A stretch of DNA of 64,000 bases, from contig JAGXAR010000013.1 in the NCBI GenBank assembly GCA_018971525.1, positions 2,389-66,388 of the forward strand, given 5' to 3'. The DNA is from Nitrospirota bacterium. GTDB taxonomy: Bacteria > Nitrospirota > Nitrospiria > Nitrospirales > Nitrospiraceae. The notes beneath the pieces are model-generated. The model was not told where the DNA came from. It did no database searches and saw only the letters and a program-made list of their open reading frames with translations. Each line of letters begins with the position of its first letter. Within the stretch, counting starts at the first letter, position 1. Below are positions 1 through 64,000 of this stretch, piece after piece. The translations under genes were made by a program, and so were the position numbers.

Positions 1-199
1 TACGGGATGTCACCGGTGCGATCAAACGACATATAAATAGGATCGTAAATATGACGTTCTGAGTACCCCCATATCCTGACCGAGACTTCGAGCGCGATCA
101 GGGTGATGAGTAGGACACATGCGGCTCCAAGAAGCTTCCGGAGTGGCTTCCTGGTCATGGAGGCTCTCTCCACTAATGTGGCCGAGTCCTGTGGGGTGG

Positions 200-1096
200 T
201 CATACCACTCTTCCCCTTGCGCGCTCCCAGAAAAAGCCAGCCGCATTGGCAACTTGCGTCACCACGAGCAACAGCATCACGATAAGAGCGTTGCAGCCCC
301 GTGCGCTGACAAACGGGTAGCGAAGCATATTGAAGTAAAACGCCGGAGGCTCCACCTTGACCCGATCCTGCCCCCGCCGGGCACGGACCTGACGAAAGCA
401 GAGCGCGCCCTGGCCATAGTGAAAGTGCTGGCGCAGAAACGTCCGAAACGTCAGATCATGCGCATGAAACACTATCGCCTCCGCCGCATAGATCATTCGA
501 TACCCATGGGACAACCAGCGGTCGCACAGTTCGCGATCCTCAGCGGCGGCCCGCGGGTAGGTCACATCGAAACCTCCGATGGCACGAAACCCCTTGGCCG
601 GGAACGCCAGATTGCTCGACGGGAAAAATCGCGCAGCGTGAGGAACGGCGTTGTAGTACGAGAACAGATAGGAGATCAGGAGTTGGCTCGCCGTGGAGTA
701 ACAATTGTGCGTGAGCGCGTTGAGCGTTTGTCCACCGACGGCACAATCAGGTGACGCGACAAATTGTGTTGAGAAGGCCTGCAACCAGTTGGGCGCGGGA
801 GCGCAGTCGTCATCCGTAAAAGCGAGAAATTCTCCTGCGGCCTCAGACGCTCCTCTATTGCGTGCTGCCGCTGGGCCGGTGTTCTCCTGCCGCAGGAGCT
901 TGAGCGTGAGCATTCCATGGAACCGAGCGACAAGTTCGTCCAATGGCGTGACTCCTCCGTCATCCACCACAATCACTTCAAAGCGGTCACGTGGATAATC
1001 GAGCCGAGCACAGGCCTGTAAGCAAACAACAAGCTGCTCTGGACGGTTGTAGGTCGGGATTACGATCGAGAAGTTCTGTGCATCAGTCATCTTCAT
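200..1096 (-). CDS. Glycosyltransferase family 2
   Basis: 298-aa ORF with ATG start. It carries FSIVIPTYNRPEQL...EVIVVDDGG and LAFTDDDCAP (DxD-type) motifs typical of GT-A/GT2 enzymes. Confidence 0.8.
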   Translation of the reverse strand: MKMTDAQNFSIVIPTYNRPEQLVVCLQACARLDYPRDRFEVIVVDDGGVTPLDELVARFHGMLTLKLLRQENTGPAAARNRGASEAAGEFLAFTDDDCAPAPNWLQAFSTQFVASPDCAVGGQTLNALTHNCYSTASQLLISYLFSYYNAVPHAARFFPSSNLAFPAKGFRAIGGFDVTYPRAAAEDRELCDRWLSHGYRMIYAAEAIVFHAHDLTFRTFLRQHFHYGQGALCFRQVRARRGQDRVKVEPPAFYFNMLRYPFVSARGCNALIVMLLLVVTQVANAAGFFWERARGRVV

Positions 1097-1118
1097 GACG
1101 TTTCAGGGGGCGTTGAAT

Positions 1119-2144
1119 TCACACGCCCGATTGCACGAGTGCCTGTTGCTGCGCCCGCACTGATAAGAGGTCAAGTATCCGGCTTACCGATCGCTCCATG
1201 GTTACATCCTGGGTGATCAGTCGGTGAGCCCTTTCGCCGATTGAAGCACGCTCCTCATCATGAGCCAGGTAGTACCGAATCTTTTCAGGCATCTCGTCTA
1301 TCGAAACGCTGATAAAATGCCGTCCTGGCACAAAAGGGTCCGGACGGTAGATCGGTTCGGATATGACCAGCGCCTTGTTCGCCATCCCCAGGATCAAGCG
1401 GAGATCAGGAAATTCCCCGGGTGTTCTGGCCAGGTTGAGCAGTATCTTCGTCCGGTTCAGCAATTCCGTCCGATGTTCTCCCCAACAACTCGGATCAACA
1501 TAACTTCCCACCGCGTGTATCCGGATCCCATTCTTACGCAGACTCCGCAAGAGTCGATTCCGGCGGGGAACATCCTGGGCACCGAGAAAGAGCACGTCGA
1601 TATCCCTGGGCAATCCTAAATCGTGACCACATGAAGGCTCGTATCCTAGCGGGACCCAGTCAGCCACAATTCCTCGCTCAGACAGGAACCCACAGCGCCC
1701 CATTGTAGCGGCCACAAGGACATCTGGAAGCCCTTTCTTCACCCAACGGCGCAACACAAGATAGTTCGTATAAACATCCGTCGCTCCGGAATCCCGCAGG
1801 ATGAACTTCGCAACTTCCCACCAGTTCAGCCGCGGCCATGGCAAACAGGCAGCCCTGGGAGGCGGCAGAGGCTCCGTGTGCCACAGCACGACCAGAGGCC
1901 GTTGCGCTCGAGGCATGGCCGTGAGTTGTGTATAAAGACCCGGATACCAGTTCGTGTTTCCCCAGATCCACACCACACTGTCCGCGGTAAGATCCACCGG
2001 GCCGTCTTTGACCTGCCGCACGTAATGTCCGGCCTTCTCGAGGATCGACGCCACCACGTGGCGTGTCCCCCAATTCGCAGCAAAACCTCGATAGCAGAAC
2101 GTGATCGCCGGCTTCTGGCCGGCCGGTTGATCCGGAAAAATCAT
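1119..2144 (-). CDS. Glycosyltransferase-like protein (GT1/CgeB-type C-terminal domain)
   Basis: 341-aa ORF with ATG start. The C-terminal ILLNLARTP...MANKALVISEP...YYLAHDEER pattern resembles CgeB/GT1-like domains. Assigned by eye only. Confidence 0.45.
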   Translation of the reverse strand: MIFPDQPAGQKPAITFCYRGFAANWGTRHVVASILEKAGHYVRQVKDGPVDLTADSVVWIWGNTNWYPGLYTQLTAMPRAQRPLVVLWHTEPLPPPRAACLPWPRLNWWEVAKFILRDSGATDVYTNYLVLRRWVKKGLPDVLVAATMGRCGFLSERGIVADWVPLGYEPSCGHDLGLPRDIDVLFLGAQDVPRRNRLLRSLRKNGIRIHAVGSYVDPSCWGEHRTELLNRTKILLNLARTPGEFPDLRLILGMANKALVISEPIYRPDPFVPGRHFISVSIDEMPEKIRYYLAHDEERASIGERAHRLITQDVTMERSVSRILDLLSVRAQQQALVQSGV

Positions 2145-2239
2145 AGGTCTTGTTCGCGCTTCACAGCCGCGTCGCTCCGAGATGACAATCTGTGCGTAGC
2201 GTGGATTTTGATTGAACCGTCGCTTCTATGCTCTAAGAA

Positions 2240-3250
2240 TCATGAGACAGCATTTTTCACACACGCATTGCCGACTCGCTGCTGTTTCTCGGATGCTGTC
2301 AGGAATTCGCAGCGATTCAGTTCGCAAGGGACGCGCTGCCAGGCGGCGTCTCCCGCTCCAAGAGCGTACCCGGAAATCTCTCCTAGACAGTGCGCCACCA
2401 AGGCCGTCAGCATGCTCGGCAGGATCTGAGGAAAGAGATTGTCAAACTGACCAGCCCTTCGCACCTCCTGCAAGGTGCGTCGCAGACGCAGGACCGGGAT
2501 CAGAGGGCTCCCAAGGATGTAGAGGAGCCGTCGGGCCATCGACCATTTATTGTGGCGCACGCGTGCTGCCCCGAACAATCGTCCACCCACAAACTCACAT
2601 CGTATGAGAGAAAAAATGCTGGACACATTCACATGGTTCGACTTCGCCGCTGGCTCGAAATACAGCTGGTACCCCCTGTCTTGGAGGGCTTGATGGAGAA
2701 ATCCTTCTGTTTCTAAAAAGCTTTGGAGCTGTTCTGTCTCATACCCTGAAAGAAGCTCACGCTTGTAACTGCCATGATGCCACGCCAAGTGCGATGTTAC
2801 GCCCCCTAACGCCGGGTCCACTGACGGGCCAAAGTCGGTAAAGAGATTGGCCCAGCTGATGATGGTGCCAGGATTTGCATTGACGATAGCCGCGCCGACC
2901 GCTCCCCACGGCTTCTTGTGTGCCAGCAACAGCGCCTCGGCCCAAGTCGGGAAAGGGTAAGAGTGTTCCTCCGCGTACGCGACCACAGGAGCTTGCGCCC
3001 GTTGAAAACCAGCCGCGATTGCTCCTCCGGTAGACCGAATCGGCCCAACCTCAACAATCTGAAAGCTGAGAAACTCTTGGAGGTCTGCCTGGTCAGGATT
3101 AAGCCCCTCTCTCGACGGGGCGACGATGACAATCTCTAATCGATGTTTTGCCGTCTGCGCTCTCAGCGCAGCTATCGTGAGACGAATTCGCTCATAGCTA
3201 TCGAGGGAAACCACTACCACTGACATTTCTGGCGAGGTGGCCTGTGTCAT
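2240..3250 (-). CDS. GT2-like glycosyltransferase
   Basis: 336-aa ORF whose ATG is preceded by GGAGGA. N-terminal MSVVVVSLDSYERI...LEIVIVAPS and YAEEHSYP resemble the GT2 nucleotide-sugar binding half. Confidence 0.55.
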   Translation of the reverse strand: MTQATSPEMSVVVVSLDSYERIRLTIAALRAQTAKHRLEIVIVAPSREGLNPDQADLQEFLSFQIVEVGPIRSTGGAIAAGFQRAQAPVVAYAEEHSYPFPTWAEALLLAHKKPWGAVGAAIVNANPGTIISWANLFTDFGPSVDPALGGVTSHLAWHHGSYKRELLSGYETEQLQSFLETEGFLHQALQDRGYQLYFEPAAKSNHVNVSSIFSLIRCEFVGGRLFGAARVRHNKWSMARRLLYILGSPLIPVLRLRRTLQEVRRAGQFDNLFPQILPSMLTALVAHCLGEISGYALGAGDAAWQRVPCELNRCEFLTASEKQQRVGNACVKNAVS

Positions 3251-3302
3251 GGGTTCCTCCTACGGTTTCAGCGCGGTCTTCGTGCGCTTTTCTACGAATC
3301 CA

Positions 3303-4346
3303 TCACCGAGGCACCAGCGAAATTGACCGTCCTGCTTGGGCTGATTCTTCCGCTGCGCAAATCACTTCAAGACTGCGGTAGCCATCCCACAAGTCCGGCG
3401 AAGCCTTCTCGCCTCCACGAACAGCGGAGACGAATCTCGATAAAGCCACGCGATAGGATGGCTCATGCCAAGGCGACTGCAATTTCTTGAATAAGTACGG
3501 AACACTGCTGAGGGATCTCAGCCGCCGGGTTACGCGACGGAGGCGTGAGGGTGTCCCTCCTGCGTCAGCGACCTCCACATCCAATGAACGATACCGGTCC
3601 ACCGTGAGTTTGCCTGCTTGCCCATAGATCTCGAAGCGATCTTCGTCCACCGCGCAGAGCGAGAAATACGACTGGACCCGCAACCCATCCGCAAGCCGGA
3701 GGTGCAGCGTCGCGGTATCGTGCTCTGTGGATCGCGACTCGATGTCGGCGCAGACCGTCCGGACATCCTGTTGGAAGAGGAACCGGACGAGGTCGATATG
3801 ATGAGAGGCGAGGTCGAGCATGACCCCACCCCCATTCGAGCGAGTCTGTTTCCAGACCGACATGGACCGCGTGGGGGCAGAAAACACTGAACGCACGCCG
3901 ACCAGCGGTCCGATCCTCCTTGCCTGGAGTTGCATGCGTGCAGCTTGGTACAGGGCATTGAAGCGATAATTGAAACCGACCATTCCAACGACTTCCGCTT
4001 CCTTCCATGCCTTCATGATCTTCTCGGCTTCGTCTAAGCCCGTTGCGATCGGTTTTTCGAGGTAGACGTGTTTCCCCAGTTGCATTGCTGCGATCGCCAC
4101 TTCAGCATGGAGTGCAGTCGGCACGCTCACGATGACCGCGTCAAGGTCTCGCATTTTCAGCAAGTCGCGATAATCGGCATAGACCACGGCCGCCGGGACA
4201 CGACGACCGGCTTCTTGACGCCGACTGGGATCAGGCTCCGCGAGCGCAGTGAGTTCCGCCCCCGGCAAACGTCTCAGGATCGGGAGGTGAACTGCCTGCG
4301 CAAACCAGCCGCAGCCGATGACACCAACTCTAAGGAGCTTCCGCAT
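3303..4346 (-). CDS. Gfo/Idh/MocA family NAD(P)-dependent oxidoreductase
   Basis: LRVGVIGCGWFAQAVHLPIL Rossmann start and an EKP motif (YLEKPIA). The ORF-track start 4355 is GTG; start reset to ATG 4346, which is preceded by GAGGAG. Confidence 0.8.
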   Translation of the reverse strand: MRKLLRVGVIGCGWFAQAVHLPILRRLPGAELTALAEPDPSRRQEAGRRVPAAVVYADYRDLLKMRDLDAVIVSVPTALHAEVAIAAMQLGKHVYLEKPIATGLDEAEKIMKAWKEAEVVGMVGFNYRFNALYQAARMQLQARRIGPLVGVRSVFSAPTRSMSVWKQTRSNGGGVMLDLASHHIDLVRFLFQQDVRTVCADIESRSTEHDTATLHLRLADGLRVQSYFSLCAVDEDRFEIYGQAGKLTVDRYRSLDVEVADAGGTPSRLRRVTRRLRSLSSVPYLFKKLQSPWHEPSYRVALSRFVSAVRGGEKASPDLWDGYRSLEVICAAEESAQAGRSISLVPR

Positions 4347-4362
4347 ATATCGCACGACTCCT

Positions 4363-5313
4363 CTATGCTAACTGCCTTGGGCTGTTGCCCGGTCCGAATA
4401 TATAGCCGACGAACTCGCCTGCTGCGTGGCAGGTCACCACCAGCACAGTAAGGGGCAAGCTGGCCAACGCGGGCTTAAGCAGTCGCTTCTTACGGATCAC
4501 GGGGCCTTGAGTGACCCACATTAGATAGACCGGCAGAACGGCGCAGCCTCCGAGTCGAATCAGTCGCTCGATCCATGAAATTCGTTGAAGTCGAAATCCA
4601 GCAATTGATCGGCCATTATGGAAATGGGCCGCAAATGTCCCCCAGAATCCCCACGTCTGGTTATGCGAGACAATCAACTGATCGTCCGCAATAAGGGTCT
4701 CCCCTTGATCGCGTAATCTGCGATTGAACAAGAATTCCATCACGCCGAGTTCGGACATCTTCTGTGGGACAACCCGCCGTTTGTACGAAACGTTGGCCTG
4801 CAAAGAAATGGCTCGCTGTGTACCGTTCTCAATCGGTGCGGTGAATGGCCCGAATACGATCAAGAAATTCGACCAATCGATGAGTCGTGTGGTCGCGCCG
4901 TTTTCGACTACCCCGCCGATCGCTGCGGCTTCGGGGTGATCTCGATGCACCTTCAATATTCGTTCACACCACCCGGGCGTAACCGTGCAATGGTCCTCCG
5001 TCACTGCCACTACGTCGCCAACTGCTTTGGTCATCGCGAGTTCGCGCAAGAAGAACACCGACCCACCGGGCCATCTGATCCACGTCACTTCCGGATAGCG
5101 CTCAGCCACATCAGGCGGTAACCCCTGACCATGTCCATCGCCCACCAATACTTCAGCCCCCACAGCTTGGGCTTGCTTGTGCAGCGACTCGAGACAGGGT
5201 TCGATTTCCGGCCAGGCCTTTGTTGTCGCAATGACGACGGACAGGGGAACTGTGACAACATCATCCCGCCATTTCGCCCTCGTACCGGTCGTTGGTTCAT
5301 TCGCATTACTCAT
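4363..5313 (-). CDS. Glycosyltransferase family 2
   Basis: LSVVIATTKAWPEIEPCL...VLVGDGHG and VAVTEDHC motifs. ATGA start/stop overlap with the upstream GT4 gene. Confidence 0.65.
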   Translation of the reverse strand: MSNANEPTTGTRAKWRDDVVTVPLSVVIATTKAWPEIEPCLESLHKQAQAVGAEVLVGDGHGQGLPPDVAERYPEVTWIRWPGGSVFFLRELAMTKAVGDVVAVTEDHCTVTPGWCERILKVHRDHPEAAAIGGVVENGATTRLIDWSNFLIVFGPFTAPIENGTQRAISLQANVSYKRRVVPQKMSELGVMEFLFNRRLRDQGETLIADDQLIVSHNQTWGFWGTFAAHFHNGRSIAGFRLQRISWIERLIRLGGCAVLPVYLMWVTQGPVIRKKRLLKPALASLPLTVLVVTCHAAGEFVGYIFGPGNSPRQLA

Positions 5314-6464
5314 CCGTTGCCTCGTCGGCGTTCAATCTCCATGGCCGCTTGATAGCTTTTCAACGTCTCCCTCGCGGTATGATCCCATCGATAGTGACTG
5401 GCCTGCTCCAATCCCTGCGTCCGCCTTTTGGCCCGAAGCACATCGTCTGTCAGCAGACGTCGCATCGCATCGCCCAGCGCCGCGATGTCGTCCGGTGCGA
5501 CGAGTTCAGCGGCTCTCTCAAGGTTCTCAACCAACGATGAGGACAATGTGCTGATCACCGGCACCCCGCACGCCATGGCTTCGAGCGGAGGGAACCCGAA
5601 CCCCTCATGCAGAGAAGGATAGACGAAAAGTCTGGCACCCGCATAGACAGCGGGAAGATCCTTCTGATCCACATAGCCGGCGAGGTGCACCTTCCCGCGC
5701 AAAGCCGGCGCACGCAACTGCTTCAGCAGTGCCTCACACCCCCAACCCAGTTTGCCGGCAAGCACGAGATGCTCTTTGATGGCTCCTGCCTCTACAAGCC
5801 GTCGATAACTTTCGACCAAAACCGGAAGGTTCTTTCTCGGCTCGAGTGTTCCGACATACAGGATGTAGGGCTGTGGGAGCCTCAGTCGCGTTACGATCTC
5901 CTGGACAGACGCGGGATCACACAGTCGAAACTCTTCGCCTATTCCCGGCACAGTCACATGAATGCGATCCGGTTGAAGATCAGGGAGAAACTCCAGGATT
6001 GCTTGTCGTGTGGCCTGCGAGGGGACAAGCACCACATCCGTTCGACGAAGGCTCGTCAGCACCATCCGCCGATACAGGAGGCTTCGACGCAATGCAATGT
6101 GACAATGGGGATGCGAGAACGACGTCATGTCATGGACCGTCAACAGGTGTCGCGCCGACCCTCGTATGTAGGGCATGATGAACGATGGGGAGTGCACAAC
6201 GTCCGCCTTCCAGCCGGAGGAAGCGATAGGCAACATGACCTGCTGAGAGAATAACCGGAACGGTCTCGGTCGTGCACTGAGGGAGGTGCGTGAAAAATTC
6301 CCGGGAAGATTGTCGTCAAAGAACCGGCGATCTTCATGGTTATGGTAGATCATGTACTGATTGTTTTGATCAACCTTCGCGAGGTGCAACACCAGCTGTT
6401 TCAGGTATGTGTCAACCCCCGTCATCTGGGGAATGAACGCCGTGAAATCGATCGCGATTCTCAC
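5310..6464 (-). CDS. Glycosyltransferase family 4 (GT1-fold, group 1)
   Basis: EGFGFPPLEAMACGVPVIST signature. GTG start giving MRIAIDF. Confidence 0.85.
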   Translation of the reverse strand: MRIAIDFTAFIPQMTGVDTYLKQLVLHLAKVDQNNQYMIYHNHEDRRFFDDNLPGNFSRTSLSARPRPFRLFSQQVMLPIASSGWKADVVHSPSFIMPYIRGSARHLLTVHDMTSFSHPHCHIALRRSLLYRRMVLTSLRRTDVVLVPSQATRQAILEFLPDLQPDRIHVTVPGIGEEFRLCDPASVQEIVTRLRLPQPYILYVGTLEPRKNLPVLVESYRRLVEAGAIKEHLVLAGKLGWGCEALLKQLRAPALRGKVHLAGYVDQKDLPAVYAGARLFVYPSLHEGFGFPPLEAMACGVPVISTLSSSLVENLERAAELVAPDDIAALGDAMRRLLTDDVLRAKRRTQGLEQASHYRWDHTARETLKSYQAAMEIERRRGNG

Positions 6465-6486
6465 CTGTCAACCTGCCTCGTTATGC

Positions 6487-7422
6487 TTAACGGTACTGTG
6501 TTCCCAAGATGGCCTTCCTGCGAAACGCCTGCCACATGCCGGGAATTTCCATCACATGAACCGCGACGGAACAGAGCAGAGCCAGCGGGATTTGGAACCA
6601 CTTCACCCCGAAGGCGCTGGCACAGCGGACACAATCACGCCAGCTATCGAGGATTTTCCCTCCCACAAACACGGGAATGGAGGCCACGCCCAAGTGAGTC
6701 AGCCAGGCCTGCGGCATGAACGGATCGTGAAGTCGCGCAATGACCGTTCCATATCCGGTATTACGCCGAATGTCCGACTCCATCGGCCACCCTTCAAAGT
6801 CATGTACCACCCGTATGGAGGGATCGAACCACAACTGATACCCAGCGCGCATGATGCGCTCCGACTGCATGCGTCCTGCGAAAGGCCCGAGCCCGGTGGG
6901 CAAAATATTCTCAAGGTACACATCACGCCGCCATATCGAGTTATTATTTGAAATAAACCGCGTCGGGCCGGATTCCCCTCGGTCGACGTACGATCGACTC
7001 AGGAGCGACAAGATCCGTTCTGTCAGCCCAGCGGCCGGATAGACTGTTCTCCCACTGATGACAGCAACCTCCGGCATCGCTTTCATGGCAGCCACCGCGT
7101 TTCCTAGCCAGTCTGGAGCAGGCACGCAATCGGCGTCCAACATTGCGACAATGTTCGAGGTGGCCGCTCGAAACCCCGCATTCTTCAGTTCGTACGATCC
7201 CCTCTCGTCAGAGAGCACCAGCTTTAAGTTCGGAAGCATTCGACGGATGTCTTCCGGCATCGACCGCGCGGACGCCTTATTTTCACAAAGAAGCCATTCA
7301 GCACTTACCGTCCCACCCTGCTGAGCGAGTGCCGTCAGGGTACTTCGCAAATCCTTCCAAGACTTTTCTCCCCCACCTGCATAGTCAGACACAATGACCA
7401 CGCTTATCTCCGGCTGATTCAT
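6487..7422 (-). CDS. Glycosyltransferase family 2
   Basis: ISVVIVSDYAGG and VAMLDADCVPAPDWL motifs. Start reset to ATG 7422 (preceded by AAGAGG); the ORF-track ATG 7467 has no Shine-Dalgarno (SD) sequence. Confidence 0.7.
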   Translation of the reverse strand: MNQPEISVVIVSDYAGGGEKSWKDLRSTLTALAQQGGTVSAEWLLCENKASARSMPEDIRRMLPNLKLVLSDERGSYELKNAGFRAATSNIVAMLDADCVPAPDWLGNAVAAMKAMPEVAVISGRTVYPAAGLTERILSLLSRSYVDRGESGPTRFISNNNSIWRRDVYLENILPTGLGPFAGRMQSERIMRAGYQLWFDPSIRVVHDFEGWPMESDIRRNTGYGTVIARLHDPFMPQAWLTHLGVASIPVFVGGKILDSWRDCVRCASAFGVKWFQIPLALLCSVAVHVMEIPGMWQAFRRKAILGTQYR

Positions 7423-7518
7423 GAGTGAACCTCTTTTGGTCACAGTGCTCCCGCCTTCATCAGACATGATCCCGTGCGAATGGTCTCCCCTTGCTTGCCT
7501 GCAATGCTCCGAATCAAC

Positions 7519-7896
7519 CTACTCCGACGCACACGATATTGGACCAATGGGGCGCTCCCGATGTAAGCGAATGTGTGGTTTATCGCAGCACCTGCAAGCA
7601 AAAGCCAGTCTCCCAAATGGCTCCAGTCTCCTAACCGCACCGCAGCTGAGGATGCGGGTCAATGAGACCCCTCGCGCGCGAGCCGCACCTTCCCCAATGT
7701 CGTCCTGTCGGATCGACGGAATGCGGGGATCGCGATAGACCGCCAACCGACTCGGGGTCTCATCGGTCGACCCATCGTCCACGATTACGCGTTCCCACTG
7801 CGAAGTCGTCCGCGCGCCCACACGCTCGATCGCGTCGCCTATGAAGCGGCCGGCATTGTACGCGGGGATCACCTCCGCGATTGCAGGTGTATACAT
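7519..7896 (-). pseudogene. N-terminal fragment of a GT2 glycosyltransferase
   Basis: The 125-aa ORF begins like a GT2 (VIPAYNAGRFIGDAIERV...VIVDDGSTDET...YRDPRI...IRQ...GAARARG). It then degenerates before the DxD region. A GDWLLL-type piece appears in another frame (7440-7658). Confidence 0.55.
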
Positions 7897-7904
7897 GACG
7901 ACAC

Positions 7905-9422
7905 TCAGACGCGATGATATTGCGGAAGAAAATCGAGAATCGGTTTCCCGTCGATTCCAGAGGCCTCAACCCCCAAGCGTGCCGCCAACGTCGGAGCGAG
8001 ATCGACTATCGCCATGTCACCGTCGAGTGCGTGGGGCGCCAGATCCGCGCTCCTCGCTAAAACGAGGCCCTTCGGCCGGTGATCTCCCGTGCGGGGGTTG
8101 GGGGACTCTACCCGAATCTCACCGACGCGTTGTGAGCGAACGGCCGGGATGGGGGCTTCGTGGTTCCACTCGATCACGAGATCCGGAAACTGGTTCCGAA
8201 ACGGTCCTGCGAACAGCAGATCGCCGCGGAGAACGCGCGTCACCGCCGGCACCCCGGTCGCCGTGTTGACGAGTGAGAGGAGTTCTCGCTCGAGCCAATC
8301 GCACAATTCATGATAGGGCGCTCCAGGCTCCACGTGACCCTTCGGCTCACGTCCCCGGATGTTGAGCCGGACTCCGCCGCAGTTGTCAGTGGTGGGGACT
8401 GCAAAGAATCTCCGCGTTGCACGTTCACGCTCACGTGGACCATCGTAGAGCACATCTGCCATGCGCCGAAATGGTCTCCGGACCACACCAGGCAATTGGA
8501 GCCACATCTTTCGCACGGTTTCGATCGGCCCGGTGACTTTGGGGACGTCGATTCCATCCAGACGGCGCAAGACGGAATCAAGAGCTGCGGCCGCGTCGTA
8601 ACGCGGTCCCATGCCATGAGTCGCCAGAACCAGAAGAAACGCATCTTGACCCAACGCCTCAACTATCCGGCCCAAGCCGCGGTCGATGGCCTGGTACACG
8701 TCAAGCAGAGGGTCCTCCCCAAGGAGCGTGCGGAACGCAGTCTGGTATTGCGGATGTTTCGGATCGCGGGTGGCCCATAGCTGATGCCCTGCGCAATGGG
8801 CTTCGCTGAAATTGAGCACGAACAGATCCCAGGGGCCCCGTTCGAGCACCGCGAGCGCAAGGTCCGCGCGGCGTGTAGCCCGCTCGATCAAGCCGTCTTT
8901 GAGTCGGCGAAGCTCCTGCGGGCGCTGGCGAACAAGATCGCACACCCCCACAGGATCTTTGCCGGCCACCTGCTGAACCTCCAGCTCCAGAGAGGGAGGC
9001 CAACAGGTAAGCGGGCGCCTCACTACGTGCTCGCCCCAGAACGCTACCTGAAGCGTTCGCGAGGTGCATGCGAGCCGCGCATTGGGCACGTCGATCAGTG
9101 CAACACGGTGCCCCTGTTGCGCAACAGCGTTCCAGATAGAATCAACCGATAGATGTTCCGGCAGAAAACGCCGCAAGCCGTAGCTTCCGGAGTCGGGCTG
9201 CAAATAGCAGTAGTGATTATGCCGACCAGGCCAGACTCCCGTGTTGAAGCTGGGCCACAGGGTGCCGCTATAGATGATCTCGGGATTTCTCGTCGCAGAA
9301 GAGACGGACTCCTTGAGGAGTTTTCCAAAGTGCGGCAGCAGGCCCTGGTTCACCCATTGGCGGAGGAGGCTTTGCTCGGCCGAATCAAGCGTGATGCAAG
9401 CTACTCGCGCTGGTCCGGGCAT
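7905..9422 (-). CDS. Alkaline-phosphatase superfamily protein (nucleotide pyrophosphatase/phosphodiesterase-like), soluble
   Basis: 505-aa ORF with ATG start. LIDVPN, EAHCAGHQLW, LVLATHGMGP and TGDHRPKG patterns resemble type I phosphodiesterase/NPP family metal sites. Confidence 0.55.
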   Translation of the reverse strand: MPGPARVACITLDSAEQSLLRQWVNQGLLPHFGKLLKESVSSATRNPEIIYSGTLWPSFNTGVWPGRHNHYCYLQPDSGSYGLRRFLPEHLSVDSIWNAVAQQGHRVALIDVPNARLACTSRTLQVAFWGEHVVRRPLTCWPPSLELEVQQVAGKDPVGVCDLVRQRPQELRRLKDGLIERATRRADLALAVLERGPWDLFVLNFSEAHCAGHQLWATRDPKHPQYQTAFRTLLGEDPLLDVYQAIDRGLGRIVEALGQDAFLLVLATHGMGPRYDAAAALDSVLRRLDGIDVPKVTGPIETVRKMWLQLPGVVRRPFRRMADVLYDGPRERERATRRFFAVPTTDNCGGVRLNIRGREPKGHVEPGAPYHELCDWLERELLSLVNTATGVPAVTRVLRGDLLFAGPFRNQFPDLVIEWNHEAPIPAVRSQRVGEIRVESPNPRTGDHRPKGLVLARSADLAPHALDGDMAIVDLAPTLAARLGVEASGIDGKPILDFLPQYHRV

Positions 9423-9656
9423 GATTGGATCTCCTGTCGCTTACCTTTGGAACAACTCACGTCAATACTCATGCCTGACCCGAACGCGTTCACGCGCGCA
9501 CGCCAGGGAGCCGATCCTTCTCGACCGATACACCATAAGCGGTTCAGGGGACCACCGTCTACCCTACCAATGTAGAGGACCGGCGCCTTTCGACCCGTGG
9601 CGTTGCAGGGGAGTGAGGAAGCCCAGCACTCCCTAAAGGACTGCCAGACCCTAGTT

Positions 9657-9944
9657 TTAGGAGTGGGGCAAGGTGAGGGCTCTATGCCAAGTCCTCGTCA
9701 CACCGAATAAAGGATCCTGGCCAGGCTGCGTGAGGGTGATCCACCGAAGCACCTCTGAGAGGTCCTCATCTCGTCGAGGCCAGAGCGGGAGGTGCCAGTG
9801 ATTCGGCATAAGGCAATAGGCTGCGAAGCGTATCCAAGTCCGGTCGTGGGCCTCGGCCAGAATCTTTTCAACCGCTGCGTAGTCGGCGGGCTGCTCAAGC
9901 GGCGGGAGTCGACCGACTCGGCGGTTGAGCACATGATAGGGGCA
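9657..9944 (-). mobile_element. Truncated REP-associated tyrosine transposase / IS200-like (Y1) transposase remnant
   Basis: PYHVLNRR...FAAYCLMPNHWHLPLW...LSEVLRW matches the conserved core of Y1 transposase-like proteins. The homologous part starts right after the flippase stop with no start codon, and it ends before the catalytic Tyr region. Confidence 0.6.
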
Positions 9945-9949
9945 AGATA

Positions 9950-11416
9950 TCAGATGACCTGCACAGGATCCGACTTCCGAAGCAACCACGAACGGATCAC
10001 TGCAATCTCTCCTTGGCGAAACTCCCCGATCCACCAATAGCCAAACAAGCTGATCATCCCCAGCACGATCAGCTTTGCAAAGACGAACAACCCGGAGGTC
10101 GGCCACAACAGCGAAGCCGCACCAACGACGAGCCCGATCAACAGACTACGCAGAAGGGTCTCGACCGGCGGCCACACCTTCCACAGGGCATACACGCTTG
10201 CGACGGCGACAGATGCACCAAGTAACGAGACCCCAACGGTGACAAGCGCGGCTCCTTGCTGCCCTAGTCGAGGGATGAGCAAGAGGTGACCGCCCAGGGC
10301 CAACGGGACCAACGGAGCCGTGAACATCACCGTTCTGGCTGGTAAACCAAGTGCCGTCATAATCGTTAACGACACCATCAACATCACATTCGCGACGGCC
10401 CCGACAATCAACAACGCCAGCAGAGGTCCTGCAGGGAGAAACGCGGTGCCGAATACGACCCCCACAATCTCCGGCGCCGCCCCGGCGATGATTGCCGCGA
10501 TCGGGACGAGCCACAACGTAACCCGCATCGCATCACGCGCAAGCTCCCTGGCTCGCTCTCCTTGGCGGTCTGCAAGCTGGCGGCTCAACGTGGCGAGAAG
10601 CAGCGACGAGAATGTCCAGGAGAACAGGCCTGGAAGGAGTGAGAGACTTTGAGCCGCGCTATAGATGCCGGCCTGTGCGGCAGTGCCTCCGAGGATCTTC
10701 AGCATGAACAGGTCCATTCCGTTGAAGAAAATGAGACAGAGCGAGGAAAGGAACAACAGGGCCCCATATCGCTGGATCGGAATGGGCATTCGCGCTTGCT
10801 TGATGAACATCCCCGATCCGAGGTACCACCGGCTGAGCAAGAGCTCTGCTACTGACGAGCCGATCACACCGAGCAATGCCCCGGTGATGGAAAGACCCGC
10901 CTCCACAAGTACCACCACGAGAAACAACCTTGTCAGCCAGCGACCGGCCCTTGCGACTGCACCGCCCTGGTAATTGCCCATTCCAATCAAGACGTTTCGA
11001 TAGGCTTGTCCTACACATAATAGGGGAATATCGACTGCACATACGCGAAGATACAAAGCCAAATCCGGTTCATTAAGGAGAACGCTGAGCGGTGCGGCAA
11101 GAAGCCATACAAGGACCATGGCCGCGATCCCAACCTTCAAACTGAGACGAACAACCATGGCGCCTACTGGTTTCCAATCGCTCGTTTCTCCAACGAACTT
11201 GATGGTGGCTTTGGCAAAGAATGATGTGATGGCACTCTCAACCCAAATGATCGTGGTCAGCGCGAGGGCCAATAACCCATAGCCCTGCGGGCCAAACTGT
11301 CTTGTCAAAAAACCGGTCGTAATGAGAGCCGTCAGGGGGAACAGGAGTTCCGCCAGGAAGATCCGGGCGGTCCCATCCATCATGCGACGGCCTGTTGCCG
11401 ATGTCAGTAAACCCAT
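9950..11416 (-). CDS. Polysaccharide flippase, MOP/Wzx-type
   Basis: 488-aa polytopic ORF (about 12-14 hydrophobic segments). The N-terminal ...ELLFPLTALITTGFLTRQFGPQGYGL pattern is typical of oligosaccharide flippases. Confidence 0.7.
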   Translation of the reverse strand: MGLLTSATGRRMMDGTARIFLAELLFPLTALITTGFLTRQFGPQGYGLLALALTTIIWVESAITSFFAKATIKFVGETSDWKPVGAMVVRLSLKVGIAAMVLVWLLAAPLSVLLNEPDLALYLRVCAVDIPLLCVGQAYRNVLIGMGNYQGGAVARAGRWLTRLFLVVVLVEAGLSITGALLGVIGSSVAELLLSRWYLGSGMFIKQARMPIPIQRYGALLFLSSLCLIFFNGMDLFMLKILGGTAAQAGIYSAAQSLSLLPGLFSWTFSSLLLATLSRQLADRQGERARELARDAMRVTLWLVPIAAIIAGAAPEIVGVVFGTAFLPAGPLLALLIVGAVANVMLMVSLTIMTALGLPARTVMFTAPLVPLALGGHLLLIPRLGQQGAALVTVGVSLLGASVAVASVYALWKVWPPVETLLRSLLIGLVVGAASLLWPTSGLFVFAKLIVLGMISLFGYWWIGEFRQGEIAVIRSWLLRKSDPVQVI

Positions 11417-11849
11417 TCCACTCTTTCAGACGTCGTGCGCGTGACAATCACCTTCCTCAAGAACCGTTTCCAGTCAACCTGCTTATGAGAGGTAACCCCT
11501 GCCTTCCCAGTCCGGCACTCTTGGCCAAGCCAGACGATCCAGCCCATCCGGCCAAGGCAATCGACTGACATTTTGAATCAGTATAGAAACAGGTCGGCCG
11601 GTATCCAATACCTCTAAACTCGGCCCCCCGCTACAGAAGGGGATGGATTTCTTATAAGTAAGGCCCTAAGAAGTTTGACAGCAAAGATACGGTTGAACAA
11701 GAGCATACCATCACGGAGACACAACCAGGACGAATCTCCTGCTTGGTTGGAGAACCAGTCAGGAACTTTCGCGTGTGTTTGCCACGAGAGAGGGGGGGCG
11801 AAGCACCCCCCAACCATATGGACAGGCCTCAGGAAGGATGTGTTACCGC

Positions 11850-13418
11850 TTAACGATTCGTCTCGCCGCTCCCCCTCCACTCAGTTACCAGTAAACCCAA
11901 CGTCAGGACTACAACCGCGCCCGCGCAGACCTGAACCGTCACAGGTATGGTTCCATGAATAGCGAGCCCGATTCCCCACGCGAATCCCATCAAGCCGAGG
12001 ATAGATAGGTGAGGCCATAGTACGAGCGAAAGGCGAGAAGGCACCGCCGTTTTCGGGGTCATCACATAGGGAAACTGGCGGTCGACGAGCACGTCAATCA
12101 CTGCTGCCAGCTGATAGGGCCATTTCGCGAATTGCAGGAGCTTGGCGCGCCAATGAATACCCTGCTCCATTTTCTTATTCAGGTAGAACCGCTGCCGATA
12201 TCTCTCCCAAATATGCAGCATGATGATCGTAAGCCCTCCGCTTGCCATTGTTCCGGCGGTCGCAACATCGGGCGCTTCCGCTAGCACCAGCATGAGTGCA
12301 ACAAAGATCATGGCGATGGGGAACACGATGCTCCTGTGGATATAATTTATTCCATGCAACGCATTCAACAATGCGGAGGTCGGCGAGAGGTTTCGAGCAA
12401 CCGACGGCGCGATTCGCAGCTTGATGTCGAGAACCGAACGGGTCCACCGCCGCTGCTGGTTCAGATAGGCAGGCCAATCGACAGGGGCCAGCCCGCGAGC
12501 CAGGGCCTCAGGGACATAGACACCTTGCCATCCACGATTATGATAGAGAAGCGTGAGAAGCAGGTCGTCGGCATCATGCGAGGCAAACCCTCCGCACTCG
12601 CGCAAGGCGCGGAGACGGTGCGTGTTGTGGCATCCGATAATAAGCGGGAACCCCTTCCCATAACAGGCCATTTGCACTGAGGAGTAGAAATCGTAGGTCT
12701 CCTCTGCCGCTCCTCTTGCAATGAAACTCGCCTGCTGATTGGAGTACACCTGTGCCGCCTGCACATACCCAATCCTCGGGTCATCAAAATACCCCAGGAC
12801 TTTCGACAGAAAAACACGATTCGGCACATGATCGGGATCAAACGCCGCCATGACGTCATACCGCTCGAACCCCACTTCATGGAGCCACGCGTTATAGTTT
12901 CCGTGTTTTGACGCCTTCCGAAACATCCCGACCTCGGTCTGATAGTGAGGATAGTGCAATCGGCTGAAGTGAATGGCGCCCACCGCAGCACAGAGTTGCT
13001 TGACTCGATCGTCATTGCCCTCATCTAAGACCCAGGTATCATGCGGATAATCGAGCGCAACCAGGGCCTTCAGCGTCTGCTCTAGCAGTTCCAGCGGCTC
13101 TATACTTGGCACAAATGTCGTCACCGCAGCAACTTTCCAACCCGGTCTCGCCGGAACCGCCCTCGGCATTCTCATGCTGAGTAATATCCACCATCGCCCA
13201 AGATTGTTGATCAGAAACACGGCTAGGATTGCAAAGAGAACGACCATCACAAATGGATGTTCTCCCCAGGCCGGAAGTCGGAACCATGACAATAGGAAGA
13301 ACGCTATCGCGGCAACTCCCAACACCGTCAACACCCAAAACACGAGACGATCTCTTGGCTGAATGACGTAGTCGCTCACCACCCTGTCCATAGGACTGGT
13401 CCTGTCCGAGCGGTCCAT
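11850..13418 (-). CDS. Membrane-embedded synthase-type GT2 (cellulose/chitin/hyaluronan-synthase-like)
   Basis: VTTFVPSIEPLE...LDEGNDD, AFDPDH and QQRRWTRS (QxxRW) motifs, flanked by TM helices. Start reset to ATG 13418, 2 nt after the upstream stop; the ORF-track start 13637 overlaps the upstream gene. Confidence 0.75.
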   Translation of the reverse strand: MDRSDRTSPMDRVVSDYVIQPRDRLVFWVLTVLGVAAIAFFLLSWFRLPAWGEHPFVMVVLFAILAVFLINNLGRWWILLSMRMPRAVPARPGWKVAAVTTFVPSIEPLELLEQTLKALVALDYPHDTWVLDEGNDDRVKQLCAAVGAIHFSRLHYPHYQTEVGMFRKASKHGNYNAWLHEVGFERYDVMAAFDPDHVPNRVFLSKVLGYFDDPRIGYVQAAQVYSNQQASFIARGAAEETYDFYSSVQMACYGKGFPLIIGCHNTHRLRALRECGGFASHDADDLLLTLLYHNRGWQGVYVPEALARGLAPVDWPAYLNQQRRWTRSVLDIKLRIAPSVARNLSPTSALLNALHGINYIHRSIVFPIAMIFVALMLVLAEAPDVATAGTMASGGLTIIMLHIWERYRQRFYLNKKMEQGIHWRAKLLQFAKWPYQLAAVIDVLVDRQFPYVMTPKTAVPSRLSLVLWPHLSILGLMGFAWGIGLAIHGTIPVTVQVCAGAVVVLTLGLLVTEWRGSGETNR

Positions 13419-13420
13419 GA

Positions 13421-15004
13421 TTAACCCGATCTTTTGTTCTCGTTTAGAGGCCGGAGCCGGTCGGCATCTGTGGCACGCCAAGTATGCCGCGCCCCTTCCC
13501 GTACCGATACCTTTTGGTATGCTCCCATTCCGAAAACAGACCGCAACCACAGACGACCGAGAACACGCCAATATCCCCACCCCACTTGCGCAAGCTTGAA
13601 GGAAGACATGCCCATATCCGGCGTACGATTGATCCATGAAATCGGGACTTCTTTCACCTGATACCCCATCAGAAGAGGCTGTAACCCTGTCTCAGCATTC
13701 ACGGCGAACCAGGGTTCCACTAAGTGTAGTTGATCCACGACCTCGCGGCGCAGCAGCTTCAGATTGTTCGTGAGGTCACGGAAGCGGCGGAGCAACAGGA
13801 TCTGGGCTATCAGATGGAACCCGCGGTTTGCGACGATTTTTCCGAACGGATAATTCAGCAAGACACTATGCCGGGAAAACCTGCTGCCGACGACAACGTC
13901 ATACCCCTTCACTGCCTCGTCGAACAGATCCGAGATCTCCGGCAACAGATGTTGAAAATCACAATCCATGGTTAGGACATACTGCCCCGTCGCCGCCCGA
14001 TAACCATCGGACAGAGCACGGCCGACCCCGTTCGGACCGGTGCGCGAGACAAGCCGAATCCGGTCGTCGACGGCCGCCAGGCTTCTAATGACAGCCGCTG
14101 TCCCGTCCTTGCTGTTGTCGTCCACCAATATGATCTCGTGAAGATAGTCATCATAGAGACGGCGCAGACCGGCCACCAGCGGCTCGATATTCATCTCCTC
14201 GTTGTAGCAGGGCACGACAACCGAGATCGCACGCCAGAGGGCCTTGTGCTCGGTCAGCGACACCGCCGTTCGCTCAACCAAACGCGGCGGCTTTTGGGCA
14301 TGCACCAGAATAGATCCCGCCAACGTCCGAATCCCCGGCGCGTTCTCCAGGATGATCGAGAGATTGCGCAACAGCCAGATCAACCGCGGTGAGAGAGGGG
14401 CAAAGACGAAATCGTTGAACACGGCAAAGACCCGGATGAAGCCCACTTCCGACATGAGTTCGTACAGTTGGCCACGGCTGAGCAGAGACCGCGGATCTGT
14501 CCTGCCGAAGACACGCGCCAGCAGCCGGCGAAGCTTCAGGACAACGTTCCAGGGATTACTTTCATAAAATACAACCTGCCCGCCAGGCTTCAAGAGTTCC
14601 AGGACATGCTGCAGCACCACTGCACAATTGCGTTTATCGAGAAGATCAATAGCCACGACGTAGTCAAAATGCCGCCCGCTCAGAGTATCCGGGAACGAAC
14701 CCGCGGCGATGAACTCGACCGGCTCCGGGATATTGCCCGGTTTGCTGGCAAGAGAATCGAAGGTCACTGCGGTGATGGGATTTCGCGCGCGGGTAACTTG
14801 CGCCAGTTGTTGAGTGAACAAACCTTTGCCACACCCTATCTCGAGGATGCTTCGCCCGGGCAAGAGATGAACCAGATGCCGAAAGGACTGTGCGCGCCAG
14901 CGGAGGCGGTCCGTCGCGATAGGGTCGCGACGCACAAGATATTCGTCCCGAGTCTTCTCGCGAAGCGCAAGGGTCTGGAGTATCGATTGGTCAGAGGTAC
15001 TCAT
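13421..15004 (-). CDS. Fusion: class I SAM methyltransferase (N) + GT2 (C, DPM1-like)
   Basis: ILEIGCGKGLFTQQLA motif I in the N-terminal half. The C-terminal half has ISVVVPCYNEEMNIEPLV...ILVDDNSKDGT...LTMDCDFQH. Confidence 0.8.
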   Translation of the reverse strand: MSTSDQSILQTLALREKTRDEYLVRRDPIATDRLRWRAQSFRHLVHLLPGRSILEIGCGKGLFTQQLAQVTRARNPITAVTFDSLASKPGNIPEPVEFIAAGSFPDTLSGRHFDYVVAIDLLDKRNCAVVLQHVLELLKPGGQVVFYESNPWNVVLKLRRLLARVFGRTDPRSLLSRGQLYELMSEVGFIRVFAVFNDFVFAPLSPRLIWLLRNLSIILENAPGIRTLAGSILVHAQKPPRLVERTAVSLTEHKALWRAISVVVPCYNEEMNIEPLVAGLRRLYDDYLHEIILVDDNSKDGTAAVIRSLAAVDDRIRLVSRTGPNGVGRALSDGYRAATGQYVLTMDCDFQHLLPEISDLFDEAVKGYDVVVGSRFSRHSVLLNYPFGKIVANRGFHLIAQILLLRRFRDLTNNLKLLRREVVDQLHLVEPWFAVNAETGLQPLLMGYQVKEVPISWINRTPDMGMSSFKLAQVGWGYWRVLGRLWLRSVFGMGAYQKVSVREGARHTWRATDADRLRPLNENKRSG

Positions 15005-15013
15005 ACCGCTCTT

Positions 15014-16069
15014 TCACTCATGCAACCGAACATTCCAGGCGCTGATCATTTCCCGAAACACATCATCGAGCGATTTGGTCACCGACCACTTCGGATAATG
15101 TTTCTGAAAGCTGGTGAGATCGCTGATATAGCAAATATGGTCGCCGACACGCGGCTGATCAAGGTACTCGTATTGCATTTTCTTCCCCGTCAACTCCTCG
15201 ACAATGTCGAATGCCTCCAAAATAGAGCAGGAATTCGCTCGCCCGCCCCCCATGTTGTACACTTCGCCGCATCGGGGATTCGCATAGATCTCTTCTATGG
15301 CCCGAGCAACATCGAAGCTGTGGATGTTGTCCCTCACCTGTTTCCCCTTATACCCATGGATTCGATAGATCTTCCCGCTCAGTTGCGTCTTGACCAGATA
15401 CGACAAGAATCCATGGAGTTCGACGCCCGAATGATTCGGACCGGTCAGGCAACCGCCGCGGAGACAGTGCGTCTTCATGCCAAAGTAACGGCCATACTCT
15501 TGCGTCACCACATCGGCCGCAACCTTGCTGGCTCCGAAGATGGAATGTTTCGATCGGTCGATCCGCATCGCTTCCGTCACCCCCTGGTAGTCCTCCGGTC
15601 GAGCGTAATCCCAGCGCCGGTCCAGCTCTTTGAGCAGCAACTCATTGGGGGCATCTCCGTATACCTTATTTGTTGACATGAATACGCAGACCGCTTCCGG
15701 GCAATGTTGCCGAGTTATTTCCAGGACATTGAACGTTCCTGTCGCATTGACGTCGAAATCGTCGAATGGACGATGGGCCGCCAGGTCATGGCTGGGCTGG
15801 GCCGCACAATGCACAATCAGATCGAATGGGCCTTCGCGCTTAAACAGATCGGAAAGCCCTCCCCGATCTCGAATATCGAGTGAGTGGTGCGAGAACCGAC
15901 GAGTGCTCTGACGCAGCCGTTGAAGATTCCACGTCGTGTCACCTTCCGGACCGAAAAAGTCCGCTCGCATATTGTTGTCAACGCCGATCACGCGAGCGGC
16001 ACGGCTGTCGAAAAAAGTCACGAGCTCAGACCCGATGAGGCCGCTCGAACCGGTAACAAAGACGTTCAT
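15014..16069 (-). CDS. NAD-dependent sugar epimerase/dehydratase (SDR; CDP-paratose-2-epimerase-like)
   Basis: [16 protein letters not shown] (GxxGxxG) and YGASKVAAD (YxxxK). Confidence 0.8.
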
Positions 16070-16075
16070 GATCTG

Positions 16076-17284
16076 CTATTCTCTTGTGATGTGCTCAGAT
16101 TTTTTCATGGACATAGCCGAGATGAAAAGAGAGGAAAACATCGTTCCCCCTCCTATAATGACAAGCGTGGCACCCAGCGAAGCCCACTCCGGATGTGGGA
16201 GAGGGAGAAAACCGGACTGGGCCCACTCCCATACAAGCAGACCGAGAACAATCGCACCAATCAGAAGTGTCCCTCCGCCAAGCAATAGGCCGGTTTCAAG
16301 CCTGAACCAATGGTAGAACGCCCCTAGCCCCTTATTGTTCTTGTCAAAGCGACGGCTCCACGAATAGGTCTTGGCGTGCAACCCCAAACTGATGACTTGA
16401 AACCCAACCACACTCAGGATCGTCCCAAAAATCCCCGTTGCCGTCCCAAGTGGTTTCCCGTTCAGTTCAACAAGCCCAGCGAGCGAAACAACATGGGCCA
16501 GCAGTCCAAGCCCGAGCGCGACGACTCCCGGGAGGAAGAACACTTTATTTGGGCAATACAGCAGCATCATGCGCAAGCTGCGCCAGCCGTCACGAAAAGT
16601 CCGAAGTTTAGACTCACCTTTCCGTTCATGCAGGCGAATCGGCACTTCCGCAGTCTTCAACCCTGCGAGGCCGGCGTTGATCGCCAATTCGAGATTAAAC
16701 TCCATTCCTGGGCTAACCGGTTGAATCAGGTCATACGCACGACGGCTGAATGCCCGGTATCCGCAATACACATCGGTGTATTTCGTCTCGAAGAGTGCAT
16801 TGAGAATTCTTGTGAGAAGCGGGTTCCCGAAGATTCGATGCAGGAATGGAATTGTGGCGTGCCCACCCTCCAGATACCGGCTACCGGTCACGAAGTCATG
16901 CCCTGCACGAAGCTTCTCGACAAACGTGGGGATCATCGTAAAGTCATACGTATCATCGGCATCACCCATGACGAGATACGTGCCCTTAGCACTCGCAAAC
17001 CCCTGTAAGTACGCATTGCCATATCCGCGTTCAGGCTGATGCACGACTCGGACCCCCATACCATCCGCAATCGCGACGGAGCGGTCAGTCGATCCATTGT
17101 CACAGACCACGATTTCGCCATCGAGTTGCGCTCGCGAGAACGTGTCCAGGATCTTCTGGAGGCAGGCCCCGATGGCTGCCTCCTCATTCAGGCATGGGAG
17201 AACCACAGACACCGTGAGGGGATGTGATGACTCAAGCCCATGGTGAGAAGGCTGATTATGTGCGGTCGCAGGGACGACGCTCAT
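16076..17284 (-). CDS. Polyprenyl-phosphate glycosyltransferase, GT2 with C-terminal TM helices (ArnC/GtrB/DPM1-like)
   Basis: VSVVLPCLNEEAAIGACL...VVCDNGSTDRS...MGDADDTYD, followed by about 4 hydrophobic helices. Confidence 0.75.
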   Translation of the reverse strand: MSVVPATAHNQPSHHGLESSHPLTVSVVLPCLNEEAAIGACLQKILDTFSRAQLDGEIVVCDNGSTDRSVAIADGMGVRVVHQPERGYGNAYLQGFASAKGTYLVMGDADDTYDFTMIPTFVEKLRAGHDFVTGSRYLEGGHATIPFLHRIFGNPLLTRILNALFETKYTDVYCGYRAFSRRAYDLIQPVSPGMEFNLELAINAGLAGLKTAEVPIRLHERKGESKLRTFRDGWRSLRMMLLYCPNKVFFLPGVVALGLGLLAHVVSLAGLVELNGKPLGTATGIFGTILSVVGFQVISLGLHAKTYSWSRRFDKNNKGLGAFYHWFRLETGLLLGGGTLLIGAIVLGLLVWEWAQSGFLPLPHPEWASLGATLVIIGGGTMFSSLFISAMSMKKSEHITRE

Positions 17285-17317
17285 TTTGCGACCTCAGGTA
17301 CAGGTAATGTCAGTATG

Positions 17318-18937
17318 CTACTTTCGAGTGACCAAAAACAGTAGTTGATTATCCTGTCTTGCCTTTAACTCAAGATGCCAACCGGTCGCAGTCAGATCAG
17401 ATACTATCCAATTAAGACTCGGGCCCACCTGCCCGTTAACCCACGGTCCCCCAAGGTATGCACCATGCACATATAACAGAAAGCGAGGCTCTGTTCTCTT
17501 ATATGGCTCAGACTCTTGGATGTTCATGTGAAACCAAGGTCGCAAGTCCAATATGCCTCGATCCAACGTATCATGCCCAAGGTAGCGGAACGACCTATCC
17601 GGGTCGGCCAGATAGACGAAGCGAGAGGAGAGATCTCGCGGAGCATAGTGAGACAGCTTCATGAAGTTATGAGGATCGGCCACGACGACCGGCAAATCGC
17701 TCTCTGGCACGCTCCGCACAATGGCATACATGTGGCTGAGCGCCGTTTCCGGCGTGGTGGGCAAACTGCGGGCCCATAACATGACAAATCCACCGCAAGA
17801 CAGGAAAAGGACCATCGCTCCTAGAAGTGCTCGTCCACCAAGAAGCCGGGCACTTGTCCATGCAACCAGCACGCTCACGCCAAGAACGGTCGGTAACGCG
17901 TAACGAGGCACAAACGCTCCGGTCACCGACATCGCCACGGCAACAGCGATAACAGGGAAAGACACATACCCCAGTGCAACCGCCAATTCGTGGGCCGGTA
18001 TCGCAGAAGCATTCACAGAGGCCCGGGCGTCGACATGCTGTACATGCGCCACTGCTAGGATTCCGGCAAAGATCAAGACCAACATCAGCATCAGGGGCGC
18101 CGGCATGAGCAACAACGAGTACGTCTCAGGTATCGACTGCCAGCTTGGAAGTGCCCAGAATCCCTTGGCATACGTCCGCGCTTTTTCAATCACGGGAATG
18201 AATACCAGCAGTGGGGAGAGTGCTCCACCCATTGCAAGCCAGATCGCCCAATCCACACGGCGGCGGTCGTAGGAGCGCACAAGCTCGGCGATTCCCAGCG
18301 GGACAAACACCAATACAGCGTAATAGTGACTGCACAAGGCGGCGGCTAGACTCCCGAATAAACCCAACAGCGGCAACCAACGGACACGACGCTCTGTGGC
18401 AGCCTGCCAAGAGAGCCAGGATGCGGAAGCAAAAGCCAGTACCAGCCCATAGGGCCTGGCTTCGTAGCTGTAAAAGTTTGCTCCCGTCCCAAAGAGAAAT
18501 ATCATCGCGACGAACCCATACAGCGAAGAGCTTCGGTGCGCAACGATATGAAAGAGACAAACCCCTGCGCCCCACACCCCGATCATTTCCGGCAAGCGAA
18601 GAGCCCATTCATTGACTCCGAACAAGCCAAGCGACCATCGAGTCAGCACGTAGAACGGAAATGGATTCTGATCTGCGCCGGTCAGGAGCGCGGACCAGAT
18701 ACCGGAGAGCGACGGTGCTTGGGCGATAAAATACGTAAACAGTTCATCATTCCACATAGGCTTACGCGAGGCCAACACGCTTGTCGCCGCGAAATACACG
18801 AACGAGACCGCCCCCAGCAGCAATAACCTGTGCTGTTCGCACAAATCCAGCAAGGATTCCGCATAGCCATCGAGCCATTGCACTGCTTGCACGAGAACCG
18901 GCGACTTCTCCGACGAACTCACATCAGCCGACATCAT
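17318..18937 (-). CDS. GT-C fold polytopic glycosyltransferase (ArnT/PMT-like)
   Basis: 539-aa protein with many TM helices. An acidic first loop (KPMWNDELFTYF) resembles ArnT/PMT enzymes. Start reset to ATG 18937 (14-nt overlap with the upstream gene). Confidence 0.6.
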   Translation of the reverse strand: MMSADVSSSEKSPVLVQAVQWLDGYAESLLDLCEQHRLLLLGAVSFVYFAATSVLASRKPMWNDELFTYFIAQAPSLSGIWSALLTGADQNPFPFYVLTRWSLGLFGVNEWALRLPEMIGVWGAGVCLFHIVAHRSSSLYGFVAMIFLFGTGANFYSYEARPYGLVLAFASASWLSWQAATERRVRWLPLLGLFGSLAAALCSHYYAVLVFVPLGIAELVRSYDRRRVDWAIWLAMGGALSPLLVFIPVIEKARTYAKGFWALPSWQSIPETYSLLLMPAPLMLMLVLIFAGILAVAHVQHVDARASVNASAIPAHELAVALGYVSFPVIAVAVAMSVTGAFVPRYALPTVLGVSVLVAWTSARLLGGRALLGAMVLFLSCGGFVMLWARSLPTTPETALSHMYAIVRSVPESDLPVVVADPHNFMKLSHYAPRDLSSRFVYLADPDRSFRYLGHDTLDRGILDLRPWFHMNIQESEPYKRTEPRFLLYVHGAYLGGPWVNGQVGPSLNWIVSDLTATGWHLELKARQDNQLLFLVTRK

Positions 18938-20750
18938 GACGCTCCTTTTCGCTGAGAGCGTTCTGAGGCATGAGGGGCAGCGATCCCGTCTCAGGCTGCA
19001 CGATGACTGAGCCAGAACGAACGCGCTCATAAATTTCGAACGCCTGTTCATGTCGCTCTCCGGTTTCTGTCACGACATCATCACTATAGACTCGTTTCCA
19101 GCGATCGGGGAATCTCTCGACTACCCTCTTCATGAAGCGTTTGCTATCAATAGCCAGTCCCTCGTCAAGAATGAGGTAGGTGACCGGCACGGACTCCAAG
19201 AGTTGCTCTGCCTTGATGGGATCAGACTCGAAAGGAGGCATCACCGTCTTGTTTCCCGTTCTTAGATAGACCCAATGGGGCATCGAAACGGCAATGACGT
19301 CACTTGGTTTGGCATGCGCCATCATCCAATCCACACCGGAATCGAGTGCGCGATAGGAGTCCATATAGAAAAACAGGCGATACCTAACCGTATCGCCTTG
19401 CCGGGTTTCGTACTGCACCGGGAGGTGGCGCTTCGCATAGACCGCACTGGTCGTCGCAATCTGTTGTACGGTGATCCCGACTACAACCAAGCATGCAATA
19501 GCACGGACTCCGCTCTTCCATCTGCTCGGCGGAGGTTGCCTCGATTGCTCCAATACCCAGGCAATGGCGGTGCACATGGCCAATGCCAACAAGGGGACCG
19601 TCGGCATCAGATACCGATTAAATTGCTCCGGCCAGGGTGTGAGGCAGATGACCGAAATGAAAGAGAGGACGCAAAGCGGGATAATAAGATTTCCTTGGGT
19701 TGCAAGTAGGCCCGTGCCAATCAGAACGAGGCATCCCAAGGCAAACAATGGAAGATCAACAATCCACTGTGGTCCGGCTTCAATACCCAATCGCTTTGAG
19801 ATCTCCTCCCGTTCTACCTCCCACACACGCCTCATCGAACTCACGGACTCTCCGATATACCTCGTTACCTGGGTAACATTGTGGAAGTATCGTTCGACCC
19901 GATCCGAGAATGTCGAGTACCCCAGGTCCGGGGCAAAGGGGTCGTTGAGCGAGACGTTCCTTGCGTAGCTGACGTTGTAGAACATGTAATCGGCGCGCTG
20001 ATAGGCATATATGGGGTGTTGATACTCCGCGCTTGTCTCGACGTACTGTACATACGAGAACCATCCAACGACTGGAACCGCCGCAATGGCGACTCGAATG
20101 ACCGCGGCCTTCCATTGCCTCCTCACGAGCCCTTCAGCTATCCAAGCCGCGAGCAGAGCAATGCCGGCAGTACGCAATGCAAACGCTGTAATGGCAAAGG
20201 CGCCTGCCCAGGCTTGAGTGGGCCACCGCTTTTCACTTGAATAGGCAAGGAGAAATCCAACGGTGAAAAGACCATAGAGCATGTCCGGGAAACACAAATC
20301 TGACAGAAAGTACGTATGGACGTTCAAGAGGCATACGACACTCCCGAAGAAGGCGTAGGCGCTCGAAAGATGCCGTCGCAGGAACGCATAAATAGCAAAG
20401 ATATAAGTCGCAAACGCTAAAAATGATGAGAGTCGGAGAAAGCGGCCAACGACAAGAGGGTCGCTTGTCCCAAGCACGATTTGATGTGCCGCAATGATCA
20501 GCGGAAGTAGTGGAGGATACTGATTTGCCTCGATCTCACCAGGTTCATTGAGAAGCCGATAGCCTTTCCCCTCAGCGAGCGACGTCCCGAGCACATAGTA
20601 CGCGCCGCCATCCCAGCGCAAATCGATCGGTCCATGGATACGGGGCACCCATAGGGCGACGACCAGTAGCCCTAACAGCGCGCATGGAGTCCACTCTTTG
20701 CGCGCCTGGTTGCGAAGCATTGACCAAGCAGCCAGTACAAGTCGGTTCAT
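18924..20750 (-). CDS. GT-C fold polytopic glycosyltransferase (ArnT/PMT-like), second copy
   Basis: 608-aa ORF with ATG start and many TM helices. The first loop reads DLRWDGGAYYVLGTSLAEGKGYRL. A large C-terminal soluble domain follows. Confidence 0.6.
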   Translation of the reverse strand: MNRLVLAAWSMLRNQARKEWTPCALLGLLVVALWVPRIHGPIDLRWDGGAYYVLGTSLAEGKGYRLLNEPGEIEANQYPPLLPLIIAAHQIVLGTSDPLVVGRFLRLSSFLAFATYIFAIYAFLRRHLSSAYAFFGSVVCLLNVHTYFLSDLCFPDMLYGLFTVGFLLAYSSEKRWPTQAWAGAFAITAFALRTAGIALLAAWIAEGLVRRQWKAAVIRVAIAAVPVVGWFSYVQYVETSAEYQHPIYAYQRADYMFYNVSYARNVSLNDPFAPDLGYSTFSDRVERYFHNVTQVTRYIGESVSSMRRVWEVEREEISKRLGIEAGPQWIVDLPLFALGCLVLIGTGLLATQGNLIIPLCVLSFISVICLTPWPEQFNRYLMPTVPLLALAMCTAIAWVLEQSRQPPPSRWKSGVRAIACLVVVGITVQQIATTSAVYAKRHLPVQYETRQGDTVRYRLFFYMDSYRALDSGVDWMMAHAKPSDVIAVSMPHWVYLRTGNKTVMPPFESDPIKAEQLLESVPVTYLILDEGLAIDSKRFMKRVVERFPDRWKRVYSDDVVTETGERHEQAFEIYERVRSGSVIVQPETGSLPLMPQNALSEKERHDVG

Positions 20751-20797
20751 GATGTCTCGTCACACAGGCTGAATAGTCATACGCAGTCACTTTCGCT

Positions 20798-21115
20798 TTA
20801 TCTCTGACGGACATTGACTACCCTGTTGTAGATTCGTCCAATGGCCCACCCGACGGCCCCCCCGGTCATGGCTCCGTATACTAATCCTACAAATGCGCCT
20901 GGCCACGTCACGGAGTATCCGACAAAATAGTTGGAGAGGAGTTGAAGATGCTGCCCGGCCTGCTGACCATCTTTGATCACGAGCCAAGCCGTCATCGCAA
21001 ATAACCCGACACCTCCGATTACCGCGCAGACCACTGCCAGGGCGTCCGCCTTGATCCGGGCGAGGGTTCGACTGATTTCGTCCGTCTGCTTCGATTGCGA
21101 ATTCATAGAGCTCAC
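20798..21115 (-). CDS. Small 2-TM glycine-zipper membrane protein, paralog of the C-terminus of the upstream FAD oxidoreductase
   Basis: 105-aa ORF with GTG start. LLSNYFVGYSVTWPGAFVGLVYGAMTGGAVGWAIG aligns with [36 protein letters not shown] of ORF 21135-22976. Confidence 0.6.
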   Translation of the reverse strand: MSSMNSQSKQTDEISRTLARIKADALAVVCAVIGGVGLFAMTAWLVIKDGQQAGQHLQLLSNYFVGYSVTWPGAFVGLVYGAMTGGAVGWAIGRIYNRVVNVRQR

Positions 21116-21134
21116 CTACCTTCTCGCGAATGGG

Positions 21135-22976
21135 TTACATCTTGTCGAGCAGATGGCGGCGGTCCTCACGCTCTCCGCGCCACCGCACGATCTTTGCGTA
21201 GGCCTTGAGCGCCCAGTTTCTTAGTCCGGCAGCAAGGGCCCCCACCGCAAACCCCAACATCCCTCCTTCAAATAGACCCATAACCGCACCGGTCCACGTG
21301 ACTTCAAACCCGAAGAGGTAATTCGCGAGCAAGGACAACGTTGGGCCGACCACAGTCCCACCTCTCAGTAACAGAATGGCTGAGGCCATAAAGATCCCGA
21401 GACCGCTCACAACCCCCACGGCTACCCCTAAGGCGAGTGGATCTATTTTCGCGAAGGCGATTTCGATCACTTTGTCTTCAGGTTCCTCTATCGCCTCACC
21501 GACCGATACGCTGACTCGTGTTGGCACCAGCCGATCGCCGGCGCTCGACTTGGCCACCCGTTCTTCCTCGTGGTATTCCTTCTCCGTGTTGACCGACCAG
21601 ACATCGTGCCGTTCCCCCAAGATGTTGCCGGCCGCATACACACCGGTCAGCATTGAATGGTCCTGGTTGTTATACCGATGCAGCCCGTTTCGCCCGATGG
21701 TCTGTAAATTCGAGAACGTCTCCAGATACCGCCGGATGGTGGCAACACTTTCTTGGTACGTTTGGTCATAGACCGGATAGGCCTTCTCCATACGCACCAC
21801 CGTCCCGTCTTTGACCTCCCGCGGTTCGATCAACCCGATTTGCGCACATTCTCGAATCCCCAATTCTATGAGCCGCTCCTGCGACCAAGTCCATTCTTCG
21901 TCCTTGTCCCACAAGAAGTATTCCAATCCCAGTGAGGTCCGCGATGGATCCGGGACCATGTAGGGACTCCAGTTCTTGTAATTCTGAATCCGCCCGAGCT
22001 TGACCTCCGGCGAATGGACATAGAGCCAATTATCAGGGAAGACGGACTCGCGATCGATGACCAGCACCACCGTCAGATAATCCCGGTAGCGGAGGGCTTG
22101 TGCGGCCTTGAACACTTCTTCAGGCGGCAATGGGTCCAGCGCATGGACAAGTTCACGCAGCGGCATGGTCGACACAAAGTGCCGACCATCGTACTCAAGC
22201 TGCTCACCGCTTGCACTCCACCCGGACACGCAGTCGACCCGGCCCTGACGGTGCCGTATACGCTCCACCTTCACCCCCTGCACCGTCCGGGACCCCTGAC
22301 TTTCGATCAGGCTTCGGCACCGTTCCCACATCAGCCCCGGCCCAAAGCGGGGATAGTGGAACTGCTCAATCAGCGAGGTCAGCGTTGACCCATCCATCCC
22401 CTGCTTGGCTCCAAACAACGCGTTCCGCACGGCTTGTTTGAGGGAGAGATTCTTGATCCGTTGCGCGGCCCAGTCCGCCGAGATCTCATGACAGGGAATG
22501 CCCCAGACTTTTTCCGTGTAGGTCTTGAAGAAGATATTGTAGAGCCGATACCCAAACCGGTTGGACACCCATTGTTCGAAGGTCTTTTCGTCGTGGATGT
22601 GGAAGAACTTGGCCTTTATGTAGCTGAGGCCGATAAGAAACGATTCGAGCGGACCGAGACCGGCAAGCGCATTCAGCGGTTTGAGGGGATAGTCGAAGAA
22701 ATGCTGGTTGTAGTAAATGCGTGAAATCCGCGGGCGCAGTAGAAACTCTTCTCCAAGGATTTCATGCCACAACTCATTAATCAGGGGGACCTTGGAGAAG
22801 AATCGATGTCCACCGATATCAAAGCGATAGCCACGGTAATTAACCGTCTTAGATATACCCCCTACCTGATCGCTGGCCTCGAGCACCGTGGAGGTTACGC
22901 CACGCTTACCTAACTCATAGGCTGCCGTCAACCCTGCTGGTCCCGCACCGATGATGACAGAAGATTCTCGGCTCAT
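21135..22976 (-). CDS. FAD-dependent oxidoreductase (amine-oxidase/UDP-galactopyranose-mutase-like fold) with C-terminal membrane module
   Basis: [20 protein letters not shown]...QVGG...DIGGHRFF dinucleotide-binding signature. The last ~110 aa are hydrophobic. ATGA overlap with the upstream GT2. Confidence 0.75.
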
Positions 22977-24088
22977 GAGCGTTTCTCTCCCCGCGATCCT
23001 GAACGCAGTGCTTCCGGAGTGAGAGGTGCAGCAGCCCTCCCGAGGCCTTGATCGCCCTTAACGGCGTGGCGCACTGTCCCAATCGCAAAGGCAGCCCCGC
23101 TGTAGAGAAAGTAGAGCCAGTGCCATGGAATGGCTTGGGCCGCAAATCGGAGCCCTCGCTTCTCCAGAAAAAACCGGTAGAGCCGGGCATTGAGGATGAA
23201 GAGCATCAGCCCCATGACGGCGGCACCGGCCAGGAGAAGCGGCTGCCAGGGGGACAGGAACAGTGCACCCAGAATTCCGAACGTCAACACGACGCTCATA
23301 CGCCCGGAGATCCCGATGTTCAAATCGTTCACAAAACCGCGATTCCGATGTATGAGCTGAGTCCATGGCAGGGCTCGCTGAAAGAAGTCGGCCTGTAACA
23401 TCGACACGACCGTCCAGCGTTTCCAATGTTTGACCTGGAGGGACTTGCACAGCCGAATCGTATGACGAGCTTTCTTGAGGCGGTACCCCAGTTCAATGTC
23501 TTCTATAGAGGGCTTGATGTAGGTCTCATTGAAGCCACCCATCGTGAGGAATACTTCTCGACGGATCGCACCGCAGGCTCCCCAAAATGTTGAGGCCTCC
23601 TCGCGGCCGTTCTGATGGACATAATGATGGAGCAGGTTCCGGTATTGCGAGAGAAAGTTTGGCTCTTTGGGTTGATCATCATACGACCCGATAACCGCCG
23701 CTACCTCAGCATGCTGAACAAAGATCTCCCTCACCCGACGGATAACATTCTCAGGAACGGTCACATCGGCATCGACGAAAAAGAGAATGTCCGACTTCGC
23801 CCTCGATGCTCCAAGGTTTCTGGCACGACCGGGTCCTCCTGGTGCAGGAAAGCGATAAACGGTAACGCCGGCTGCTTCTGCATACTGCGATGACCCATCC
23901 GTGTCGCCATCGCCAACCACGATGAGTTCATCTGGTTGAGGCGCGGCATGCCGTATCGAGTCCAGACTCGCGCGAAACGTTGCGCCCCCGTTGTAGACCG
24001 GAACAATAACTGCGACGGTCAAGGGTGAAAGATTCAATGTTGTTTCCCCATCCCGGCGTATCACGCACCCAGTGCCGGAGCGAGTCAT
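22973..24088 (-). CDS. Glycosyltransferase family 2 with C-terminal TM helices
   Basis: [14 protein letters not shown]...[12 protein letters not shown]...FFVDADV. This is the first gene after a 309-bp AT-richer gap. Confidence 0.8.
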
Positions 24089-24397
24089 CCGGAGTTGCTG
24101 GTCGTCGCTTGAACACTTTCACATACTAGCAGCGTGAACCCTATGAATTCTGAATAGATTAGACGATACAACCCAGCACAACAAGCCCACCGTGAACAGG
24201 GAGAGTACCTACGGAAGATGGATAGACAGAGGACGAGTTCCCGCCTGACTGATCGGGCACCACCCCACACCTTTCCTGATGATCTAAAGGTCATCGTCTT
24301 ATAGACCGTGAATACGAGAAACAACGGGCAATAATCGACGACCGGGTCACGCCATCACAAAGCGGATCATTTCATAGGGCTGAAACCCACACTCTGC

Positions 24398-24769
24398 TTA
24401 GACACGCCGGGATTGCTCATTTTCTGGCACGACACCCGTCACAGCTCGCTGAAAGCCTTTGTCGACAAAGGACCGCATCATGTGCGCGCAGAGAGCGACC
24501 TGAATCGAGAGACCTCGAAAACCAGGCTCGGTAAACGGTTCATAAACATAAATACTTTTGCCCGGTAACGGAACGACAAGCGGCGCATAAGGGGACATGT
24601 AAATTCGATGAGGGGTTGCCCAGGCAACTGCAATCAGGCGGCCCTCGTAGCGTGCGACAAAACAAGTATGGCCGTGGCTGAAGCGATTCTGGACCAGCGA
24701 CTCCTGTCCTTTGGGTCGCAACTGGAGACACTCAGTCATGCGAGTATCTTCCAAACACTGGATCGTCAC
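24398..24769 (-). CDS. GNAT-family acetyltransferase (catalytic C-terminal part)
   Basis: CFVARYEGRLIAVAWA...YVYEPFTEPGFRGLSIQVAL resembles the GNAT beta4-alpha3 motif A. GTG start in a GTGA overlap with ORF 24766-24966. Confidence 0.5.
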   Translation of the reverse strand: MTIQCLEDTRMTECLQLRPKGQESLVQNRFSHGHTCFVARYEGRLIAVAWATPHRIYMSPYAPLVVPLPGKSIYVYEPFTEPGFRGLSIQVALCAHMMRSFVDKGFQRAVTGVVPENEQSRRV

Positions 24770-24966
24770 ACGTTCACGCGACGCGAGATCATCGTGATCC
24801 GCCCGTCTAACGCTCGCTCCAGCAACAAAACTCTTCTATACACAGTAGCCGCCAGAATCTTGAACCACACCTGTTCGAGCCGGTCTTTCCAAAATTTCAC
24901 GGCAGGACCATCGACGCACAGACTGTTTAGCTTCGCTACCCTGCTAAGGAATTTCTGATTTAGCAT
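24766..24966 (-). CDS. Possible detached N-terminal segment of the GNAT protein
   Basis: 66-aa ORF whose ATG lies 5 nt after the ATP-grasp stop. ...VYRRVLLLERAL... resembles the N-terminal extension of ~190-aa EPS-locus GNATs. Deleting 2 nt in the GTGTG run at 24766-24771 would fuse it in frame to ORF 24398-24769. Confidence 0.3.
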   Translation of the reverse strand: MLNQKFLSRVAKLNSLCVDGPAVKFWKDRLEQVWFKILAATVYRRVLLLERALDGRITMISRRVNV

Positions 24967-24970
24967 GTAT

Positions 24971-26317
24971 TCAAGAAAATCTTTGGTACATGTCTTCAAC
25001 GTCTTCCCGAGAGCTTCCCAGGAACACAAGATCGCACATCCCGTTGGCTAACCGCCCGGTGTTGTAGGGGATGACTCCACGCCCCGCGCAGGGATCGAAG
25101 AAAAACCGACTATGCATTTCTTGCAGTTCAGAAAAAGAGGCTGCCTTCGTTGTTATCTTGGCCGATAGAAAAGCCTTGATGAGAGGGCTCGAGCGTCCAG
25201 CCTGCCACGCGTTCAGACGCTCCATCAAGAATACCGGATAGGTTGCCGCATTTACTCTTGCGTTGATCTCGACAAAGATATGCTCATACGCCCCAGTCTC
25301 CGGATGAACATATTCGACGAAATCGAACCCGGCCAAGCCGGTGAATCCTCTCGTCTGTAGCCACTGGGCAAGTTTCCTCGCCGAACAGATCATGCCTGCC
25401 AGCGTCCTGGCAGTCGACGGAAACACGTTGCCCTTATGCGAGAATTTCTTGTCCACGCGTTGATCAGTGGCGCCCACGCACCAAATTGCACCGGTGTCAG
25501 GCTCCACAAACATCTGCACGTTCGGAGTCGCAACGATATCAAACATCACTTGCACGAGATAGATGTGATGGATTTGTTGCTCAACAAATGTTCTTAATTT
25601 CCGCTCGATGTCCTCGGAAGCCCCCTCGGCAACGAATGTGCCTGATCCCGCGGCACCATATGTCCCCCTCACAATCACTCTTCCGGTGTGAGAAACATAT
25701 CGCGCGATCACCTTTAGTAACGGAGTCACGTCGAGGCGGCTACAGTCAGAATGTGCGTGGAGCTCGACAATCTCTCCTGGAGCCAGGGGGACAGCCAGTT
25801 CGTATGCCTTGGCATGAGCGAGATGTTTCAGGTTGGCGTGCGCTACAATGTCGGCATTCCCACCCAGGACACGGATCGGCTTGCCCAGTGTGTCCTCCAA
25901 TACCGCCGCAAGATCAAATTCGGCAGACGATGCAAGGTAGGGATTCAGCACAACGCGGTTCCTGTCAGGAATCAGTTCGTGGATCGCACGAAGCGGCTTT
26001 GTGTTGCGGAGAAGCATGCTCGCAAGAGTCCAGTCCGGGTCATCACCGGACTCAGCCTTGATTTCTATAATGCGATCGCCTTTGGGACCAAGGCCTAGAC
26101 TCGACAGATAGTCGACGTACCGACGATCAACGTTGCCTACGACACAGACTATGTCATCCGGTCTCGCGAGAATCAGCGCTCGTTGGTCGTAATGCTCGTA
26201 CCCAGGGAGGTACGTCTCAAGGGCATTTCGTTGGACTAATGCAGTGATGTGGTGGGTAAAAATCTGAGTGACTTCCGTGTCCTCGATTGTACGAAGGATA
26301 GATGTCATTTCGTCCAT
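24971..26317 (-). CDS. ATP-grasp family ligase
   Basis: 448-aa ORF whose ATG is preceded by GAGGTGA. FDFVEY...FVEINARVNAATYP matches the E-x-N-x-R ATP-grasp core. Confidence 0.7.
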   Translation of the reverse strand: MDEMTSILRTIEDTEVTQIFTHHITALVQRNALETYLPGYEHYDQRALILARPDDIVCVVGNVDRRYVDYLSSLGLGPKGDRIIEIKAESGDDPDWTLASMLLRNTKPLRAIHELIPDRNRVVLNPYLASSAEFDLAAVLEDTLGKPIRVLGGNADIVAHANLKHLAHAKAYELAVPLAPGEIVELHAHSDCSRLDVTPLLKVIARYVSHTGRVIVRGTYGAAGSGTFVAEGASEDIERKLRTFVEQQIHHIYLVQVMFDIVATPNVQMFVEPDTGAIWCVGATDQRVDKKFSHKGNVFPSTARTLAGMICSARKLAQWLQTRGFTGLAGFDFVEYVHPETGAYEHIFVEINARVNAATYPVFLMERLNAWQAGRSSPLIKAFLSAKITTKAASFSELQEMHSRFFFDPCAGRGVIPYNTGRLANGMCDLVFLGSSREDVEDMYQRFS

Positions 26318-26413
26318 TTTCGTTCACCTCGCCCACATGGGGCGACGAGTATCGTTCCAGATAATAGGCCGTGGGTCCCTCGCACCTCTCAATTGAGCAC
26401 CTCCGATTCAGGC

Positions 26414-27160
26414 CTATCGTTTTTTGGCTTTCATGAATAACAGCTCCCAATTCATGCGACACGCGTTTCTTTCGACGGAATAGCCCACGTGCTTTCGAAT
26501 ACCCTCTACTACCTGGGCAGAGTCTGCTTTATCGACCCCGAACAACATTTGACAAAACCCTCCCATGGCCTGAGGGGAATCAAATTCCCAGTGAAATGGG
26601 ATCAGCGGTGACTCCATGATCACAAACCCACATCCCGCGATCTCTTCTTGGGTCTTGGCATGGATATAATTCCCTTTGTGTCCCATCGTATTGTGCTCGT
26701 TGACAAATCCGTCCAAGAATTCAGAGACTGCCGACTGGGCTCGCACGTCAGCAATAGTAAATGTGCCGCCCTGTCTCAATATGCGACAGGCCTCGGAGAA
26801 GAACCGTTCCTTCTCATCGACATGGTGCAACGCAGCCAAGCTGATGACTTTATCCACGGAGCCGGTCTCGACAGGAATATCCTCCAATGTTCCCAGCAAC
26901 ACGTTGGACGCGCCATTATCCCGGCAGAGATCGGCAAACACCTCTGATGTTTCGAGATGGATAAACGATAGGGTTCGATCGACAAAGTTTCTCAAATACC
27001 CACCGCCAGAGGGAACATCACAGACGATCTCTCCGTCTTTCAGGTCGGCCATGCGGACGACATGATGGAATTCCTCTGTTCGAGCCTGCGGGTATAGGGT
27101 CATCGCTTGATGATACAGATGACCCCTCTTTTGAAAGATATCGCGGTACGCTGTAAACAT
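26414..27160 (-). CDS. Class I SAM-dependent methyltransferase
   Basis: VCDVPSGGGYL (motif I) and VISLAALHHV (post-II) patterns. Confidence 0.75.
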   Translation of the reverse strand: MFTAYRDIFQKRGHLYHQAMTLYPQARTEEFHHVVRMADLKDGEIVCDVPSGGGYLRNFVDRTLSFIHLETSEVFADLCRDNGASNVLLGTLEDIPVETGSVDKVISLAALHHVDEKERFFSEACRILRQGGTFTIADVRAQSAVSEFLDGFVNEHNTMGHKGNYIHAKTQEEIAGCGFVIMESPLIPFHWEFDSPQAMGGFCQMLFGVDKADSAQVVEGIRKHVGYSVERNACRMNWELLFMKAKKR

Positions 27161-27163
27161 TGG

Positions 27164-28525
27164 TCACCCCGTGTTCTTCCTGCCCACGTCGCGGTGATCG
27201 GGCCACTCAAATCCGTCATAAGCTGATCGAATGCGGGATCGATAGACTCGAAATTTCCCGTTTGCGTCCATCGGGATTTCCGATACGAGCTCTACCCGGA
27301 ACTGCACGTCCGGACCGACCAACTCGACGACCGGTTGAACCAACGCTGCCATCTCCTGGGTGGACGGTCTATGAAACGGAACCACTCTCATCACGATAGA
27401 ATCCAAGCCCTCCTGGGTAACCTGAAACTCTCGAATCCAGGGAACCCTAATGACCCCGAGTTCATATGGATGGACAACCCTGTTGCCGGGAAGCACGAAA
27501 TAGTCGATCATGCGCCCTTGGATCGATCGAATCGTCGAGAACGGTTGTCCGCATGGACAGGCTTGGCTTCCCTTTGTGACCACATCGCCAAGCTGGTATC
27601 GGATCAGCGGCATCGCAAAGGAAAGCAAGTCGGTGCCCACAATTTCTCCCCTCTCCCCTTCCGCCACAGGGATACCATCCCGCAGGACTTCCGTAATTAA
27701 CCCGTCGTCACATGAGTGATACTCCCCTGTTGCCCGGCATTCCCAAGCAAGAAGGTGAAATTCGATGCTTCCATACGTGTCGCAGACGGGCACGGAAAAC
27801 CCGTCCTGAATCTGTTGACGCATGAGCGGCGTCAGCACTTCTCCGCCGGTATTCACAAAGCGTAGCCGGAGTGATCGCAGTTCCTCGCTACTGATTGTCT
27901 GCGCGATTCTGGCCAACACGCCGGGATAGCCCGACACGACAGCGGGCCTGAACCGGTGCAGAGCCCGAACAATCTCCTCAGGTGATTGCAGGGCGTTGAC
28001 GACCATTTGGCGTGCAATCCCGAAGGTGGCCAGCATGCGCTGAACTATTTGGTGATCCTGCCGTTGGTGACTCCTAAGCCCCATCACATAACAAAGCTTG
28101 TCGCTCGCTCGGAGGCCCAGCGACCGGAGCGCACGTAACGCGAATGCGCCGTGCAGACGCTCCTCCATCCAAGTACGGCGCACGATGAATGGTCTCCCGG
28201 TTGACCCACTTGAAGCACGAGTGATTAGACACTGCGGCTTCACATGTCGGGCGACTACCTCTTCGACCGGTAAACCTTGCATATCACTCCTGGAGGTGAT
28301 GGGCACGGCAGCAAGATCCTGGACCGTTTTGATGTCGTGAGGTTTCAGTCGATGTCGATCAAAGATCTCGCGGTAGTAGGCCACATTGCGATAGGCATGT
28401 TCGACCAACCGGCGAAGACGTTCGTTTTGGAAGGCAACGAGCTGCTCCCGTCCGACATGCGGATGGCGCAGCATGGAATAGAGCGTCGATACAGGGCTGA
28501 AATGAGACATACTCGTCCCTTTCAT
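27164..28525 (-). CDS. Adenylate-forming enzyme, phenylacetate-CoA ligase/CapK/F390-synthetase family (copy 3)
   Basis: TRASSGSTGRPF AMP-binding loop and a CPCG motif shared with the two paralogs. The ORF-track start is GTG 28537; ATG 28525 forms an ATGA overlap with the AsnB-like stop. Confidence 0.75.
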   Translation of the reverse strand: MKGTSMSHFSPVSTLYSMLRHPHVGREQLVAFQNERLRRLVEHAYRNVAYYREIFDRHRLKPHDIKTVQDLAAVPITSRSDMQGLPVEEVVARHVKPQCLITRASSGSTGRPFIVRRTWMEERLHGAFALRALRSLGLRASDKLCYVMGLRSHQRQDHQIVQRMLATFGIARQMVVNALQSPEEIVRALHRFRPAVVSGYPGVLARIAQTISSEELRSLRLRFVNTGGEVLTPLMRQQIQDGFSVPVCDTYGSIEFHLLAWECRATGEYHSCDDGLITEVLRDGIPVAEGERGEIVGTDLLSFAMPLIRYQLGDVVTKGSQACPCGQPFSTIRSIQGRMIDYFVLPGNRVVHPYELGVIRVPWIREFQVTQEGLDSIVMRVVPFHRPSTQEMAALVQPVVELVGPDVQFRVELVSEIPMDANGKFRVYRSRIRSAYDGFEWPDHRDVGRKNTG

Positions 28526-30411
28526 GATGGGCGACACTCTTGAACAAATAAGTCATCCCATAGTTGGACGCTGAGGACACCGAGTAACTCTTTTCCGAAA
28601 TGCCCCTTGCCATGTTGATGCTGTTCAAGCATGTGTCGAACATGCTGAGGATTGAAGTAGCCTTTCGTGTGAAGCCTGCTCTCGGACAAGGCGTCTTCGA
28701 CAAATTCAGGCAGACGACGTTGCCATGGCCAGAATGGAGCGGATAGGCCGCGCTTCCTGCGTTTCAGGATTTCCGTGGGTAAGACACCTTCCAAAGCCCG
28801 GCGGAGAATATGCTTTTCATGAAGCCCGCGCATTTTCAGGGTGGGTGGAATCTGGCTGCACAATTCGACAAATTCATGATCGAGGAACGGCACACGTGCC
28901 TCCAGGCCATAGGACATAGAGGCAGCGTCCAGGGTTCTCGTGATGTAGTCCGTGAGACGCGAATTGATTTCCATGTACTGCAGTTGAGCAAAACGGTCCC
29001 ATCGTTCAAAATCTTTAGGAAGATGGAGTTGTTGCTCTGTATCGGTGAGAAGACTGTGGCCGCATCTGAGATGCTCGGAAAAGAGGCTATCGTGGCTCTT
29101 ATCGGACGCGTTATCGATGATCCGTATGTATCGAGCGAGGCCCATCTTGGAAGGAGCGGCGAATGCCCGGCTTGATCGAGACCATTTTCTCCTGAGGAAC
29201 GGGATGCTTGCGATGAGGCGCCGCAAACTCAGTGGAAGGTTGATGAACGGCTGAAGCAACCGTTCGACACGGTACCAATGATAACCGCCAAAGACCTCAT
29301 CCGATCCCTCTCCGGTCATGACGACTTTCACATGCTGCGCAGCTAACCTGGCGAGCAACATATGGGGGATGCCCCCCGCTGAGAGGTTTGGATCTTCACG
29401 ATGCCAAATTACTCTCGTTAACAGGTCGAAGTCGGCGGTCGTGCAGGTGGTGATGTGGTTGAGGAGATCGTAGCCTCCATACTCTGAGAGGATCTTGTTC
29501 GGACCTATCTCGTTATACAGTGGATCTTCAAATGCCACGGAGAAAGTCTGCACAGGGCCGGCTCCTAGTCGGCTCATCAATCCCGCCACTGCGCTTGAAT
29601 CGATTCCACTGCTTAAGTAGGAACCTAACGGCACATCGCTCCGGAGGTGGAGGCGAACGGACTCTTCGAGTTTGGCGCGCACCGCGTCGGCCCACTCCTG
29701 GACGCTTCGCCGAGGGCCTTCCTCTGCGATCGAAGGAAAGCAGAGATCCCAATAGCGCTGGATCGTGAGACGCCCGTTTTCATAGAGAAGATAGTGTGCC
29801 GGCTGAAGCCGCCGGATTCTGCTCAAGAGAGTTTTTGGCGCTAAGACAAACCCGACCGCAAACAGCTCCTTCATTGCACCGGCGTCAACCTGTCGTTCGA
29901 TACAACCGCTGGCGAGAATAGCTTTGTACTCAGACGCAAAAAGCAACGCGCCGGGAGTGATTGCATAGCTCAATGGCTTGATGCCGAACCGATCTCTAGC
30001 CAACATGAGCCGCCGATGACGGGAATCCCAGATAGCGAAGCTGAACATACCTCTCAGGAAATCCACACAGCGCACCCCATGGTCTTCGTACAAGTGAACG
30101 ATGACTTCGACATCCGAATTGGTCCGGAAACGATGGCCGGAGGTCTGCAGGTTACGACGCAGTTCTTGGTAGTTGTAGATTTCTCCATTGCAAACAACAG
30201 TGATAGAGCCATCTTCATTGGAAATGGGTTGATCACCGGTTTGCAGGTCGATGATGCTCAGTCGGCGGAAGCCGAGACCGACACCCGGCCCAACAAAGTA
30301 CCCGTCCCCATCCGGTCCACGGTGAGTCATCATGTTTGTCATGCGATGAAGCATATCCCGGTCGACCGGCCTCTTAGGAGCTGAATACACAACGCCGCAC
30401 AATCCGCACAT
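28522..30411 (-). CDS. Asparagine synthase (glutamine-hydrolysing)-family amidotransferase
   Basis: MCGLCG N-terminal Cys nucleophile and YLSSGIDSSAVAG PP-loop. 629 aa. Confidence 0.85.
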   Translation of the reverse strand: MCGLCGVVYSAPKRPVDRDMLHRMTNMMTHRGPDGDGYFVGPGVGLGFRRLSIIDLQTGDQPISNEDGSITVVCNGEIYNYQELRRNLQTSGHRFRTNSDVEVIVHLYEDHGVRCVDFLRGMFSFAIWDSRHRRLMLARDRFGIKPLSYAITPGALLFASEYKAILASGCIERQVDAGAMKELFAVGFVLAPKTLLSRIRRLQPAHYLLYENGRLTIQRYWDLCFPSIAEEGPRRSVQEWADAVRAKLEESVRLHLRSDVPLGSYLSSGIDSSAVAGLMSRLGAGPVQTFSVAFEDPLYNEIGPNKILSEYGGYDLLNHITTCTTADFDLLTRVIWHREDPNLSAGGIPHMLLARLAAQHVKVVMTGEGSDEVFGGYHWYRVERLLQPFINLPLSLRRLIASIPFLRRKWSRSSRAFAAPSKMGLARYIRIIDNASDKSHDSLFSEHLRCGHSLLTDTEQQLHLPKDFERWDRFAQLQYMEINSRLTDYITRTLDAASMSYGLEARVPFLDHEFVELCSQIPPTLKMRGLHEKHILRRALEGVLPTEILKRRKRGLSAPFWPWQRRLPEFVEDALSESRLHTKGYFNPQHVRHMLEQHQHGKGHFGKELLGVLSVQLWDDLFVQECRPS

Positions 30412-30444
30412 AGTTACTCCTGCTCTCGGCTGTCCCTGTTCCTC

Positions 30445-31752
30445 TTAACCGACGCTTGCTGAAATTCGTTCCGACCCGGCGCCATTTTTGATGACCTGCA
30501 AATCAAAGCCGGGACTGAGCTCATCGCAGTGGTCACACACAATCGTCTTGCTACAGTGTGTCTTCCAACACCCAATCTCGCCGAATTGGGCGAAACAGAT
30601 TCGTGAAAGGTGGTCTGTTGCTCGTCCCCGCAAGAGCACGAGATCCCCATGGCGAAGTTCCGATTTCAGATGCTCAGCCGCCATCAACAGATTTGCAAAA
30701 CCATGCACCCTGTCAGGGTGCATGCCTGCCGCCACGGCGGCCCTGGCCGCATGATGCGCATGATCACTGACAAATATCGCCACGTCGGCCACGCGAGAGG
30801 CTATGCGACCAAGTTCTTTGCTCCGGTCACGCGGTTTCAGTGATTTCTTATGCCACCCGGTAACATCACTGATGACCATCACCCGTCTTGCTGCTTGAGC
30901 ATCTCCCAGGACCTTCACGGCTGCTTGCCAGGTATCGTAGGAGCCGTTCAATTCATCCCGTATCATCGTCGCGCCATTGGGCAATTTGATTGGTTGCATC
31001 CGCGCGGGAAACGGCTCCACATTGCCTACTGCAGCAGTGGCAGCTTTTAGCGGAACCCCGCAGGCCAGCGCCCCTGCAATCCCAGCCAGCACCGAACTGG
31101 CCCAGTGCCGACCGACCAGTTTCGTCCTGATCCACTCTACCTCAGTCCTTGTGTGCACGCGGAGCGTCAAGGTCTCAGGCCAGGAAGAAGACACTTCATC
31201 CGCCCATAGATCCTGTCCAGCCAACAGTCCGAATGTTTTCACCTGGCATCGACGACCTGAAGCCATCCGTCCAACTCTCGAATCATCAGCGTTGAGAATC
31301 GCCAACCCACTCGGGAGTAACGCATCAAGGAGAGACGATTTCTCCGCTGCAATTTGCTCAAGAGATGAAAATACTTTCGTGTGGCTTTTCGCGACTGTCA
31401 AGATGATGGCCACATGAGGACGCACCAATCGAGCCGATCTCTTGATCAACCCCGGCCCGTCTGTTCCCATCTCAATGACTGCGAAGCGGTGCCATGGTCG
31501 TACCCGCATCATAGTGAGAGGCACTCCGTAGCGATCATTTTGATTGTTCAGTGTCGACACTGTGCTGAACTGAGTGGACAGAATCGCAGCCATGCATTCC
31601 TTTGCGGTGGTTTTCCCGACACTGCCGGTGATGGCAATGAATGTGGTGCGAAACAGCATCCGCCGCCATAGATACGCCAACGCATAGAAGAGCCAAAGGC
31701 GGCACGACCAGAGAAGCGCTCCTACATTGATAGCACGCACTCGATAACTCAT
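30445..31752 (-). CDS. Mur-ligase-family protein (MurF-like core) with Cys-rich C-terminal tail
   Basis: IAITGSVGKTTAKECMA P-loop of Mur ligases. The C-terminus reads CWKTHCSKTIVCDHC. Confidence 0.75.
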   Translation of the reverse strand: MSYRVRAINVGALLWSCRLWLFYALAYLWRRMLFRTTFIAITGSVGKTTAKECMAAILSTQFSTVSTLNNQNDRYGVPLTMMRVRPWHRFAVIEMGTDGPGLIKRSARLVRPHVAIILTVAKSHTKVFSSLEQIAAEKSSLLDALLPSGLAILNADDSRVGRMASGRRCQVKTFGLLAGQDLWADEVSSSWPETLTLRVHTRTEVEWIRTKLVGRHWASSVLAGIAGALACGVPLKAATAAVGNVEPFPARMQPIKLPNGATMIRDELNGSYDTWQAAVKVLGDAQAARRVMVISDVTGWHKKSLKPRDRSKELGRIASRVADVAIFVSDHAHHAARAAVAAGMHPDRVHGFANLLMAAEHLKSELRHGDLVLLRGRATDHLSRICFAQFGEIGCWKTHCSKTIVCDHCDELSPGFDLQVIKNGAGSERISASVG

Positions 31753-31802
31753 CTCGCACCTTAATATGTTTGATAAGAATCAGACCCGGCGGCGGCTATG
31801 TT

Positions 31803-32993
31803 CTAAGATGTTCCCTCGTCCATCATCGGTTGGCGACCAGACTCAGTAAGGAGGTAGAGCTGATGTAGGCCTCCGATCCATAGCGATCGGGGACTCTGAG
31901 ACTCGTCCGCATGGATCGCAGACAAGCGTCGTTCGTCCCGAAAAATAAGGCCCGTATGAGAGAGAAAGTCCTTCACCACGCCGTTCACGCTATTCCAACG
32001 GACCAAGAGATCGTAGGACGTGTCAGTCTTGTCATACAGAACATTCCCCCATTTGCGTTTATAGCGAACCAATCCGTCGTGCAGTGAAGGCCGGGCGCCT
32101 CTGAAATCTACTTCTGCACAACTCAACTGGCCGGCATGCGCGATGCTGTAATAATAGAGTGCCGCCATTATTCCTCTCTTGTTCAGCGGGAGCTCACCCG
32201 TAGCCATGCCTATGGCCTGAAGGTCGAGTGTGTCGTTTTTCTGTTCGAAGAGCATGCCAGCAAGTGGATGCTTGTCCCGAATGACCCAGAGAATTCCCCC
32301 TTTTCGGAGACTACGTCGCAAGTCGTACCGGCTCTTGACGAAAGCCATTGCTCCGTGACGGGCTCGCGAGAAGGGGACGTACATGGAATCGTAGAACTCT
32401 TGAAACCGTTCCTCCCGCTCGGTGACCAGCGGTTGTAGCTTGTGCTTGCGGGCCAGGCGCATATCCTCGCGGATACTACGGTTGCAACGCACCAATGAAT
32501 CGAGATCCTCCGGTACAGCGAGCCGCATGCCGACCCATTCAGGAACCGCGAGATAGTCCCTCCCGGGAAATTTCTGCGCCGACAATCGGTCTACACGGGC
32601 GATAGTCAGATCGGCTGACGCGCGCAGGCGATCTAGCAGAGCAGGCAGTTCCCATGACAACACATTTCCGACCAGTTCGCGTTGGGGCTTCCCAACGAAA
32701 AACCTGCTCGGCAAGTAGCTGACCCAGGGATCATGTCCCGCCACCAGCAGTGTCCCCTGTCGACCAGATTGATTGGTTGCTCCCCGCAGCAACACGACAG
32801 GGATCCGTCGCAGTCCCAGGCGGGCCACTGCAAAAAGGCCGTAGCGCGTGAGCAGGATTTGTGCTTTGCCAGAAAGGCGGGAGATGGTCCAATCGACCAC
32901 CTTGCTTGCTAGCTGATTCATGCCCTCCCTCTGCTCCTTTTCATTCGACGGACCGCCACAACATTCGCTAAGGGCTGCGAGGCCCCATCGCAC
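31803..32993 (-). CDS. FemAB/BioF2-like GNAT-fold acyltransferase (CelD-like)
   Basis: The C-terminal ...AEVDFRGARPSLHDGLVRYKRKWG matches the FDFG...YK..WG pattern of FemAB-like acetyltransferase domains. Start is uncertain: GTG 32993 or ATG 32921. Confidence 0.55.
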   Translation of the reverse strand: MRWGLAALSECCGGPSNEKEQREGMNQLASKVVDWTISRLSGKAQILLTRYGLFAVARLGLRRIPVVLLRGATNQSGRQGTLLVAGHDPWVSYLPSRFFVGKPQRELVGNVLSWELPALLDRLRASADLTIARVDRLSAQKFPGRDYLAVPEWVGMRLAVPEDLDSLVRCNRSIREDMRLARKHKLQPLVTEREERFQEFYDSMYVPFSRARHGAMAFVKSRYDLRRSLRKGGILWVIRDKHPLAGMLFEQKNDTLDLQAIGMATGELPLNKRGIMAALYYYSIAHAGQLSCAEVDFRGARPSLHDGLVRYKRKWGNVLYDKTDTSYDLLVRWNSVNGVVKDFLSHTGLIFRDERRLSAIHADESQSPRSLWIGGLHQLYLLTESGRQPMMDEGTS

Positions 32994-32999
32994 TAGGCT

Positions 33000-34277
33000 C
33001 TAAGAATCGCCCTTAATAGACAGCTTGGAAATAAAGCTCCTGAACTTTGGCGTGTCGTTCCGGAAGCCACTCACGCATTGAATGTCTACCCTGACGGGCT
33101 CACCCAAATGCTCCATGAAGCGAGATCGCAACTGCACTAGTGCGTCCTTGTTTGGATCTCCGCGAAACGCCAGCTCCACAACGAGGTGCTCCGCACTTTC
33201 CTGGATGATGCGATATTGCTCGAGTCTGTCCAGCTTCCTCAGGATGAAGGTGAACGGCCAGAGAGATACGATCTTCCCGCTGGGGAGCTTCACCGCGTCG
33301 TCCAATCTGCCGAGAGGAGAGCTGATCAAAGGGAACGGTGATCCACAGGAACATGGCTTCTTCGTGATCTTGTATACGTCTCCGAGGCGATAGCGAATGA
33401 AGGGTTGCGCCAAAGCAGTCAGGCTGGTGACGACCGCTTCGCCGGAGATTCCTGGTTCGCCGGGATACTTGGAATTTGAACACTCAAGAATCACATGGTC
33501 TTCGTTGACATGAAGCCCCTCGTGCGCCGGGCATTCAGCTGCAATCCTCCCAACCTCATTCGCACCATAGAAGTTGAACATTTCTGTCTTGAGATTGCCG
33601 TGAATACCGGCCTTCAGTATTTCGTCGCACACTTCCGCTGAAGTGATAAGCATCCTCGGGTTGACGACCGTGTCTAGGCGATAGTTCACTCTGCACAACA
33701 GCGCTTTGAGAACCGTCGGGTAGGCCCACAGGATCGTGGGCCGGCTGCGTTTCAGCTGGTCGATTTGATCGTCCAAAGAAAGAGTCGGGGGAATATTGAC
33801 GCTACGATAGAAACCCAAACGCTGGTGGAACCGCACGGCATGTGGTTGAGCGGGGCCGAGTACCGCCAGACGATCCTGCGGGCGGAATCCGATCGACAGC
33901 AATGTCCGAAATTCAATCAGCTGCCTCCTTCTCAACTCGCGGCCTGTCAGATAGATCGCAAACGGCTTTCCTGTCGTTCCACTGGTATGCACCACCTGAC
34001 AGGCTGCAAGATCGATCCCCTTCGCGGTGCTGCGTTCCACGCCTGCCGCCCTGAGATCGTCTTTCGTCGTGATCGGTATGTGCTGGAGGTCTTTGACGGT
34101 TCGGATATCATCCGGCAACAGTCCGGCTGACTGAAAGAGCGACCGGTAGTAGGGCACATTCTCATATGCGTGCCGAATCAGGGCCTGAAGCTTTCGATCC
34201 CGCACAGCTTCTAACTCCAGAGAAGGCAGCCCCCGATTGTTCATCAACCGTCGAAGTTCGAGCGCCTCGCCGATCAT
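33000..34277 (-). CDS. Adenylate-forming enzyme, PaaK/CapK/F390-synthetase family (copy 2)
   Basis: HTSGTTGKPF loop and CSCG motif. Start reset to ATG 34277 (ATGA overlap with the upstream paralog). Confidence 0.8.
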   Translation of the reverse strand: MIGEALELRRLMNNRGLPSLELEAVRDRKLQALIRHAYENVPYYRSLFQSAGLLPDDIRTVKDLQHIPITTKDDLRAAGVERSTAKGIDLAACQVVHTSGTTGKPFAIYLTGRELRRRQLIEFRTLLSIGFRPQDRLAVLGPAQPHAVRFHQRLGFYRSVNIPPTLSLDDQIDQLKRSRPTILWAYPTVLKALLCRVNYRLDTVVNPRMLITSAEVCDEILKAGIHGNLKTEMFNFYGANEVGRIAAECPAHEGLHVNEDHVILECSNSKYPGEPGISGEAVVTSLTALAQPFIRYRLGDVYKITKKPCSCGSPFPLISSPLGRLDDAVKLPSGKIVSLWPFTFILRKLDRLEQYRIIQESAEHLVVELAFRGDPNKDALVQLRSRFMEHLGEPVRVDIQCVSGFRNDTPKFRSFISKLSIKGDS

Positions 34278-35623
34278 ATCGACACACCCTGCTTGCACTT
34301 CGACATAACGGGTCTGAACTTGCCGGATGCTTCGGGCTCCAATGCGGTATAGAATTCGCACTCGATCACAGCCGACTCCCCAAGCAGTCGTCGCAAGTCA
34401 GCATGAATATCGCCGACGACCAGCTGATACGATTGATAATCCACCGTGACAAGCTTCAGCTCAAATCGCTCCGGCTTATGTTGGATGAATTGGTATTTCA
34501 ACACTTCATTTCTCCGGCTCAACGTTGCCCAAACCGCCCGGGGATGAACAAACCCCCCGTTTGCCAGAAAGAGAATATCCTCTACCCTGCCTTCAAGTTC
34601 AGAAAGCAGAGGCAAGACGCGGCCACATGAGCAATTCCCAGTCGCGAGGGATGCGACATCCCCGAGACGATAGTTGAGAAGGACAGTTCCTTTGTTGACG
34701 AGATTAGAAATCACCACCTCCCCCTTATCTCCGGCCGGGATATCCTCGCCGTTCGCGTTCATAATTCTTACATGACAGAGGTCATCATGGAGATGAAAGC
34801 CATGCCGCGCTTCGCAAAGAAATCCGATCTTGAAAGCTTCTACCGCGTTGTACATTGAGAGGACTGGTACGCCAAACTCCTTCTCGATAAGCGCCTTCCC
34901 GGCTTCAGTCATACATTCCGCTCCATAGAACAACACCCGCGGGAGATGCATCTGGATTCCCTTGAACCTCAGGGTCCTGAAGAACGCCTCCCAATAGGAG
35001 CCATAGCCGACGAGGACGTCAGGCCGAAAAGAATTGATCGCATCGACGACCTGCTCGATGGGCTGCAAGACATCTAACAGCAGGCGCGGCCTGGAAGAAG
35101 AAGCAAACGTATGCTTTTGATAATAGTCCCAGACTTTGGTGATCGTAGACCTAGGCCGGACGATGTAAGCCTCTCTGAGCCCAAACCTTTTTCCGCATAT
35201 GGTCGAAAACACAGATCTTTCGCGTTCCCCGTACGCGATGTTGGCGAGAAGCGAGTCGTGATCATGGTGAATCGTGGAGGGCTCGCCGGTGGAACCGCTC
35301 GTCGTAAACGCGATGGAGTTCTTCCCTCGCCTCGATGTAGAGATAAAGAGAGGTGGGTTCTTACGGACTGTTAACTTCTCTACCAAGGGAATGCGGCGAA
35401 GATCATGGACCGTTTTGATGCTCCTCGGATCAATGCCTTCCCTTCGAAAGAGATTCTGGTAGTAGGGGACTGTGTTCGCTGCGTAGGTGACGACCCCTCT
35501 GAGCCTCGCATCGCGAAGAGCCCACAACTCCTCTTCGGATCGGTAAGGAATGCCTCGCTGACCACGCAAGTTCGCGCAAACCACGCCGCTTCCGTACACC
35601 TTGCGTAGAAAGTCTCTAATCAT
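34274..35623 (-). CDS. Adenylate-forming enzyme, PaaK/CapK/F390-synthetase family (copy 1)
   Basis: TTSGSTGEPS loop and CSCG motif. The N-terminal ...TVPYYQNLF is typical of the family. Confidence 0.8.
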   Translation of the reverse strand: MIRDFLRKVYGSGVVCANLRGQRGIPYRSEEELWALRDARLRGVVTYAANTVPYYQNLFRREGIDPRSIKTVHDLRRIPLVEKLTVRKNPPLFISTSRRGKNSIAFTTSGSTGEPSTIHHDHDSLLANIAYGERERSVFSTICGKRFGLREAYIVRPRSTITKVWDYYQKHTFASSSRPRLLLDVLQPIEQVVDAINSFRPDVLVGYGSYWEAFFRTLRFKGIQMHLPRVLFYGAECMTEAGKALIEKEFGVPVLSMYNAVEAFKIGFLCEARHGFHLHDDLCHVRIMNANGEDIPAGDKGEVVISNLVNKGTVLLNYRLGDVASLATGNCSCGRVLPLLSELEGRVEDILFLANGGFVHPRAVWATLSRRNEVLKYQFIQHKPERFELKLVTVDYQSYQLVVGDIHADLRRLLGESAVIECEFYTALEPEASGKFRPVMSKCKQGVSI

Positions 35624-36434
35624 CGTGCTCCCCGTCCGGAGAAATCCTCCTCTTCTCAGCTCGCAGGGCGATGAAGTGCCCGGTCAGATAGCGCGTCGGC
35701 CATTGCGACATTCTTTCGAACATCCGCAGCCAGCGCAAATAATGTTGTTGTGCGGGAGGCTTTGTATGTGAACACAAGATCTTTGCGACGAGTACGGCGA
35801 TCATGCGGGGGCAGTGCAGCACAGCCGTGACATCCCTCACTTCGAAGCCTGCCTCCCGCAGCAATCTCTGTAACCGCCGGGGACCGCATGTGGCGCCAAC
35901 AAAGTAGGGAACGATACCCAACCGGTTCAATAGTTTGAACGGCAGATGGTTACGAACCGCAATAATCGGATTCGCGAGATTATCCAAAGTCACGATGAGC
36001 TGCCCGTCCTTGCGAAGCACTCGATGCAATTCCCGCAAACTCACAGAGATCTCCTCCAGCGTCTGAAAATGATCCAGCGTTGAATTCGACACCACAACAT
36101 CGAACGACTCCCGTCGGAACGGCAGATCGCGTACATCGGCACAGGCCCCACGAACGCGCACCTCGCCACGACAGGCCAATTGTACGTTCTTGAATGACAG
36201 ATCCATCCCGACGACACTGTGGGCGCGGGCCTGCAGGAATCTAGTGAGACCTTCTCCCACCGCTTCGTCAAACGTATCGGTCTTTAACAGCCGAGGAACT
36301 GGCTGTTCGGGAAGCCAACGAAGGAGAAGGGATTGATTGATCGCGTCACTATGTTTCCGCCAGAGGCGATCCGGGCGGGTCTTTTTCCATTCGTCCGCAA
36401 TGGACTCCCAGTAGCTCGTCTCCTCAAGTATCAC
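35616..36434 (-). CDS. Class I SAM-dependent methyltransferase
   Basis: VVGMDLS and FDVVVSNSTLDHF motifs. Start reset to GTG 36434, 7 nt downstream of GGGGAGG (the ORF-track start is TTG 36491). Confidence 0.7.
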   Translation of the reverse strand: MILEETSYWESIADEWKKTRPDRLWRKHSDAINQSLLLRWLPEQPVPRLLKTDTFDEAVGEGLTRFLQARAHSVVGMDLSFKNVQLACRGEVRVRGACADVRDLPFRRESFDVVVSNSTLDHFQTLEEISVSLRELHRVLRKDGQLIVTLDNLANPIIAVRNHLPFKLLNRLGIVPYFVGATCGPRRLQRLLREAGFEVRDVTAVLHCPRMIAVLVAKILCSHTKPPAQQHYLRWLRMFERMSQWPTRYLTGHFIALRAEKRRISPDGEHDD

Positions 36435-36670
36435 TATGTAGCCTCCCCACCTAAACAATGGCAGTGTAGGGCGTTTAGGTCTTGCCCACAATACCTCCCC
36501 GCTAGAGCAAGGCCCTACAGAAGAGGGGTGGCCGCCCTCACCGCTCTATTCGGCATTGCTGATTGGAAACCGCACGCGAAGGCATTTCCGCAATGTGCTA
36601 CCAAGAGAACCAACAGCCCGGTCGGAAGGTCGGGGAAGGAGGAACAGTTAGAACTTTTTCAGCCGAGAGG

Positions 36671-37684
36671 TCAGTGTGGCCGGTCTCGCGCATCTCTGCC
36701 GCGCAGCGAACGATGTCCCCGATCCATCATGGCAAGGCACAGCAGCCCGATTCCGATCCAGACCAGCTCGCGGAAGCGCCGGAGCAACGCGAAGGTGATG
36801 CCGGTGACGTCGGTGTAGCCGAAGGCTTTCAACAGAAGCAGATTGCCGCCGTCTTGCGCGCCAAGGCTGCCGGGGATGAAGAAGGTGCCCCCTTTGATGA
36901 AGACAGAGAGCGCCCCGATAGAAACGGCAGAGGGCGCCATCGCCGGCCCACCGAGATAATAGATGATGACGTACACTTCCAGCGCTTCCGCCATCCAACC
37001 AAGGAAGAAGAGCCCGGTGGAGGTATAAAAGGCCGGACGGTTATGGCTGTAGAATTCCAAGATCGTTCGATCCAGCGACCGTAACTTTTCCTCGTGTGCT
37101 TCGAGATAGGCAATTTTCAGCCCGATCTTCCGTAGAACTTCCAATATCCACGTAAAGAGCCCTCGCCGCTGCACGAACACGAAGGCCGCAGTCCCGAAGG
37201 CCAGCAGGCCCACGCTCAAGAGTGCTGCGGCCACGATCCGACCGGATGAATCCCTCCCACCTATCACCCACACACCCAAAACGATGCCGAGCAGAATGAA
37301 CAACACTTCGGCAATCGTCATCGTCGTTTTCGCAATGACGACCGAGGCGAGCCCTTCCACCATCGGCACATCGTGCTTCTTGAGCAGATAAGCCTTGAGC
37401 GGCTCGCCCCCGACGTAGGCGGTCGGCGTGGTCATGTTCACCACCTCACCAGCGGTCCGGATCGCGAGCACCCGCCAAAATGGAATATTCTTAGCCGAGG
37501 GGCCAAGCGTGACTTTCCAACCGTAGGCTTCGACGGCGTACATGACGACGGAAGGAATCAGCAGGACGAGGAGCGCGACCGGCCCCAATTGCGCCGCCGC
37601 GTCGTAGATGCGCCCAAGCCCGATATGCCACACGAGGAAACCAAGGGTGAGGAGACCGAGGACGAGTAGGAGATATCGCAGCAC
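36671..37684 (-). CDS. Flippase-like polytopic membrane protein (lysylphosphatidylglycerol-synthase TM-region family)
   Basis: 337-aa ORF with GTG start, about 8 TM helices and an N-terminal LLLVLGLLTLGFLVWHIG pattern typical of this family. Confidence 0.55.
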   Translation of the reverse strand: MLRYLLLVLGLLTLGFLVWHIGLGRIYDAAAQLGPVALLVLLIPSVVMYAVEAYGWKVTLGPSAKNIPFWRVLAIRTAGEVVNMTTPTAYVGGEPLKAYLLKKHDVPMVEGLASVVIAKTTMTIAEVLFILLGIVLGVWVIGGRDSSGRIVAAALLSVGLLAFGTAAFVFVQRRGLFTWILEVLRKIGLKIAYLEAHEEKLRSLDRTILEFYSHNRPAFYTSTGLFFLGWMAEALEVYVIIYYLGGPAMAPSAVSIGALSVFIKGGTFFIPGSLGAQDGGNLLLLKAFGYTDVTGITFALLRRFRELVWIGIGLLCLAMMDRGHRSLRGRDARDRPH

Positions 37685-37698
37685 GCGCGGCTAGGCAC

Positions 37699-39132
37699 TC
37701 ATGGCTTGGTTGCCAGACAGACTGAAGGCCGAATGACCCACAACATCAAGAATGAAAACACCAGGGATCCGATCGCGGCCATCCAGAGGAACCAGTCGAG
37801 CTTGCCGATCACAGCAAAAATCAGAACGATGACGGAGAAATCGCGGCTCGCGACGTTCTTGAGCATGAAATCGGACCAGGCGGCCTGTACCGGCGTCTTC
37901 CATCCGTTCACGGACTTGATCTTTTGTGCGCGGGTGACAAGCCAGAACGAGAGTGCGTTCCCAGCAACCGCGGCCGAACCCAAGGCCAAGGGGACCCACG
38001 CCCCCTCGCTCCCGGACACGCGCAGGTAGGAACCCGCGGCGATGCCGCCAAAGATCGCCATATGCACCACGTTGTCCATGGCGATATCGAGCCAGGCTCC
38101 GAACGACGATTCGGTGAACGTCAGCCTGGCTACTTCGCCATCGCAGCAATCGATGATCGCCGCCAATTGGAACAACAGCGCGGCAATGATCCCGGCGCTG
38201 TAGGTCCCGACGCCAAACCCGGCAGCCGCGGCCAACCCGACCCCTGTGGCAAGGATTGTAATGGCGTTCGGCGAGAGGCCTGCGGCGAGAAAGATACGCG
38301 TGAACCAGCGGGAGACCTTCCGATTGAAGAACCGGTCGACGAAGCCTTCGAACTCGCCCTTGAGGGAATTGAAGAGTTTTTTCTCAGCCGCCTGCACATC
38401 GGCGGCATCGCGCACGTCCTGATACCAATGAGACCGGTTCGTCTCCGTGGACAACACCCGCACATGCCCGTCCACCGCGGCCAGTTCAAGCCATCGACGA
38501 ATCGGCACCGTGCCCGCTTCCACGCCGATGTGACCGGCCCCACTCATGAAACTGGCCGGAAGCACGACCAGGTCTGTCGCCACCAGCGCCGCGTCGTCCT
38601 GTCTGGATGTGATCGAAAGGAACCGTCCCGCCTGCGCCTTCACGCGCAAACCCGACCGCCTGCGCTGTCGATCCCGCTCGTGATCGGCCCGTGCCACGAC
38701 GATCGCCTCTCCCTCCTGCACCTTCTGGCGCAGACTCTCGATCAGGGGGCGCGGAAACACCCCCCGGACGCCGGACAGGAGACAAAACCCGCGAACTTCA
38801 GCAGCGAGCGCTTCCCAGGTGCGGGGATCATCGAGCGGAAACTCACGAATCGGCATCCAGCGGACAGGGATCGTCACACGTGGCCCTTTGCCCAATGCCT
38901 GTTTGAGTTGATCCTCCTCCGGTCCGACCAGCACCATGAGCTGCCGAATGCCGGCACGCTGGAGCGTCAACACAGTCCGCTGAAACAGGCCGATGCCCAC
39001 CACACTGGTGAGCGGACCCACCTCATCGGCATATAATCCGGCCGGCTCGCCAAACAGGCTCACCGAGGGTAAGAGAATCGCCGTGCTCAATCCCTGCACG
39101 TCGGCACGCTTTTGTATGAGGCTCTCGCTCAT
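37699..39132 (-). CDS. Fusion: NTP-transferase-like domain (N) + CDP-alcohol phosphatidyltransferase (C)
   Basis: The C-terminal half has DCCDGEVARLTFTESSFGAWLDIAMD, i.e. D-x2-D-G-x2-A-R-x8-G-x3-D-x3-D, within TM helices. The N-terminal ~230 aa are soluble and nucleotidyltransferase-like, with a degenerate G-loop. Confidence 0.75.
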   Translation of the reverse strand: MSESLIQKRADVQGLSTAILLPSVSLFGEPAGLYADEVGPLTSVVGIGLFQRTVLTLQRAGIRQLMVLVGPEEDQLKQALGKGPRVTIPVRWMPIREFPLDDPRTWEALAAEVRGFCLLSGVRGVFPRPLIESLRQKVQEGEAIVVARADHERDRQRRRSGLRVKAQAGRFLSITSRQDDAALVATDLVVLPASFMSGAGHIGVEAGTVPIRRWLELAAVDGHVRVLSTETNRSHWYQDVRDAADVQAAEKKLFNSLKGEFEGFVDRFFNRKVSRWFTRIFLAAGLSPNAITILATGVGLAAAAGFGVGTYSAGIIAALLFQLAAIIDCCDGEVARLTFTESSFGAWLDIAMDNVVHMAIFGGIAAGSYLRVSGSEGAWVPLALGSAAVAGNALSFWLVTRAQKIKSVNGWKTPVQAAWSDFMLKNVASRDFSVIVLIFAVIGKLDWFLWMAAIGSLVFSFLMLWVIRPSVCLATKP

Positions 39133-39217
39133 ATTCTATTCCGTCTCTCGTGTCTCGTCGTTCGTATCTCGCACGGCCGGTCAGGGCTTCAGATGAAACG
39201 TCCCACGACCGGCGCAG

Positions 39218-39937
39218 CTACAGTCTCGGCAACACGTCCCGTTCCGCTTTGGTCACATCTTCCAGGAAATCGATTTCGGTCCAGGGCAGCCCACCGATCT
39301 TCTCATGTCCGACTTTGACATTTTTGAAAAACCCCACGAGCGCATCTTCATATTCCATCTGCCAGGCCTCGCGGTCCACATAGGTCCTGAGCGACGCAAC
39401 CACATGGGGCGTATCGGCCTGTCGGACCTTGAGAAACCCCACGCCTTCTCCGGCATAGTCATAGTGCGACGGCATCTTTTTCGTCAATGCAATTACGCGC
39501 CCGCCTTCGACCACGACCATGCACTCTTCTCCGGTTTGCTTGACGGTTTCATCCATGAGCAGCGCGTTCTCGCAGGGGGATTGCACCAGTCGACGCAAGA
39601 TCTCTTGATGGAAAAGCACATCTGCATCCATGACGATCGCATCGTCATCCAACGCGGTGCGCGCGATCCACAGCGAGGAAATGCTGCCGCGGTGGAACTG
39701 CTCGTTGACGAGAAAATTCACGCGCACCCCGCAAGAGTTTGCTGCCACAGCCTCGCGAATCATCTCCTGCTTGTAGCCCACGACCACATCGGCACTCTGA
39801 ATCCCCACACTCCGGAGCGACGTGAGGTAGCGATGCAGGAGAGTCTGACCGCCGATCTCGATGAGGCACTTGGGGCGATGTTGCGTGATCTGCCACAGGC
39901 GCTTCCCGACCCCGGCCGCGAGGATGATGGCTTTCAT
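39218..39937 (-). CDS. Nucleotidyltransferase (LicC/PntC-like cytidylyltransferase)
   Basis: MKAIILAAGVGKRL pyrophosphorylase loop. ATG 39937 forms an ATGA overlap with the aminotransferase stop (the ORF-track start is TTG 39949). Confidence 0.75.
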   Translation of the reverse strand: MKAIILAAGVGKRLWQITQHRPKCLIEIGGQTLLHRYLTSLRSVGIQSADVVVGYKQEMIREAVAANSCGVRVNFLVNEQFHRGSISSLWIARTALDDDAIVMDADVLFHQEILRRLVQSPCENALLMDETVKQTGEECMVVVEGGRVIALTKKMPSHYDYAGEGVGFLKVRQADTPHVVASLRTYVDREAWQMEYEDALVGFFKNVKVGHEKIGGLPWTEIDFLEDVTKAERDVLPRL

Positions 39938-41016
39938 GCTGTGCAGCAAATCCGTTCAAATGCATCGAGGAATCCGACCAACTGCGCCTCCGTGAGGGCG
40001 CCCATGTTGGCCACGCGGAAGATCCTGCTCTCGAGTTGCCCTTGGCCCGCATAGATAACGTAGCCCTGCTTCTTCAGCTTGTCGTGCAACGATTGATAGG
40101 TGAGGCCCTCAGGGAGATGATAGGCGGTGATCGTGTTGGACTGCTTGTCGGGAGTCAGGACCGGCTTCACGCCTAGCTTCGTCATGCGGTCTCTGATCAA
40201 GGTCGCGACCTTCTTGTATCGCTGAATCCGCTTGGCGACCCCTTCCTCCATGAGTTCGTTCAACGCTTCGTCGAACGCATAATAGACCTGCACCGCCGGC
40301 GTGAACGGTATCGTTCCGCCGCCCTGGTCATCCACATACTGAGTGAGGTGGAGATAAATCGACCGTCTGGGGTAGCCACGCATCCGCTCCAAGAATCCCT
40401 TGCGGACGAGCACGAAGGCCAGGCCTGGAAATCCCTGGATACATTTTCCAGATGTGCCAGCCACCATATAGATGTGAGACCCGGCGATATCCAGCGGCTC
40501 CCCCGCCAAGGCGCTGACCGCGTCCAGAATGAACACCCGGTTCTGGCTGTCGACAACATCCGCGATCTCCTTGACCGGATTGATGAGTCCGGTGGTCGTC
40601 TCATGATGGACCATTCCAACCGCATGCACTTCCGGATGTTGTCGCAGCGCGAGCCGCAACCGCTCCGGATCCGGCCTCGTCGTCCAGTCGTACTTGAGTT
40701 CGGACACGCCCAGGCGATGCAGACCGACCATCTGGGACATGCGCTCGCCGTACACGCCGTTGTTGAGCACCAGCATCCGTTTGCCGTGCGGGAGCGACGA
40801 CATGACGGCGGACTCCACCGCCGCAGTTCCCGATCCGGTCATCACCACAGCGGCATAATCCGCTTCCGCCCCAGGCACAAAGAGCTTCAGCAGCTTCACC
40901 TGAATCCCGTGCAAGAGTTCGGTAAATTCCGACTCCCGATGGCAGATATCCGGACGCAACAGCGCCTGCCGTACCCGCTCTGACACATTCACCGGTCCTG
41001 GATTCAATAAGATCAT
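39934..41016 (-). CDS. Class-V PLP aminotransferase (2-aminoethylphosphonate:pyruvate / serine-pyruvate aminotransferase-like)
   Basis: MILLNPGPVNVS start and GTSGKCIQG PLP-lysine region. 360 aa. Confidence 0.7.
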   Translation of the reverse strand: MILLNPGPVNVSERVRQALLRPDICHRESEFTELLHGIQVKLLKLFVPGAEADYAAVVMTGSGTAAVESAVMSSLPHGKRMLVLNNGVYGERMSQMVGLHRLGVSELKYDWTTRPDPERLRLALRQHPEVHAVGMVHHETTTGLINPVKEIADVVDSQNRVFILDAVSALAGEPLDIAGSHIYMVAGTSGKCIQGFPGLAFVLVRKGFLERMRGYPRRSIYLHLTQYVDDQGGGTIPFTPAVQVYYAFDEALNELMEEGVAKRIQRYKKVATLIRDRMTKLGVKPVLTPDKQSNTITAYHLPEGLTYQSLHDKLKKQGYVIYAGQGQLESRIFRVANMGALTEAQLVGFLDAFERICCTA

Positions 41017-41187
41017 CTTGTCTCTCTCTTCCTTCCTTCCACCCCGTACCAGCGATCGAAACCGCTTCGACCGAGCGCGTCCAACGAGGGCTTCACTACC
41101 GTTCTCACTCCCCTACACTCGCGGCGCCGAGGCGCCGCGTTTCCCGACAGGCTGCGCGTTGCGCGAACAAGGGAGCGGCTCGATCGC

Positions 41188-41766
41188 TCATTCAATCGCT
41201 TTCATGAACCGCTTCGTAATGTCCGGCGGATCAAGCATCACGCGCCCGACATCTTCCACCATCTCATTGACTTTCACCAGCAACATGCTCGGCCCGTCTT
41301 TCTTCAGCATGTCTTTGAACTCGTAGACGAGGTCTTCGCGTTCCCGTACCCGTTCGACGTTCACATACCCGGCCGCCTTCGCCACCTTCTCAAGTGGGAC
41401 CACATTGGAAATCGTCGGCTGATTGCCGGTACTACCATAGACCTCATTGTCGAACACCACATGAATAAAATTCTTCGGCTTAAGCGCACCGACCGTGGCC
41501 AAGGTGCCCATCCCCATCAACACATTCCCATCACCGTCGAATATCACGACTTGCTTGTTCGGCTTGGCCAGCGCCACGCCCAGCCCGATCGCCGATGCCA
41601 CGCCCATGGACCCGATCATATAAAAATGGGTCGGACGATCGGCAATTTTGTAGGCCTCACGCGAGGGAAATCCGTTGCAAATAATCACCGGCTGATCGGT
41701 GAGCAGTTCCAATAAGGCCGCCATGGCCATCGCTCGACTCTGCATTGTTCCTTGTTCCGGCCTCAT
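41188..41766 (-). CDS. TPP-dependent 2-oxoacid decarboxylase, beta subunit (sulfopyruvate/phosphonopyruvate decarboxylase family)
   Basis: IFDGDGNVLMGMGTLATV...FDNEVYGSTG TPP-binding motif. Start reset to ATG 41766 (ATGA overlap with the alpha subunit). Confidence 0.75.
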   Translation of the reverse strand: MRPEQGTMQSRAMAMAALLELLTDQPVIICNGFPSREAYKIADRPTHFYMIGSMGVASAIGLGVALAKPNKQVVIFDGDGNVLMGMGTLATVGALKPKNFIHVVFDNEVYGSTGNQPTISNVVPLEKVAKAAGYVNVERVREREDLVYEFKDMLKKDGPSMLLVKVNEMVEDVGRVMLDPPDITKRFMKAIE

Positions 41767-42260
41767 GGATGCAACCCTCTCACGACACCTTTTGTAATCA
41801 AGAGGGCGACGGGGATTCGCTGCTTCATGAACGTCTCCGCCAGCCATTTCAGATCGTCAATCGCCGCCTTTTCCGACAGGGTGCGATGGGGGATCTTCAT
41901 CGTGTCGAGTAACTGCGGCATCACCTCGCCCATCACCAGATGCTCCGGCGCATCCTTGCCTTGATAGCCGCGCCAGGACACAATCAGAATACAGGGCTGG
42001 CGGTAAATCACGTTCAACGAAATGAGGGCGTTGAGGGACGTACCCAGTCCGGAATTCTGCATGAGCACGGCGGGGACCTTGCCGGACATGTAGGCACCGG
42101 CGGCCATGGCGACTGCTTCATCTTCCCGAACGGCCGGGGTATAGAGTCGCCGCTCCATCAACTCGGCAATGATGCCGCCCAGAATCGAATCCGGGACCCC
42201 CGTAAAGAAATCCACCCCGATATCCTGCAGGGCTTGGACAAACGCGTCGCTTTCAATCAT
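41763..42260 (-). CDS. TPP-dependent 2-oxoacid decarboxylase, alpha subunit (sulfopyruvate/phosphonopyruvate decarboxylase family)
   Basis: The 165-aa ORF has FFTGVPDSILGG and a pyrimidine-binding-domain pattern. Its ATG is preceded by GAGGAA. This is the first gene of the operon. Confidence 0.75.
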   Translation of the reverse strand: MIESDAFVQALQDIGVDFFTGVPDSILGGIIAELMERRLYTPAVREDEAVAMAAGAYMSGKVPAVLMQNSGLGTSLNALISLNVIYRQPCILIVSWRGYQGKDAPEHLVMGEVMPQLLDTMKIPHRTLSEKAAIDDLKWLAETFMKQRIPVALLITKGVVRGLHP

Positions 42261-42302
42261 CGTGTCGGTTCCTCGTCGCTATGCACATGGAAAAGCGGGC
42301 GC

Positions 42303-42332
42303 ATTATAAGCTATGCCTCGAGACATTCTCAA
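42303..42332 (-). promoter_or_regulatory. Candidate sigma70-type promoter of the 42260->24398 operon
   Basis: On the minus strand, TTGAGA (42332-42327), an 18-nt spacer and TATAAT (42308-42303). The -10 box lies 42 nt upstream of ATG 42260, inside a 121-bp divergent intergenic region. Confidence 0.4.
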
Positions 42333-42381
42333 CAAAACTGAGGGAGTTGCTCCATGCGATCGGCCATGGTAGCGTTCTGAC

Positions 42382-42915
42382 ATGATCGGACGGCAGAGAA
42401 ATCACGCGGGCCGACACCTTGCCCTGCTGGGACTCCTGCTCTGTATGAGCCGCCCCTTTCTTGCCCATGCGGTGCCGATGGTGAACGATCCGAACGGTTT
42501 TCAGAACCTGTCCTGGGGTACCACCCTGACGGCAAGGCCGGACTTGGAAGTTACCAGGGGCGGCCAGCATGTGAACGAATACCAATTGAGGGATAGCCCG
42601 CCGTTGTTTGCCGGAATCCCGGTCGAGAGCGTCCGCTTCTTGTCGGTCGATGAACAATTCGCCCGCGTGACCATCCGCTACCAGGGTGACGATCGGCACA
42701 GACAGATCCTCACCTATCTGGAACAACAGTTCGGCTCCATTGAGCGCGTCCCCGGGCAGATGATGCGGGGCCTCAATCAGCAGTATAATTGGCGAGGGAC
42801 TGATACTGAGATCAATTTGACCTACCATGCGAACACGCAGCGGGGATTCATTTTTATCGACAGCCGCACCCTGGCCCCTCGGTTCAACGACCAAATGGCC
42901 GATTCAGCCGACTAA
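42382..42915 (+). CDS. Secreted protein of unknown function (paralog A)
   Basis: Signal-peptide-like N-terminus ending in AHA. It shares AVPM.NDPNGF, F.RV.RYQG, IL.YL and VNL.Y motifs with the next ORF. Confidence 0.6.
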   Translation: MIGRQRNHAGRHLALLGLLLCMSRPFLAHAVPMVNDPNGFQNLSWGTTLTARPDLEVTRGGQHVNEYQLRDSPPLFAGIPVESVRFLSVDEQFARVTIRYQGDDRHRQILTYLEQQFGSIERVPGQMMRGLNQQYNWRGTDTEINLTYHANTQRGFIFIDSRTLAPRFNDQMADSAD

Positions 42916-43456
42916 TATTTCATGCATTCCCCACACGGAGCCGCGGATCCGTCACACCTCCCTCATCTGCATCCTTTTCGCGCTCGTCCTGCAGAGCACC
43001 CTGGCATTCGCCGTGCCGATGCAGAACGATCCTAACGGGTTCGAGGGGATCCCCTGGGGCGCGACTTTTTCTGAAACCGACACCTTCATTAAAGTAGAAG
43101 ACACCGGTCGGTCTCAAACCTTTGAACTGAAGACCGGGGCTGCTTCGCTCGGCCCGGTGAAGGTCGACTCCATGCGATTCGTGACCTCAGAAGGCAAATT
43201 CGCACGTGTCACCGTCCGCTACCAGGGCAAGGCAACCCACGATCAGATTCTTGCCTATCTCCAATCCCTCTATGGCTCGCTCGACCGCACACCGGGACAG
43301 ATCGCCGGCGGCCCCGTCAAAGTCTTTAGCTGGACTGGTTTCGAGACCGATGTAAACCTCCGATACGAGACCGGCGCCGATCGCGGCATCATCTTTTTCG
43401 AAAGCCAGGAACTCCGCCGCAAAATCACCGAAGGTAATTCGCCCACCGTGTTTTAA
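42827..43456 (+). CDS. Secreted protein of unknown function (paralog B); start uncertain
   Basis: Paralog of 42382-42915 with a signal peptide LICILFALVLQSTLAFA. The only canonical start (ATG 42827) overlaps paralog A by 89 nt. At the homologous start position only ATT codons (42917, 42926) are present. Confidence 0.55.
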   Translation: MRTRSGDSFLSTAAPWPLGSTTKWPIQPTNISCIPHTEPRIRHTSLICILFALVLQSTLAFAVPMQNDPNGFEGIPWGATFSETDTFIKVEDTGRSQTFELKTGAASLGPVKVDSMRFVTSEGKFARVTVRYQGKATHDQILAYLQSLYGSLDRTPGQIAGGPVKVFSWTGFETDVNLRYETGADRGIIFFESQELRRKITEGNSPTVF

Positions 43457-43495
43457 CCGGCACGCGCCTTCTGCCTGAAGGTCCAAAAACTTTTA

Positions 43496-43622
43496 GCGGG
43501 ATGCTGAAAAAGTCCGTCAGCCTCGTTCTCGCCCCGCGAAGAGGCTCCCCATACCGAAGAGAGTACGCAGAGCCTCTTCGCGTGCTGCGGCCTTCCTGGA
43601 AAACGTTTGAGCATTCTGCCGG
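43496..43622. repeat. MITE-like repeat, short variant (copy 1)
   Basis: Imperfect terminal inverted repeats (TIRs): GCGGGATGCTGAAAAAGTCC at the left end and GGAAAACGTTTGAGCATTCTGCC at the right. An internal palindrome GAAGAGGCTC..GAGCCTCTTC is present. The copy encodes the pseudo-ORF MLKKSVSLVLA. Confidence 0.7.
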
Positions 43623-44038
43623 ATACTCTCCCATTGCCCCAGAGCCGCGGGCCATTGAACGTCTATCATGCCACAATTGCTATGTTCACAACTGCGGCAC
43701 GGTCTCGCCTCAAGCGCAACTATCTTCACGGACATCGCCCAAGAATTGACGGACCGCGGCCATACCGTGACCTCCGTGCCCATCTTCAAAGCTTGGGCCA
43801 AGATTCTCCAGTAGCCTTCGGTATCCTCCCTCTCACGATCAGCCTCGCTGTCTTTCTCCAGCATGGGCTCGCCCATCCCCGTAAAACCCTCGGCCATTGT
43901 GGCCCAGCGTCCAATTCCCCCTCTTCTGGTGGGGCCTCAATCCCCTCTCTTTAGGGATGGTCGAAATTCCGGGATGCGGTATTCTCAAACTGTCGCGAGG
44001 GACAGAGGAACCGCGGCGGAACCACGGAGGAGGCACCG

Positions 44039-44455
44039 ATGAAGCTGAGTCACCCTGCTCTCAAGATTAACAGCCAGAAAGCTCATTCGCTCTTGGATAG
44101 GCGGTATGCCGAACGCGTTCCGATTCGCTACCGAGTCAGCTACTCAGGAGCAGAAGGCGCACGAATCGTCACAGGAGAGGGAACCCTGAAAGACCTCTCC
44201 AAAACTGGATGCAAGATCTTGGGCATGACCACAAGCTCGCTGGGAAGCAGCCTCACCCTGCTCCTCTACCTTGAGGATGGGCAGGCCCCCATGTGCCTCA
44301 CCAGCGTCACCGTCTCCTGGATCGATCGAGTCTCATTTTCTGTCAGATTCCCCAAGCTGTCAGCGGAAGAGCGGAAGCGGCTGCAAGAAGTGATCTGGAA
44401 ACATGTCAGCCTGTCGTCCTTGGACGATCGGCGGACGGCATTCCGAATCGTCTAA
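44039..44455 (+). CDS. PilZ-domain protein (stand-alone), paralog 1
   Basis: RRYAER (RxxxR) and DLSKTG (DxSxxG) motifs about 28 aa apart. SD GGAGGAGG. Confidence 0.8.
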   Translation: MKLSHPALKINSQKAHSLLDRRYAERVPIRYRVSYSGAEGARIVTGEGTLKDLSKTGCKILGMTTSSLGSSLTLLLYLEDGQAPMCLTSVTVSWIDRVSFSVRFPKLSAEERKRLQEVIWKHVSLSSLDDRRTAFRIV

Positions 44456-44483
44456 GCGTTGATCCAACGTCACGGAGGAAATC

Positions 44484-44876
44484 ATGCATGCTCACACCAT
44501 CGCTCCCACCACCGCAGTAGATGAACTCCCCGGTCAATCCAACCGCCGGCACGGCAGACGAACCCCGACACTCTTCTCGTTGCTCTATTCCGGCATGGAC
44601 GCCGGCCAGATACTCATGGCGGACGGCGTCGTCACCAACCTCTCATCGAGCGGGATTGGTATTCGCGGGAACCGCCCGGTCAAACCCGGAATGGAGCTGG
44701 CTCTCTTTGTCGACCTTCCTGGAGTGGAGGAGCCGCTATGCATTGCCCAAAGCCGGGTCTCCTGGGTTGAGGGACGTCGATTCGGGGTGGAGTTGGGGAC
44801 CCTGAAGTTGGAGGAGCAAAATCATCTGCGATTCTTCTTGTGGGATCGCATCACCCCCTCAGACCGCGGCATCTGA
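44484..44876 (+). CDS. PilZ-domain protein (stand-alone), paralog 2
   Basis: RRHGRR and NLSSSG motifs. SD ACGGAGGAA. Confidence 0.8.
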   Translation: MHAHTIAPTTAVDELPGQSNRRHGRRTPTLFSLLYSGMDAGQILMADGVVTNLSSSGIGIRGNRPVKPGMELALFVDLPGVEEPLCIAQSRVSWVEGRRFGVELGTLKLEEQNHLRFFLWDRITPSDRGI

Positions 44877-44905
44877 GACCGTAGCAGGAACAAGGAGGTG
44901 CCCTC

Positions 44906-45292
44906 ATGAAACGAGCACAGGTCACATCCGGAAGTAGGCTTCAGTCTGTGGCGGAGGCGGTCAATCAGAGGCAAACCTCCCGGACCCCAGTAGAGTTCGG
45001 GTTGATGTACTCGGCGCAAGACCGTTCCGGCGAGGTTCTCATGGGCGATGGCATGGTCACGGATCTTTCTCATCATGGATTGGGCATTCGCGGCAACACC
45101 GCCGTTGCGCCGGGGATGGAACTTACGATTTTCCTCTACCTCCCCGACGGAAAGGACCCGCTCTTCGTGATGGAAGCGAGAGTGGCATGGACCTCAGGAC
45201 GTCGGTTTGGAGTCGAGATCCTCAAGATGGGCTTACGGGAAGGTAACCGGCTCCGTCATTTCTTGTGTTCGAACCTCACACATTCCGATTAG
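44906..45292 (+). CDS. PilZ-domain protein (stand-alone), paralog 3
   Basis: QRQTSR and DLSHHG motifs. SD AAGGAGG. Confidence 0.8.
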   Translation: MKRAQVTSGSRLQSVAEAVNQRQTSRTPVEFGLMYSAQDRSGEVLMGDGMVTDLSHHGLGIRGNTAVAPGMELTIFLYLPDGKDPLFVMEARVAWTSGRRFGVEILKMGLREGNRLRHFLCSNLTHSD

Positions 45293-45320
45293 ACGGAGTG
45301 CCTGCTGTACAGAGACCCCT

Positions 45321-45780
45321 ATGACAAGACGACGACGGCCTGGCAAGCGAGTGACAACCAGACCTCCGTTTCAGACCACAGACCGCAGAGGCGCTCAACG
45401 AGTGCCTCGTTCAGTTCATGGTCCGCTTTTCCGCAACCGATAGCTTCCAACATGTCGGCAATGGAATGGCCCTTGACCTGTCTGAGAGCGGGTTCAAGCT
45501 CTCCGGCGCAGAGCTGTTGCCCATAGGAAGCTTCTGGGATCTCTACCTGACCATCTCTGGGACGCCCCGACCGGTTCTCATCTCAGAGGTTCGGGTCATC
45601 CGGGTCGCGAAAAACGAATACGGAATCGAGTTTCTCCGCATCTCGGCGCGAGAGCGAACGCGGTTACGTGATTTCCTCTGGAAGCAGACGACTCGCTCCA
45701 TCCTTGAAGGCGGACATCCCTTGTTTTCCCTCGTTGACCACTCGGGCACACGACCGACACACCTCAAATCACTGCCCTAA
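45321..45780 (+). pseudogene. PilZ-domain paralog 4, interrupted by a 1-nt frameshift near 45408
   Basis: The frame from ATG 45321 encodes MTRRRRPG...DRRGAQRVP (RxxxR) and stops at 45441. The frame of ORF 45418-45780 encodes VQFMVRFSATD...DLSESG (DxSxxG). Removing one base at about 45408 restores the paralog pattern R-V-P-x-x-F-x-V-x-F-S. Confidence 0.65.
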
Positions 45781-45913
45781 GAGCTTCTCGGATACGCCTA
45801 CGGCGGGCTGACTCCTACCAGCCGGAATGCTCGGCAACATCGGTGCAGTTCAGTCCCCTCTAGCCAGCAACGTCATCGTTTCTTGTCAGGAAACCATTCA
45901 GCATGCTATCGTC

Positions 45914-45947
45914 CGATAGTGAGTGAGTAACTACTCACTCACTATCG
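45914..45947. promoter_or_regulatory. Perfect 16-bp inverted repeat; candidate TetR operator
   Basis: CGATAGTGAGTGAGTA-AC-TACTCACTCACTATCG, ending 10 nt upstream of the TetR ATG (45958). Confidence 0.6.
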
Positions 45948-45957
45948 TTGACGCTCA

Positions 45958-46605
45958 ATGACACAGACACCTCGAACCGTGCGCGCCTCCAGTAAAGAAC
46001 GGCAGGCCGGGCTGATTGCCGCGGCCGCGTCCCTATTTGCAGCGAAGGGATTTAACGGCACCACTACAAAAGAAATTGCCAAGGCGGCCGGCGTGAGCGA
46101 GGCTTTGGTCTTCAAATATTTCCCGACGAAACGGACGCTCTACGCCGCGATCCTGGCAGAAAAGGTGATCATCAACGAACTGCTCGAAGCGGTGGAGGAG
46201 GCGGCAGGGAAGCACGACGACCATCGCGTGTTTACGATGATTGCGAGCTATCGCATCCGTCCCGGCGTCGATTCCACGTTCTTGCGACTCCTCTTGTTCA
46301 GCGCGCTGGAAGGGCATGAACTATCCGAGATGTTCTTCGGCAGACACCACAAGGTCTTCTATGACCACCTCGCCGCCTACATTCGAACAAGGATTGAAGA
46401 CGGTGCGTTTCGCCCGGTCGATCCCCTCCTGGCAGCCCGCGCATTCATCGGCATGGTGGTCCATCACCGTCTGCTCCATGAGATCTTCGGGGTCCCGATG
46501 CATCAATCCCATGAGGCCACGGTGGCAAACTACGTCGACCTCTTCCTCACCGGACTGATCAAGGAACCATCCAGCCGTAAGACTCCGGGGAGGCGTTCGC
46601 GATGA
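45958..46605 (+). CDS. TetR/AcrR-family transcriptional regulator
   Basis: N-terminal helix-turn-helix GFNGTTTKEIAKAAGVSEALVFKYFPTK. ATGA overlap with the downstream MFP (membrane fusion protein) gene. Confidence 0.85.
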   Translation: MTQTPRTVRASSKERQAGLIAAAASLFAAKGFNGTTTKEIAKAAGVSEALVFKYFPTKRTLYAAILAEKVIINELLEAVEEAAGKHDDHRVFTMIASYRIRPGVDSTFLRLLLFSALEGHELSEMFFGRHHKVFYDHLAAYIRTRIEDGAFRPVDPLLAARAFIGMVVHHRLLHEIFGVPMHQSHEATVANYVDLFLTGLIKEPSSRKTPGRRSR

Positions 46606-47789
46606 ATCCCTTGAAACAACATCCGATTGTCACGCTGGGGGTCATTGTTTTCTTTGCAGTCACGGCCCTTGTCGTGTTCCGCCTCAGCAGCGGCGCCAAG
46701 AGCGACCCCCGCAAGACCCGGGCCATCACCGTCGCCACCGTTGCGCCGCTGAAGCAGGACCTCGACATTCGACTCACCTATACCGCCGACATCAACCCGA
46801 ACCAATCGGTCAATCTGTTCTCACGGGTCGACGGCTACATTGCAAAAATCTACGTCGACAAAGGCGACCTGGTCAAAGCCAACCAACTCCTGATCGAGAT
46901 CGATCACACGGATTATCAGCATGCCGTCAACCAGGCCAAGGCAAACCTGGCTGCAGCCAGAGCGAGAGTCTCGCAGCAGGATGCCAGTGTCCGCAATGCC
47001 ACCCTCACGCTCGATCGGATGCAGGCGCTAATCAAAGACCAGTTTGTGTCGCAGCAAGATCTGGATAACGCCCAGGTCGCATACGACGCGGCAGCGGCGG
47101 CTCTCGACTCACTCCGCGCGCAGGTCCAGCAAATGGCCGTGGCCCTGGCGCAGGCCGAAACGAACCTGGCCTACTCATATATCCGTGCACCCTTCGCTGG
47201 TTACGTGGCCGAGCGGAACCTCGATCTCGGGGCCTATGTCAGCGGGGCAACCGCCGGCACCTCCACCATCTCGCGCGGGATCCTCACCCTCCATGAGATC
47301 CAGACAGTCCGTATTCTGATCGAGGTAGTCGAGAAAGACGTCCCGCTCATTCAGTTGGGTCAAAAGGCAGAAGTTCGCGCCGAGGCCTATCCCGATCGCG
47401 TATTCGAAGGCACGGTCACCCGCGTCGTCCAGGCGCTGAACCGGGCCACCCGTACGATGACGGTCGAAGTGGATCTCCCGAACAAGGATCATGTATTGAA
47501 AGGCGGCATGTTCGCCCGCGTGGAGGTCCTGGTCGGCACCCATCGAAACACGATTCAGATCCCCATCGACGCGGTGAGCCGATTGGAAGATGCCCAATAT
47601 GTCTACATTGTGCGCGAAGGAAAGGCCCGGCGCGTGCCGGTGGAAATCGGGGTACGCGACGAGAACCGGGTCGAGATCACGAAAGGGTTGGACGGGTCGG
47701 AGCAGGTGATCGTCTCCGGGAAGGACCTCGTGCATGATGGCACTCCCGTGCAGACCCAATCACTCGAACCCGTGAAACGTGAGGGGTGA
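46602..47789 (+). CDS. RND efflux periplasmic adaptor (membrane fusion protein, HlyD family)
   Basis: 395-aa ORF with an N-terminal TM anchor, a coiled-coil hairpin region (AAARARVSQQDA...LDSLRAQVQQ) and barrel-sandwich motifs. Confidence 0.85.
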   Translation: MNPLKQHPIVTLGVIVFFAVTALVVFRLSSGAKSDPRKTRAITVATVAPLKQDLDIRLTYTADINPNQSVNLFSRVDGYIAKIYVDKGDLVKANQLLIEIDHTDYQHAVNQAKANLAAARARVSQQDASVRNATLTLDRMQALIKDQFVSQQDLDNAQVAYDAAAAALDSLRAQVQQMAVALAQAETNLAYSYIRAPFAGYVAERNLDLGAYVSGATAGTSTISRGILTLHEIQTVRILIEVVEKDVPLIQLGQKAEVRAEAYPDRVFEGTVTRVVQALNRATRTMTVEVDLPNKDHVLKGGMFARVEVLVGTHRNTIQIPIDAVSRLEDAQYVYIVREGKARRVPVEIGVRDENRVEITKGLDGSEQVIVSGKDLVHDGTPVQTQSLEPVKREG

Positions 47790-47877
47790 AGCGCGAGGCG
47801 TGCAGTGAAGACACCAGTTCGCCTTCCATTTCCTTACTCATTCCCTGACGTCTTACGTTTCACCTCTCACATTTCAC
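47772..47877 (+). other. Long imperfect hairpin in the MFP-RND intercistronic spacer
   Basis: The arm GTGAAACGTGAGGGGTGAAGCG (47772-47793, covering the MFP stop) pairs with CGTTTCACCTCTCACATTTCAC (47856-47877). By eye, 19/22 Watson-Crick pairs, 2 G-U pairs and 1 mismatch, with a 62-nt loop. Confidence 0.45.
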
Positions 47878-47893
47878 GTTTCACGTCTCCATC

Positions 47894-50800
47894 ATGTGGC
47901 TAACCCTCCTCGCACTTCGCAATCGCATCGGCATCTTGATGCTGTCCTTGGCCATGGTGATCCTGGGTGCCACCTCCCTCCAGCGGCTGCCGGTCGATCT
48001 CTTTCCACAGATTCAAGTGCCCGTCGCCTTCGTCGGCGTCATCTATAAAGGAGCGCCGCCGCTCGACATCGAACAGAGCGTGGTCTATCCCATCGAAAAA
48101 GCCGTCAGTTCTGCGTCGAACGTCGAGCACGTCGAGTCGTTCGCGAAACAAGGCATCGGCGGGGTGCAGATCTGGTTCAACTGGGGCGCGGACATTAACG
48201 TCGGCCAGATGGAGGTGATGCAACGCATCACCCAAATTCTCAACAGTCTCCCGCCCGGCATCCTGCAACCCTTCATCGTCAAGTTCGACGTCTCCAATAT
48301 CCCTGTCTCCTTCGTGACGGTCTCCAGCGACGATCTCGACGAACGGGCCCTGTACGACCTGGCTTTTAATACGATTGCGCCGCAAATCGAACAGATCGCC
48401 AACGTCGCCGCAGCCACCGTGGAGGGCGGGAAGATCCGCCAGATCAACATCAATCTCGACCCGGCTCTGCTGAACGCCCGGAGCCTCTCGATTCTCGACG
48501 TGGTCAAATCCGTGAAGGCCGCCAACCTCATTCTCCCCTCGGGCGACATCAAAGCCGGCAACCTGGACTACAACGTCTTCACCAATAATCAGTTCCGCAC
48601 GGTCGACCCGATCCAGGACGTGATCGTGAAGGTCAACCAGCAGGGCAGCCCCGTGCGTGTGCGGGATGTCGGGACCGTGACCGATTCGTCTGACATTCAG
48701 ACCAACATCGTCAGAACAGACGGGGCCAGAGCCGTGTATCTGCGGGTGAACAAACAGCCCATCGCCAACACTGTGGAGGTGGTGGATGCGCTGCGCAAGG
48801 CCCTGCCGAAGATGGTCGGCATCCCGCCCAGCGTGAAGCTCGGTATTTCCTTCGACCAATCGGTCTACATCCGCCAGTCGATCAGCAACCTCATCGAGCA
48901 GGCGCTACACGGATCGCTGTTGGCCGCAGCGGTCATCTTGATTTTCCTCCGCAATCTCACGAGCACCCTGATCATTTCCGTCGCCATTCCCCTCTCGATC
49001 ATGGTGACCTTCATCGTGCTCTACTTCTCCGGGCAAACCCTGAACGTGTTCACGCTGGGGGGCCTGGCCCTCGGGATCGGCCGGCTCGTCGATGATTCCA
49101 TTGTGGAACTCGAGAACATTCAGAGACATCTCAACACCACGCCCCGCCGCTGGGACGCGATCCTGGAAGCGGCCCGCGAGGTGGCGATGCCCATCCTCGC
49201 CTCGACGATCACCACGGTCGTCGTCTTCCTCCCGATTTTCTTCGTCGTCGGGATTGCCCGCTTGCTCCTGATTCCCCTGACCATCACGATTGCAATCTCG
49301 CTCTTCACCTCCTTCTTCGTCTCACGCACAGTGACCCCGGCTCTCTGCTACAAATTCCTCAAGCCGGAACAGGAGTCCCACCGTTCGATGCCGACATGGT
49401 TCGTGCGCCTGATGGATTGGAGTCGCGAACGGTACGAGTCCCTGGACAAAGGCTATGAGGGATCGCTCCGCTGGGTCTTGGCCCATCGTCGACTCTTCAT
49501 CACCGGCATCCTCCTCCTCTTCGCCGCCTCGCTTGCGCTGGTACCCAAGATCGGGACGGAATTTCTTCCGGTGTCGGATGAAAGCCAGTTCCGCATTGTC
49601 CTGCGCGGACCGGTCGGTCAGCGAGTGGAAAAAACCGAACAGCAAGTGGCCGAGGTCGAACGGGTGCTGCGGGAACAGATCCCTGCCGAGGAACTGGAAA
49701 CCATGGTGTCCAGTACCGGGGTATTGGCCCAGGGCCGTTCCTCTCTGTTCAATCCGAACACCGGCCCCCATACGTCGGTCATCTCCGTCTATCTCGTCTC
49801 GCCGGACAAACGAAAACGGAACCAAGTGCAAATCATGAACGACGTGAGGCCCAAAGTCCTCAAGCTTTTTCCGGGCGTCGCGATGTTTTTCGATCCGGGC
49901 GGCCTCGTCAAACGGGTCACCAGCTTTGGGTCGCAGAAGTCCGTCGACGTCGAGATCTACGGATACGATTTCGAGAAAGCCCGGGGACTCATCCGGGAGG
50001 CCGAAACCCTGATGCACCAAATACAGGGCCTGGCCGACATCGAAGTCAGCCGTGAGGAGAACTATCCAGAGGTCAACGTGGTGGTGGATCGCGAGAAGGC
50101 CGCCCTCCTTGGGATCAGCGAAACGGACGTAGCCAATGCCGTGCTCTTCTCACTCAACGGGAACGGCCAAACCGACCCCATCATCTACACCGACCCGCAA
50201 AACGGGAACGAGTACTACATCAGCGCCTGGCTTTCGGAAGAACATCGCAAGGATCTCACGGACATCGAGAACATCATTTTGACCGCACGAACCGGAGAGC
50301 CGGTCCTCTTGAAAAACGTCGCCTCGCTCAAACTCAATGCGGGCCCGGTGAAGATCGACCGCAAATACTTTCAACGGGTGGTCCATCTGACCGCCAACCC
50401 TGTGAACCGGGACCTCGGCGCCATCGCCTCTGACCTCGAGGCGGGCTTTGCCAGGATCCAGCTCCCCACCGGCTTCAGCATCCGGTTGGCCGGCCAGATT
50501 CAACAACAGAGAGAGACGTTCGAGGGACTGCTGTTCGCCACGATCCTGGCACTGATCCTCGTCTACATGGTGATGGCCGCCCAATTCAAATCGCTGATCG
50601 ACCCCTTCGTCATCATGTTTTCGGTCCCGATGGGCTTCCCGGGCGTGATTCTGATCCTCTTCCTGACCGATACGACGCTCTCCACCACATCGATGATGGG
50701 CATCATCATGATGCTGGGCATCGTGGTCTCAAACGGAGTCCTGCTGGTGGATTATACGAACGTGCTGCGGCGGCGAGGGCGTGAGTTACATAATGCGGCG

Positions 50801-51085
50801 GTCACAGCCGCGCGGACGCGACTCCGACCCATTCTGATGACCTCCCTCGCCACCGTCGTGGGGCTGCTCCCCATGGCGATCGGCTGGGGAACCGGCGGAG
50901 AAACGAACGCCCCGTTGGCGCGCGCGGTCGTCGGAGGACTCAGCGTCTCCACAATCCTCACGCTCTTTCTCGTCCCCACGATCTATGTGATTTTAGAGGA
51001 ACGATTCCCCCGCCATGCGGACGAGGCGCCACAGAATGTCGACTGGATACCGGCAGAACCGGGACAGACATCGACTGACAAATAG
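47894..51085 (+). CDS. RND-family efflux transporter permease (AcrB/HAE1-like)
   Basis: 1063-aa ORF with 12-TM architecture and two large periplasmic loops. It lies immediately after the MFP gene. Confidence 0.9.
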   Translation: MWLTLLALRNRIGILMLSLAMVILGATSLQRLPVDLFPQIQVPVAFVGVIYKGAPPLDIEQSVVYPIEKAVSSASNVEHVESFAKQGIGGVQIWFNWGADINVGQMEVMQRITQILNSLPPGILQPFIVKFDVSNIPVSFVTVSSDDLDERALYDLAFNTIAPQIEQIANVAAATVEGGKIRQININLDPALLNARSLSILDVVKSVKAANLILPSGDIKAGNLDYNVFTNNQFRTVDPIQDVIVKVNQQGSPVRVRDVGTVTDSSDIQTNIVRTDGARAVYLRVNKQPIANTVEVVDALRKALPKMVGIPPSVKLGISFDQSVYIRQSISNLIEQALHGSLLAAAVILIFLRNLTSTLIISVAIPLSIMVTFIVLYFSGQTLNVFTLGGLALGIGRLVDDSIVELENIQRHLNTTPRRWDAILEAAREVAMPILASTITTVVVFLPIFFVVGIARLLLIPLTITIAISLFTSFFVSRTVTPALCYKFLKPEQESHRSMPTWFVRLMDWSRERYESLDKGYEGSLRWVLAHRRLFITGILLLFAASLALVPKIGTEFLPVSDESQFRIVLRGPVGQRVEKTEQQVAEVERVLREQIPAEELETMVSSTGVLAQGRSSLFNPNTGPHTSVISVYLVSPDKRKRNQVQIMNDVRPKVLKLFPGVAMFFDPGGLVKRVTSFGSQKSVDVEIYGYDFEKARGLIREAETLMHQIQGLADIEVSREENYPEVNVVVDREKAALLGISETDVANAVLFSLNGNGQTDPIIYTDPQNGNEYYISAWLSEEHRKDLTDIENIILTARTGEPVLLKNVASLKLNAGPVKIDRKYFQRVVHLTANPVNRDLGAIASDLEAGFARIQLPTGFSIRLAGQIQQQRETFEGLLFATILALILVYMVMAAQFKSLIDPFVIMFSVPMGFPGVILILFLTDTTLSTTSMMGIIMMLGIVVSNGVLLVDYTNVLRRRGRELHNAAVTAARTRLRPILMTSLATVVGLLPMAIGWGTGGETNAPLARAVVGGLSVSTILTLFLVPTIYVILEERFPRHADEAPQNVDWIPAEPGQTSTDK

Positions 51086-51098
51086 AGAAGCTGGCTGG

Positions 51099-51431
51099 TT
51101 ACCCGACGGTGGGAAAAAGCGCCTTCAGTTGCATCGCCAAGCCAATGTCCCCGCTGATCTTGAGTCGGCCCGACATAGCGACGGCTGGTCCACTCAACTG
51201 GCCCTTCAAAATCTTGATGCAATCCTCCCCGGCCATCGACAGCAAGACGTGCGGGTCCGCATGCATCCCCTCTGCGACATGACAGGCCCCCCCTTGGATC
51301 GTAAGAATATACTGTCCTCCCTGCACGCCGCTCAAATCAAATTGGTAGACCGCATCAAGATCTTCGGCGGCATCTGAATCGAGCTGACCCGGGAGAAGCT
51401 CAAAAAACTCTTTGATGGTGTTGGGATTCAT
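51099..51431 (-). CDS. SCP2 sterol-binding-domain protein
   Basis: AVYQFDLSGVQGG...MSGRLKISGDIGLAMQLKALF is typical of SCP2. Start reset to ATG 51431, because the longer ORF (GTG 51521) runs into a MITE copy. Confidence 0.7.
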   Translation of the reverse strand: MNPNTIKEFFELLPGQLDSDAAEDLDAVYQFDLSGVQGGQYILTIQGGACHVAEGMHADPHVLLSMAGEDCIKILKGQLSGPAVAMSGRLKISGDIGLAMQLKALFPTVG

Positions 51432-51457
51432 GGTTCGTGGGAAGGCGATGGTCTCCA

Positions 51458-51628
51458 GCAGGATGATGAAAAAGTCCGCCGGCAGCGTTCTCGCATCGAA
51501 AGCATCCTCAACGTAGCCCACTCGGGGAATAAGCTGTCTTGGCAGCTTGGGGTGGGCGGGTGAGAAATGCTACGCCTCCGGCCCTTCACTCGCTGCGGCC
51601 TTGCTGGACGACATTTTGAGCATCCTGC
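51458..51628. repeat. MITE-like repeat, long variant (copy 2)
   Basis: TIRs: GCAGGATGATGAAAAAGTCCGCC (51458-51480) and GACGACATTTTGAGCATCCTGC (51607-51628). The interior is homologous to the copies at 55.5, 58.8 and 59.9 kb. Confidence 0.75.
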
Positions 51629-51750
51629 GGGAGTGATGCCCTGTTGTGCCACACGTGCGGACCATCGAAGTTCAAGCGTGCCACAATAGTCTATGCGGAG
51701 CCTGCTCGAATCGATACGGGAGCCGCGGCACCGCGGCTCCCGGTCCCTTG

Positions 51751-52191
51751 CTAGTAGCGGAGCGTAACCGTCGCGGTACTGCGACGCGCGCCGAAAAAAT
51801 CTTTGGAGAACGCCTCGACGACGGCAGGGTCATAGCCCTTGCAGCTGAAAATGTCGAGGTAGGCGTTGTTCGTGTCGTTCGCAAAATGACCGCTGATCAA
51901 CGAGGTCGAGATCAGCTGCACCATGGAATAGCCGGCGACGCGGCCTGAGCCGAAATCGACGACCTGGCACTCGCCAAAACGCTTCATGTCGATGAGTTCG
52001 CAGAGCTCGACGACATAGCGGCGAATATGGTCGGCATTGCGGATCAGGTCGGGATTACAATCTTGGAGGTCAACTGCGGTGCAGAGTCCCCACGCTTTCC
52101 CCTCGCCCACCATCTCTTGGGGGGCAATCGGGGCAGCTGCTGGGGACTCGGATGGAAAGATCGCGGACTCTGAATCGGCCGAGGTACTCAT
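51751..52191 (-). CDS. AdoMetDC-fold (SpeH/SpeD-like) pyruvoyl-enzyme family protein
   Basis: AVDLQDCNP...GYSMVQLISTSLISGHF...AYLDIFSCKGYDP parallels VDLYGC...ESHISIHTWPE...DVFTCG of class-1 AdoMet decarboxylases. Start reset to ATG 52191. Confidence 0.6.
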   Translation of the reverse strand: MSTSADSESAIFPSESPAAAPIAPQEMVGEGKAWGLCTAVDLQDCNPDLIRNADHIRRYVVELCELIDMKRFGECQVVDFGSGRVAGYSMVQLISTSLISGHFANDTNNAYLDIFSCKGYDPAVVEAFSKDFFGARRSTATVTLRY

Positions 52192-52362
52192 AGAGGTTGC
52201 ACACCTTTCTGTTAGGAACGTGAAAAAACTGTAACGCTGCACCTGTATTTTGGAATATACCACGAAATTTTTCGCATCATAGAGGAGGGAGCAACTTTTT
52301 TTCATACCGCAGCCTTCAGGGGCCACTCGATCGATTGACAAGGTTCTCGGCGGTCGGAGAGA

Positions 52363-52569
52363 ATGCCGGCCATGGCCGATTTCACTCCACCACAACCGCA
52401 CCCGACTGCGACCTCAGCCGACCTCCCTGATCGCCTCTGCACCTGGTGTAAGGTGCCAATGAAGAAGCGCCTCGTCGGTGGAATGCAGTTCGTCCACTAC
52501 ACCTGTCCGAAATGCGTCTTCCAGCACACGACCCGACTCGGGCCAAAGCCACCCAGCCCCGCTCACTGA
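52363..52569 (+). CDS. Small zinc-ribbon protein (hypothetical)
   Basis: 68-aa ORF with CTWC-x17-CPKC. No other support. Confidence 0.3.
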   Translation: MPAMADFTPPQPHPTATSADLPDRLCTWCKVPMKKRLVGGMQFVHYTCPKCVFQHTTRLGPKPPSPAH

Positions 52570-52661
52570 CCATACAGCTTCGATCTATCAGGCTGAGAAG
52601 CATCGCTCGTCGTGTAGACACCCCGTATCAGATGTTCACGGTCCAACTTCAACAGCCGGCT

Positions 52662-52784
52662 GCAGGCTGGTCAAAAAGACGTTCAGCAAGGCCGCAGGCG
52701 AGTTAAAACCGGGGCGTACCCTCGGGGTACGTTGAGGATTTAGCGAGCCGAGAACGAAGCTGGAGGTATTTTTCAGCAGCCTGC
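52662..52784. repeat. MITE-like repeat, short variant (copy 3)
   Basis: TIRs: GCAGGCTGGTCAAAAAGACG at the left end and GGTATTTTTCAGCAGCCTGC at the right. An internal palindrome GGGGCGTACCCTCGGGGTACG is present. The right end abuts the stop of the FNR-like gene. Confidence 0.7.
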
Positions 52785-53500
52785 TACTCGTCATACCACT
52801 TCTCTCGATAGATCGGGCAAAGACCTTGAGCCTGCAATAGCGCCGTCACTTCGCGGATCATCCCCCCATTGCCACAGAGATAAGCCGCCAGATTGCGGAC
52901 CGATGTGATGCGGTCCTGGACCAGGGCCGTCACACGCCCAGTGACACCGGTCCAGCCTGCTTCCGGCTTCGACAGGGTGGCCACGAAGGAAAATCGGGGA
53001 TACTGCCCTGCTAAGGACTGAAATTCCTCCTGGTAGTAGAGGTCCCGCTGGCTGCGTAGGCCCCAAAACAGGGTGACGGCTTGGGTCGTCCGTCGCTCAA
53101 GCTGCGCCAGGATCATGGATCGAATCGGCGCGATGCCGGTGCCGGTCGCCACGAACAGCAAGTCCCTCGTGCCATCGTCTTTCAAATAGAAAGAACCAGC
53201 CGGCCCTTTGAAAGTGGTGCGATCTCCGGCCCGAAGGCCATAGAGATAGGTCGACCCCGGACCACCCACCACCAGATTGAAGACGAGCGTCACCCGACCC
53301 CGTTGTGCTGGTGGCGAGGCGATCGAGTAGGGCCTCACGACCGGAGCGGGAAACCCTTCCTTCCGCACTTCGAACGAGATAAATTGGCCCGGCTTGAACG
53401 AGAGGTCTTTCGGTTCGACCAGCACCATCTCGAGTTCACGGACATCGTGGGTCAGATCCCTGACCCGACTGACCGACGCAGTGTAGGTTTGGATGCTCAT
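52784..53500 (-). CDS. Ferredoxin-NADP reductase-type FAD/NAD(P)-binding oxidoreductase
   Basis: RPYSIAS (RxYS FAD motif) and VATGTGIAPIRSM (NAD(P) motif). Start reset to ATG 53500 (the ORF-track start is GTG 53527). Confidence 0.8.
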   Translation of the reverse strand: MSIQTYTASVSRVRDLTHDVRELEMVLVEPKDLSFKPGQFISFEVRKEGFPAPVVRPYSIASPPAQRGRVTLVFNLVVGGPGSTYLYGLRAGDRTTFKGPAGSFYLKDDGTRDLLFVATGTGIAPIRSMILAQLERRTTQAVTLFWGLRSQRDLYYQEEFQSLAGQYPRFSFVATLSKPEAGWTGVTGRVTALVQDRITSVRNLAAYLCGNGGMIREVTALLQAQGLCPIYREKWYDE

Positions 53501-53575
53501 CGAGATCTCTAACAGGATGCTGAACACACCGTAGCACGCAGAGGACCGGGCGTTCAGGCCTCAGCCTGGCCGCCC

Positions 53576-53932
53576 CTATAACTTCCCCTCGATGAGCTTC
53601 CGAATATCTTCCATCCGGCGCCGGTTCACACCCAGGTCTCCATAGCCGGTCCGTGATGCAGACCGGAAGTGGATCGTTTTCGTCTCGTCTTCGAACAGAA
53701 ATTCCACATCGTCCACGAATCGCAGCAAGAAGCTGGTGAACTCGTAGTGGAGATAGGTCTCGTCTTCCTCGACAAGCTTGGTGCGAGGAAGTGATCGAAT
53801 GATGGCTTTGAGCGCTTCCTTCGCTTCAGCTCTGGTCGTCTGGTAGCGAAACGGCGCAATGGCGTGTTCCCCGTTTTTCGCTTGGGTTGAGACGCAGTTG
53901 GGGCTGGAAGGACAAGGGACTAGTTGCCTCAT
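53576..53932 (-). CDS. DUF1499-family protein
   Basis: CPSSPNCVSTQA and the overall ~118-aa layout are typical of DUF1499. Confidence 0.6.
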   Translation of the reverse strand: MRQLVPCPSSPNCVSTQAKNGEHAIAPFRYQTTRAEAKEALKAIIRSLPRTKLVEEDETYLHYEFTSFLLRFVDDVEFLFEDETKTIHFRSASRTGYGDLGVNRRRMEDIRKLIEGKL

Positions 53933-54359
53933 GGCAGTTCGCGAGTTCTAAAAATCCGAATGTCTCTATTACTTACCATAACTCTCATGTTAATGCGCAG
54001 CGATCCCTCCCAGCCACAATTCCACCAAGAGCAAGGCATCCGGAGGGATGGGATCCGCAATACCCTTCTCTCGGTAAGCCATATGCGGGCTCACACAGAC
54101 CTTGTACCCATTAAGGCATGCTCCACCCCGGCTATCGCCTGGCGACAGCCCAGTTCAATGGGGTGATCGATGAATGTGACTCATGCCTTGACTCGCACCA
54201 TCTCGTTGGAAAGCTGCTTTGCCCGGGAGTCATTGAGCGACACTTCGTCGCCCTGGTTCAGGAAGATCGCTCCCGTTGTAGACGACATGGTCGCCTTTCT
54301 TGGCGGGCGTCCCGCTCCTTCTCGTTCGTCAAGCAACTAGAGCCCGCTCATCCGCTTGA

Positions 54360-55469
54360 TCAGTACGAGACGGTCCTGAGCGATGGCTGAATGTCGCCCT
54401 GCTCTTCCACACGGACCGTGACCCGTCCGATGATACGCCCCTCTTCGGTTTCGACGTCCACGCGCCAATCGCCTGGGTCGAGCCGCTGCTTGAACGTATA
54501 AGCCCGATAGCCGCCTTCGCGCCCGCCGTTGATCCTGATGGGAATCCTGTCGGCGTGGGTGAAGGGTTTGTCGCTGTTCGGGCGGAAGTACCAGTGATGA
54601 TAGATGGTGGTATTCAGATCGACCGGGGCAAAGACCGCCGTGAAACAATAGATCGGCTCATTGGCCGGGAAGGTGTCGTCCGACCGTTTCCAGACTTGGT
54701 ACCACTGCCTCTCGAACGAGAGTTCGAACCGGTCGCCGCTCTTCTTCACCTCATGATAGATCCCGCCGAACTTCAAGGAGAGCGGCACAGGAGGAATCCA
54801 ATTGAGGAAATAAAACCCGACCAGCAGCCCGATCAACGCGAAGGCAGGCACCGTGACCCCGACCGCCTCGCGCTTCGAGCGTTCTGGATTCTTCCAATAA
54901 ATGAGCTGAACCACCCGCAACGTCACTATTCCGCTCAACCCGGCGCCAAGGAAAAAGATCGCTGTGTTCATGTACCCCGTAACGACGGGTAAGAAGAATG
55001 TGAAGAACCCAAAACAGACGAGGGCGTAGAGGCTCACGAGCAAGCGCAGGTTCGAGAGGCGATCTCGTAGGAACTCGTTCCCGACGAGCAGCGCCACTAT
55101 GAGCGAGAAGAAAATAGCGGTGCTCGTGAGGGTGGCACTACGGGAGTAGAAAATTGCATAGGCACTGAAGAGCCCGCCCAACAGAAACTGGCTGGCCATG
55201 GGATAGTAGGGCCTCGCCTTTAGCACCCAGTGCGCGAAGGGTGAGAGGGCAGCTAACTGCCCCCGATCCGGCGCCGGCTCGATTCCCAATCGCCCTGTCA
55301 GCACGATCAGCACGCCCAAGAGCAGCAGATAGATCAGGAGCAACAGATTGTCTTGCAGGCGATCGATGCGCGTCAGCGTCAGCGTGTCATAGGCGACACC
55401 GGAAAAGAAGAACACCGGCGACATGAAGGGCTTGGCGAGTAGTGCCTTGATACCGTGCGAAGCGGACAT
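54360..55469 (-). CDS. Polytopic membrane protein with C-terminal soluble beta-rich domain (DUF2914-like)
   Basis: About 8 TM helices, followed by ...IYHHWYFRPNS...GDWRVDVETEEGRIIGRVTVRV. The family name is recalled from memory. Confidence 0.4.
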   Translation of the reverse strand: MSASHGIKALLAKPFMSPVFFFSGVAYDTLTLTRIDRLQDNLLLLIYLLLLGVLIVLTGRLGIEPAPDRGQLAALSPFAHWVLKARPYYPMASQFLLGGLFSAYAIFYSRSATLTSTAIFFSLIVALLVGNEFLRDRLSNLRLLVSLYALVCFGFFTFFLPVVTGYMNTAIFFLGAGLSGIVTLRVVQLIYWKNPERSKREAVGVTVPAFALIGLLVGFYFLNWIPPVPLSLKFGGIYHEVKKSGDRFELSFERQWYQVWKRSDDTFPANEPIYCFTAVFAPVDLNTTIYHHWYFRPNSDKPFTHADRIPIRINGGREGGYRAYTFKQRLDPGDWRVDVETEEGRIIGRVTVRVEEQGDIQPSLRTVSY

Positions 55470-55520
55470 GGGCCCTAACGTTTCAGCATATCCGCAAGAT
55501 TGTCAATCAATAGGGAGAAA

Positions 55521-55758
55521 GAGGATGGCTCAAAACGATCATCCTTCTCACCCTCCCGCCCTGAGTCTGCCAAGACAGCCTCTTCGCCCAAGAGCGCGCC
55601 TTGTCCCGAGCAAGGCAGCAGGAGAGGAATAACCGGAGGCGTACCATTTCTTACCCGCCCACCCCAAGCTGCCAAGACAGCTTGCTCTCCGAATGGGCTA
55701 CGTTGTAGATGTTTTCGGGGCGAGAACGAAGTTGGGGGTCGTTCTCAGCCGTCCGTTA
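55521..55758. repeat. MITE-like repeat, composite/degenerate long copy (copy 4)
   Basis: The left TIR is GAGGATGGCTCAAAACGATCATCC. There is an internal ~45-nt partial duplication (TTCTCACCCTCCCGCC..GCCAAGACAGC / TTCTTACCCGCCCACC..GCCAAGACAGC). The block 55633-55682 is 48/50 identical to the reverse complement of 51532-51581. The right TIR is degenerate. A solo TIR-like AACGTTTCAGCATATCCGC lies at 55477-55495. Confidence 0.6.
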
Positions 55759-56817
55759 GAGGAAAGGAGGGAGAGGCGCGTACACCACCGAATGCCCGAT
55801 CAACCGTTCCAACCATGGGGCCATCAGATCCTCGTTCAGCGGGGCCCGGTTCAGACGGGCCTCGATGTGAAATCCCGCCTCGTTGCCGACGATCCCGATA
55901 ATGACAGAGGCATCCTCTACGCCTGGAAGAAGTTCCTGTGTTTGAAACTCACAGAGGGTACTATAGAGGCGGCCATCGGGATCGATCGCCGATCGGATCT
56001 CCGGCAAGTCGTCGAGAGGGCAATGCACAGAACAGCGATAGACGGAGCGGGCAGTTGGCTCAATTGTTTGAAACTCCACAAGCGCGTCCTCTGAAAAGCC
56101 AGTCAGATAGGCCCGGACGCTGGCTGGTTCCGGTGCCGAGGTCGCGGCCAATTTACTGGCCGGCACAAGGAACTCATAGGCGTCTGCCGTATTGTATTCA
56201 AACTGACAGGGCCCAAAGGCGTCGGGCCAGGAGCAGAAGAAGGGCACGGAGGGATCGACCGGACGCAAAACCAGCTGGTCCTTCTCAATCGATGTCACGA
56301 TGGGAAGCTCCAACAGCGTGATCGCTTCGAGAAACGCCGTGCGCCGTTCCTCCAGCCACTGCGCCCGCTCGGCATCGCCGCGCGTCTCGCCGGGAGTGAT
56401 GACGTCTTTCGTTTGGAGGCGTACGCGGATAAACGAATGGGCGTGGCGAAATCCCAGCCAGAGCATGCTGCGGGGATCGTGCAACCGTAACGGATCGCGA
56501 ACGCGCCAGGGATGGCTGATCGAGCAGTAGGTGCCCACATCTTGGTAGCGCTGGTAGACGGTGTGGTAGGCCCCGGCCAAGAGAAAGAAATCCCCGCGCC
56601 ACCCCTCTCGGACGTGGATCAGTGTCACATCTTCCGTGGACCACGCGTCCAGTTGGTCGAAATCCTCATGAGACTCGACCGTCCATTCTTCGACATAACA
56701 GATGACGTCCTTCGCAGGCACCGCCGGCTTTAACCCCAACGCAGCCAGACGCTCGCCCACGACGAGCACCTGCCCGAAGGTCAGAGGGGTCGTCGTTTCC
56801 CAACGACGTTCACGCAC
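55756..56817 (-). CDS. Hypothetical protein (353 aa, no recognised domain)
   Basis: Long ORF with no competing frame and no motif recognised by eye. Confidence 0.5.
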   Translation of the reverse strand: MRERRWETTTPLTFGQVLVVGERLAALGLKPAVPAKDVICYVEEWTVESHEDFDQLDAWSTEDVTLIHVREGWRGDFFLLAGAYHTVYQRYQDVGTYCSISHPWRVRDPLRLHDPRSMLWLGFRHAHSFIRVRLQTKDVITPGETRGDAERAQWLEERRTAFLEAITLLELPIVTSIEKDQLVLRPVDPSVPFFCSWPDAFGPCQFEYNTADAYEFLVPASKLAATSAPEPASVRAYLTGFSEDALVEFQTIEPTARSVYRCSVHCPLDDLPEIRSAIDPDGRLYSTLCEFQTQELLPGVEDASVIIGIVGNEAGFHIEARLNRAPLNEDLMAPWLERLIGHSVVYAPLPPFL

Positions 56818-56843
56818 GGTGGATCATCTCTTCCCCCGGCCCA

Positions 56844-57503
56844 TCAACGTACCGGTCGCAACGCCTTCTGCTCGATCGTCGTATCGGCGAGGAACCGATC
56901 GATTCCGTCCTTCAGGGTCGCCGACATTAACTCTTGCACATCGTCTTCGCTGAACCAGACCACGGTATCACGTTGTGCTCCCTCGACATTCCTGATCGTC
57001 GCGCTCTGGTCGCCAAGGTTCCTTGCGGTGATCACCATTTTGCTGCTGGTGTTCACCACCGTCGAGAAAATTCGGCTCTTGGCGTTGGCTGAAAAATCGA
57101 GCAACTGGCCGCTGATGACGATGTCGGCATCGTTCAGATTGGTCGCTGCCCCGCTGGAAGCGACCCGCACCGTCCAGGCCCGATCCTTCCATCCGCGCGT
57201 TTTTAGACGATCTGCGAGGGCCTGGGTAATCACGTCTCCCGGACGCTCCCCCGCCACATTGAAGTAGGTCACCCCGCCCCACAAATGAGTCCGCAGACCG
57301 AGCCGATTCTTCTCCAGTCGCCGATCCTCGAAGGGTTCGATGACGATTCTGACCGGTTCCGGCTCCATGTATTGCGCCGCCACCTGTTTCTGCTGAAGAT
57401 CCAGATAGTGTGTTTTCCCGGTCCCTCCACAACCCGCTCCCATCAGCAGGCTAGCCACGAGCACGATGCCGACGCCCAATCGTCCCGATGTCTGTTTCAC
57501 CAT
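56844..57503 (-). CDS. Lipoprotein (unknown function)
   Basis: Lipobox LLMGAGC after a hydrophobic signal. Start reset to ATG 57503, preceded by AAGGAGG. Confidence 0.65.
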   Translation of the reverse strand: MVKQTSGRLGVGIVLVASLLMGAGCGGTGKTHYLDLQQKQVAAQYMEPEPVRIVIEPFEDRRLEKNRLGLRTHLWGGVTYFNVAGERPGDVITQALADRLKTRGWKDRAWTVRVASSGAATNLNDADIVISGQLLDFSANAKSRIFSTVVNTSSKMVITARNLGDQSATIRNVEGAQRDTVVWFSEDDVQELMSATLKDGIDRFLADTTIEQKALRPVR

Positions 57504-57584
57504 GTCCTCCTTGCAGTTGACGATCCCACCGTTGAAGCGGCCCAGTCTACCCAAGTTTCCGATCAGAGACAAATGCCGGTGCGA

Positions 57585-57702
57585 GCAGGATGCTGAAAAG
57601 GTCCACCAGCACCGAAAAGGCCGAGGCTCAAGCTAAGGTTGAGGCAAAGACGAAGAATGTCAGGTCTTGGCTCAGCCTTGACCTCGACCTCAGCCTTCCT
57701 CG
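57585..57702. repeat. MITE-like repeat, right-end-truncated (copy 5)
   Basis: The left TIR is GCAGGATGCTGAAAAGGTCCACC. The interior contains AAGGTTGAGGC...GCCTTGACCTCGACCTCAGCC. No right TIR is seen before the stop codon at 57703. Confidence 0.6.
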
Positions 57703-58323
57703 CTAGCGGGTCACAATGGGGAGGAGTGCCCGAAAGGTCTGGCGGCTGAATTCCGACACCTGACCAGACTGAATCCGAGGATCGGTGAACGGCGCGAAGC
57801 GGACGATCTTCAAAAAAGACCGTTCGGCCAACACGGCGGCAATCTGCGCCTTTCGATCATGGGTGATCGGCAACGTGTACCCCTCGCCGCGTTTCCATTC
57901 CCACAACGTCGGCGCCAACGACAGTTCCAGTCCCTGCCCGGCGAGCTGATGAAACCGGTCCACGATCCTGGCCTTGTGCTGTTTGATCCCCTCCCCTTCC
58001 AGCATTAAGGCGCACACGACGTGGTGCCCCCACCAAAAGAGCGTCCGAAAGGCAAAGACGTTCGAGTCGTGGAAGTGTTTCGGAAAGTCCAGATATTGGT
58101 AGGGAAAGAATTCGAGGTGCTCTCCCTTCACAAAATGGCAGTTGGTGGAATCGAAATCCGGCGGGGTCACGAGCGTAGCCGACGCGACTTCCTCTTTCAA
58201 CGCCGCATGGGTAGCCGCGAGCGAGTGGCGCACCTTGGCCATGATCTGTGCCTTGGCGCGAAAAAAGTGCTGGTCGGCCATCAAAGCCGCTTCTTCGTCT
58301 GTAAACTGTGAGGGCATAATCAT
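57703..58323 (-). CDS. Hypothetical protein (206 aa)
   Basis: ORF with ATG at 58323 (the ORF-track start is TTG 58326). No motif recognised. Confidence 0.5.
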   Translation of the reverse strand: MIMPSQFTDEEAALMADQHFFRAKAQIMAKVRHSLAATHAALKEEVASATLVTPPDFDSTNCHFVKGEHLEFFPYQYLDFPKHFHDSNVFAFRTLFWWGHHVVCALMLEGEGIKQHKARIVDRFHQLAGQGLELSLAPTLWEWKRGEGYTLPITHDRKAQIAAVLAERSFLKIVRFAPFTDPRIQSGQVSEFSRQTFRALLPIVTR

Positions 58324-58356
58324 CAACCGGCCGGACGAATGGCTCGAGGGTGCCGG

Positions 58357-58725
58357 CTATTTCTGATGCGTTTCGAACTGGGAGACCGCCAGGTCGTACT
58401 GCGCCCGACATTCTGCACAGCGGACCCATACCGCATCTTGAAATACATCCATTTCCCGAACCGATAGGGCGGGAGCATGGGTGCCCAAACAGGCCTTGAG
58501 CGCCACGAGTCCATCCGGCTGCGCAGGCCCCTCGTCAGGCGAGGAGGAATCCGCAGCCGATGTCTGCCTGGTGATCGTATTGGTCGTCACCCGATGTACC
58601 ATGCGGCAGGAACTACACGTCACCACCACAATGCGCTCCGGTTCGACGCGCTTGATCGTCAGGCAGAGCGGATGCACCGACCAACATTGTTGGAGAAAGG
58701 CTCCGCTGCGGATAATCTCTGCCAT
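58357..58725 (-). CDS. Hypothetical protein with two CxxC pairs (zinc-ribbon-like)
   Basis: CSSC and CAEC pairs. ATG preceded by AAGGA. Confidence 0.45.
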   Translation of the reverse strand: MAEIIRSGAFLQQCWSVHPLCLTIKRVEPERIVVVTCSSCRMVHRVTTNTITRQTSAADSSSPDEGPAQPDGLVALKACLGTHAPALSVREMDVFQDAVWVRCAECRAQYDLAVSQFETHQK

Positions 58726-58833
58726 CGACCGTCCTTACGCCGAAGCAAACAGGCTAGCAGGTTGCGAAAGAGCCAGCGTAACACGCTAGAACTTCAATGG
58801 ACCGTGCGTGTGACACAACAGTGCAACACTCCT

Positions 58834-59012
58834 GCAGGATGCTCAAACAGGCCGTCCAGCAAGTAAATGCCCAAATCGTACCCTCTGGGGCGCACGGTGC
58901 GACGAATAAGAGCACCAAGTCTGTGCGCGCCGCCGAGTGGTGAGGCGGCTGGGTCCCCGTTGAGGGTCTGAACGATGCGAGAACGCTGCCGGCGGACTGT
59001 TTCAGCATCCTG
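58834..59012. repeat. MITE-like repeat, long variant (copy 6)
   Basis: TIRs: GCAGGATGCTCAAACAGGCCGTCC at the left end and GGCGGACTGTTTCAGCATCCTG at the right. The right end is directly adjacent to the stop at 59013. Confidence 0.8.
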
Positions 59013-59348
59013 TTAGAGCGCCCAAAGGGCCAGCATCATCAACACGCCGATCACATAGGGGAACACACATGAATAGAGCAGTGCCGACCGCGCACGGTCC
59101 GGCGACCCGTTGAGCGAGAGTTGCTCCTTGTAGATGAATTCACGGGAGAGGATCAGTACCGTGAGCGTCAGCGCCAACGTTCGGCTTGTCCGCGGCCAGG
59201 TATAGGCACCGCTGATGATGAAGTTCGCCGTGAAGAACCCGCTGAAGAGGAGAATCAGCGGCGCCAGGACGAACCGGACTGATTCGGAAAAAAAGGCATG
59301 CCAGCCCGGACGGGTTTCCACTGGGCTTGGTTGTGAACTGAGATTCAC
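59013..59348 (-). CDS. Small 3-TM membrane protein (hypothetical)
   Basis: GTG 59348 forms a GTGA overlap with the stop of ORF 59345-59632. Three hydrophobic helices are present. The longer ORF-track version has an Arg/Pro-rich, non-protein-like N-terminus. Confidence 0.4.
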   Translation of the reverse strand: MNLSSQPSPVETRPGWHAFFSESVRFVLAPLILLFSGFFTANFIISGAYTWPRTSRTLALTLTVLILSREFIYKEQLSLNGSPDRARSALLYSCVFPYVIGVLMMLALWAL

Positions 59349-59632
59349 GACCCGACGGCCACTGGAGCCTCTACCTTCGGCGAAGGAGAGGGGGTGCCCT
59401 CTTGGACGGCGCGGCAGGTCTTGCACACGCGGGGGCGGACTTTCAGGAACGAGACTTTGCCGCTGGCCAGGCAGCTGTAGTGGACGAACTCGTCGCACAA
59501 GGTGCAGCGAGACCAGCCGCCGGTGAAAAACGTCTTGTTGCGGTAGAGTCCTTCCTTGCACACCTTGCAGTGCCGGGGTTCAATCCCCAACAACATCGGC
59601 TCCCAATCCCCACCGCCTTTTCTAATGCTCAT
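59345..59632 (-). CDS. Small Cys-rich protein with C4HC3 (PHD-finger-like) spacing
   Basis: CKVC-x17-CTLC-x4-H-x2-C-x15-CKTC. The start is taken at ATG 59632 (MSIRKGG); the ORF is open up to 59752. Confidence 0.45.
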   Translation of the reverse strand: MSIRKGGGDWEPMLLGIEPRHCKVCKEGLYRNKTFFTGGWSRCTLCDEFVHYSCLASGKVSFLKVRPRVCKTCRAVQEGTPSPSPKVEAPVAVGS

Positions 59633-59852
59633 GCGGCGAAGTATAGCGAAGGCGCGAGGCGAGAGGCAAGGGGCGCAGAGGTCATGAAACCTCTTCTCCC
59701 TCACCGCCGCCCCCACCAAGCCCCCCTCGATTGTTTGACAGCCTTTAGACATTTTGTTACTCTCCGCGCCGATCTAGAAGGCTGAGAGACAATTCTCTCG
59801 GCACACCAGAACTCTACTGGTTCGCACGTCTTCGACAACAGGAGAACAGCCC

Positions 59853-60023
59853 GCAGGATGACCAAAAGGCCAGACTTCTCACCCGCTCAACCCCCGGCGC
59901 GTTAGGACGTGCCGTTCCGCGGTCAAAGCCGCAACGGGTGAAGAGCCGACTCGTACCCTCTGGGATACATAGAGAGTCTGAATGAGGCGAGAACGCCGCT
60001 GGCGGACTGTTTCAGCATCCTGC
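59853..60023. repeat. MITE-like repeat, long variant (copy 7)
   Basis: TIRs: GCAGGATGACCAAAAGGCCAGAC at the left end and GGCGGACTGTTTCAGCATCCTGC at the right. The 3' half is near-identical to copy 6. Confidence 0.8.
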
Positions 60024-60050
60024 TAAGGCCTGTCACGAGGAACTCGGCTT

Positions 60051-60060
60051 CCCCCCCCCC
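60051..60060 (+). repeat. C10 homopolymer directly abutting the ispA start codon
   Basis: The sequence reads GAGGAACTCGGCTT-CCCCCCCCCC-ATG. Confidence 0.9.
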
Positions 60061-60951
60061 ATGAACATCAAGGACTACCTCGAACAGAAGCGGGTCGACG
60101 TGGATCGGTTCCTCGATACTGTCATGCCTGGCGCCACCACAGCGCCCGCCACACTCCACGAAAGCATGCGATACAGTCTCATGGCAGGAGGAAAGCGGGT
60201 TCGCCCGATCCTGGCCATCGCCGCGGCAGAAGCGGTGGGGCAGCCAGCGCCAGGATTGATGCCGGTCGCCTGTTCGTTGGAACTGATCCACACCTACTCA
60301 TTGATTCACGACGACCTGCCCGCGATGGACAACGACGACTTCCGGCGAGGGAAGCCGACGAATCACAAAGTGTACGGCGACGCGATGGCCATCCTGGCCG
60401 GCGATGCATTACTGACGATGGCGTTCGAGCTCTGCAGCCGTCCGGATCTCATGAAAGGCTGCGACCCGGCGCGCCAGGTTCGGCTGATTCAAGAACTCGC
60501 ATACGGATCAGGGAACATGGGGATGGTGGGCGGTCAGGTGTTCGATATCCAGGCTGAACATAAAGATATCGACCTTCCGACGCTCCAGAACATCCACAAG
60601 CATAAGACCGGCATGTTGATTCGCGCAGCGGTACGGATGGGCGCCATAGCCGCCGGAGCAAACGACCGCCAACTGGATGACCTCACGAGTTATGCCGAGG
60701 ATGTCGGACTGGCCTTTCAGATCGCGGATGATGTGCTCAACGTGACGGGAACGCGCGAGGAACTCGGCAAGAACCCCAACACCGATGCGGAACGCGGGAA
60801 GAAAACCTACCCGACGTTCTACGGGGCCGAGGGAGCCAGAAAACTGGCGGACGATTGTGTGGCCCGCGCGATCGCGCGCCTTTCCTCGTTGGGTCCGGCT
60901 GCCGACCCGCTCCGCGAACTGGCGCGCTACATCACGTCGCGGAAGAACTGA
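60061..60951 (+). CDS. ispA: (2E,6E)-farnesyl/geranylgeranyl diphosphate synthase (short-chain polyprenyl synthase)
   Basis: LIHDDLPAMDNDDFRRG (first Asp-rich motif), FQIADDVLN (second Asp-rich motif) and GGKRVRP. Confidence 0.9.
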   Translation: MNIKDYLEQKRVDVDRFLDTVMPGATTAPATLHESMRYSLMAGGKRVRPILAIAAAEAVGQPAPGLMPVACSLELIHTYSLIHDDLPAMDNDDFRRGKPTNHKVYGDAMAILAGDALLTMAFELCSRPDLMKGCDPARQVRLIQELAYGSGNMGMVGGQVFDIQAEHKDIDLPTLQNIHKHKTGMLIRAAVRMGAIAAGANDRQLDDLTSYAEDVGLAFQIADDVLNVTGTREELGKNPNTDAERGKKTYPTFYGAEGARKLADDCVARAIARLSSLGPAADPLRELARYITSRKN

Positions 60952-61057
60952 TCCCCCGGCGTGAAACATAAAACGTGAAACGCAACCCTCTCGGTCAGAC
61001 TATGATTTCTCTCTACTCACGCGTCACCTTTGACGTTTTAAGGCTTACGTCTTCATC

Positions 61058-62041
61058 ATGAAGGTTCTCGTCACCGGCGCAACCGGATTCGTCGGCGGCG
61101 CAGTGGTACGCGCGCTGGTACACCGCGGCATCGACGTCCGCATCCTGGCCCGCGCCGGATCCGACCTCCAAAATATTCAGAATCTGGCCGTCGAGCGGGT
61201 CGAGGGCGATCTGCGCGATCAGGCCTCGTTGCGCAAATCGCTCGCCGGATGCCAACAGCTCTACCATATGGCGGCGCACTATGCGCTCTGGGCCAAAGAT
61301 CCCTCGATTTTTTACGACGTCAACGTCACCGGCACGAGGAATCTGCTGGAAGCGGCCCGAGCGGTCGGCACCGAACGGATCGTCTACTGCAGTACCGTCG
61401 GCGCGATCGGGCTTCCGCCCGACGGAGGACTCGGCACGGAAGAGACGCCCGTCTCGCTCGAACAGATGACCGGTCACTACAAACGGTCGAAGTACCTGGC
61501 CGAGCAAGAGGTCTTGAAGCTCGCGAAGGCAGGGCTGCCGGTCGTCATCGTGAATCCGAGTGCCCCGGTCGGCGCAGGCGACGTGAAACCGACCCCGACG
61601 GGGCAGGTCATCGTGGATTTCATGAAGGGCCGCATGCCGGCCTATATCGAAACCGGGATGAACATCGTGGACATCGATGACGTGGCCGCTGGCCATCTGC
61701 TCGCGATGGAGAAGGGCCGGATCGGCGAGCGATACATTCTGGGCAACAAAAATTTGATGCTTCGGGAGGTATTTGAAATCTTGAGTCGCCTGACCGGCAT
61801 CAAGGCTCCCACGATCAAGCTCCCACGGCTGGCGATTCTCCCCCTGGCTTACCTCAATCAGTGGATCTCCAACCTCACCGGCCAGCCACCTCGTATTCCG
61901 CTCGAAGGGGTGAAGATGGCCAAGGATAAGATGCATTATGACTGCAGCAAAGCGATCAGGGAACTCGGCATCCCGCAGACACCCCCGGAGGTTGCGCTGG
62001 AGAAGGCCGTACGGTGGTTCCGAGATCACGGCTATGCGTAA
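61058..62041 (+). CDS. hpnA: NAD-dependent epimerase/reductase, hopanoid-associated sugar epimerase (HpnA)-like
   Basis: MKVLVTGATGFVGGAVV, YKRSKYLAE (YxxxK) and ...HMAAHYALWAKDP...VTGTRNLLEAA patterns of the HpnA/dihydroflavonol-reductase-like clade. The symbol is assigned from the pattern only. Confidence 0.65.
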   Translation: MKVLVTGATGFVGGAVVRALVHRGIDVRILARAGSDLQNIQNLAVERVEGDLRDQASLRKSLAGCQQLYHMAAHYALWAKDPSIFYDVNVTGTRNLLEAARAVGTERIVYCSTVGAIGLPPDGGLGTEETPVSLEQMTGHYKRSKYLAEQEVLKLAKAGLPVVIVNPSAPVGAGDVKPTPTGQVIVDFMKGRMPAYIETGMNIVDIDDVAAGHLLAMEKGRIGERYILGNKNLMLREVFEILSRLTGIKAPTIKLPRLAILPLAYLNQWISNLTGQPPRIPLEGVKMAKDKMHYDCSKAIRELGIPQTPPEVALEKAVRWFRDHGYA

Positions 62042-62113
62042 CAAAAAGCGGTTAGCCATCGGCTCTCAGCATTCGGCTCGGGGCTGATCGCTGAAAGATG
62101 AAGGCTCTTCCCC

Positions 62114-62940
62114 ATGGACCTCCTGACTCTGTTCTTTAGAACCATCCTCCTCCGCCCCTACGTCTTCGTCTTTCTGGCCGGGTTCCTATTTGCCGCCGTT
62201 CAGCTCCTTGGCTGGCAACGAACCTGGCGGTTCCGACTGAGCGGTTCTGGCTGATTAGCTGAGCCACGACCTTCGTCTGCGAATTTTCGTCCACACGCAA
62301 CGGCATTCTCTTCGGCTGGTACCACACAATGGCTCGACCCTGGGGCAGGAACTCTACTTCTCCAACATTCCGTTCATGGACTCGATATCTTTCAGCTTTC
62401 TCCTCTATGAGGCCTACTGCGTCGCGCTCTATCTCGTTCTTCCAATCGGGCCGTCCCCTGCTTCGACTCGCCCATGGCTCAAACCGCGACATCGTGATGT
62501 GGTCGTACGAACGAGTTGGTCCGTGTTCTTGCTGGCCGCCTTCTTGTTTGCCTTCATCGACATGGTGATCGATCCCGTGGCACTCCGTGGCGACCGCTGG
62601 TTCCTCGGCAAGATTTACTACTACCCAGACCAGGGCATTCACTCCGGCGTGCCATTCGCCAACTATGTCGGGTGGGCTGTCGTCGGACTCATCTCCCTCG
62701 CCATCTATTTTCCGCTCGAGCGCCGACTCCCTGCACTCACGCCGCCTCAGTCGGTCACGCCTCGACTCCTGCCGGGCGTCGGCCTCTCTCTACTATGGCG
62801 TCCTGGTCTTCGATCTCGGCGTGACGTTCTGGAGCGGCGAATCGTTCATGGGAATGAGCGGACTGCTGATGCATCTCTCCGTCATCGTACTGTTGATGGT
62901 TCGCCTGGCTGGACCGCGCGGCCTCTCCCCGTCGGGGTAA
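62114..62940 (+). pseudogene. Carotenoid-biosynthesis membrane protein (DUF422-like), disrupted by about 3 frameshifts and an in-frame TGA
   Basis: Protein-like segments occupy different frames. (1) MDLLTLFFRTILLRPYVFVFLAGFLFAAVQLLGWQRT from 62114. (2) FWLIS*ATTFVCEFSSTRNGILFGWYH, with TGA at 62260. (3) GQELYFSNIPFMDSISFSFLLYEAY...GVPFANYVGWAVVGL. (4) LYYGVLVFDLGVTFWSGESFMGMSGLLMHLSVIVLLMVRL, ending at 62940. Confidence 0.7.
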
Positions 62941-62988
62941 CCCGGTGGCAATCAGACTGAAGACTTTGTATAGTGAACACCTGTAGAC

Positions 62989-63609
62989 ATGCGAACGAAA
63001 CTGGTCGTCTTCATCATCGTGGTGGGGCTCGGGATTGTCGGCACCTTCGGGTGGCTGGGCTACCAATTATTCACTACCGGCTTTAGCGCGAAGACGGAGC
63101 CCCATGCGATCGAGGTGTTCCTGGCGCGGCAAATCCGTCACCTGGCCGTCCCGATCGAGAAGCGGAACGCGCAGAATCCCATTCCGTTGAGCTCCGACGT
63201 GATGAAAGAGTCGCTGGCGCACTTCGCCGACCACTGCGCGCAATGCCACGGAAACGACGGAAGGGGCCAGACGCCCATCGGCAAGAACGTCTACCCGAAA
63301 GCGCCGGACCTGCGGTTACCAGATACCCAATCGATGTCCGATGGGGAACTCTTCTGGGTCATTCACAACGGCATTCGCTTCACCGCCATGCCGGCATGGG
63401 GAGAAGGTGACATCGACAAAGATTTGGACAGTTGGAAGCTGGTCCACTTTATTCGCCATCTCCCACAATTGACGTCGGAAGAACTCGACCAGATGAAGGG
63501 ACTCAATCCCAAGACGAAGAAAGACCTCGAAGAAGAAGCCGCCTTCGATCAGTTCCTGCAAGGGAACGATGCGGCGGCAGCACGGACCGAGAGCGGCCAT
63601 CACCACTAG
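62989..63609 (+). CDS. Membrane-anchored mono-haem c-type cytochrome
   Basis: N-terminal TM helix, a CAQCHG haem-binding motif and a distal FTAMPAWG Met ligand region. Confidence 0.85.
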   Translation: MRTKLVVFIIVVGLGIVGTFGWLGYQLFTTGFSAKTEPHAIEVFLARQIRHLAVPIEKRNAQNPIPLSSDVMKESLAHFADHCAQCHGNDGRGQTPIGKNVYPKAPDLRLPDTQSMSDGELFWVIHNGIRFTAMPAWGEGDIDKDLDSWKLVHFIRHLPQLTSEELDQMKGLNPKTKKDLEEEAAFDQFLQGNDAAAARTESGHHH

Positions 63610-63643
63610 TTCATCGACGTCGATACAGGAAAGAGGATTCACC

Positions 63644-63979
63644 ATGTGGTTACGTCTGATTTTGACCCTTGCATGCTTCAGCATTTCGACATCAAGCTTC
63701 GCCCACGGCACCGGGCAACATGTGCTGGGCACGGTCACGGCCATTGACGCGACACATATCGAGGTCAAAACGCCTAAGGGTAAGACGGTGGACGTGCAGG
63801 TCAACAGACAGACCCGGTTCAAGGAGAAGGGCAATCCGAAAGGCTCCAACTTGCCTGTGGTGGGCGATCGGGTCGTCATCGAGGCCACGAAGGACGACAA
63901 AGTGTTGCTCGCCACCGAAATCCATTTTTCCGCAGCCACGCGCGTACCGGCCCCCGTGCAGCCGGTTCCGGTTCAATAG
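63644..63979 (+). CDS. Secreted small beta-rich protein (DUF5666-like)
   Basis: Signal peptide MWLRLILTLACFSISTSSFA, then GTVTAIDATHIEVKT..G..V.V.V...T.F. ATG 63644 is preceded by GGAAAGAGGA. Confidence 0.55.
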   Translation: MWLRLILTLACFSISTSSFAHGTGQHVLGTVTAIDATHIEVKTPKGKTVDVQVNRQTRFKEKGNPKGSNLPVVGDRVVIEATKDDKVLLATEIHFSAATRVPAPVQPVPVQ

Positions 63980-64000
63980 GGTGATCGATGCAGACGCTTC

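Follow-up and report, generated by a model that had tools for sequence, protein, structure and literature searches.

A mosaic block of predicted amide-bond-forming enzymes within a Nitrospira-type cell-surface sugar-polymer locus

The window, that is the complete 64-kb stretch of DNA analysed here, carries a cell-surface sugar-polymer locus of the Nitrospira type. Inside it lies a ligase block of about 12 kb on the minus strand (24398-36491; Table 1), which codes for ten enzymes predicted to be soluble; six belong to ATP-dependent classes that form amide bonds. All ten genes lie close together on a single strand, with overlaps of 4-8 nt, and are located between glycosyltransferase genes, upstream of a gene for a Wzx-like flippase; the GC content of the block is lower than that of its flanks. 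All ORFs listed in the initial annotation are present on the minus strand, with coordinates that agree with those given there exactly or to within a few codons, and the proposed enzyme classes are real. Motif inspection finds the catalytic motifs intact, and a topology check gives no convincing transmembrane segment in any block protein. Exosortase, NRPS and PKS genes had been reported as absent, and indeed the scanned ORFs of the window contain none of these and likewise no carrier protein; within the block there is no exporter, regulator or self-resistance gene. None of its members reaches the cutoff of a characterised equivalog family in the NCBIfam search, and no ORF qualifies as an ortholog from a characterised pathway.

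Upstream of the block, the aminoethylphosphonate (AEP) head-group module consists of a split Ppd-like TPP decarboxylase, an AEP transaminase, an NTP transferase, a CDP-alcohol phosphatidyltransferase and an HpnL/LPG_synthase_TM protein. In Nitrospirales no other neighbour of the cassettes is as constant as the trio of genes downstream. The block itself may be read as two cassettes. Cassette A would comprise the methyltransferase MT-a, CapK-like enzymes 1 and 2 and the Fem-like tandem-GNAT protein. Cassette B would comprise a MurF-like ligase without N-domain, AsnB, CapK-like enzyme 3, the methyltransferase MT-b, a PGM1-type ATP-grasp ligase and a GNAT gene that appears to be decaying in the window.

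Table 1. Features of the ligase block and its neighbours (positions refer to the window)
Feature	Position	Strand	Basis and remarks
Candidate sigma-70-like promoter, TTGAGA-18-TATAAT	42303..42332	-	Consensus match only; upstream of first head-group gene
Head-group module	36671..42260	-	Family matches; upstream of block
SAM methyltransferase MT-a	35616..36491	-	Methyltransf_11, Pfam E 1e-17; first gene of cassette A
PaaK/CapK-like adenylating enzyme 1 (PaaK1)	34274..35623	-	Family matches below cutoff; 449 aa
PaaK/CapK-like adenylating enzyme 2 (PaaK2)	33000..34277	-	Family matches, motifs; 425 aa
Tandem-GNAT protein, Fem/aaPGS fold	31803..32993	-	Predicted fold; uncharacterised family
MurF-like Mur ligase	30445..31752	-	Mur_ligase_M + Mur_ligase_C; C-terminal Cys4 motif
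AsnB-type glutamine-dependent amidotransferase	28522..30411	-	GATase_7 + Asn_synthase (E 3e-92)
PaaK/CapK-like adenylating enzyme 3 (PaaK3)	27164..28537	-	Family matches, motifs; partners ATP-grasp ligase
SAM methyltransferase MT-b	26414..27160	-	Methyltransf_11
ATP-grasp peptide/amino-acid ligase, PGM1/BesA/LdmS type	24971..26317	-	PreAtp-grasp + ATP-grasp_3; AF2 + Foldseek
Damaged GNAT acetyltransferase gene	24398..25029	-	N-terminal piece 24766-25029 + GNAT core 24398-24769
Downstream trio: GT2, PRK07208 flavoprotein with C-terminal TM helices, 105-aa membrane protein	20798..24088	-	Family and topology

The three PaaK/F390/CapK-like enzymes are divergent, with best NCBIfam matches (DVU_1553 and PaaK) that all stay far below cutoff. 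PaaK1 has the motifs TSGSTGEP, YRLGD, GRVED and GKFR intact and matches the PDB sequences of PaaK (4r1l), AjiA1 (6wuq) and NatL2 (6siw). The PaaK2 frame is open to 34361, but the shorter start chosen in the initial annotation (34277) is more likely, since in the near-identical contig L071 the gene is likewise called at 425 aa. A 53%-identical homologue of PaaK3 in L070 carries PF27533 CapK_C.

For the Fem-like ORF (probably 386 aa long, because of the gene calls in L071) no Pfam or NCBIfam match is obtained, and its label as FemAB/BioF2-like holds only by predicted fold and by weak PF13480 matches of a few homologues. The AF2 model (pLDDT 87.7) finds the aminoacyl-tRNA-dependent peptide synthases Sbb17/Sba18 as top Foldseek matches, followed by FemX, MprF synthase domains and FemA; the CoA-using tandem-GNAT acetyltransferases VipF and Eis are also among the fold matches. 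The assignment is weakened by low TM scores (0.35-0.50) and because no sequence-level link from this protein to Fem families could be made. The family has 1380 clusters (50% identity, E<=1e-30) and shares the invariant motif D306-G307...Y311-K312-x-K314-W315-G316.

The MurF-like ligase scores 211 bits against TIGR01143 (cutoff 289), aligned to model positions 64-414 only. It has the P-loop GSVGKTT, and its closest PDB sequences are MurF. The four cysteines of its tail (C395, C400, C406 and C409) are invariant in 111/111 full-length homologues. AsnB has its Cys2 (MCGL) and PP-loop (SSGIDSS) in place. The comparison with accessory genes of PEP-CTERM loci does not go beyond an analogy, since AsnB scores 521 bits against TIGR03108, where the cutoff for family membership is 817.

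In the ATP-grasp protein PreAtp-grasp scores 34.7 bits (cutoff 27.5) and ATP-grasp_3 lies at cutoff; the AF2 model (pLDDT 91.2) has as top Foldseek matches 8ynd, BesA (8yi6), PGM1 (3wvq/3wvr) and LdmS (7r8q), with TM scores of 0.70-0.77. Genes of the MT-a type, whose true start may here be the ATG at 36434, adjoin Fem-like genes in many loci, and MT-b is kept at 76-96% identity in related Nitrospira loci. What was described as one or more GNAT pieces does belong to the GNAT family, but represents a single damaged gene that is split over two frames, with the Pfam match on a 123-aa piece and a core that ends at a premature TAA. At this codon the closest genome and a contig of 96% identity both have TAT. 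The two-frame arrangement is common to the window and L071 whereas the nonsense codon occurs in the window alone; in L018 the gene is intact (approximately 215 aa).

Gene neighbourhoods were compared across about 150 related loci, including two independent ascertainments by different query proteins: the Fem-like protein (62 loci) and the ATP-grasp protein (38 loci of at least 6 kb). Of the former, 34/62 hold a PaaK-like gene, often arranged PaaK-PaaK-Fem, and 19/62 hold AsnB; for the latter the counts are 33/38 for a PaaK-like gene and 17/38 for a MurF-like gene. Because the same gene types co-recur in loci from two different queries, their clustering is more than chance. Three portable cassettes can be recognised. 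One consists of a methyltransferase, two CapK genes and the Fem-like gene; the second of a PaaK3-type CapK gene adjoining an ATP-grasp gene, with or without a MurF-like gene; the third is the MT-GNAT-Fem-AsnB-Mur set of Proteobacteria described below. In the mapped ATP-grasp-ascertained loci the PaaK3-type copy is directly upstream of the ATP-grasp gene. Conserved adjacency and gene fusions (MT+Fem in P0313, GNAT+Fem, and GNAT-GNAT-MT in L070) bind the proteins into one functional toolkit, as had been proposed. Among close relatives the block is a mosaic: L008-L016 are without Mur and ATP-grasp genes, and the PaaK1-PaaK2 pair is missing from the 87-92%-identical L072. This pair is kept in a Chloroflexota locus (L019) and a metagenome locus (L137).

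Taken together, these observations are best explained by assuming that the block is a variable tailoring island of a Nitrospirales surface-glycoconjugate locus, which decorates a lipid-linked glycan through amide bonds, step by step and without a carrier. We assign this reading a probability of about 0.5. Its enzymes probably assemble a short side chain of amino acids and then cap it, with neither ribosome nor NRPS involved. The mosaic structure and the GC content below that of the flanks argue for an island, and the co-recurrence and fusions for functional coupling. Tailoring of a glycan is supported by the tight packing between glycosyltransferase genes upstream of the flippase, and by soluble proteins in a block without carrier protein, NRPS or exporter; the similarity of the Fem-like and ATP-grasp models to aminoacyl-tRNA-dependent transferases and peptide ligases, respectively, points in the same direction. 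The reading is weakened by the absence of a UDP-sugar 6-dehydrogenase or other uronic-acid synthesis gene from the 64-kb window, which also leaves the earlier suggestion of uronic-acid amidation without local support. If true, cassette differences between close relatives would give strain-specific surface chemistry.

In the proposed mechanism all block enzymes would be cytoplasmic and would work without a carrier protein. As has been proposed for VpsH, a CapK-like enzyme would adenylate a carboxylate on a nucleotide- or polyprenyl-linked sugar intermediate and couple it to an amino acid through the amino group of the latter. Two further ligases, of the ATP-grasp and MurF-like types, would then each convert a free carboxylate of the growing substituent to an acyl phosphate and add one more amino acid, after which AsnB would turn a remaining carboxylate into a carboxamide with nitrogen from glutamine. 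The Fem-like protein would place an aminoacyl unit on a free amine, most likely from aminoacyl-tRNA, and the methyltransferases, plus the GNAT where intact, would cap the product. Finally, the Wzx-like protein would flip the decorated unit for export with the glycan. The enzyme classes are established, the order of the steps is purely inferred.

The best of the alternatives, though a rather unlikely one, is that the block makes a free NRPS-independent peptide-like metabolite (for example an osmolyte, a signal or an antibiotic, comparable to NAGGN or dapdiamide) and merely sits inside a glycan locus. In Proteobacteria a five-gene cassette MT-GNAT-Fem-AsnB-Mur occurs outside glycan loci, alone among central-metabolism or uncharacterised genes, and in distant lineages the PaaK3-type/ATP-grasp(/Mur) group adjoins aldolase, BKACE and B12 genes, an amino-acid kinase gene or one that is Q_salvage-like. 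Such non-glycan neighbourhoods (L004, L059, L063, L096, L104, L121) imply that glycan decoration is not the only possible use of the cassettes, which may also make free metabolites. The closest ATP-grasp structures, moreover, all come from small-molecule pathways. Dapdiamide biosynthesis, which is at the same time a precedent for our main reading, follows the logic of the block, with DdaG as adenylating ligase, DdaH as AsnB-like enzyme and DdaF as ATP-grasp ligase. The paper on VpsH (PMC13463779) names dapdiamide ligases as the nearest structural relatives. However, in each Nitrospirales locus the cassettes are flanked on both sides, and on the same strand, by glycosyltransferase or membrane-glycan genes. 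In L070/L090 and L075, too, they lie among glycosyltransferase and phosphodiesterase genes, and the block has none of the export, regulatory or resistance genes mentioned above.

It might also be argued that the block modifies the AEP head group of a phosphonolipid or phosphonoglycan as a split MprF-like system, which we regard as improbable. The Fem-like protein would then aminoacylate the head-group amine, the ligases extend it and the methyltransferases N-methylate it, with the LPG_synthase_TM protein as flippase. In the window and in L072, L017 and L002 the block comes immediately after the genes for the CDP-alcohol transferase and the LPG_synthase_TM protein, the Fem-like fold matches the MprF aminoacyl-PG synthase domains, and P0295 joins an LpxL-type lipid A acyltransferase to a Fem-like domain in one protein. 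AEP is furthermore the phosphonate counterpart of ethanolamine phosphate, which serves Cj1438C as its amine. Against this, the head-group module is found in just 2/62 Fem-ascertained and 2/38 ATP-grasp-ascertained loci. Cassette A, AsnB and PaaK3 are found without any head-group gene nearby in the Nitrospira loci L001 and L008-L016, while L002 and L044 keep the module and glycan backbone with almost no ligases (in L044 a Fem-like fragment only). The window also contains no PEP mutase, so that AEP synthesis is unproven there. The functional tie between block and module that had been suggested is thus not conserved, each occurring without the other, and of the initial annotation's overall reading the toolkit stands whereas this tie and the local support for uronic-acid amidation do not.

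Less probable still is that the PaaK-like proteins are ordinary acyl-CoA ligases and the Fem-like and GNAT proteins acyl-CoA-dependent N-acyltransferases, so that the island would attach unusual organic acids to the nitrogen of amino sugars instead of forming peptide links. The tightest partnership is that of Fem-like and PaaK-like genes, one for which a tRNA-dependent enzyme would have no need; this association fits an acyl-CoA or acyl-adenylate donor equally well and so weakens the tRNA-donor step of our mechanism. VipF and Eis use CoA, and by sequence the PaaK-like proteins are closest to CoA ligases. Nonetheless, the top fold matches of the Fem-like protein are tRNA-dependent, the PaaK clade includes the CoA-independent ligases NatL2, AjiA1 and BagE, VpsH adds glycine (PMC13463779), and the Mur-like, ATP-grasp and AsnB enzymes would be left unexplained. 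A housekeeping role (MurF for peptidoglycan, AsnB for asparagine) can practically be dismissed: AsnB passes TIGR01536 and homologues of the Mur-like protein carry the annotation MurF in their source databases, but the Mur-like protein misses the MurF cutoffs, has a family-specific Cys4 tail and is encoded outside any dcw (cell-division and cell-wall) context, and both genes are variably present among close relatives.

The block unites known enzyme classes in a recurring combination that has never been characterised. The Mur ligase differs from MurF in lacking the UDP-binding N-domain and in carrying the C-terminal Cys4. For the amide-bond chemistry itself, each class has experimental precedent on sugars or small molecules: the CapK-like VpsH adds glycine to GulNAcA of the Vibrio polysaccharide VPS (PMC13463779), Cj1438C forms amides of GlcA with either ethanolamine-P or serinol-P (PMC11800397), and Orf11, which is Fem-like, aminoacylates an amino sugar, with FemX as a further Fem-type precedent (PMC12945691).

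Family assignment with Pfam and NCBIfam shows that all open reading frames listed for the ligase block in the initial annotation are present, though some needed correction. The frame at 31803-32993, labelled 'FemAB/BioF2-like' there, has zero family matches in both collections. The block holds six ATP-dependent enzymes that are intact and predicted to activate carboxylates or form amides (three adenylate-forming, two acyl-phosphate and one PP-loop amidotransferase), alongside one Fem-fold transferase and two methyltransferases. All are soluble and come without a carrier protein; a convincing membrane segment is absent from every block protein. The GC content of the window is about 57% and the closest relatives of its proteins are found in Nitrospirales MAGs.

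Gene types of the block, neighbouring features and recurring cassettes, with their positions and family matches
Feature	Position or locus	Strand	Family match
Methyltransf_11 enzyme MT-a	35616-36491	-	Pfam/NCBIfam
PaaK/F390/CapK-like adenylating enzyme 1 (PaaK1)	34274-35623	-	Pfam/NCBIfam
PaaK/F390/CapK-like adenylating enzyme 2 (PaaK2)	33000-34361	-	Pfam/NCBIfam
Fem-like ORF	31803-32993	-	none (Pfam/NCBIfam)
Mur ligase, M + C domains (Mur-like)	30445-31752	-	Pfam/NCBIfam
AsnB-type amidotransferase	28522-30411	-	Pfam/NCBIfam
PaaK/F390/CapK-like adenylating enzyme 3 (PaaK3)	27164-28537	-	Pfam/NCBIfam
Methyltransf_11 enzyme MT-b	26414-27160	-	Pfam/NCBIfam
Pre-ATP-grasp/ATP-grasp protein	24971-26317	-	Pfam/NCBIfam
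GNAT	24398-24769	-	Pfam/NCBIfam
Trio of GT2, PRK07208 and 105-aa membrane protein	20798-24088
Loci with the trio	L001, L008-L016, L021, L023, L024, L092
Four tandem PilZ-domain genes	44039-45780	+
TetR-MFP-AcrB efflux operon	45958-51085
AdoMet decarboxylase	51751-52401
Polyprenyl synthase/epimerase/carotenoid-synthesis-like group	60061-62960
Epimerase ORF	61058-62041	+
Five-gene cassette	L004 8566-14455
Five-gene cassette	L021 951-6919
Five-gene cassette	L059 5861-11776
Five-gene cassette	L063 8326-14297
Cys4 Mur-like homologues	P0117-P0236; L004, L021, L045, L059, L067-L070, L103

Nearly all genes from ~42260 down to ~200 are encoded on the minus strand, making up a single large glycoconjugate locus. 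Block genes overlap by 4-8 nt or are separated by gaps of mostly <100 nt, a spacing that fits co-transcription; wider gaps are seen in the surroundings (~180 nt at 36491-36671 and ~310 nt at 24088-24398). Upstream of the block lies the head-group module (36671-42260), and just 5' of its first gene we find a near-consensus sigma-70-like match, TTGAGA-18-TATAAT (11/12; 42332-42303, minus strand). Overall, promoter-like sites stay below the count in shuffled sequence and terminator-like sites show no enrichment.

The three PaaK-like proteins share only 25-29% identity with each other. All of them keep the P-loop (T/S)SG(T/S)TGxP, the Y-x-x-x-E and GD motifs, the hinge GRxDD and the C-terminal catalytic Lys. 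These adenylation core motifs place them with the ANL superfamily, COG1541 type, while matches to PF00501 (ANL superfamily) are weak. The new Pfam domain CapK_C is found on homologues in related loci, and the genes sit between GT2/GT4 genes and a Polysacc_synt flippase, as in a VpsH-type locus. The ATP-grasp protein carries a Pre-ATP-grasp N-domain (PF18604, 34.7 bits against a cutoff of 27.5) and yields a confident model (pLDDT 91.2). The best structural matches of this model are peptide or amino-acid ligases (8ynd, BesA 8yi6, PGM1 3wvq and LdmS 7r8q; TM 0.70-0.77), so domain and closest structures both point to a peptide ligase of the PGM1/BesA/LdmS type. It is far from the L-Asp--L-Met ligase LdmS itself, scoring 24 bits against a cutoff of 475 for the equivalog NF047900.

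AsnB retains the nucleophile Cys2 (MCGL), the GATase domain and the Asn_synthase PP-loop SSGIDSS. It passes the generic asparagine-synthase model TIGR01536 (472 bits, cutoff 267) and misses the model of the XrtA/PEP-CTERM amidotransferase, TIGR03108 (521.6 bits, cutoff 816.9). The Mur-like protein matches PF08245 (E 1e-35) and PF02875 and has the P-loop GSVGKTT. Only positions 64-414 of TIGR01143 are covered, with 211 bits against a cutoff of 289, and the protein aligns with residues 90-403 of E. coli MurF. Since the alignment to MurF starts only at residue 64-90, the UDP-binding N-domain is missing. A housekeeping MurF or AsnB was rejected as an explanation, given that the Mur-like protein lacks the MurF N-domain and falls below the MurF cutoff. 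Its C-terminal motif CWxxxCx5CDxC (C395/C400/C406/C409) is invariant in 111/111 full-length homologues, persists in the Mur-like copies of proteobacterial cassettes at only 30% identity and probably forms a zinc knuckle. We consider the database label MurF wrong for this family, and such mis-annotation routine. An exact look-up showed that the protein of the window is not on record. The family occurs in heterogeneous contexts and, as the gene at times stands alone (L067, L069), its partnership is not obligate.

The Fem-like protein is modelled with a double-GNAT fold (pLDDT 87.7). Its best fold matches are the aminoacyl-tRNA-dependent peptide synthases Sbb17/Sba18 with streptothrisamine, then FemX, next the aminoacyl-PG synthase domains of MprF, and lastly FemA; the Foldseek E-values are 1.6e-11 for Sbb17 and 1.6e-8 for FemX, with a TM of only 0.35-0.50. 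The protein of the window does not match PF02388, PF09924 or PF13480, the last being found on few homologues only. Because profile, single-sequence and C-terminal-domain-only searches of PDB sequences gave only noise, its place among the Fem enzymes is a matter of fold. The family is large (1380 representatives at 50% identity, E<=1e-30) and has an invariant DG..YK.KWG motif, with Y311-K312 in the C-terminal GNAT domain. Catalytic aromatic-Lys pairs are known from FemX (F304-K305) and DhpH-C (F328-K329) (PMC12945691), and the motif may correspond to them. Family members are fused to Methyltransf_11, GNAT, an LpxL-type lipid A acyltransferase or a RiPP-maturase-like PqqD/radical-SAM/SPASM module (P0295, P0313, P0347, P0061), and the substrates of the family probably belong to several classes.

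The GNAT gene that closes the block (24398-25029) is damaged and lies in two reading frames, compared to an intact homologue of ~215 aa in the nearest genome, L018. The premature TAA reads TAT in L018 and in L071, an independent contig of 96-98% identity. The gene is decaying. Sequencing error as the sole cause was rejected, as an independent assembly has the same two-frame layout and the stop is a substitution.

Comparison with other genomes was based on two sets of loci, found independently by way of the Fem-like and the ATP-grasp protein. Around the Fem-like gene (62 genome loci, gene types counted within 10 kb) we most often find PaaK-like genes (34/62), followed by AsnB (19/62), methyltransferase (16/62), the PRK07208 flavoprotein (12/62), Mur-like (7/62), GNAT (6/62) and ATP-grasp (3/62). 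The ATP-grasp-ascertained set comprises 80 metagenome loci, 38 of which are >=6 kb and were used for counting: PaaK-like genes occur in 33/38, Mur-like in 17, methyltransferase in 13, AsnB in 9 and Fem-like in 7. In those of them mapped gene by gene, the ATP-grasp gene has a PaaK3-type gene immediately upstream, and the Mur-like gene adjoins the pair. Widespread recurrence is seen for PaaK3-type plus ATP-grasp, with or without Mur-like. The order MT-PaaK-PaaK-Fem recurs in many Nitrospira loci and a deltaproteobacterial locus, and AsnB-PaaK3-MT among Nitrospira loci. A Chloroflexota locus has the PaaK1-PaaK2 pair at ~50% identity, and metagenome locus L137 has it at 62% and 51%. Conserved adjacency and fusions (MT+Fem, GNAT+Fem and GNAT-GNAT-MT, the latter in L070 at 8233-10359) show that the block enzymes are coupled genetically.

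At the same time, whole cassettes differ among close relatives. Locus L072 (87-92% identity) keeps the gene order minus PaaK1 and PaaK2, and L008-L016 are without the Mur-like and ATP-grasp genes. In Candidatus Nitrospira neomarina the block is absent apart from the ATP-grasp gene, whose neighbour is GDSL-like. The GC content of the block (0.53-0.55 over 24000-36000) is lower than that of the head-group module (0.58-0.61 over 36000-42000), which agrees with a separate evolutionary history. Together, the whole-cassette differences and the lower GC mark the block as a mosaic, exchangeable island. For three gene types, namely the NTP transferase (39218-39949), the PaaK-like enzymes (27164-28537, 33000-35623) and the methyltransferases (26414-27160, 35616-36491), the best or near-best NCBIfam matches are the Desulfovibrio cassette families DVU_1551/DVU_1553/DVU_1556, all far below cutoff; the locus may be distantly related to that uncharacterised cassette.

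Downstream of the block, genes of the GT2 and GT4 families are numerous, accompanied by a Wzx-like flippase, a PMT_2 GT-C enzyme and a member of the phosphodiesterase family. No neighbour of the ligase cassettes is more constant than the trio listed in the table, whose PRK07208 member is an amine-oxidase-fold flavoprotein with three C-terminal TM helices; the flavoprotein also adjoins a betaproteobacterial five-gene cassette. Divergent from the locus, and immediately past its start, lie the four PilZ-domain genes, which hint at c-di-GMP control of the glycan locus; L002 likewise has a PilZ gene upstream. Unrelated neighbours are the efflux operon, the AdoMet decarboxylase and the polyprenyl synthase group, where the epimerase ORF is overlapped by a longer antisense ORF without family match.

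As all equivalog cutoffs were missed, the block belongs to no characterised pathway, and the orthology to such a pathway on which the initial annotation would have given way was not found. Its proposal of a ribosome-independent toolkit for peptide or amide decoration is plausible and partly supported by the enzyme classes, their coupling and precedents, except where it relies on the head-group module and on uronic acids. For the latter, the 64 kb yielded neither a UDP-sugar 6-dehydrogenase nor another uronic-acid gene, although such genes could be elsewhere in the genome. In our main reading, about as likely as not, the site of action would be the cytoplasm and the target a nucleotide- or polyprenyl-linked intermediate, and the product might be a short amide-linked, amidated and methylated substituent. 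The most far-reaching reading, to which we give a probability of roughly one in four, is that the cassettes represent a widespread, unrecognised and carrier-free peptide assembly line. CapK-like enzymes, PGM1-type ATP-grasp ligases, Cys4 MurF-like ligases without UDP domain, AsnB and a new tRNA-dependent Fem-like family would jointly make an oligopeptide, capped and resembling a stem peptide, on a phosphonolipid or on a glycan other than peptidoglycan, a 'second stem peptide' chemistry of Nitrospira and many uncultured phyla.

A somewhat doubtful alternative is that the cassettes make a free small peptide-like metabolite. In this respect genomic context varies: in other lineages cassettes occur in glycan loci (L070/L090, L075) as well as amid unrelated genes (L004, L059, L063, L096, L104, L121). 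The compact five-gene cassette MT-GNAT-Fem-like-AsnB-Cys4 Mur-like is found outside glycan loci in Betaproteobacteria and Casimicrobiaceae MAGs, and the flanks of these proteobacterial cassettes have no glycan-related Pfam matches. Naive ORF clustering is noisy here because high GC yields spurious long ORFs, and only the five cassette families are robust.

That the cassettes modify an aminoethylphosphonate (AEP) head group on a lipid, in the style of a split MprF, seems unlikely. Besides a split Ppd-like TPP decarboxylase and an AEP transaminase, the head-group module has genes for an NTP transferase, for a CDP-alcohol phosphatidyltransferase of 477 aa and for an HpnL/LPG_synthase_TM protein; the two decarboxylase halves combined surpass the Ppd cutoff and the transaminase is just under its own. 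No PEP mutase is present in the whole 64-kb window, so phosphonopyruvate would have to come from elsewhere or the module may have another substrate. Sulfopyruvate decarboxylase is probably not the right name for the split TPP enzyme, as both ComDE cutoffs are missed and that of Ppd is passed. The dependence of the block on this module, as initially put forward, is not borne out: the module occurs in 2/62 and 2/38 loci. Two loci, L002 and L044, keep it without most of the ligases, sharing module and downstream backbone (GT2, flavoprotein, small membrane protein, 608-aa membrane protein, PMT_2, GT2, epimerase) with the window at 57-89% identity and having just one or two Fem-like genes. The adjacency of block and module thus reflects no conserved functional link. 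Acyl-CoA-dependent N-acylation seems less likely still. The nearest solved relatives of the PaaK-like proteins in a PDB sequence search are PaaK and the CoA-independent ester- or amide-forming ligases AjiA1 and NatL2, and the phenylacetate-CoA ligase equivalogs TIGR02155/NF041878 are missed (100-132 bits, cutoffs 646-700).

Nitrospira are key nitrifiers of wastewater flocs and biofilms, and to our knowledge hardly anything is known of their surface polymers. If the island does place short amino-acid chains, amidated and methylated, on a glycan, this would account for differences in surface between strains. Three gene families now called 'hypothetical' or mislabelled MurF would also gain a function: the Fem-like family (~1,400 clusters at 50% identity), the PaaK3-type/ATP-grasp pair and the family of Cys4 MurF-like proteins. 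Furthermore, it would bear on the role, open since 2006, that genes for AsnB, FemAB-like proteins and AMP-ligases play in the EPS loci of environmental bacteria. Being soluble and not needing a carrier protein, the ligases are practical for in vitro work and possible amide-bond biocatalysts. We regard the PaaK3-type/ATP-grasp/Cys4-MurF-like group, the Fem-like family and the five-gene proteobacterial cassette as the most useful leads, the last being a good candidate for heterologous expression.

A literature search on the gene combination found single-enzyme precedents and no description of this set. Dapdiamide biosynthesis employs the adenylating ligase DdaG, the AsnB-like DdaH and the ATP-grasp ligase DdaF; this pathway and that of NAGGN (Ngg/AsnO), which also uses a GNAT, are NRPS-independent and carrier-free and make short amide-linked chains. 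As in the block, an AsnB-like amidotransferase is combined with an adenylating and an ATP-grasp ligase, whereas their products are free small molecules and they are not known to have Mur-like proteins, Fem-like proteins or a glycan context. In XrtA/PEP-CTERM EPS loci of environmental bacteria AsnB-type, FemAB-related and AMP-ligase genes co-occur, as in the block. However, TIGR03108 is not reached, the Fem-like protein has no NCBIfam match and no exosortase is found among the scanned ORFs of the window; with cutoffs missed and exosortase absent, a PEP-CTERM system was rejected.

Closer to glycans, VpsH is a soluble CapK/PaaK-like adenylate-forming enzyme within a Wzx/Wzy-type polysaccharide locus (Vibrio cholerae VPS; PMC13463779). 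By genetics, a lipid-linked repeat unit receives its amide-linked amino acid only when VpsH is present, here as a glycine amide on GulNAcA of the VPS disaccharide, with ATP-dependent carboxylate activation as the proposed mechanism (PMC13463779). VpsH, likened to the PaaK-like proteins by description, differs as a single enzyme placing one glycine onto L-GulNAcA; the window has three paralogues plus ATP-grasp, Mur-like, AsnB and Fem-like partners, and no uronic-acid pathway is visible. The C-terminal amidoligase of Cj1438 (Campylobacter jejuni HS:2) forms an ATP-dependent amide between the carboxylate of a glycan-incorporated sugar and a small amine; ethanolamine-P or serinol-P is thereby joined to GlcA while the capsule is growing (PMC11800397). 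The first of these two amines is AEP's phosphate analogue. Unlike the window proteins, Cj1438C is a domain of a multidomain glycosyltransferase, and it performs one step in an ABC-transporter capsule system rather than belonging to a multi-ligase set.

For the Fem-like model the best structural match is Orf11/Sba18/Sbb17 (streptothricin-type antibiotic BD-12; PDB 9wqx/9wqy; PMC12945691), at 16% identity and TM 0.38-0.50. These tandem-GNAT enzymes use aminoacyl-tRNA to couple an amino acid, through an amide, to the amine group of an amino sugar, Orf11 moving Gly from tRNA (PMC12945691); their substrate is a small-molecule antibiotic intermediate. In peptidoglycan, Mur ligases, Ddl-type ATP-grasp enzymes and FemABX build the stem peptide and cross-bridge on a sugar (PMC2922099, PMC12945691), and the same three classes are found in the block. 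There, however, the Mur-like ligase carries a Cys4 tail and is without the UDP-recognition domain, the ATP-grasp enzyme is of the PGM1/BesA type instead of Ddl, the Fem-like family is a separate one undetected by Fem Pfam models, and the genes lie outside any cell-wall cluster. Mix-and-match peptide-ligase operons with Mur, ATP-grasp and GNAT/Fem-type ligases have been noted in comparative genomics (PMC2922099), and the block likewise consists of known enzyme classes used in a known style.

Follow-up and report, generated by a model that had tools for sequence, protein, structure and literature searches.

Six co-directional genes were found on the minus strand of the window (the whole 64,000-nt stretch of DNA that was analysed), and an ORF and Pfam check bore out the coordinates given for them in the first-pass annotation (Table 1). 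All six were identified by family, with every enzyme scoring at or slightly under its curated equivalog cutoff; the substrates, the lipid acceptor and the flipping step we infer. Three ATGA overlaps had been described, and two are true: the ATG of the beta subunit overlaps the alpha stop, and the ATG of the cytidylyltransferase overlaps the aminotransferase stop. At the third, the 477-aa gene does end in an ATGA, but an in-frame TAG comes three codons later, and the earliest possible start of the flippase-like ORF is the GTG at 37684. The longest beta-subunit ORF reaches 41847, yet the orthologues are all 192–196 aa.

Table 1. Features of the six-gene module and its upstream flank (positions in the window).
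Feature	Position	Strand	Evidence or remark
MprF-TM/HpnL-type flippase-like membrane protein, 337 aa	36671..37684	-	PF03706 (LPG_synthase_TM), 111.6 bits
Membrane CDP-alcohol phosphotransferase, 477 aa	37699..39132	-	PF01066 (CDP-OH_P_transf) at residues 287-440
PntC/LicC-type cytidylyltransferase, 239 aa	39218..39937	-	PF00483/PF12804 (NTP_transferase)
AEP-transaminase-like class-V aminotransferase, 360 aa	39934..41016	-	TIGR03301 PhnW-AepZ, 346.9 bits, cutoff 360.8
Phosphonopyruvate-decarboxylase-like beta subunit, TPP diphosphate-binding half, 192 aa	41188..41766	-	PF02775 (TPP_enzyme_C)
Phosphonopyruvate-decarboxylase-like alpha subunit, TPP pyrimidine-binding half, 165 aa	41763..42260	-	PF02776 (TPP_enzyme_N)
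Promoter-like TTGAGA-N18-TATAAT	42303..42332	-	11/12 positions match; ~43 nt upstream of alpha-subunit ATG
Divergent small ORF, 177 aa, signal peptide	42382..42915	+	Conserved companion of module; no Pfam match
Second small ORF, same family as 177-aa ORF	42827..43456	+	85% identical to L003 homologue; paralogous to 177-aa ORF
Deletion scar, ~225 nt filler	43495..43718		Relatives have ~1.6 kb of PepM-like/nucleotidyltransferase fusion gene here
PEP-mutase-like/nucleotidyltransferase fusion vestige, last ~32 codons + stop (~100 nt)	43719..43814	+	tblastn, blastn, nhmmer
Four tandem PilZ-domain genes	44039..45780	+	PF07238 in four ORFs; follow PepM-NT gene in relatives

The genes had been placed at the head of an operon continuing downstream. 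This placement was given up: the flippase-like gene is followed by a 179-nt gap containing a terminator-like hairpin, and in relatives the six genes form a stand-alone unit, always ending with the flippase-like gene, in differing neighbourhoods and with varying genes downstream. They thus form a unit of their own, separate from the downstream glycan operon and conserved in Nitrospirota, that is most likely a phosphonyl-tailoring module.

Upstream, the promoter-like site was located as described. Three such sites were found in the region versus 2.6 expected by chance; this count is not above chance, and by itself the site was given little weight. The divergent gene beyond it, previously called unrelated, belongs to a family of small ORFs with signal peptides whose orthologues or paralogues (164–187 aa) divergently adjoin the module at all Nitrospirales loci that were examined. 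The second member of the family gave no Pfam match, and its translation probably starts downstream of 42915. The order PepM-nucleotidyltransferase fusion, one to five PilZ genes and TetR-RND was found in many Nitrospira loci.

The decarboxylase subunits were scored against models of phosphonopyruvate decarboxylase (Ppd) and of the sulfopyruvate decarboxylase subunits ComD and ComE. When joined, alpha and beta aligned end to end with the Ppd equivalog TIGR03297 at 326.4 bits (cutoff 312.5), and fell under the cutoffs of both ComD (114 vs 147.95) and ComE (193.9 vs 221.5). The alpha subunit alone gave 133.7 bits on the N-terminal half of TIGR03297 and 116.4 on ComD, under the cutoff of 147.95; for the beta subunit alone, the top model was ComE (195.8 vs 186 bits). 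Ppd scores ranged from 305 to 326 against the cutoff of 312.5. The beta subunit shows the TPP motif GDG-X25-DN, and its best PDB match was RhiF (9IZ3_B, 108.9 bits). The split layout had been read as a sign of ComDE. However, split Ppd is established in RhiEF (PDB 9IZ3/9IZ4; PMC12141560), which likewise carries TPP_N and TPP_C on separate chains, and has also been noted in other phosphonate clusters (PMC8942020). RhiEF differs in serving rhizocticin, an antibiotic oligopeptide made via the RhiG aldolase, and its similarity to the module subunits is only moderate.

The best PDB matches of the aminotransferase were PhnW 9KK8 and 1M32 (~198 bits); it gave 193.7 bits with the AEPT domain of the Treponema denticola PntC-AEPT fusion 6PD1. 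Scores on the AEPT model ranged from 331 to 350, under the cutoff. The cytidylyltransferase matched the PntC domain of 6PD1 best, over its full length (57.8 bits), followed by LicC (1JYK). It carries GxGxRL and a MEYE segment that aligns with Glu196 of Tde-PntC and corresponds to LYWD in LicC; its sequence does not discriminate between 2-aminoethylphosphonate (AEP) and phosphoethanolamine as substrate.

In the 477-aa protein the N-terminal extension is a degenerate nucleotidyltransferase-like cytoplasmic domain in which the GxGxR/K signature was absent on inspection of the sequence, and the phosphotransferase motif DxxDGxxARx8Gx3Dx3D is intact. Its closest solved structures are AF2299 (4O6M) and IPCT-DIPPS (4MND), and residues 161-387 matched the IPCT-DIPPS model at 94.9 versus a cutoff of 580. 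More than 120 sequence clusters of this protein were found at 85–93% identity, essentially all of them full length. The flippase-like protein scored 157.7 bits on TIGR03476 (HpnL), under the cutoff of 195.65.

The first-pass annotation had reported that no PEP mutase (PepM) is encoded in the window. This held for an intact gene: no window ORF of at least 100 aa gave a Pfam match to PepM, and tblastn of the window with the Mytilus (1M1B) and Streptomyces (5UNC) proteins gave a best E of 1.1. It did not hold for the vestige of a PEP-mutase-family gene listed in Table 1. In relatives, a PEP-mutase-like/nucleotidyltransferase fusion gene divergently adjoins the module in 71 of 71 loci, a count restricted to Nitrospiraceae loci with enough flanking sequence and including Ca. 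N. bockiana and N. moscoviensis (CP011801.1). The module occurs without an adjacent mutase-like gene in other lineages (L097, L098 and L004–L006). With a DNA profile of 13 Nitrospira fusion genes and their flanks, homology was lost at ~43494-43514 and regained at 43721, and alignment of the spacer with loci L001 and L003 showed both flanks in common. The vestige was recovered by tblastn (27 aa, 56% identical to residues 518-544 of mutase-like protein P0339, E = 1e-5), by blastn (72% over 68 nt vs positions 11551-11618 of L012) and by nhmmer (E = 3.8e-59 over 43721-44298, contiguous with the first PilZ gene); its strand and syntenic slot are those expected. The clade without pepM is nested within mutase-bearing Nitrospira. 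The absence of pepM, earlier taken as a feature of the module, is thus a lineage-specific, in-situ deletion in the sublineage of this genome. The 64-kb window yielded no mutase, nor did the sequence up to 10 kb from the module in each of three sister genomes, and no unlinked mutase-like copy was found among the 80 loci kept from a scan of species genomes.

The Nitrospira mutase-like protein has EDNx5CS in place of the diagnostic EDKx5NS. It scored 275–289 against the PEP-mutase cutoff of 319.55, with near-equal scores on the PEP-mutase and phosphonopyruvate-hydrolase models, under both cutoffs. NTP_transf_3 fusions, carried by about a third of Ppm enzymes, are a hallmark of the genuine ones (PMC6697681). 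Published Ppm inventories that filter on EDKx5NS would miss the Nitrospira gene.

In four diverged genomes of the pepM-less clade, each of the six ORFs has remained intact. At dS of 0.28–0.91, dN/dS was 0.05–0.15 in five genes and 0.17–0.26 in the flippase-like gene; constraint was strongest in the decarboxylase subunits and the aminotransferase (0.05–0.09), with 0.075–0.086 for the alpha subunit within the clade. PpdA, PpdB and the nucleotidyltransferase, with 74, 89 and 96 conserved columns respectively, showed no clade-specific change at these columns; the aminotransferase showed just three, all conservative, in 153 conserved columns. The module is therefore under strong purifying selection without a linked mutase-like gene. 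Selection and the unchanged conserved positions favour, short of proof, the same substrate as before the loss.

The earlier reading of the genes as a head-group pathway (decarboxylation, transamination, CMP activation, transfer and flipping) was upheld. The best characterised relatives of the soluble enzymes are enzymes of the AEP pathway, and the six genes most likely build and export a phosphonate-type (AEP) membrane head group. The split TPP enzyme (PpdAB) would convert phosphonopyruvate to phosphonoacetaldehyde, from which the class-V aminotransferase would form AEP, and the PntC-type enzyme would make CMP-AEP from AEP and CTP. With release of CMP, the CDP-alcohol phosphotransferase would attach the aminoethylphosphonyl group to an alcohol in the membrane, most simply diacylglycerol, and the MprF-TM/HpnL-like protein may bring the product into the outer leaflet. 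The overall logic would be that of a Kennedy pathway for an AEP head group. In related Nitrospira the conversion of PEP to phosphonopyruvate would be encoded by the fusion gene. Since the module was selectively kept and its conserved sites did not change, supply of phosphonopyruvate presumably continues here. Its most likely source would be an unlinked mutase gene; as none was found in the window, in the sister flanks or unlinked among the 80 loci, this source is an assumption. The literature searched yielded no chemical, lipid or NMR data on Nitrospira.

On balance we lean towards an AEP head-group module that lost its linked mutase gene and is still supplied with phosphonopyruvate. Less likely, but to be taken seriously, is a module that needs no PEP mutase and uses a phosphate ester from central metabolism, with 3-phosphohydroxypyruvate converted through phosphoglycolaldehyde and phosphoethanolamine to CDP-ethanolamine, and either a PE-like lipid or phosphoethanolamine decoration as end product; the mutase-like fusion of relatives would then be an accessory enzyme that provides an alternative substrate or has some other role. 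Such a route would fit the selection on a module lacking a linked mutase-like gene, the loci where the module stands alone, the lack of unlinked copies among the 80 loci, the divergent motif and ambiguous scores of the mutase-like protein, the AEPT-like and Ppd-like scores at or below cutoffs, and a nucleotidyltransferase whose sequence does not separate phosphoethanolamine from AEP. We know of no TPP decarboxylase for phosphohydroxypyruvate, however, and the route is further opposed by the invariant mutase-like linkage in Nitrospiraceae, the NTP_transf_3 fusion marking true Ppm enzymes (PMC6697681), the AEP-pathway relatives of all three soluble enzymes and the lack of any shift at conserved sites after the mutase was lost.

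Salvage of imported AEP or other phosphonates, CMP-activated and placed on lipid, with the mutase no longer needed in this lineage, appears improbable. AEP is common in the environment, and the genes for nucleotidyltransferase, phosphotransferase and flippase-like protein, which were kept when the mutase-like gene was lost, would suffice; but the decarboxylase subunits and aminotransferase would then be useless, yet are the most constrained, and Pfam searches of the window ORFs found no phosphonate transporter gene. Deletion of the neighbouring gene might also have left a non-functional remnant, decaying since its committed enzyme was lost, which is very hard to reconcile with six intact ORFs in four diverged genomes, dN/dS ratios far under 1 across dS values of up to 0.9 and the essentially full-length clusters of the 477-aa protein. 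Least credible is a ComDE-type decarboxylase yielding sulfoacetaldehyde and then taurine as head group. ComDE, of coenzyme M biosynthesis, shares the two-subunit layout and a homologous fold (114–196 bits), and ComE was the top model for the beta subunit alone, but the subunits are sub-cutoff on ComD and ComE while the joined protein passes Ppd, Pfam searches of window ORFs found no comA, comB or comC, and what relatives conserve beside the module is a gene of the PEP-mutase family. Moreover, LicC/PntC-type nucleotidyltransferases and CDP-alcohol phosphotransferases require a phosphoryl or phosphonyl group, which taurine lacks.

Among known systems, the T. denticola CDP-choline Kennedy-type pathway (LicCA and a diacylglycerol cholinephosphotransferase) similarly leads from a cytidylyltransferase through a CMP-linked head group to a membrane enzyme of the CDP-alcohol phosphotransferase family that loads it onto diacylglycerol, whereas the head group predicted here is AEP, made de novo via Ppd and AEPT. 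The Pnt/AEP pathway (Ppm-Ppd-AEPT-PntC; Rice et al. 2019, PMC6697681; B. fragilis AepXYZ) has the same order of chemistry and supplies the module's best solved relatives (PhnW/AEPT and Tde-PntC), and in Nitrospira relatives the mutase-like gene shares the NTP_transf_3 fusion; it differs in that the mutase gene is deleted here and the relatives' copy has the altered motif. Transfer in the cases of PMC6697681 is by LicD-type transferases or glycosyltransferases, unlike the AF2299/DIPPS-type phosphotransferase and MprF-type flippase-like protein of the module. IPCT-DIPPS and AF2299, of di-myo-inositol-phosphate synthesis, have the domain order of the 477-aa protein (cytoplasmic nucleotidyltransferase fold, then CDP-alcohol phosphotransferase membrane domain), but that protein lacks the N-terminal signature, scores far below the model cutoff and is encoded with AEP-pathway enzymes rather than inositol-phosphate synthase.

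The six co-directional genes predicted in the first-pass annotation were confirmed on the minus strand by the ORF listing and by profile searches, and are listed in the table together with a gene remnant found beside them. Of the three ATGA overlaps proposed between them, those joining the decarboxylase alpha and beta genes and the aminotransferase and nucleotidyltransferase genes were upheld; the third, lying at the stop codon of the gene for the 477-aa protein, runs into an in-frame TAG and so cannot serve as the start of the flippase-like gene. A promoter-like TTGAGA-N18-TATAAT was located at 42332-42303, but such matches were no commoner than in shuffled sequence. The decarboxylase beta and aminotransferase genes are separated by 171 nt, an unusually long intergenic spacer within the module, which holds a GC-rich perfect palindrome, GCGGCGCC-TC-GGCGCCGC (approximately 41121-41138, minus strand). 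It is a candidate internal attenuator, RNA-processing site or repeat element; an Rfam scan of the whole window gave no match, the palindrome included.

Coordinates of the module genes and of the adjoining gene remnant
Feature	Position	Strand	Evidence
TPP_enzyme_N (decarboxylase alpha, PpdA)	41763-42260	-	PF02776
TPP_enzyme_C (decarboxylase beta, PpdB)	41188-41766	-	PF02775
Class-V aminotransferase (AT)	39934-41016	-	profile match
NTP_transferase, 239 aa (NT)	39218-39937	-	profile match
477-aa protein, CDP-alcohol phosphotransferase domain at residues 287-440	37699-39132	-	PF01066
LPG_synthase_TM / HpnL-like membrane protein (flippase-like)	36671-37684	-	profile match
3' vestige of the fusion gene, approximately 32 codons	43719-43814	+	tblastn and DNA profile

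The module had been placed at the head of a large downstream operon, a view not supported by the differing neighbours in relatives or by the gap of 179 nt, carrying a terminator-like hairpin (36610-36625), 3' of the flippase-like gene. In the window the module is followed by methyltransferase, AMP-ligase, Mur-ligase and glycosyltransferase genes; in L001-L003, three sister contigs, CstA and YajQ come after the six genes instead. In a distant lineage (L004-L006), in which the 477-aa protein is 42-44% identical, the block recurs amid quite different neighbours. Since it recurs in other neighbourhoods and is followed by the gap and hairpin, the module is a self-contained six-gene unit, and the downstream methyltransferase, AMP-ligase and Mur-ligase genes were rejected as members because relatives do not have them there.

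Directly downstream of the module lies a glycan and peptide-ligase island of at least 36 kb (window 200-36491, minus strand). It encodes two methyltransferases, three PaaK/F390-type AMP-ligases, a Mur ligase, AsnB, an ATP-grasp enzyme, a GNAT protein, an FAD amine oxidase, many GT2/GT4 glycosyltransferases, a Wzx-type flippase and a PF01663 phosphodiesterase; two large ORFs (31803-32993 and 18924-20750) gave no significant family match. The island is specific to the window's genome and is not at that position in L001-L003 or N. moscoviensis.

The split decarboxylase had been taken to point to sulfopyruvate decarboxylase (ComDE). The alpha and beta subunits were joined in silico and scored against TIGR03297, the phosphonopyruvate decarboxylase (Ppd) equivalog, and against the ComD and ComE models (TIGR03845/TIGR03846). 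The joined sequence reached 326.4 bits on TIGR03297 over model positions 1-358 of 360, passing the cutoff of 312.5 by a small margin, with the orthologues of N. moscoviensis (305.6) and L004 (304.7) slightly under it. Both ComDE cutoffs were failed, by alpha on the ComD model (116.4 alone, 114 joined; cutoff 147.95) and by beta on the ComE model (195.8 alone, 193.9 joined; cutoff 221.5), so that the proposed comparison of the two HMM families came out for Ppd. A split Ppd is also an established form: the structure of one, the heteromeric RhiEF of rhizocticin biosynthesis, has been solved (PDB 9IZ3/9IZ4; PMC12141560), and separate Ppd domains have been noted in further phosphonate clusters (PMC8942020). 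With this precedent and these scores, the argument from subunit layout to ComDE is not supported. Among solved proteins RhiF was the closest to the beta subunit, whose translation carries the TPP motif as GDG-X25-DN (criterion GDG-X(24-27)-N(N)); the alpha translation, which makes up the N-terminal half of the enzyme, carries REDEAVAMAAGAY, the segment of the cofactor-activating Glu. No Pfam family of comA, comB or comC was matched by any ORF of at least 100 aa in the 64-kb window, and a ComDE/taurine route was rejected on the model cutoffs and on the chemistry of the downstream enzymes.

The aminotransferase scored 346.9 on TIGR03301 (PhnW-AepZ, 2-aminoethylphosphonate (AEP) aminotransferase) over positions 1-352 of 355, a marginal miss of the 360.8 cutoff. 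This was its top family by far, and orthologues scored 350.5 and 331.4. Its best solved relatives were PhnW and the AEP transaminase (AEPT) domain of the T. denticola PntC-AEPT fusion, and its TSGKCIQG, with the PLP-binding Lys of the class-V fold, aligned with SANKCIQG of PhnW 1M32 and 9KK8. The 239-aa nucleotidyltransferase matched best in the PDB, over its full length, the PntC domain of the same T. denticola structure, with LicC next. PntC enzymes have a LicC-like fold with GxGxRL and are marked by Glu residues facing the primary amine, as against the aromatic box of LicC (Rice et al. 2019; PMC6697681); in Tde-PntC, Glu196 was placed against the amine of AEP (PMC6697681). MEYE aligned with Glu196 in the module's enzyme, where LicC has LYWD, and Asp stands at the Tde Glu104 position, the same as in LicC.

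The 477-aa protein has a polytopic membrane domain in which the segment IDCCDGEVARLTFTESSFGAWLDIAMD provides an intact D-x2-D-G-x2-A-R-x8-G-x3-D-x3-D, and it scored 36.7 on PF01066 (cutoff 22). AF2299 and IPCT-DIPPS were nearest to it, with a score on the IPCT-DIPPS model NF041135 below cutoff (94.9 versus 580 bits). In the N-terminal nucleotidyltransferase-like domain neither the GxGxR/K signature nor the catalytic Lys remains. More than 120 relatives were found at 85-93% identity, the named ones all Nitrospira, Nitrospiraceae or Nitrospirota MAGs, and a library-wide representative search gave full-length relatives at 44-51%. A true NTP_transferase and CDP-OH_P_transf fusion was seen at L009:10001-11380, in a related locus, 31% identical and beside glycosyltransferases with no Ppd or aminotransferase genes; it is a different system on the same scaffold. 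A second, longer LPG_synthase_TM paralogue (437 aa) directly follows the module in the sister contig L003 (12756-14069).

The reported absence of a PEP mutase (PepM, Ppm) from the window was borne out, no intact pepM being found, only the 3' vestige of a mutase-like fusion gene. Pfam scans gave no PF13714 match in any ORF of at least 100 aa of the 64-kb window, and tblastn of the Mytilus (1M1B) and Streptomyces (5UNC) mutases against the window gave a best E of 1.1. In L007, one of the loci encoding a 44-51% identical relative of the 477-aa protein, a 556-aa PF13714 and NTP_transf_3 fusion gene (PepM-NT) adjoins the module divergently. Searches using this fusion as query found it widespread in Nitrospira; with PepM-NT of L033, the closest mutase-bearing relative, the best 120 matches listed were all at least 87% identical, and none lay on a contig equal in length to one carrying the pepM-less module. 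The fusion occupies the same slot in the complete genome of Ca. N. bockiana, in the well-sampled lineage of protein P0339 and in N. moscoviensis (CP011801.1). There the leftward module is followed by a rightward series of one to three small ORFs, the PepM-like/NT gene, zero to five PilZ genes and TetR-RND genes, and then, on the opposite strand, by SCP2 and AdoMet_dc. These flanks are exactly those in the window, and in the window and L001-L003 the fusion gene alone is missing from the shared order.

Linkage was surveyed by a one-genome-per-species scan with a chimeric query of PepM-NT and the 477-aa protein, using patterns from both halves. The Nitrospiraceae loci listed, at least 80, were all PepM-NT matches, pepM-less species lying outside them. 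The module adjoined the fusion in all 71 listed loci with enough upstream sequence, the other nine ending at contig ends, and no unlinked copy of the fusion was seen among the 80 loci listed. Linkage of Ppd to a PEP mutase is thus absent in the window and is found in 71/71 listed Nitrospiraceae loci, where the neighbour is PepM-like with a variant motif.

The vestige comprises 27 residues (43725-43805) that are 56% identical to fusion residues 518-544 (E = 1e-5); its reading frame continues to a stop at 43812-43814, and DNA similarity agrees. A DNA profile of 13 Nitrospira genes lost homology at approximately 43494-43514; the match resumed at 43721 and extended into PilZ1 (E = 3.8e-59), which puts the missing sequence at about 1.6 kb. 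L001 and L003 keep both flanks of the gap and have lost the vestige itself. The loss is derived, since the pepM-less clade (the window and L001-L003) is nested inside mutase-bearing Nitrospira in a tree of the four soluble enzymes. Absence of a linked mutase-like gene extends beyond that clade: three further lineages (L097, L098 and L004-L006) have the intact six-gene module with no PEP-mutase-like gene within 6-10 kb, L097 on a 3.16-Mb contig (GCA_046351095.1). GCA_030684575.1 and GCA_030679795.1 are among the pepM-less assemblies.

The fusions themselves depart from the mutase signature. EDNxxPKRCS was found in 88/88 Nitrospiraceae fusions (L007, L010-L096) in place of the EDKx5NS of PEP mutases, changes that are K116N and N122C by Mytilus numbering, with D58, D85, D87, E114, K120, S123, R159 and H190 kept. 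The Cys occupies the position that holds the catalytic Cys in isocitrate-lyase-type lyases. On TIGR02320 (PEP mutase; cutoff 319.55) the fusions scored 275-289; on the phosphonopyruvate-hydrolase model they scored 256-271, again below cutoff. A fused PntC-type domain typifies true Ppm enzymes (PMC6697681), and only 22/905 fused PF13714 proteins were without EDKx5NS (PMC8942020, PMC6697681). Two published Ppm inventories were filtered on EDKx5NS (PMC8942020, PMC6697681) and would exclude the Nitrospiraceae proteins, which would explain why Nitrospira is missing among phosphonate producers in the texts searched. It was unmentioned in the searched supplement text of these inventories, and the literature searched on Ppd, PepM, AEP and phosphonolipids in Nitrospira gave one lead only, a lake metagenome study in which pepM is reported from Nitrospirota.

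The module's six genes have stayed intact in the window, L001 and L003. Pairwise dN/dS (dS 0.28-0.91) was 0.075-0.086 for PpdA, 0.048-0.076 for PpdB, 0.087-0.094 for the aminotransferase, 0.051-0.072 for the nucleotidyltransferase, 0.08-0.15 for the phosphotransferase and 0.17-0.26 for the flippase-like protein. Columns conserved at 97% or more in approximately 70-80 relatives outside the pepM-less clade were unchanged within it in PpdA (0/74), PpdB (0/89) and the nucleotidyltransferase (0/96); the aminotransferase had three changes in 153 columns, all conservative (A45L, K217R and L256M). The low dN/dS and unchanged columns indicate that the enzymes are maintained with no sign of a specificity shift, which speaks for an unchanged substrate and hence for a continuing supply of phosphonopyruvate.

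The module resembles in its working the Ppm-Ppd-AEPT-PntC phosphonyl-tailoring pathway. It differs in its split Ppd, a layout already known, in an output stage of a CDP-alcohol phosphotransferase and an MprF-type flippase-like protein, in the motif-variant mutase fusion of its relatives, and in the deletion of the mutase-like gene from the window's genome with the rest conserved. In the proposed route PEP would be converted to phosphonopyruvate, the step whose mutase-like gene is deleted in the window; PpdAB is predicted to yield phosphonoacetaldehyde, the aminotransferase would convert this to AEP, and the PntC-like enzyme would form CMP-AEP. These last three assignments are suggested by family similarity and by genomic linkage with a PEP-mutase-family gene. 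For the output we infer that the CDP-alcohol phosphotransferase may move the head group onto a membrane alcohol, probably diacylglycerol, in a step that would parallel the CDP-choline and CDP-ethanolamine Kennedy steps, and that the flippase-like protein may translocate the product.

The demonstrated in-situ deletion of the mutase-like gene now frames the either/or question of substrate supply. On balance we lean, modestly, towards an AEP-type module still fed with phosphonopyruvate. It is unlikely, on our estimate, that this Nitrospirota head-group pathway of Ppd, AEPT and PntC type operates with no PEP mutase at all, using an analogue substrate or an unrecognised phosphonopyruvate source. 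With an analogue, 3-phosphohydroxypyruvate would give phosphoethanolamine and then CDP-ethanolamine, a de novo, self-contained bacterial Kennedy-type route; with either supply, the EDNx5CS fusion would be accessory or differently acting and could be lost while the module stayed. The constraint on the decarboxylase, aminotransferase and nucleotidyltransferase argues for phosphonopyruvate, and the modules of L097, L098 and L004-L006 keep a mutase-independent account alive. The pepM-less sublineage may have a second mutase, its enzymes may work on a substrate other than a phosphonate, or the role of the variant 'mutase' may be a different one. It amounts to a natural experiment, the mutase-like gene being deleted and the other six genes remaining under strong constraint.

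Nitrospira rank among the most abundant nitrifiers of soils, fresh water and wastewater plants. If their membranes carry AEP, they would be an unrecognised phosphonate source for the phosphorus redox cycle. N. moscoviensis is cultured, has the complete seven-gene set (CP011801.1, 557,783-579,462; fusion at L096:10001-11680) and is open to direct test.

Two further gene groups lie on the plus strand beside the module. The small ORFs at 42382-42915 and 42827-43456 belong to a family of 164-187 aa proteins with one to three tandem paralogues, always divergent beside the module in Nitrospirales and missing from the L004-L006 lineage; the family had no Pfam match, and a signal peptide is evident in the 177-aa member. 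Four tandem PilZ-domain genes (44039-45780; 120-138 aa) separate the module region from the TetR/RND efflux operon, and their variable number at this place in related genomes suggests a rapidly expanding c-di-GMP receptor array.
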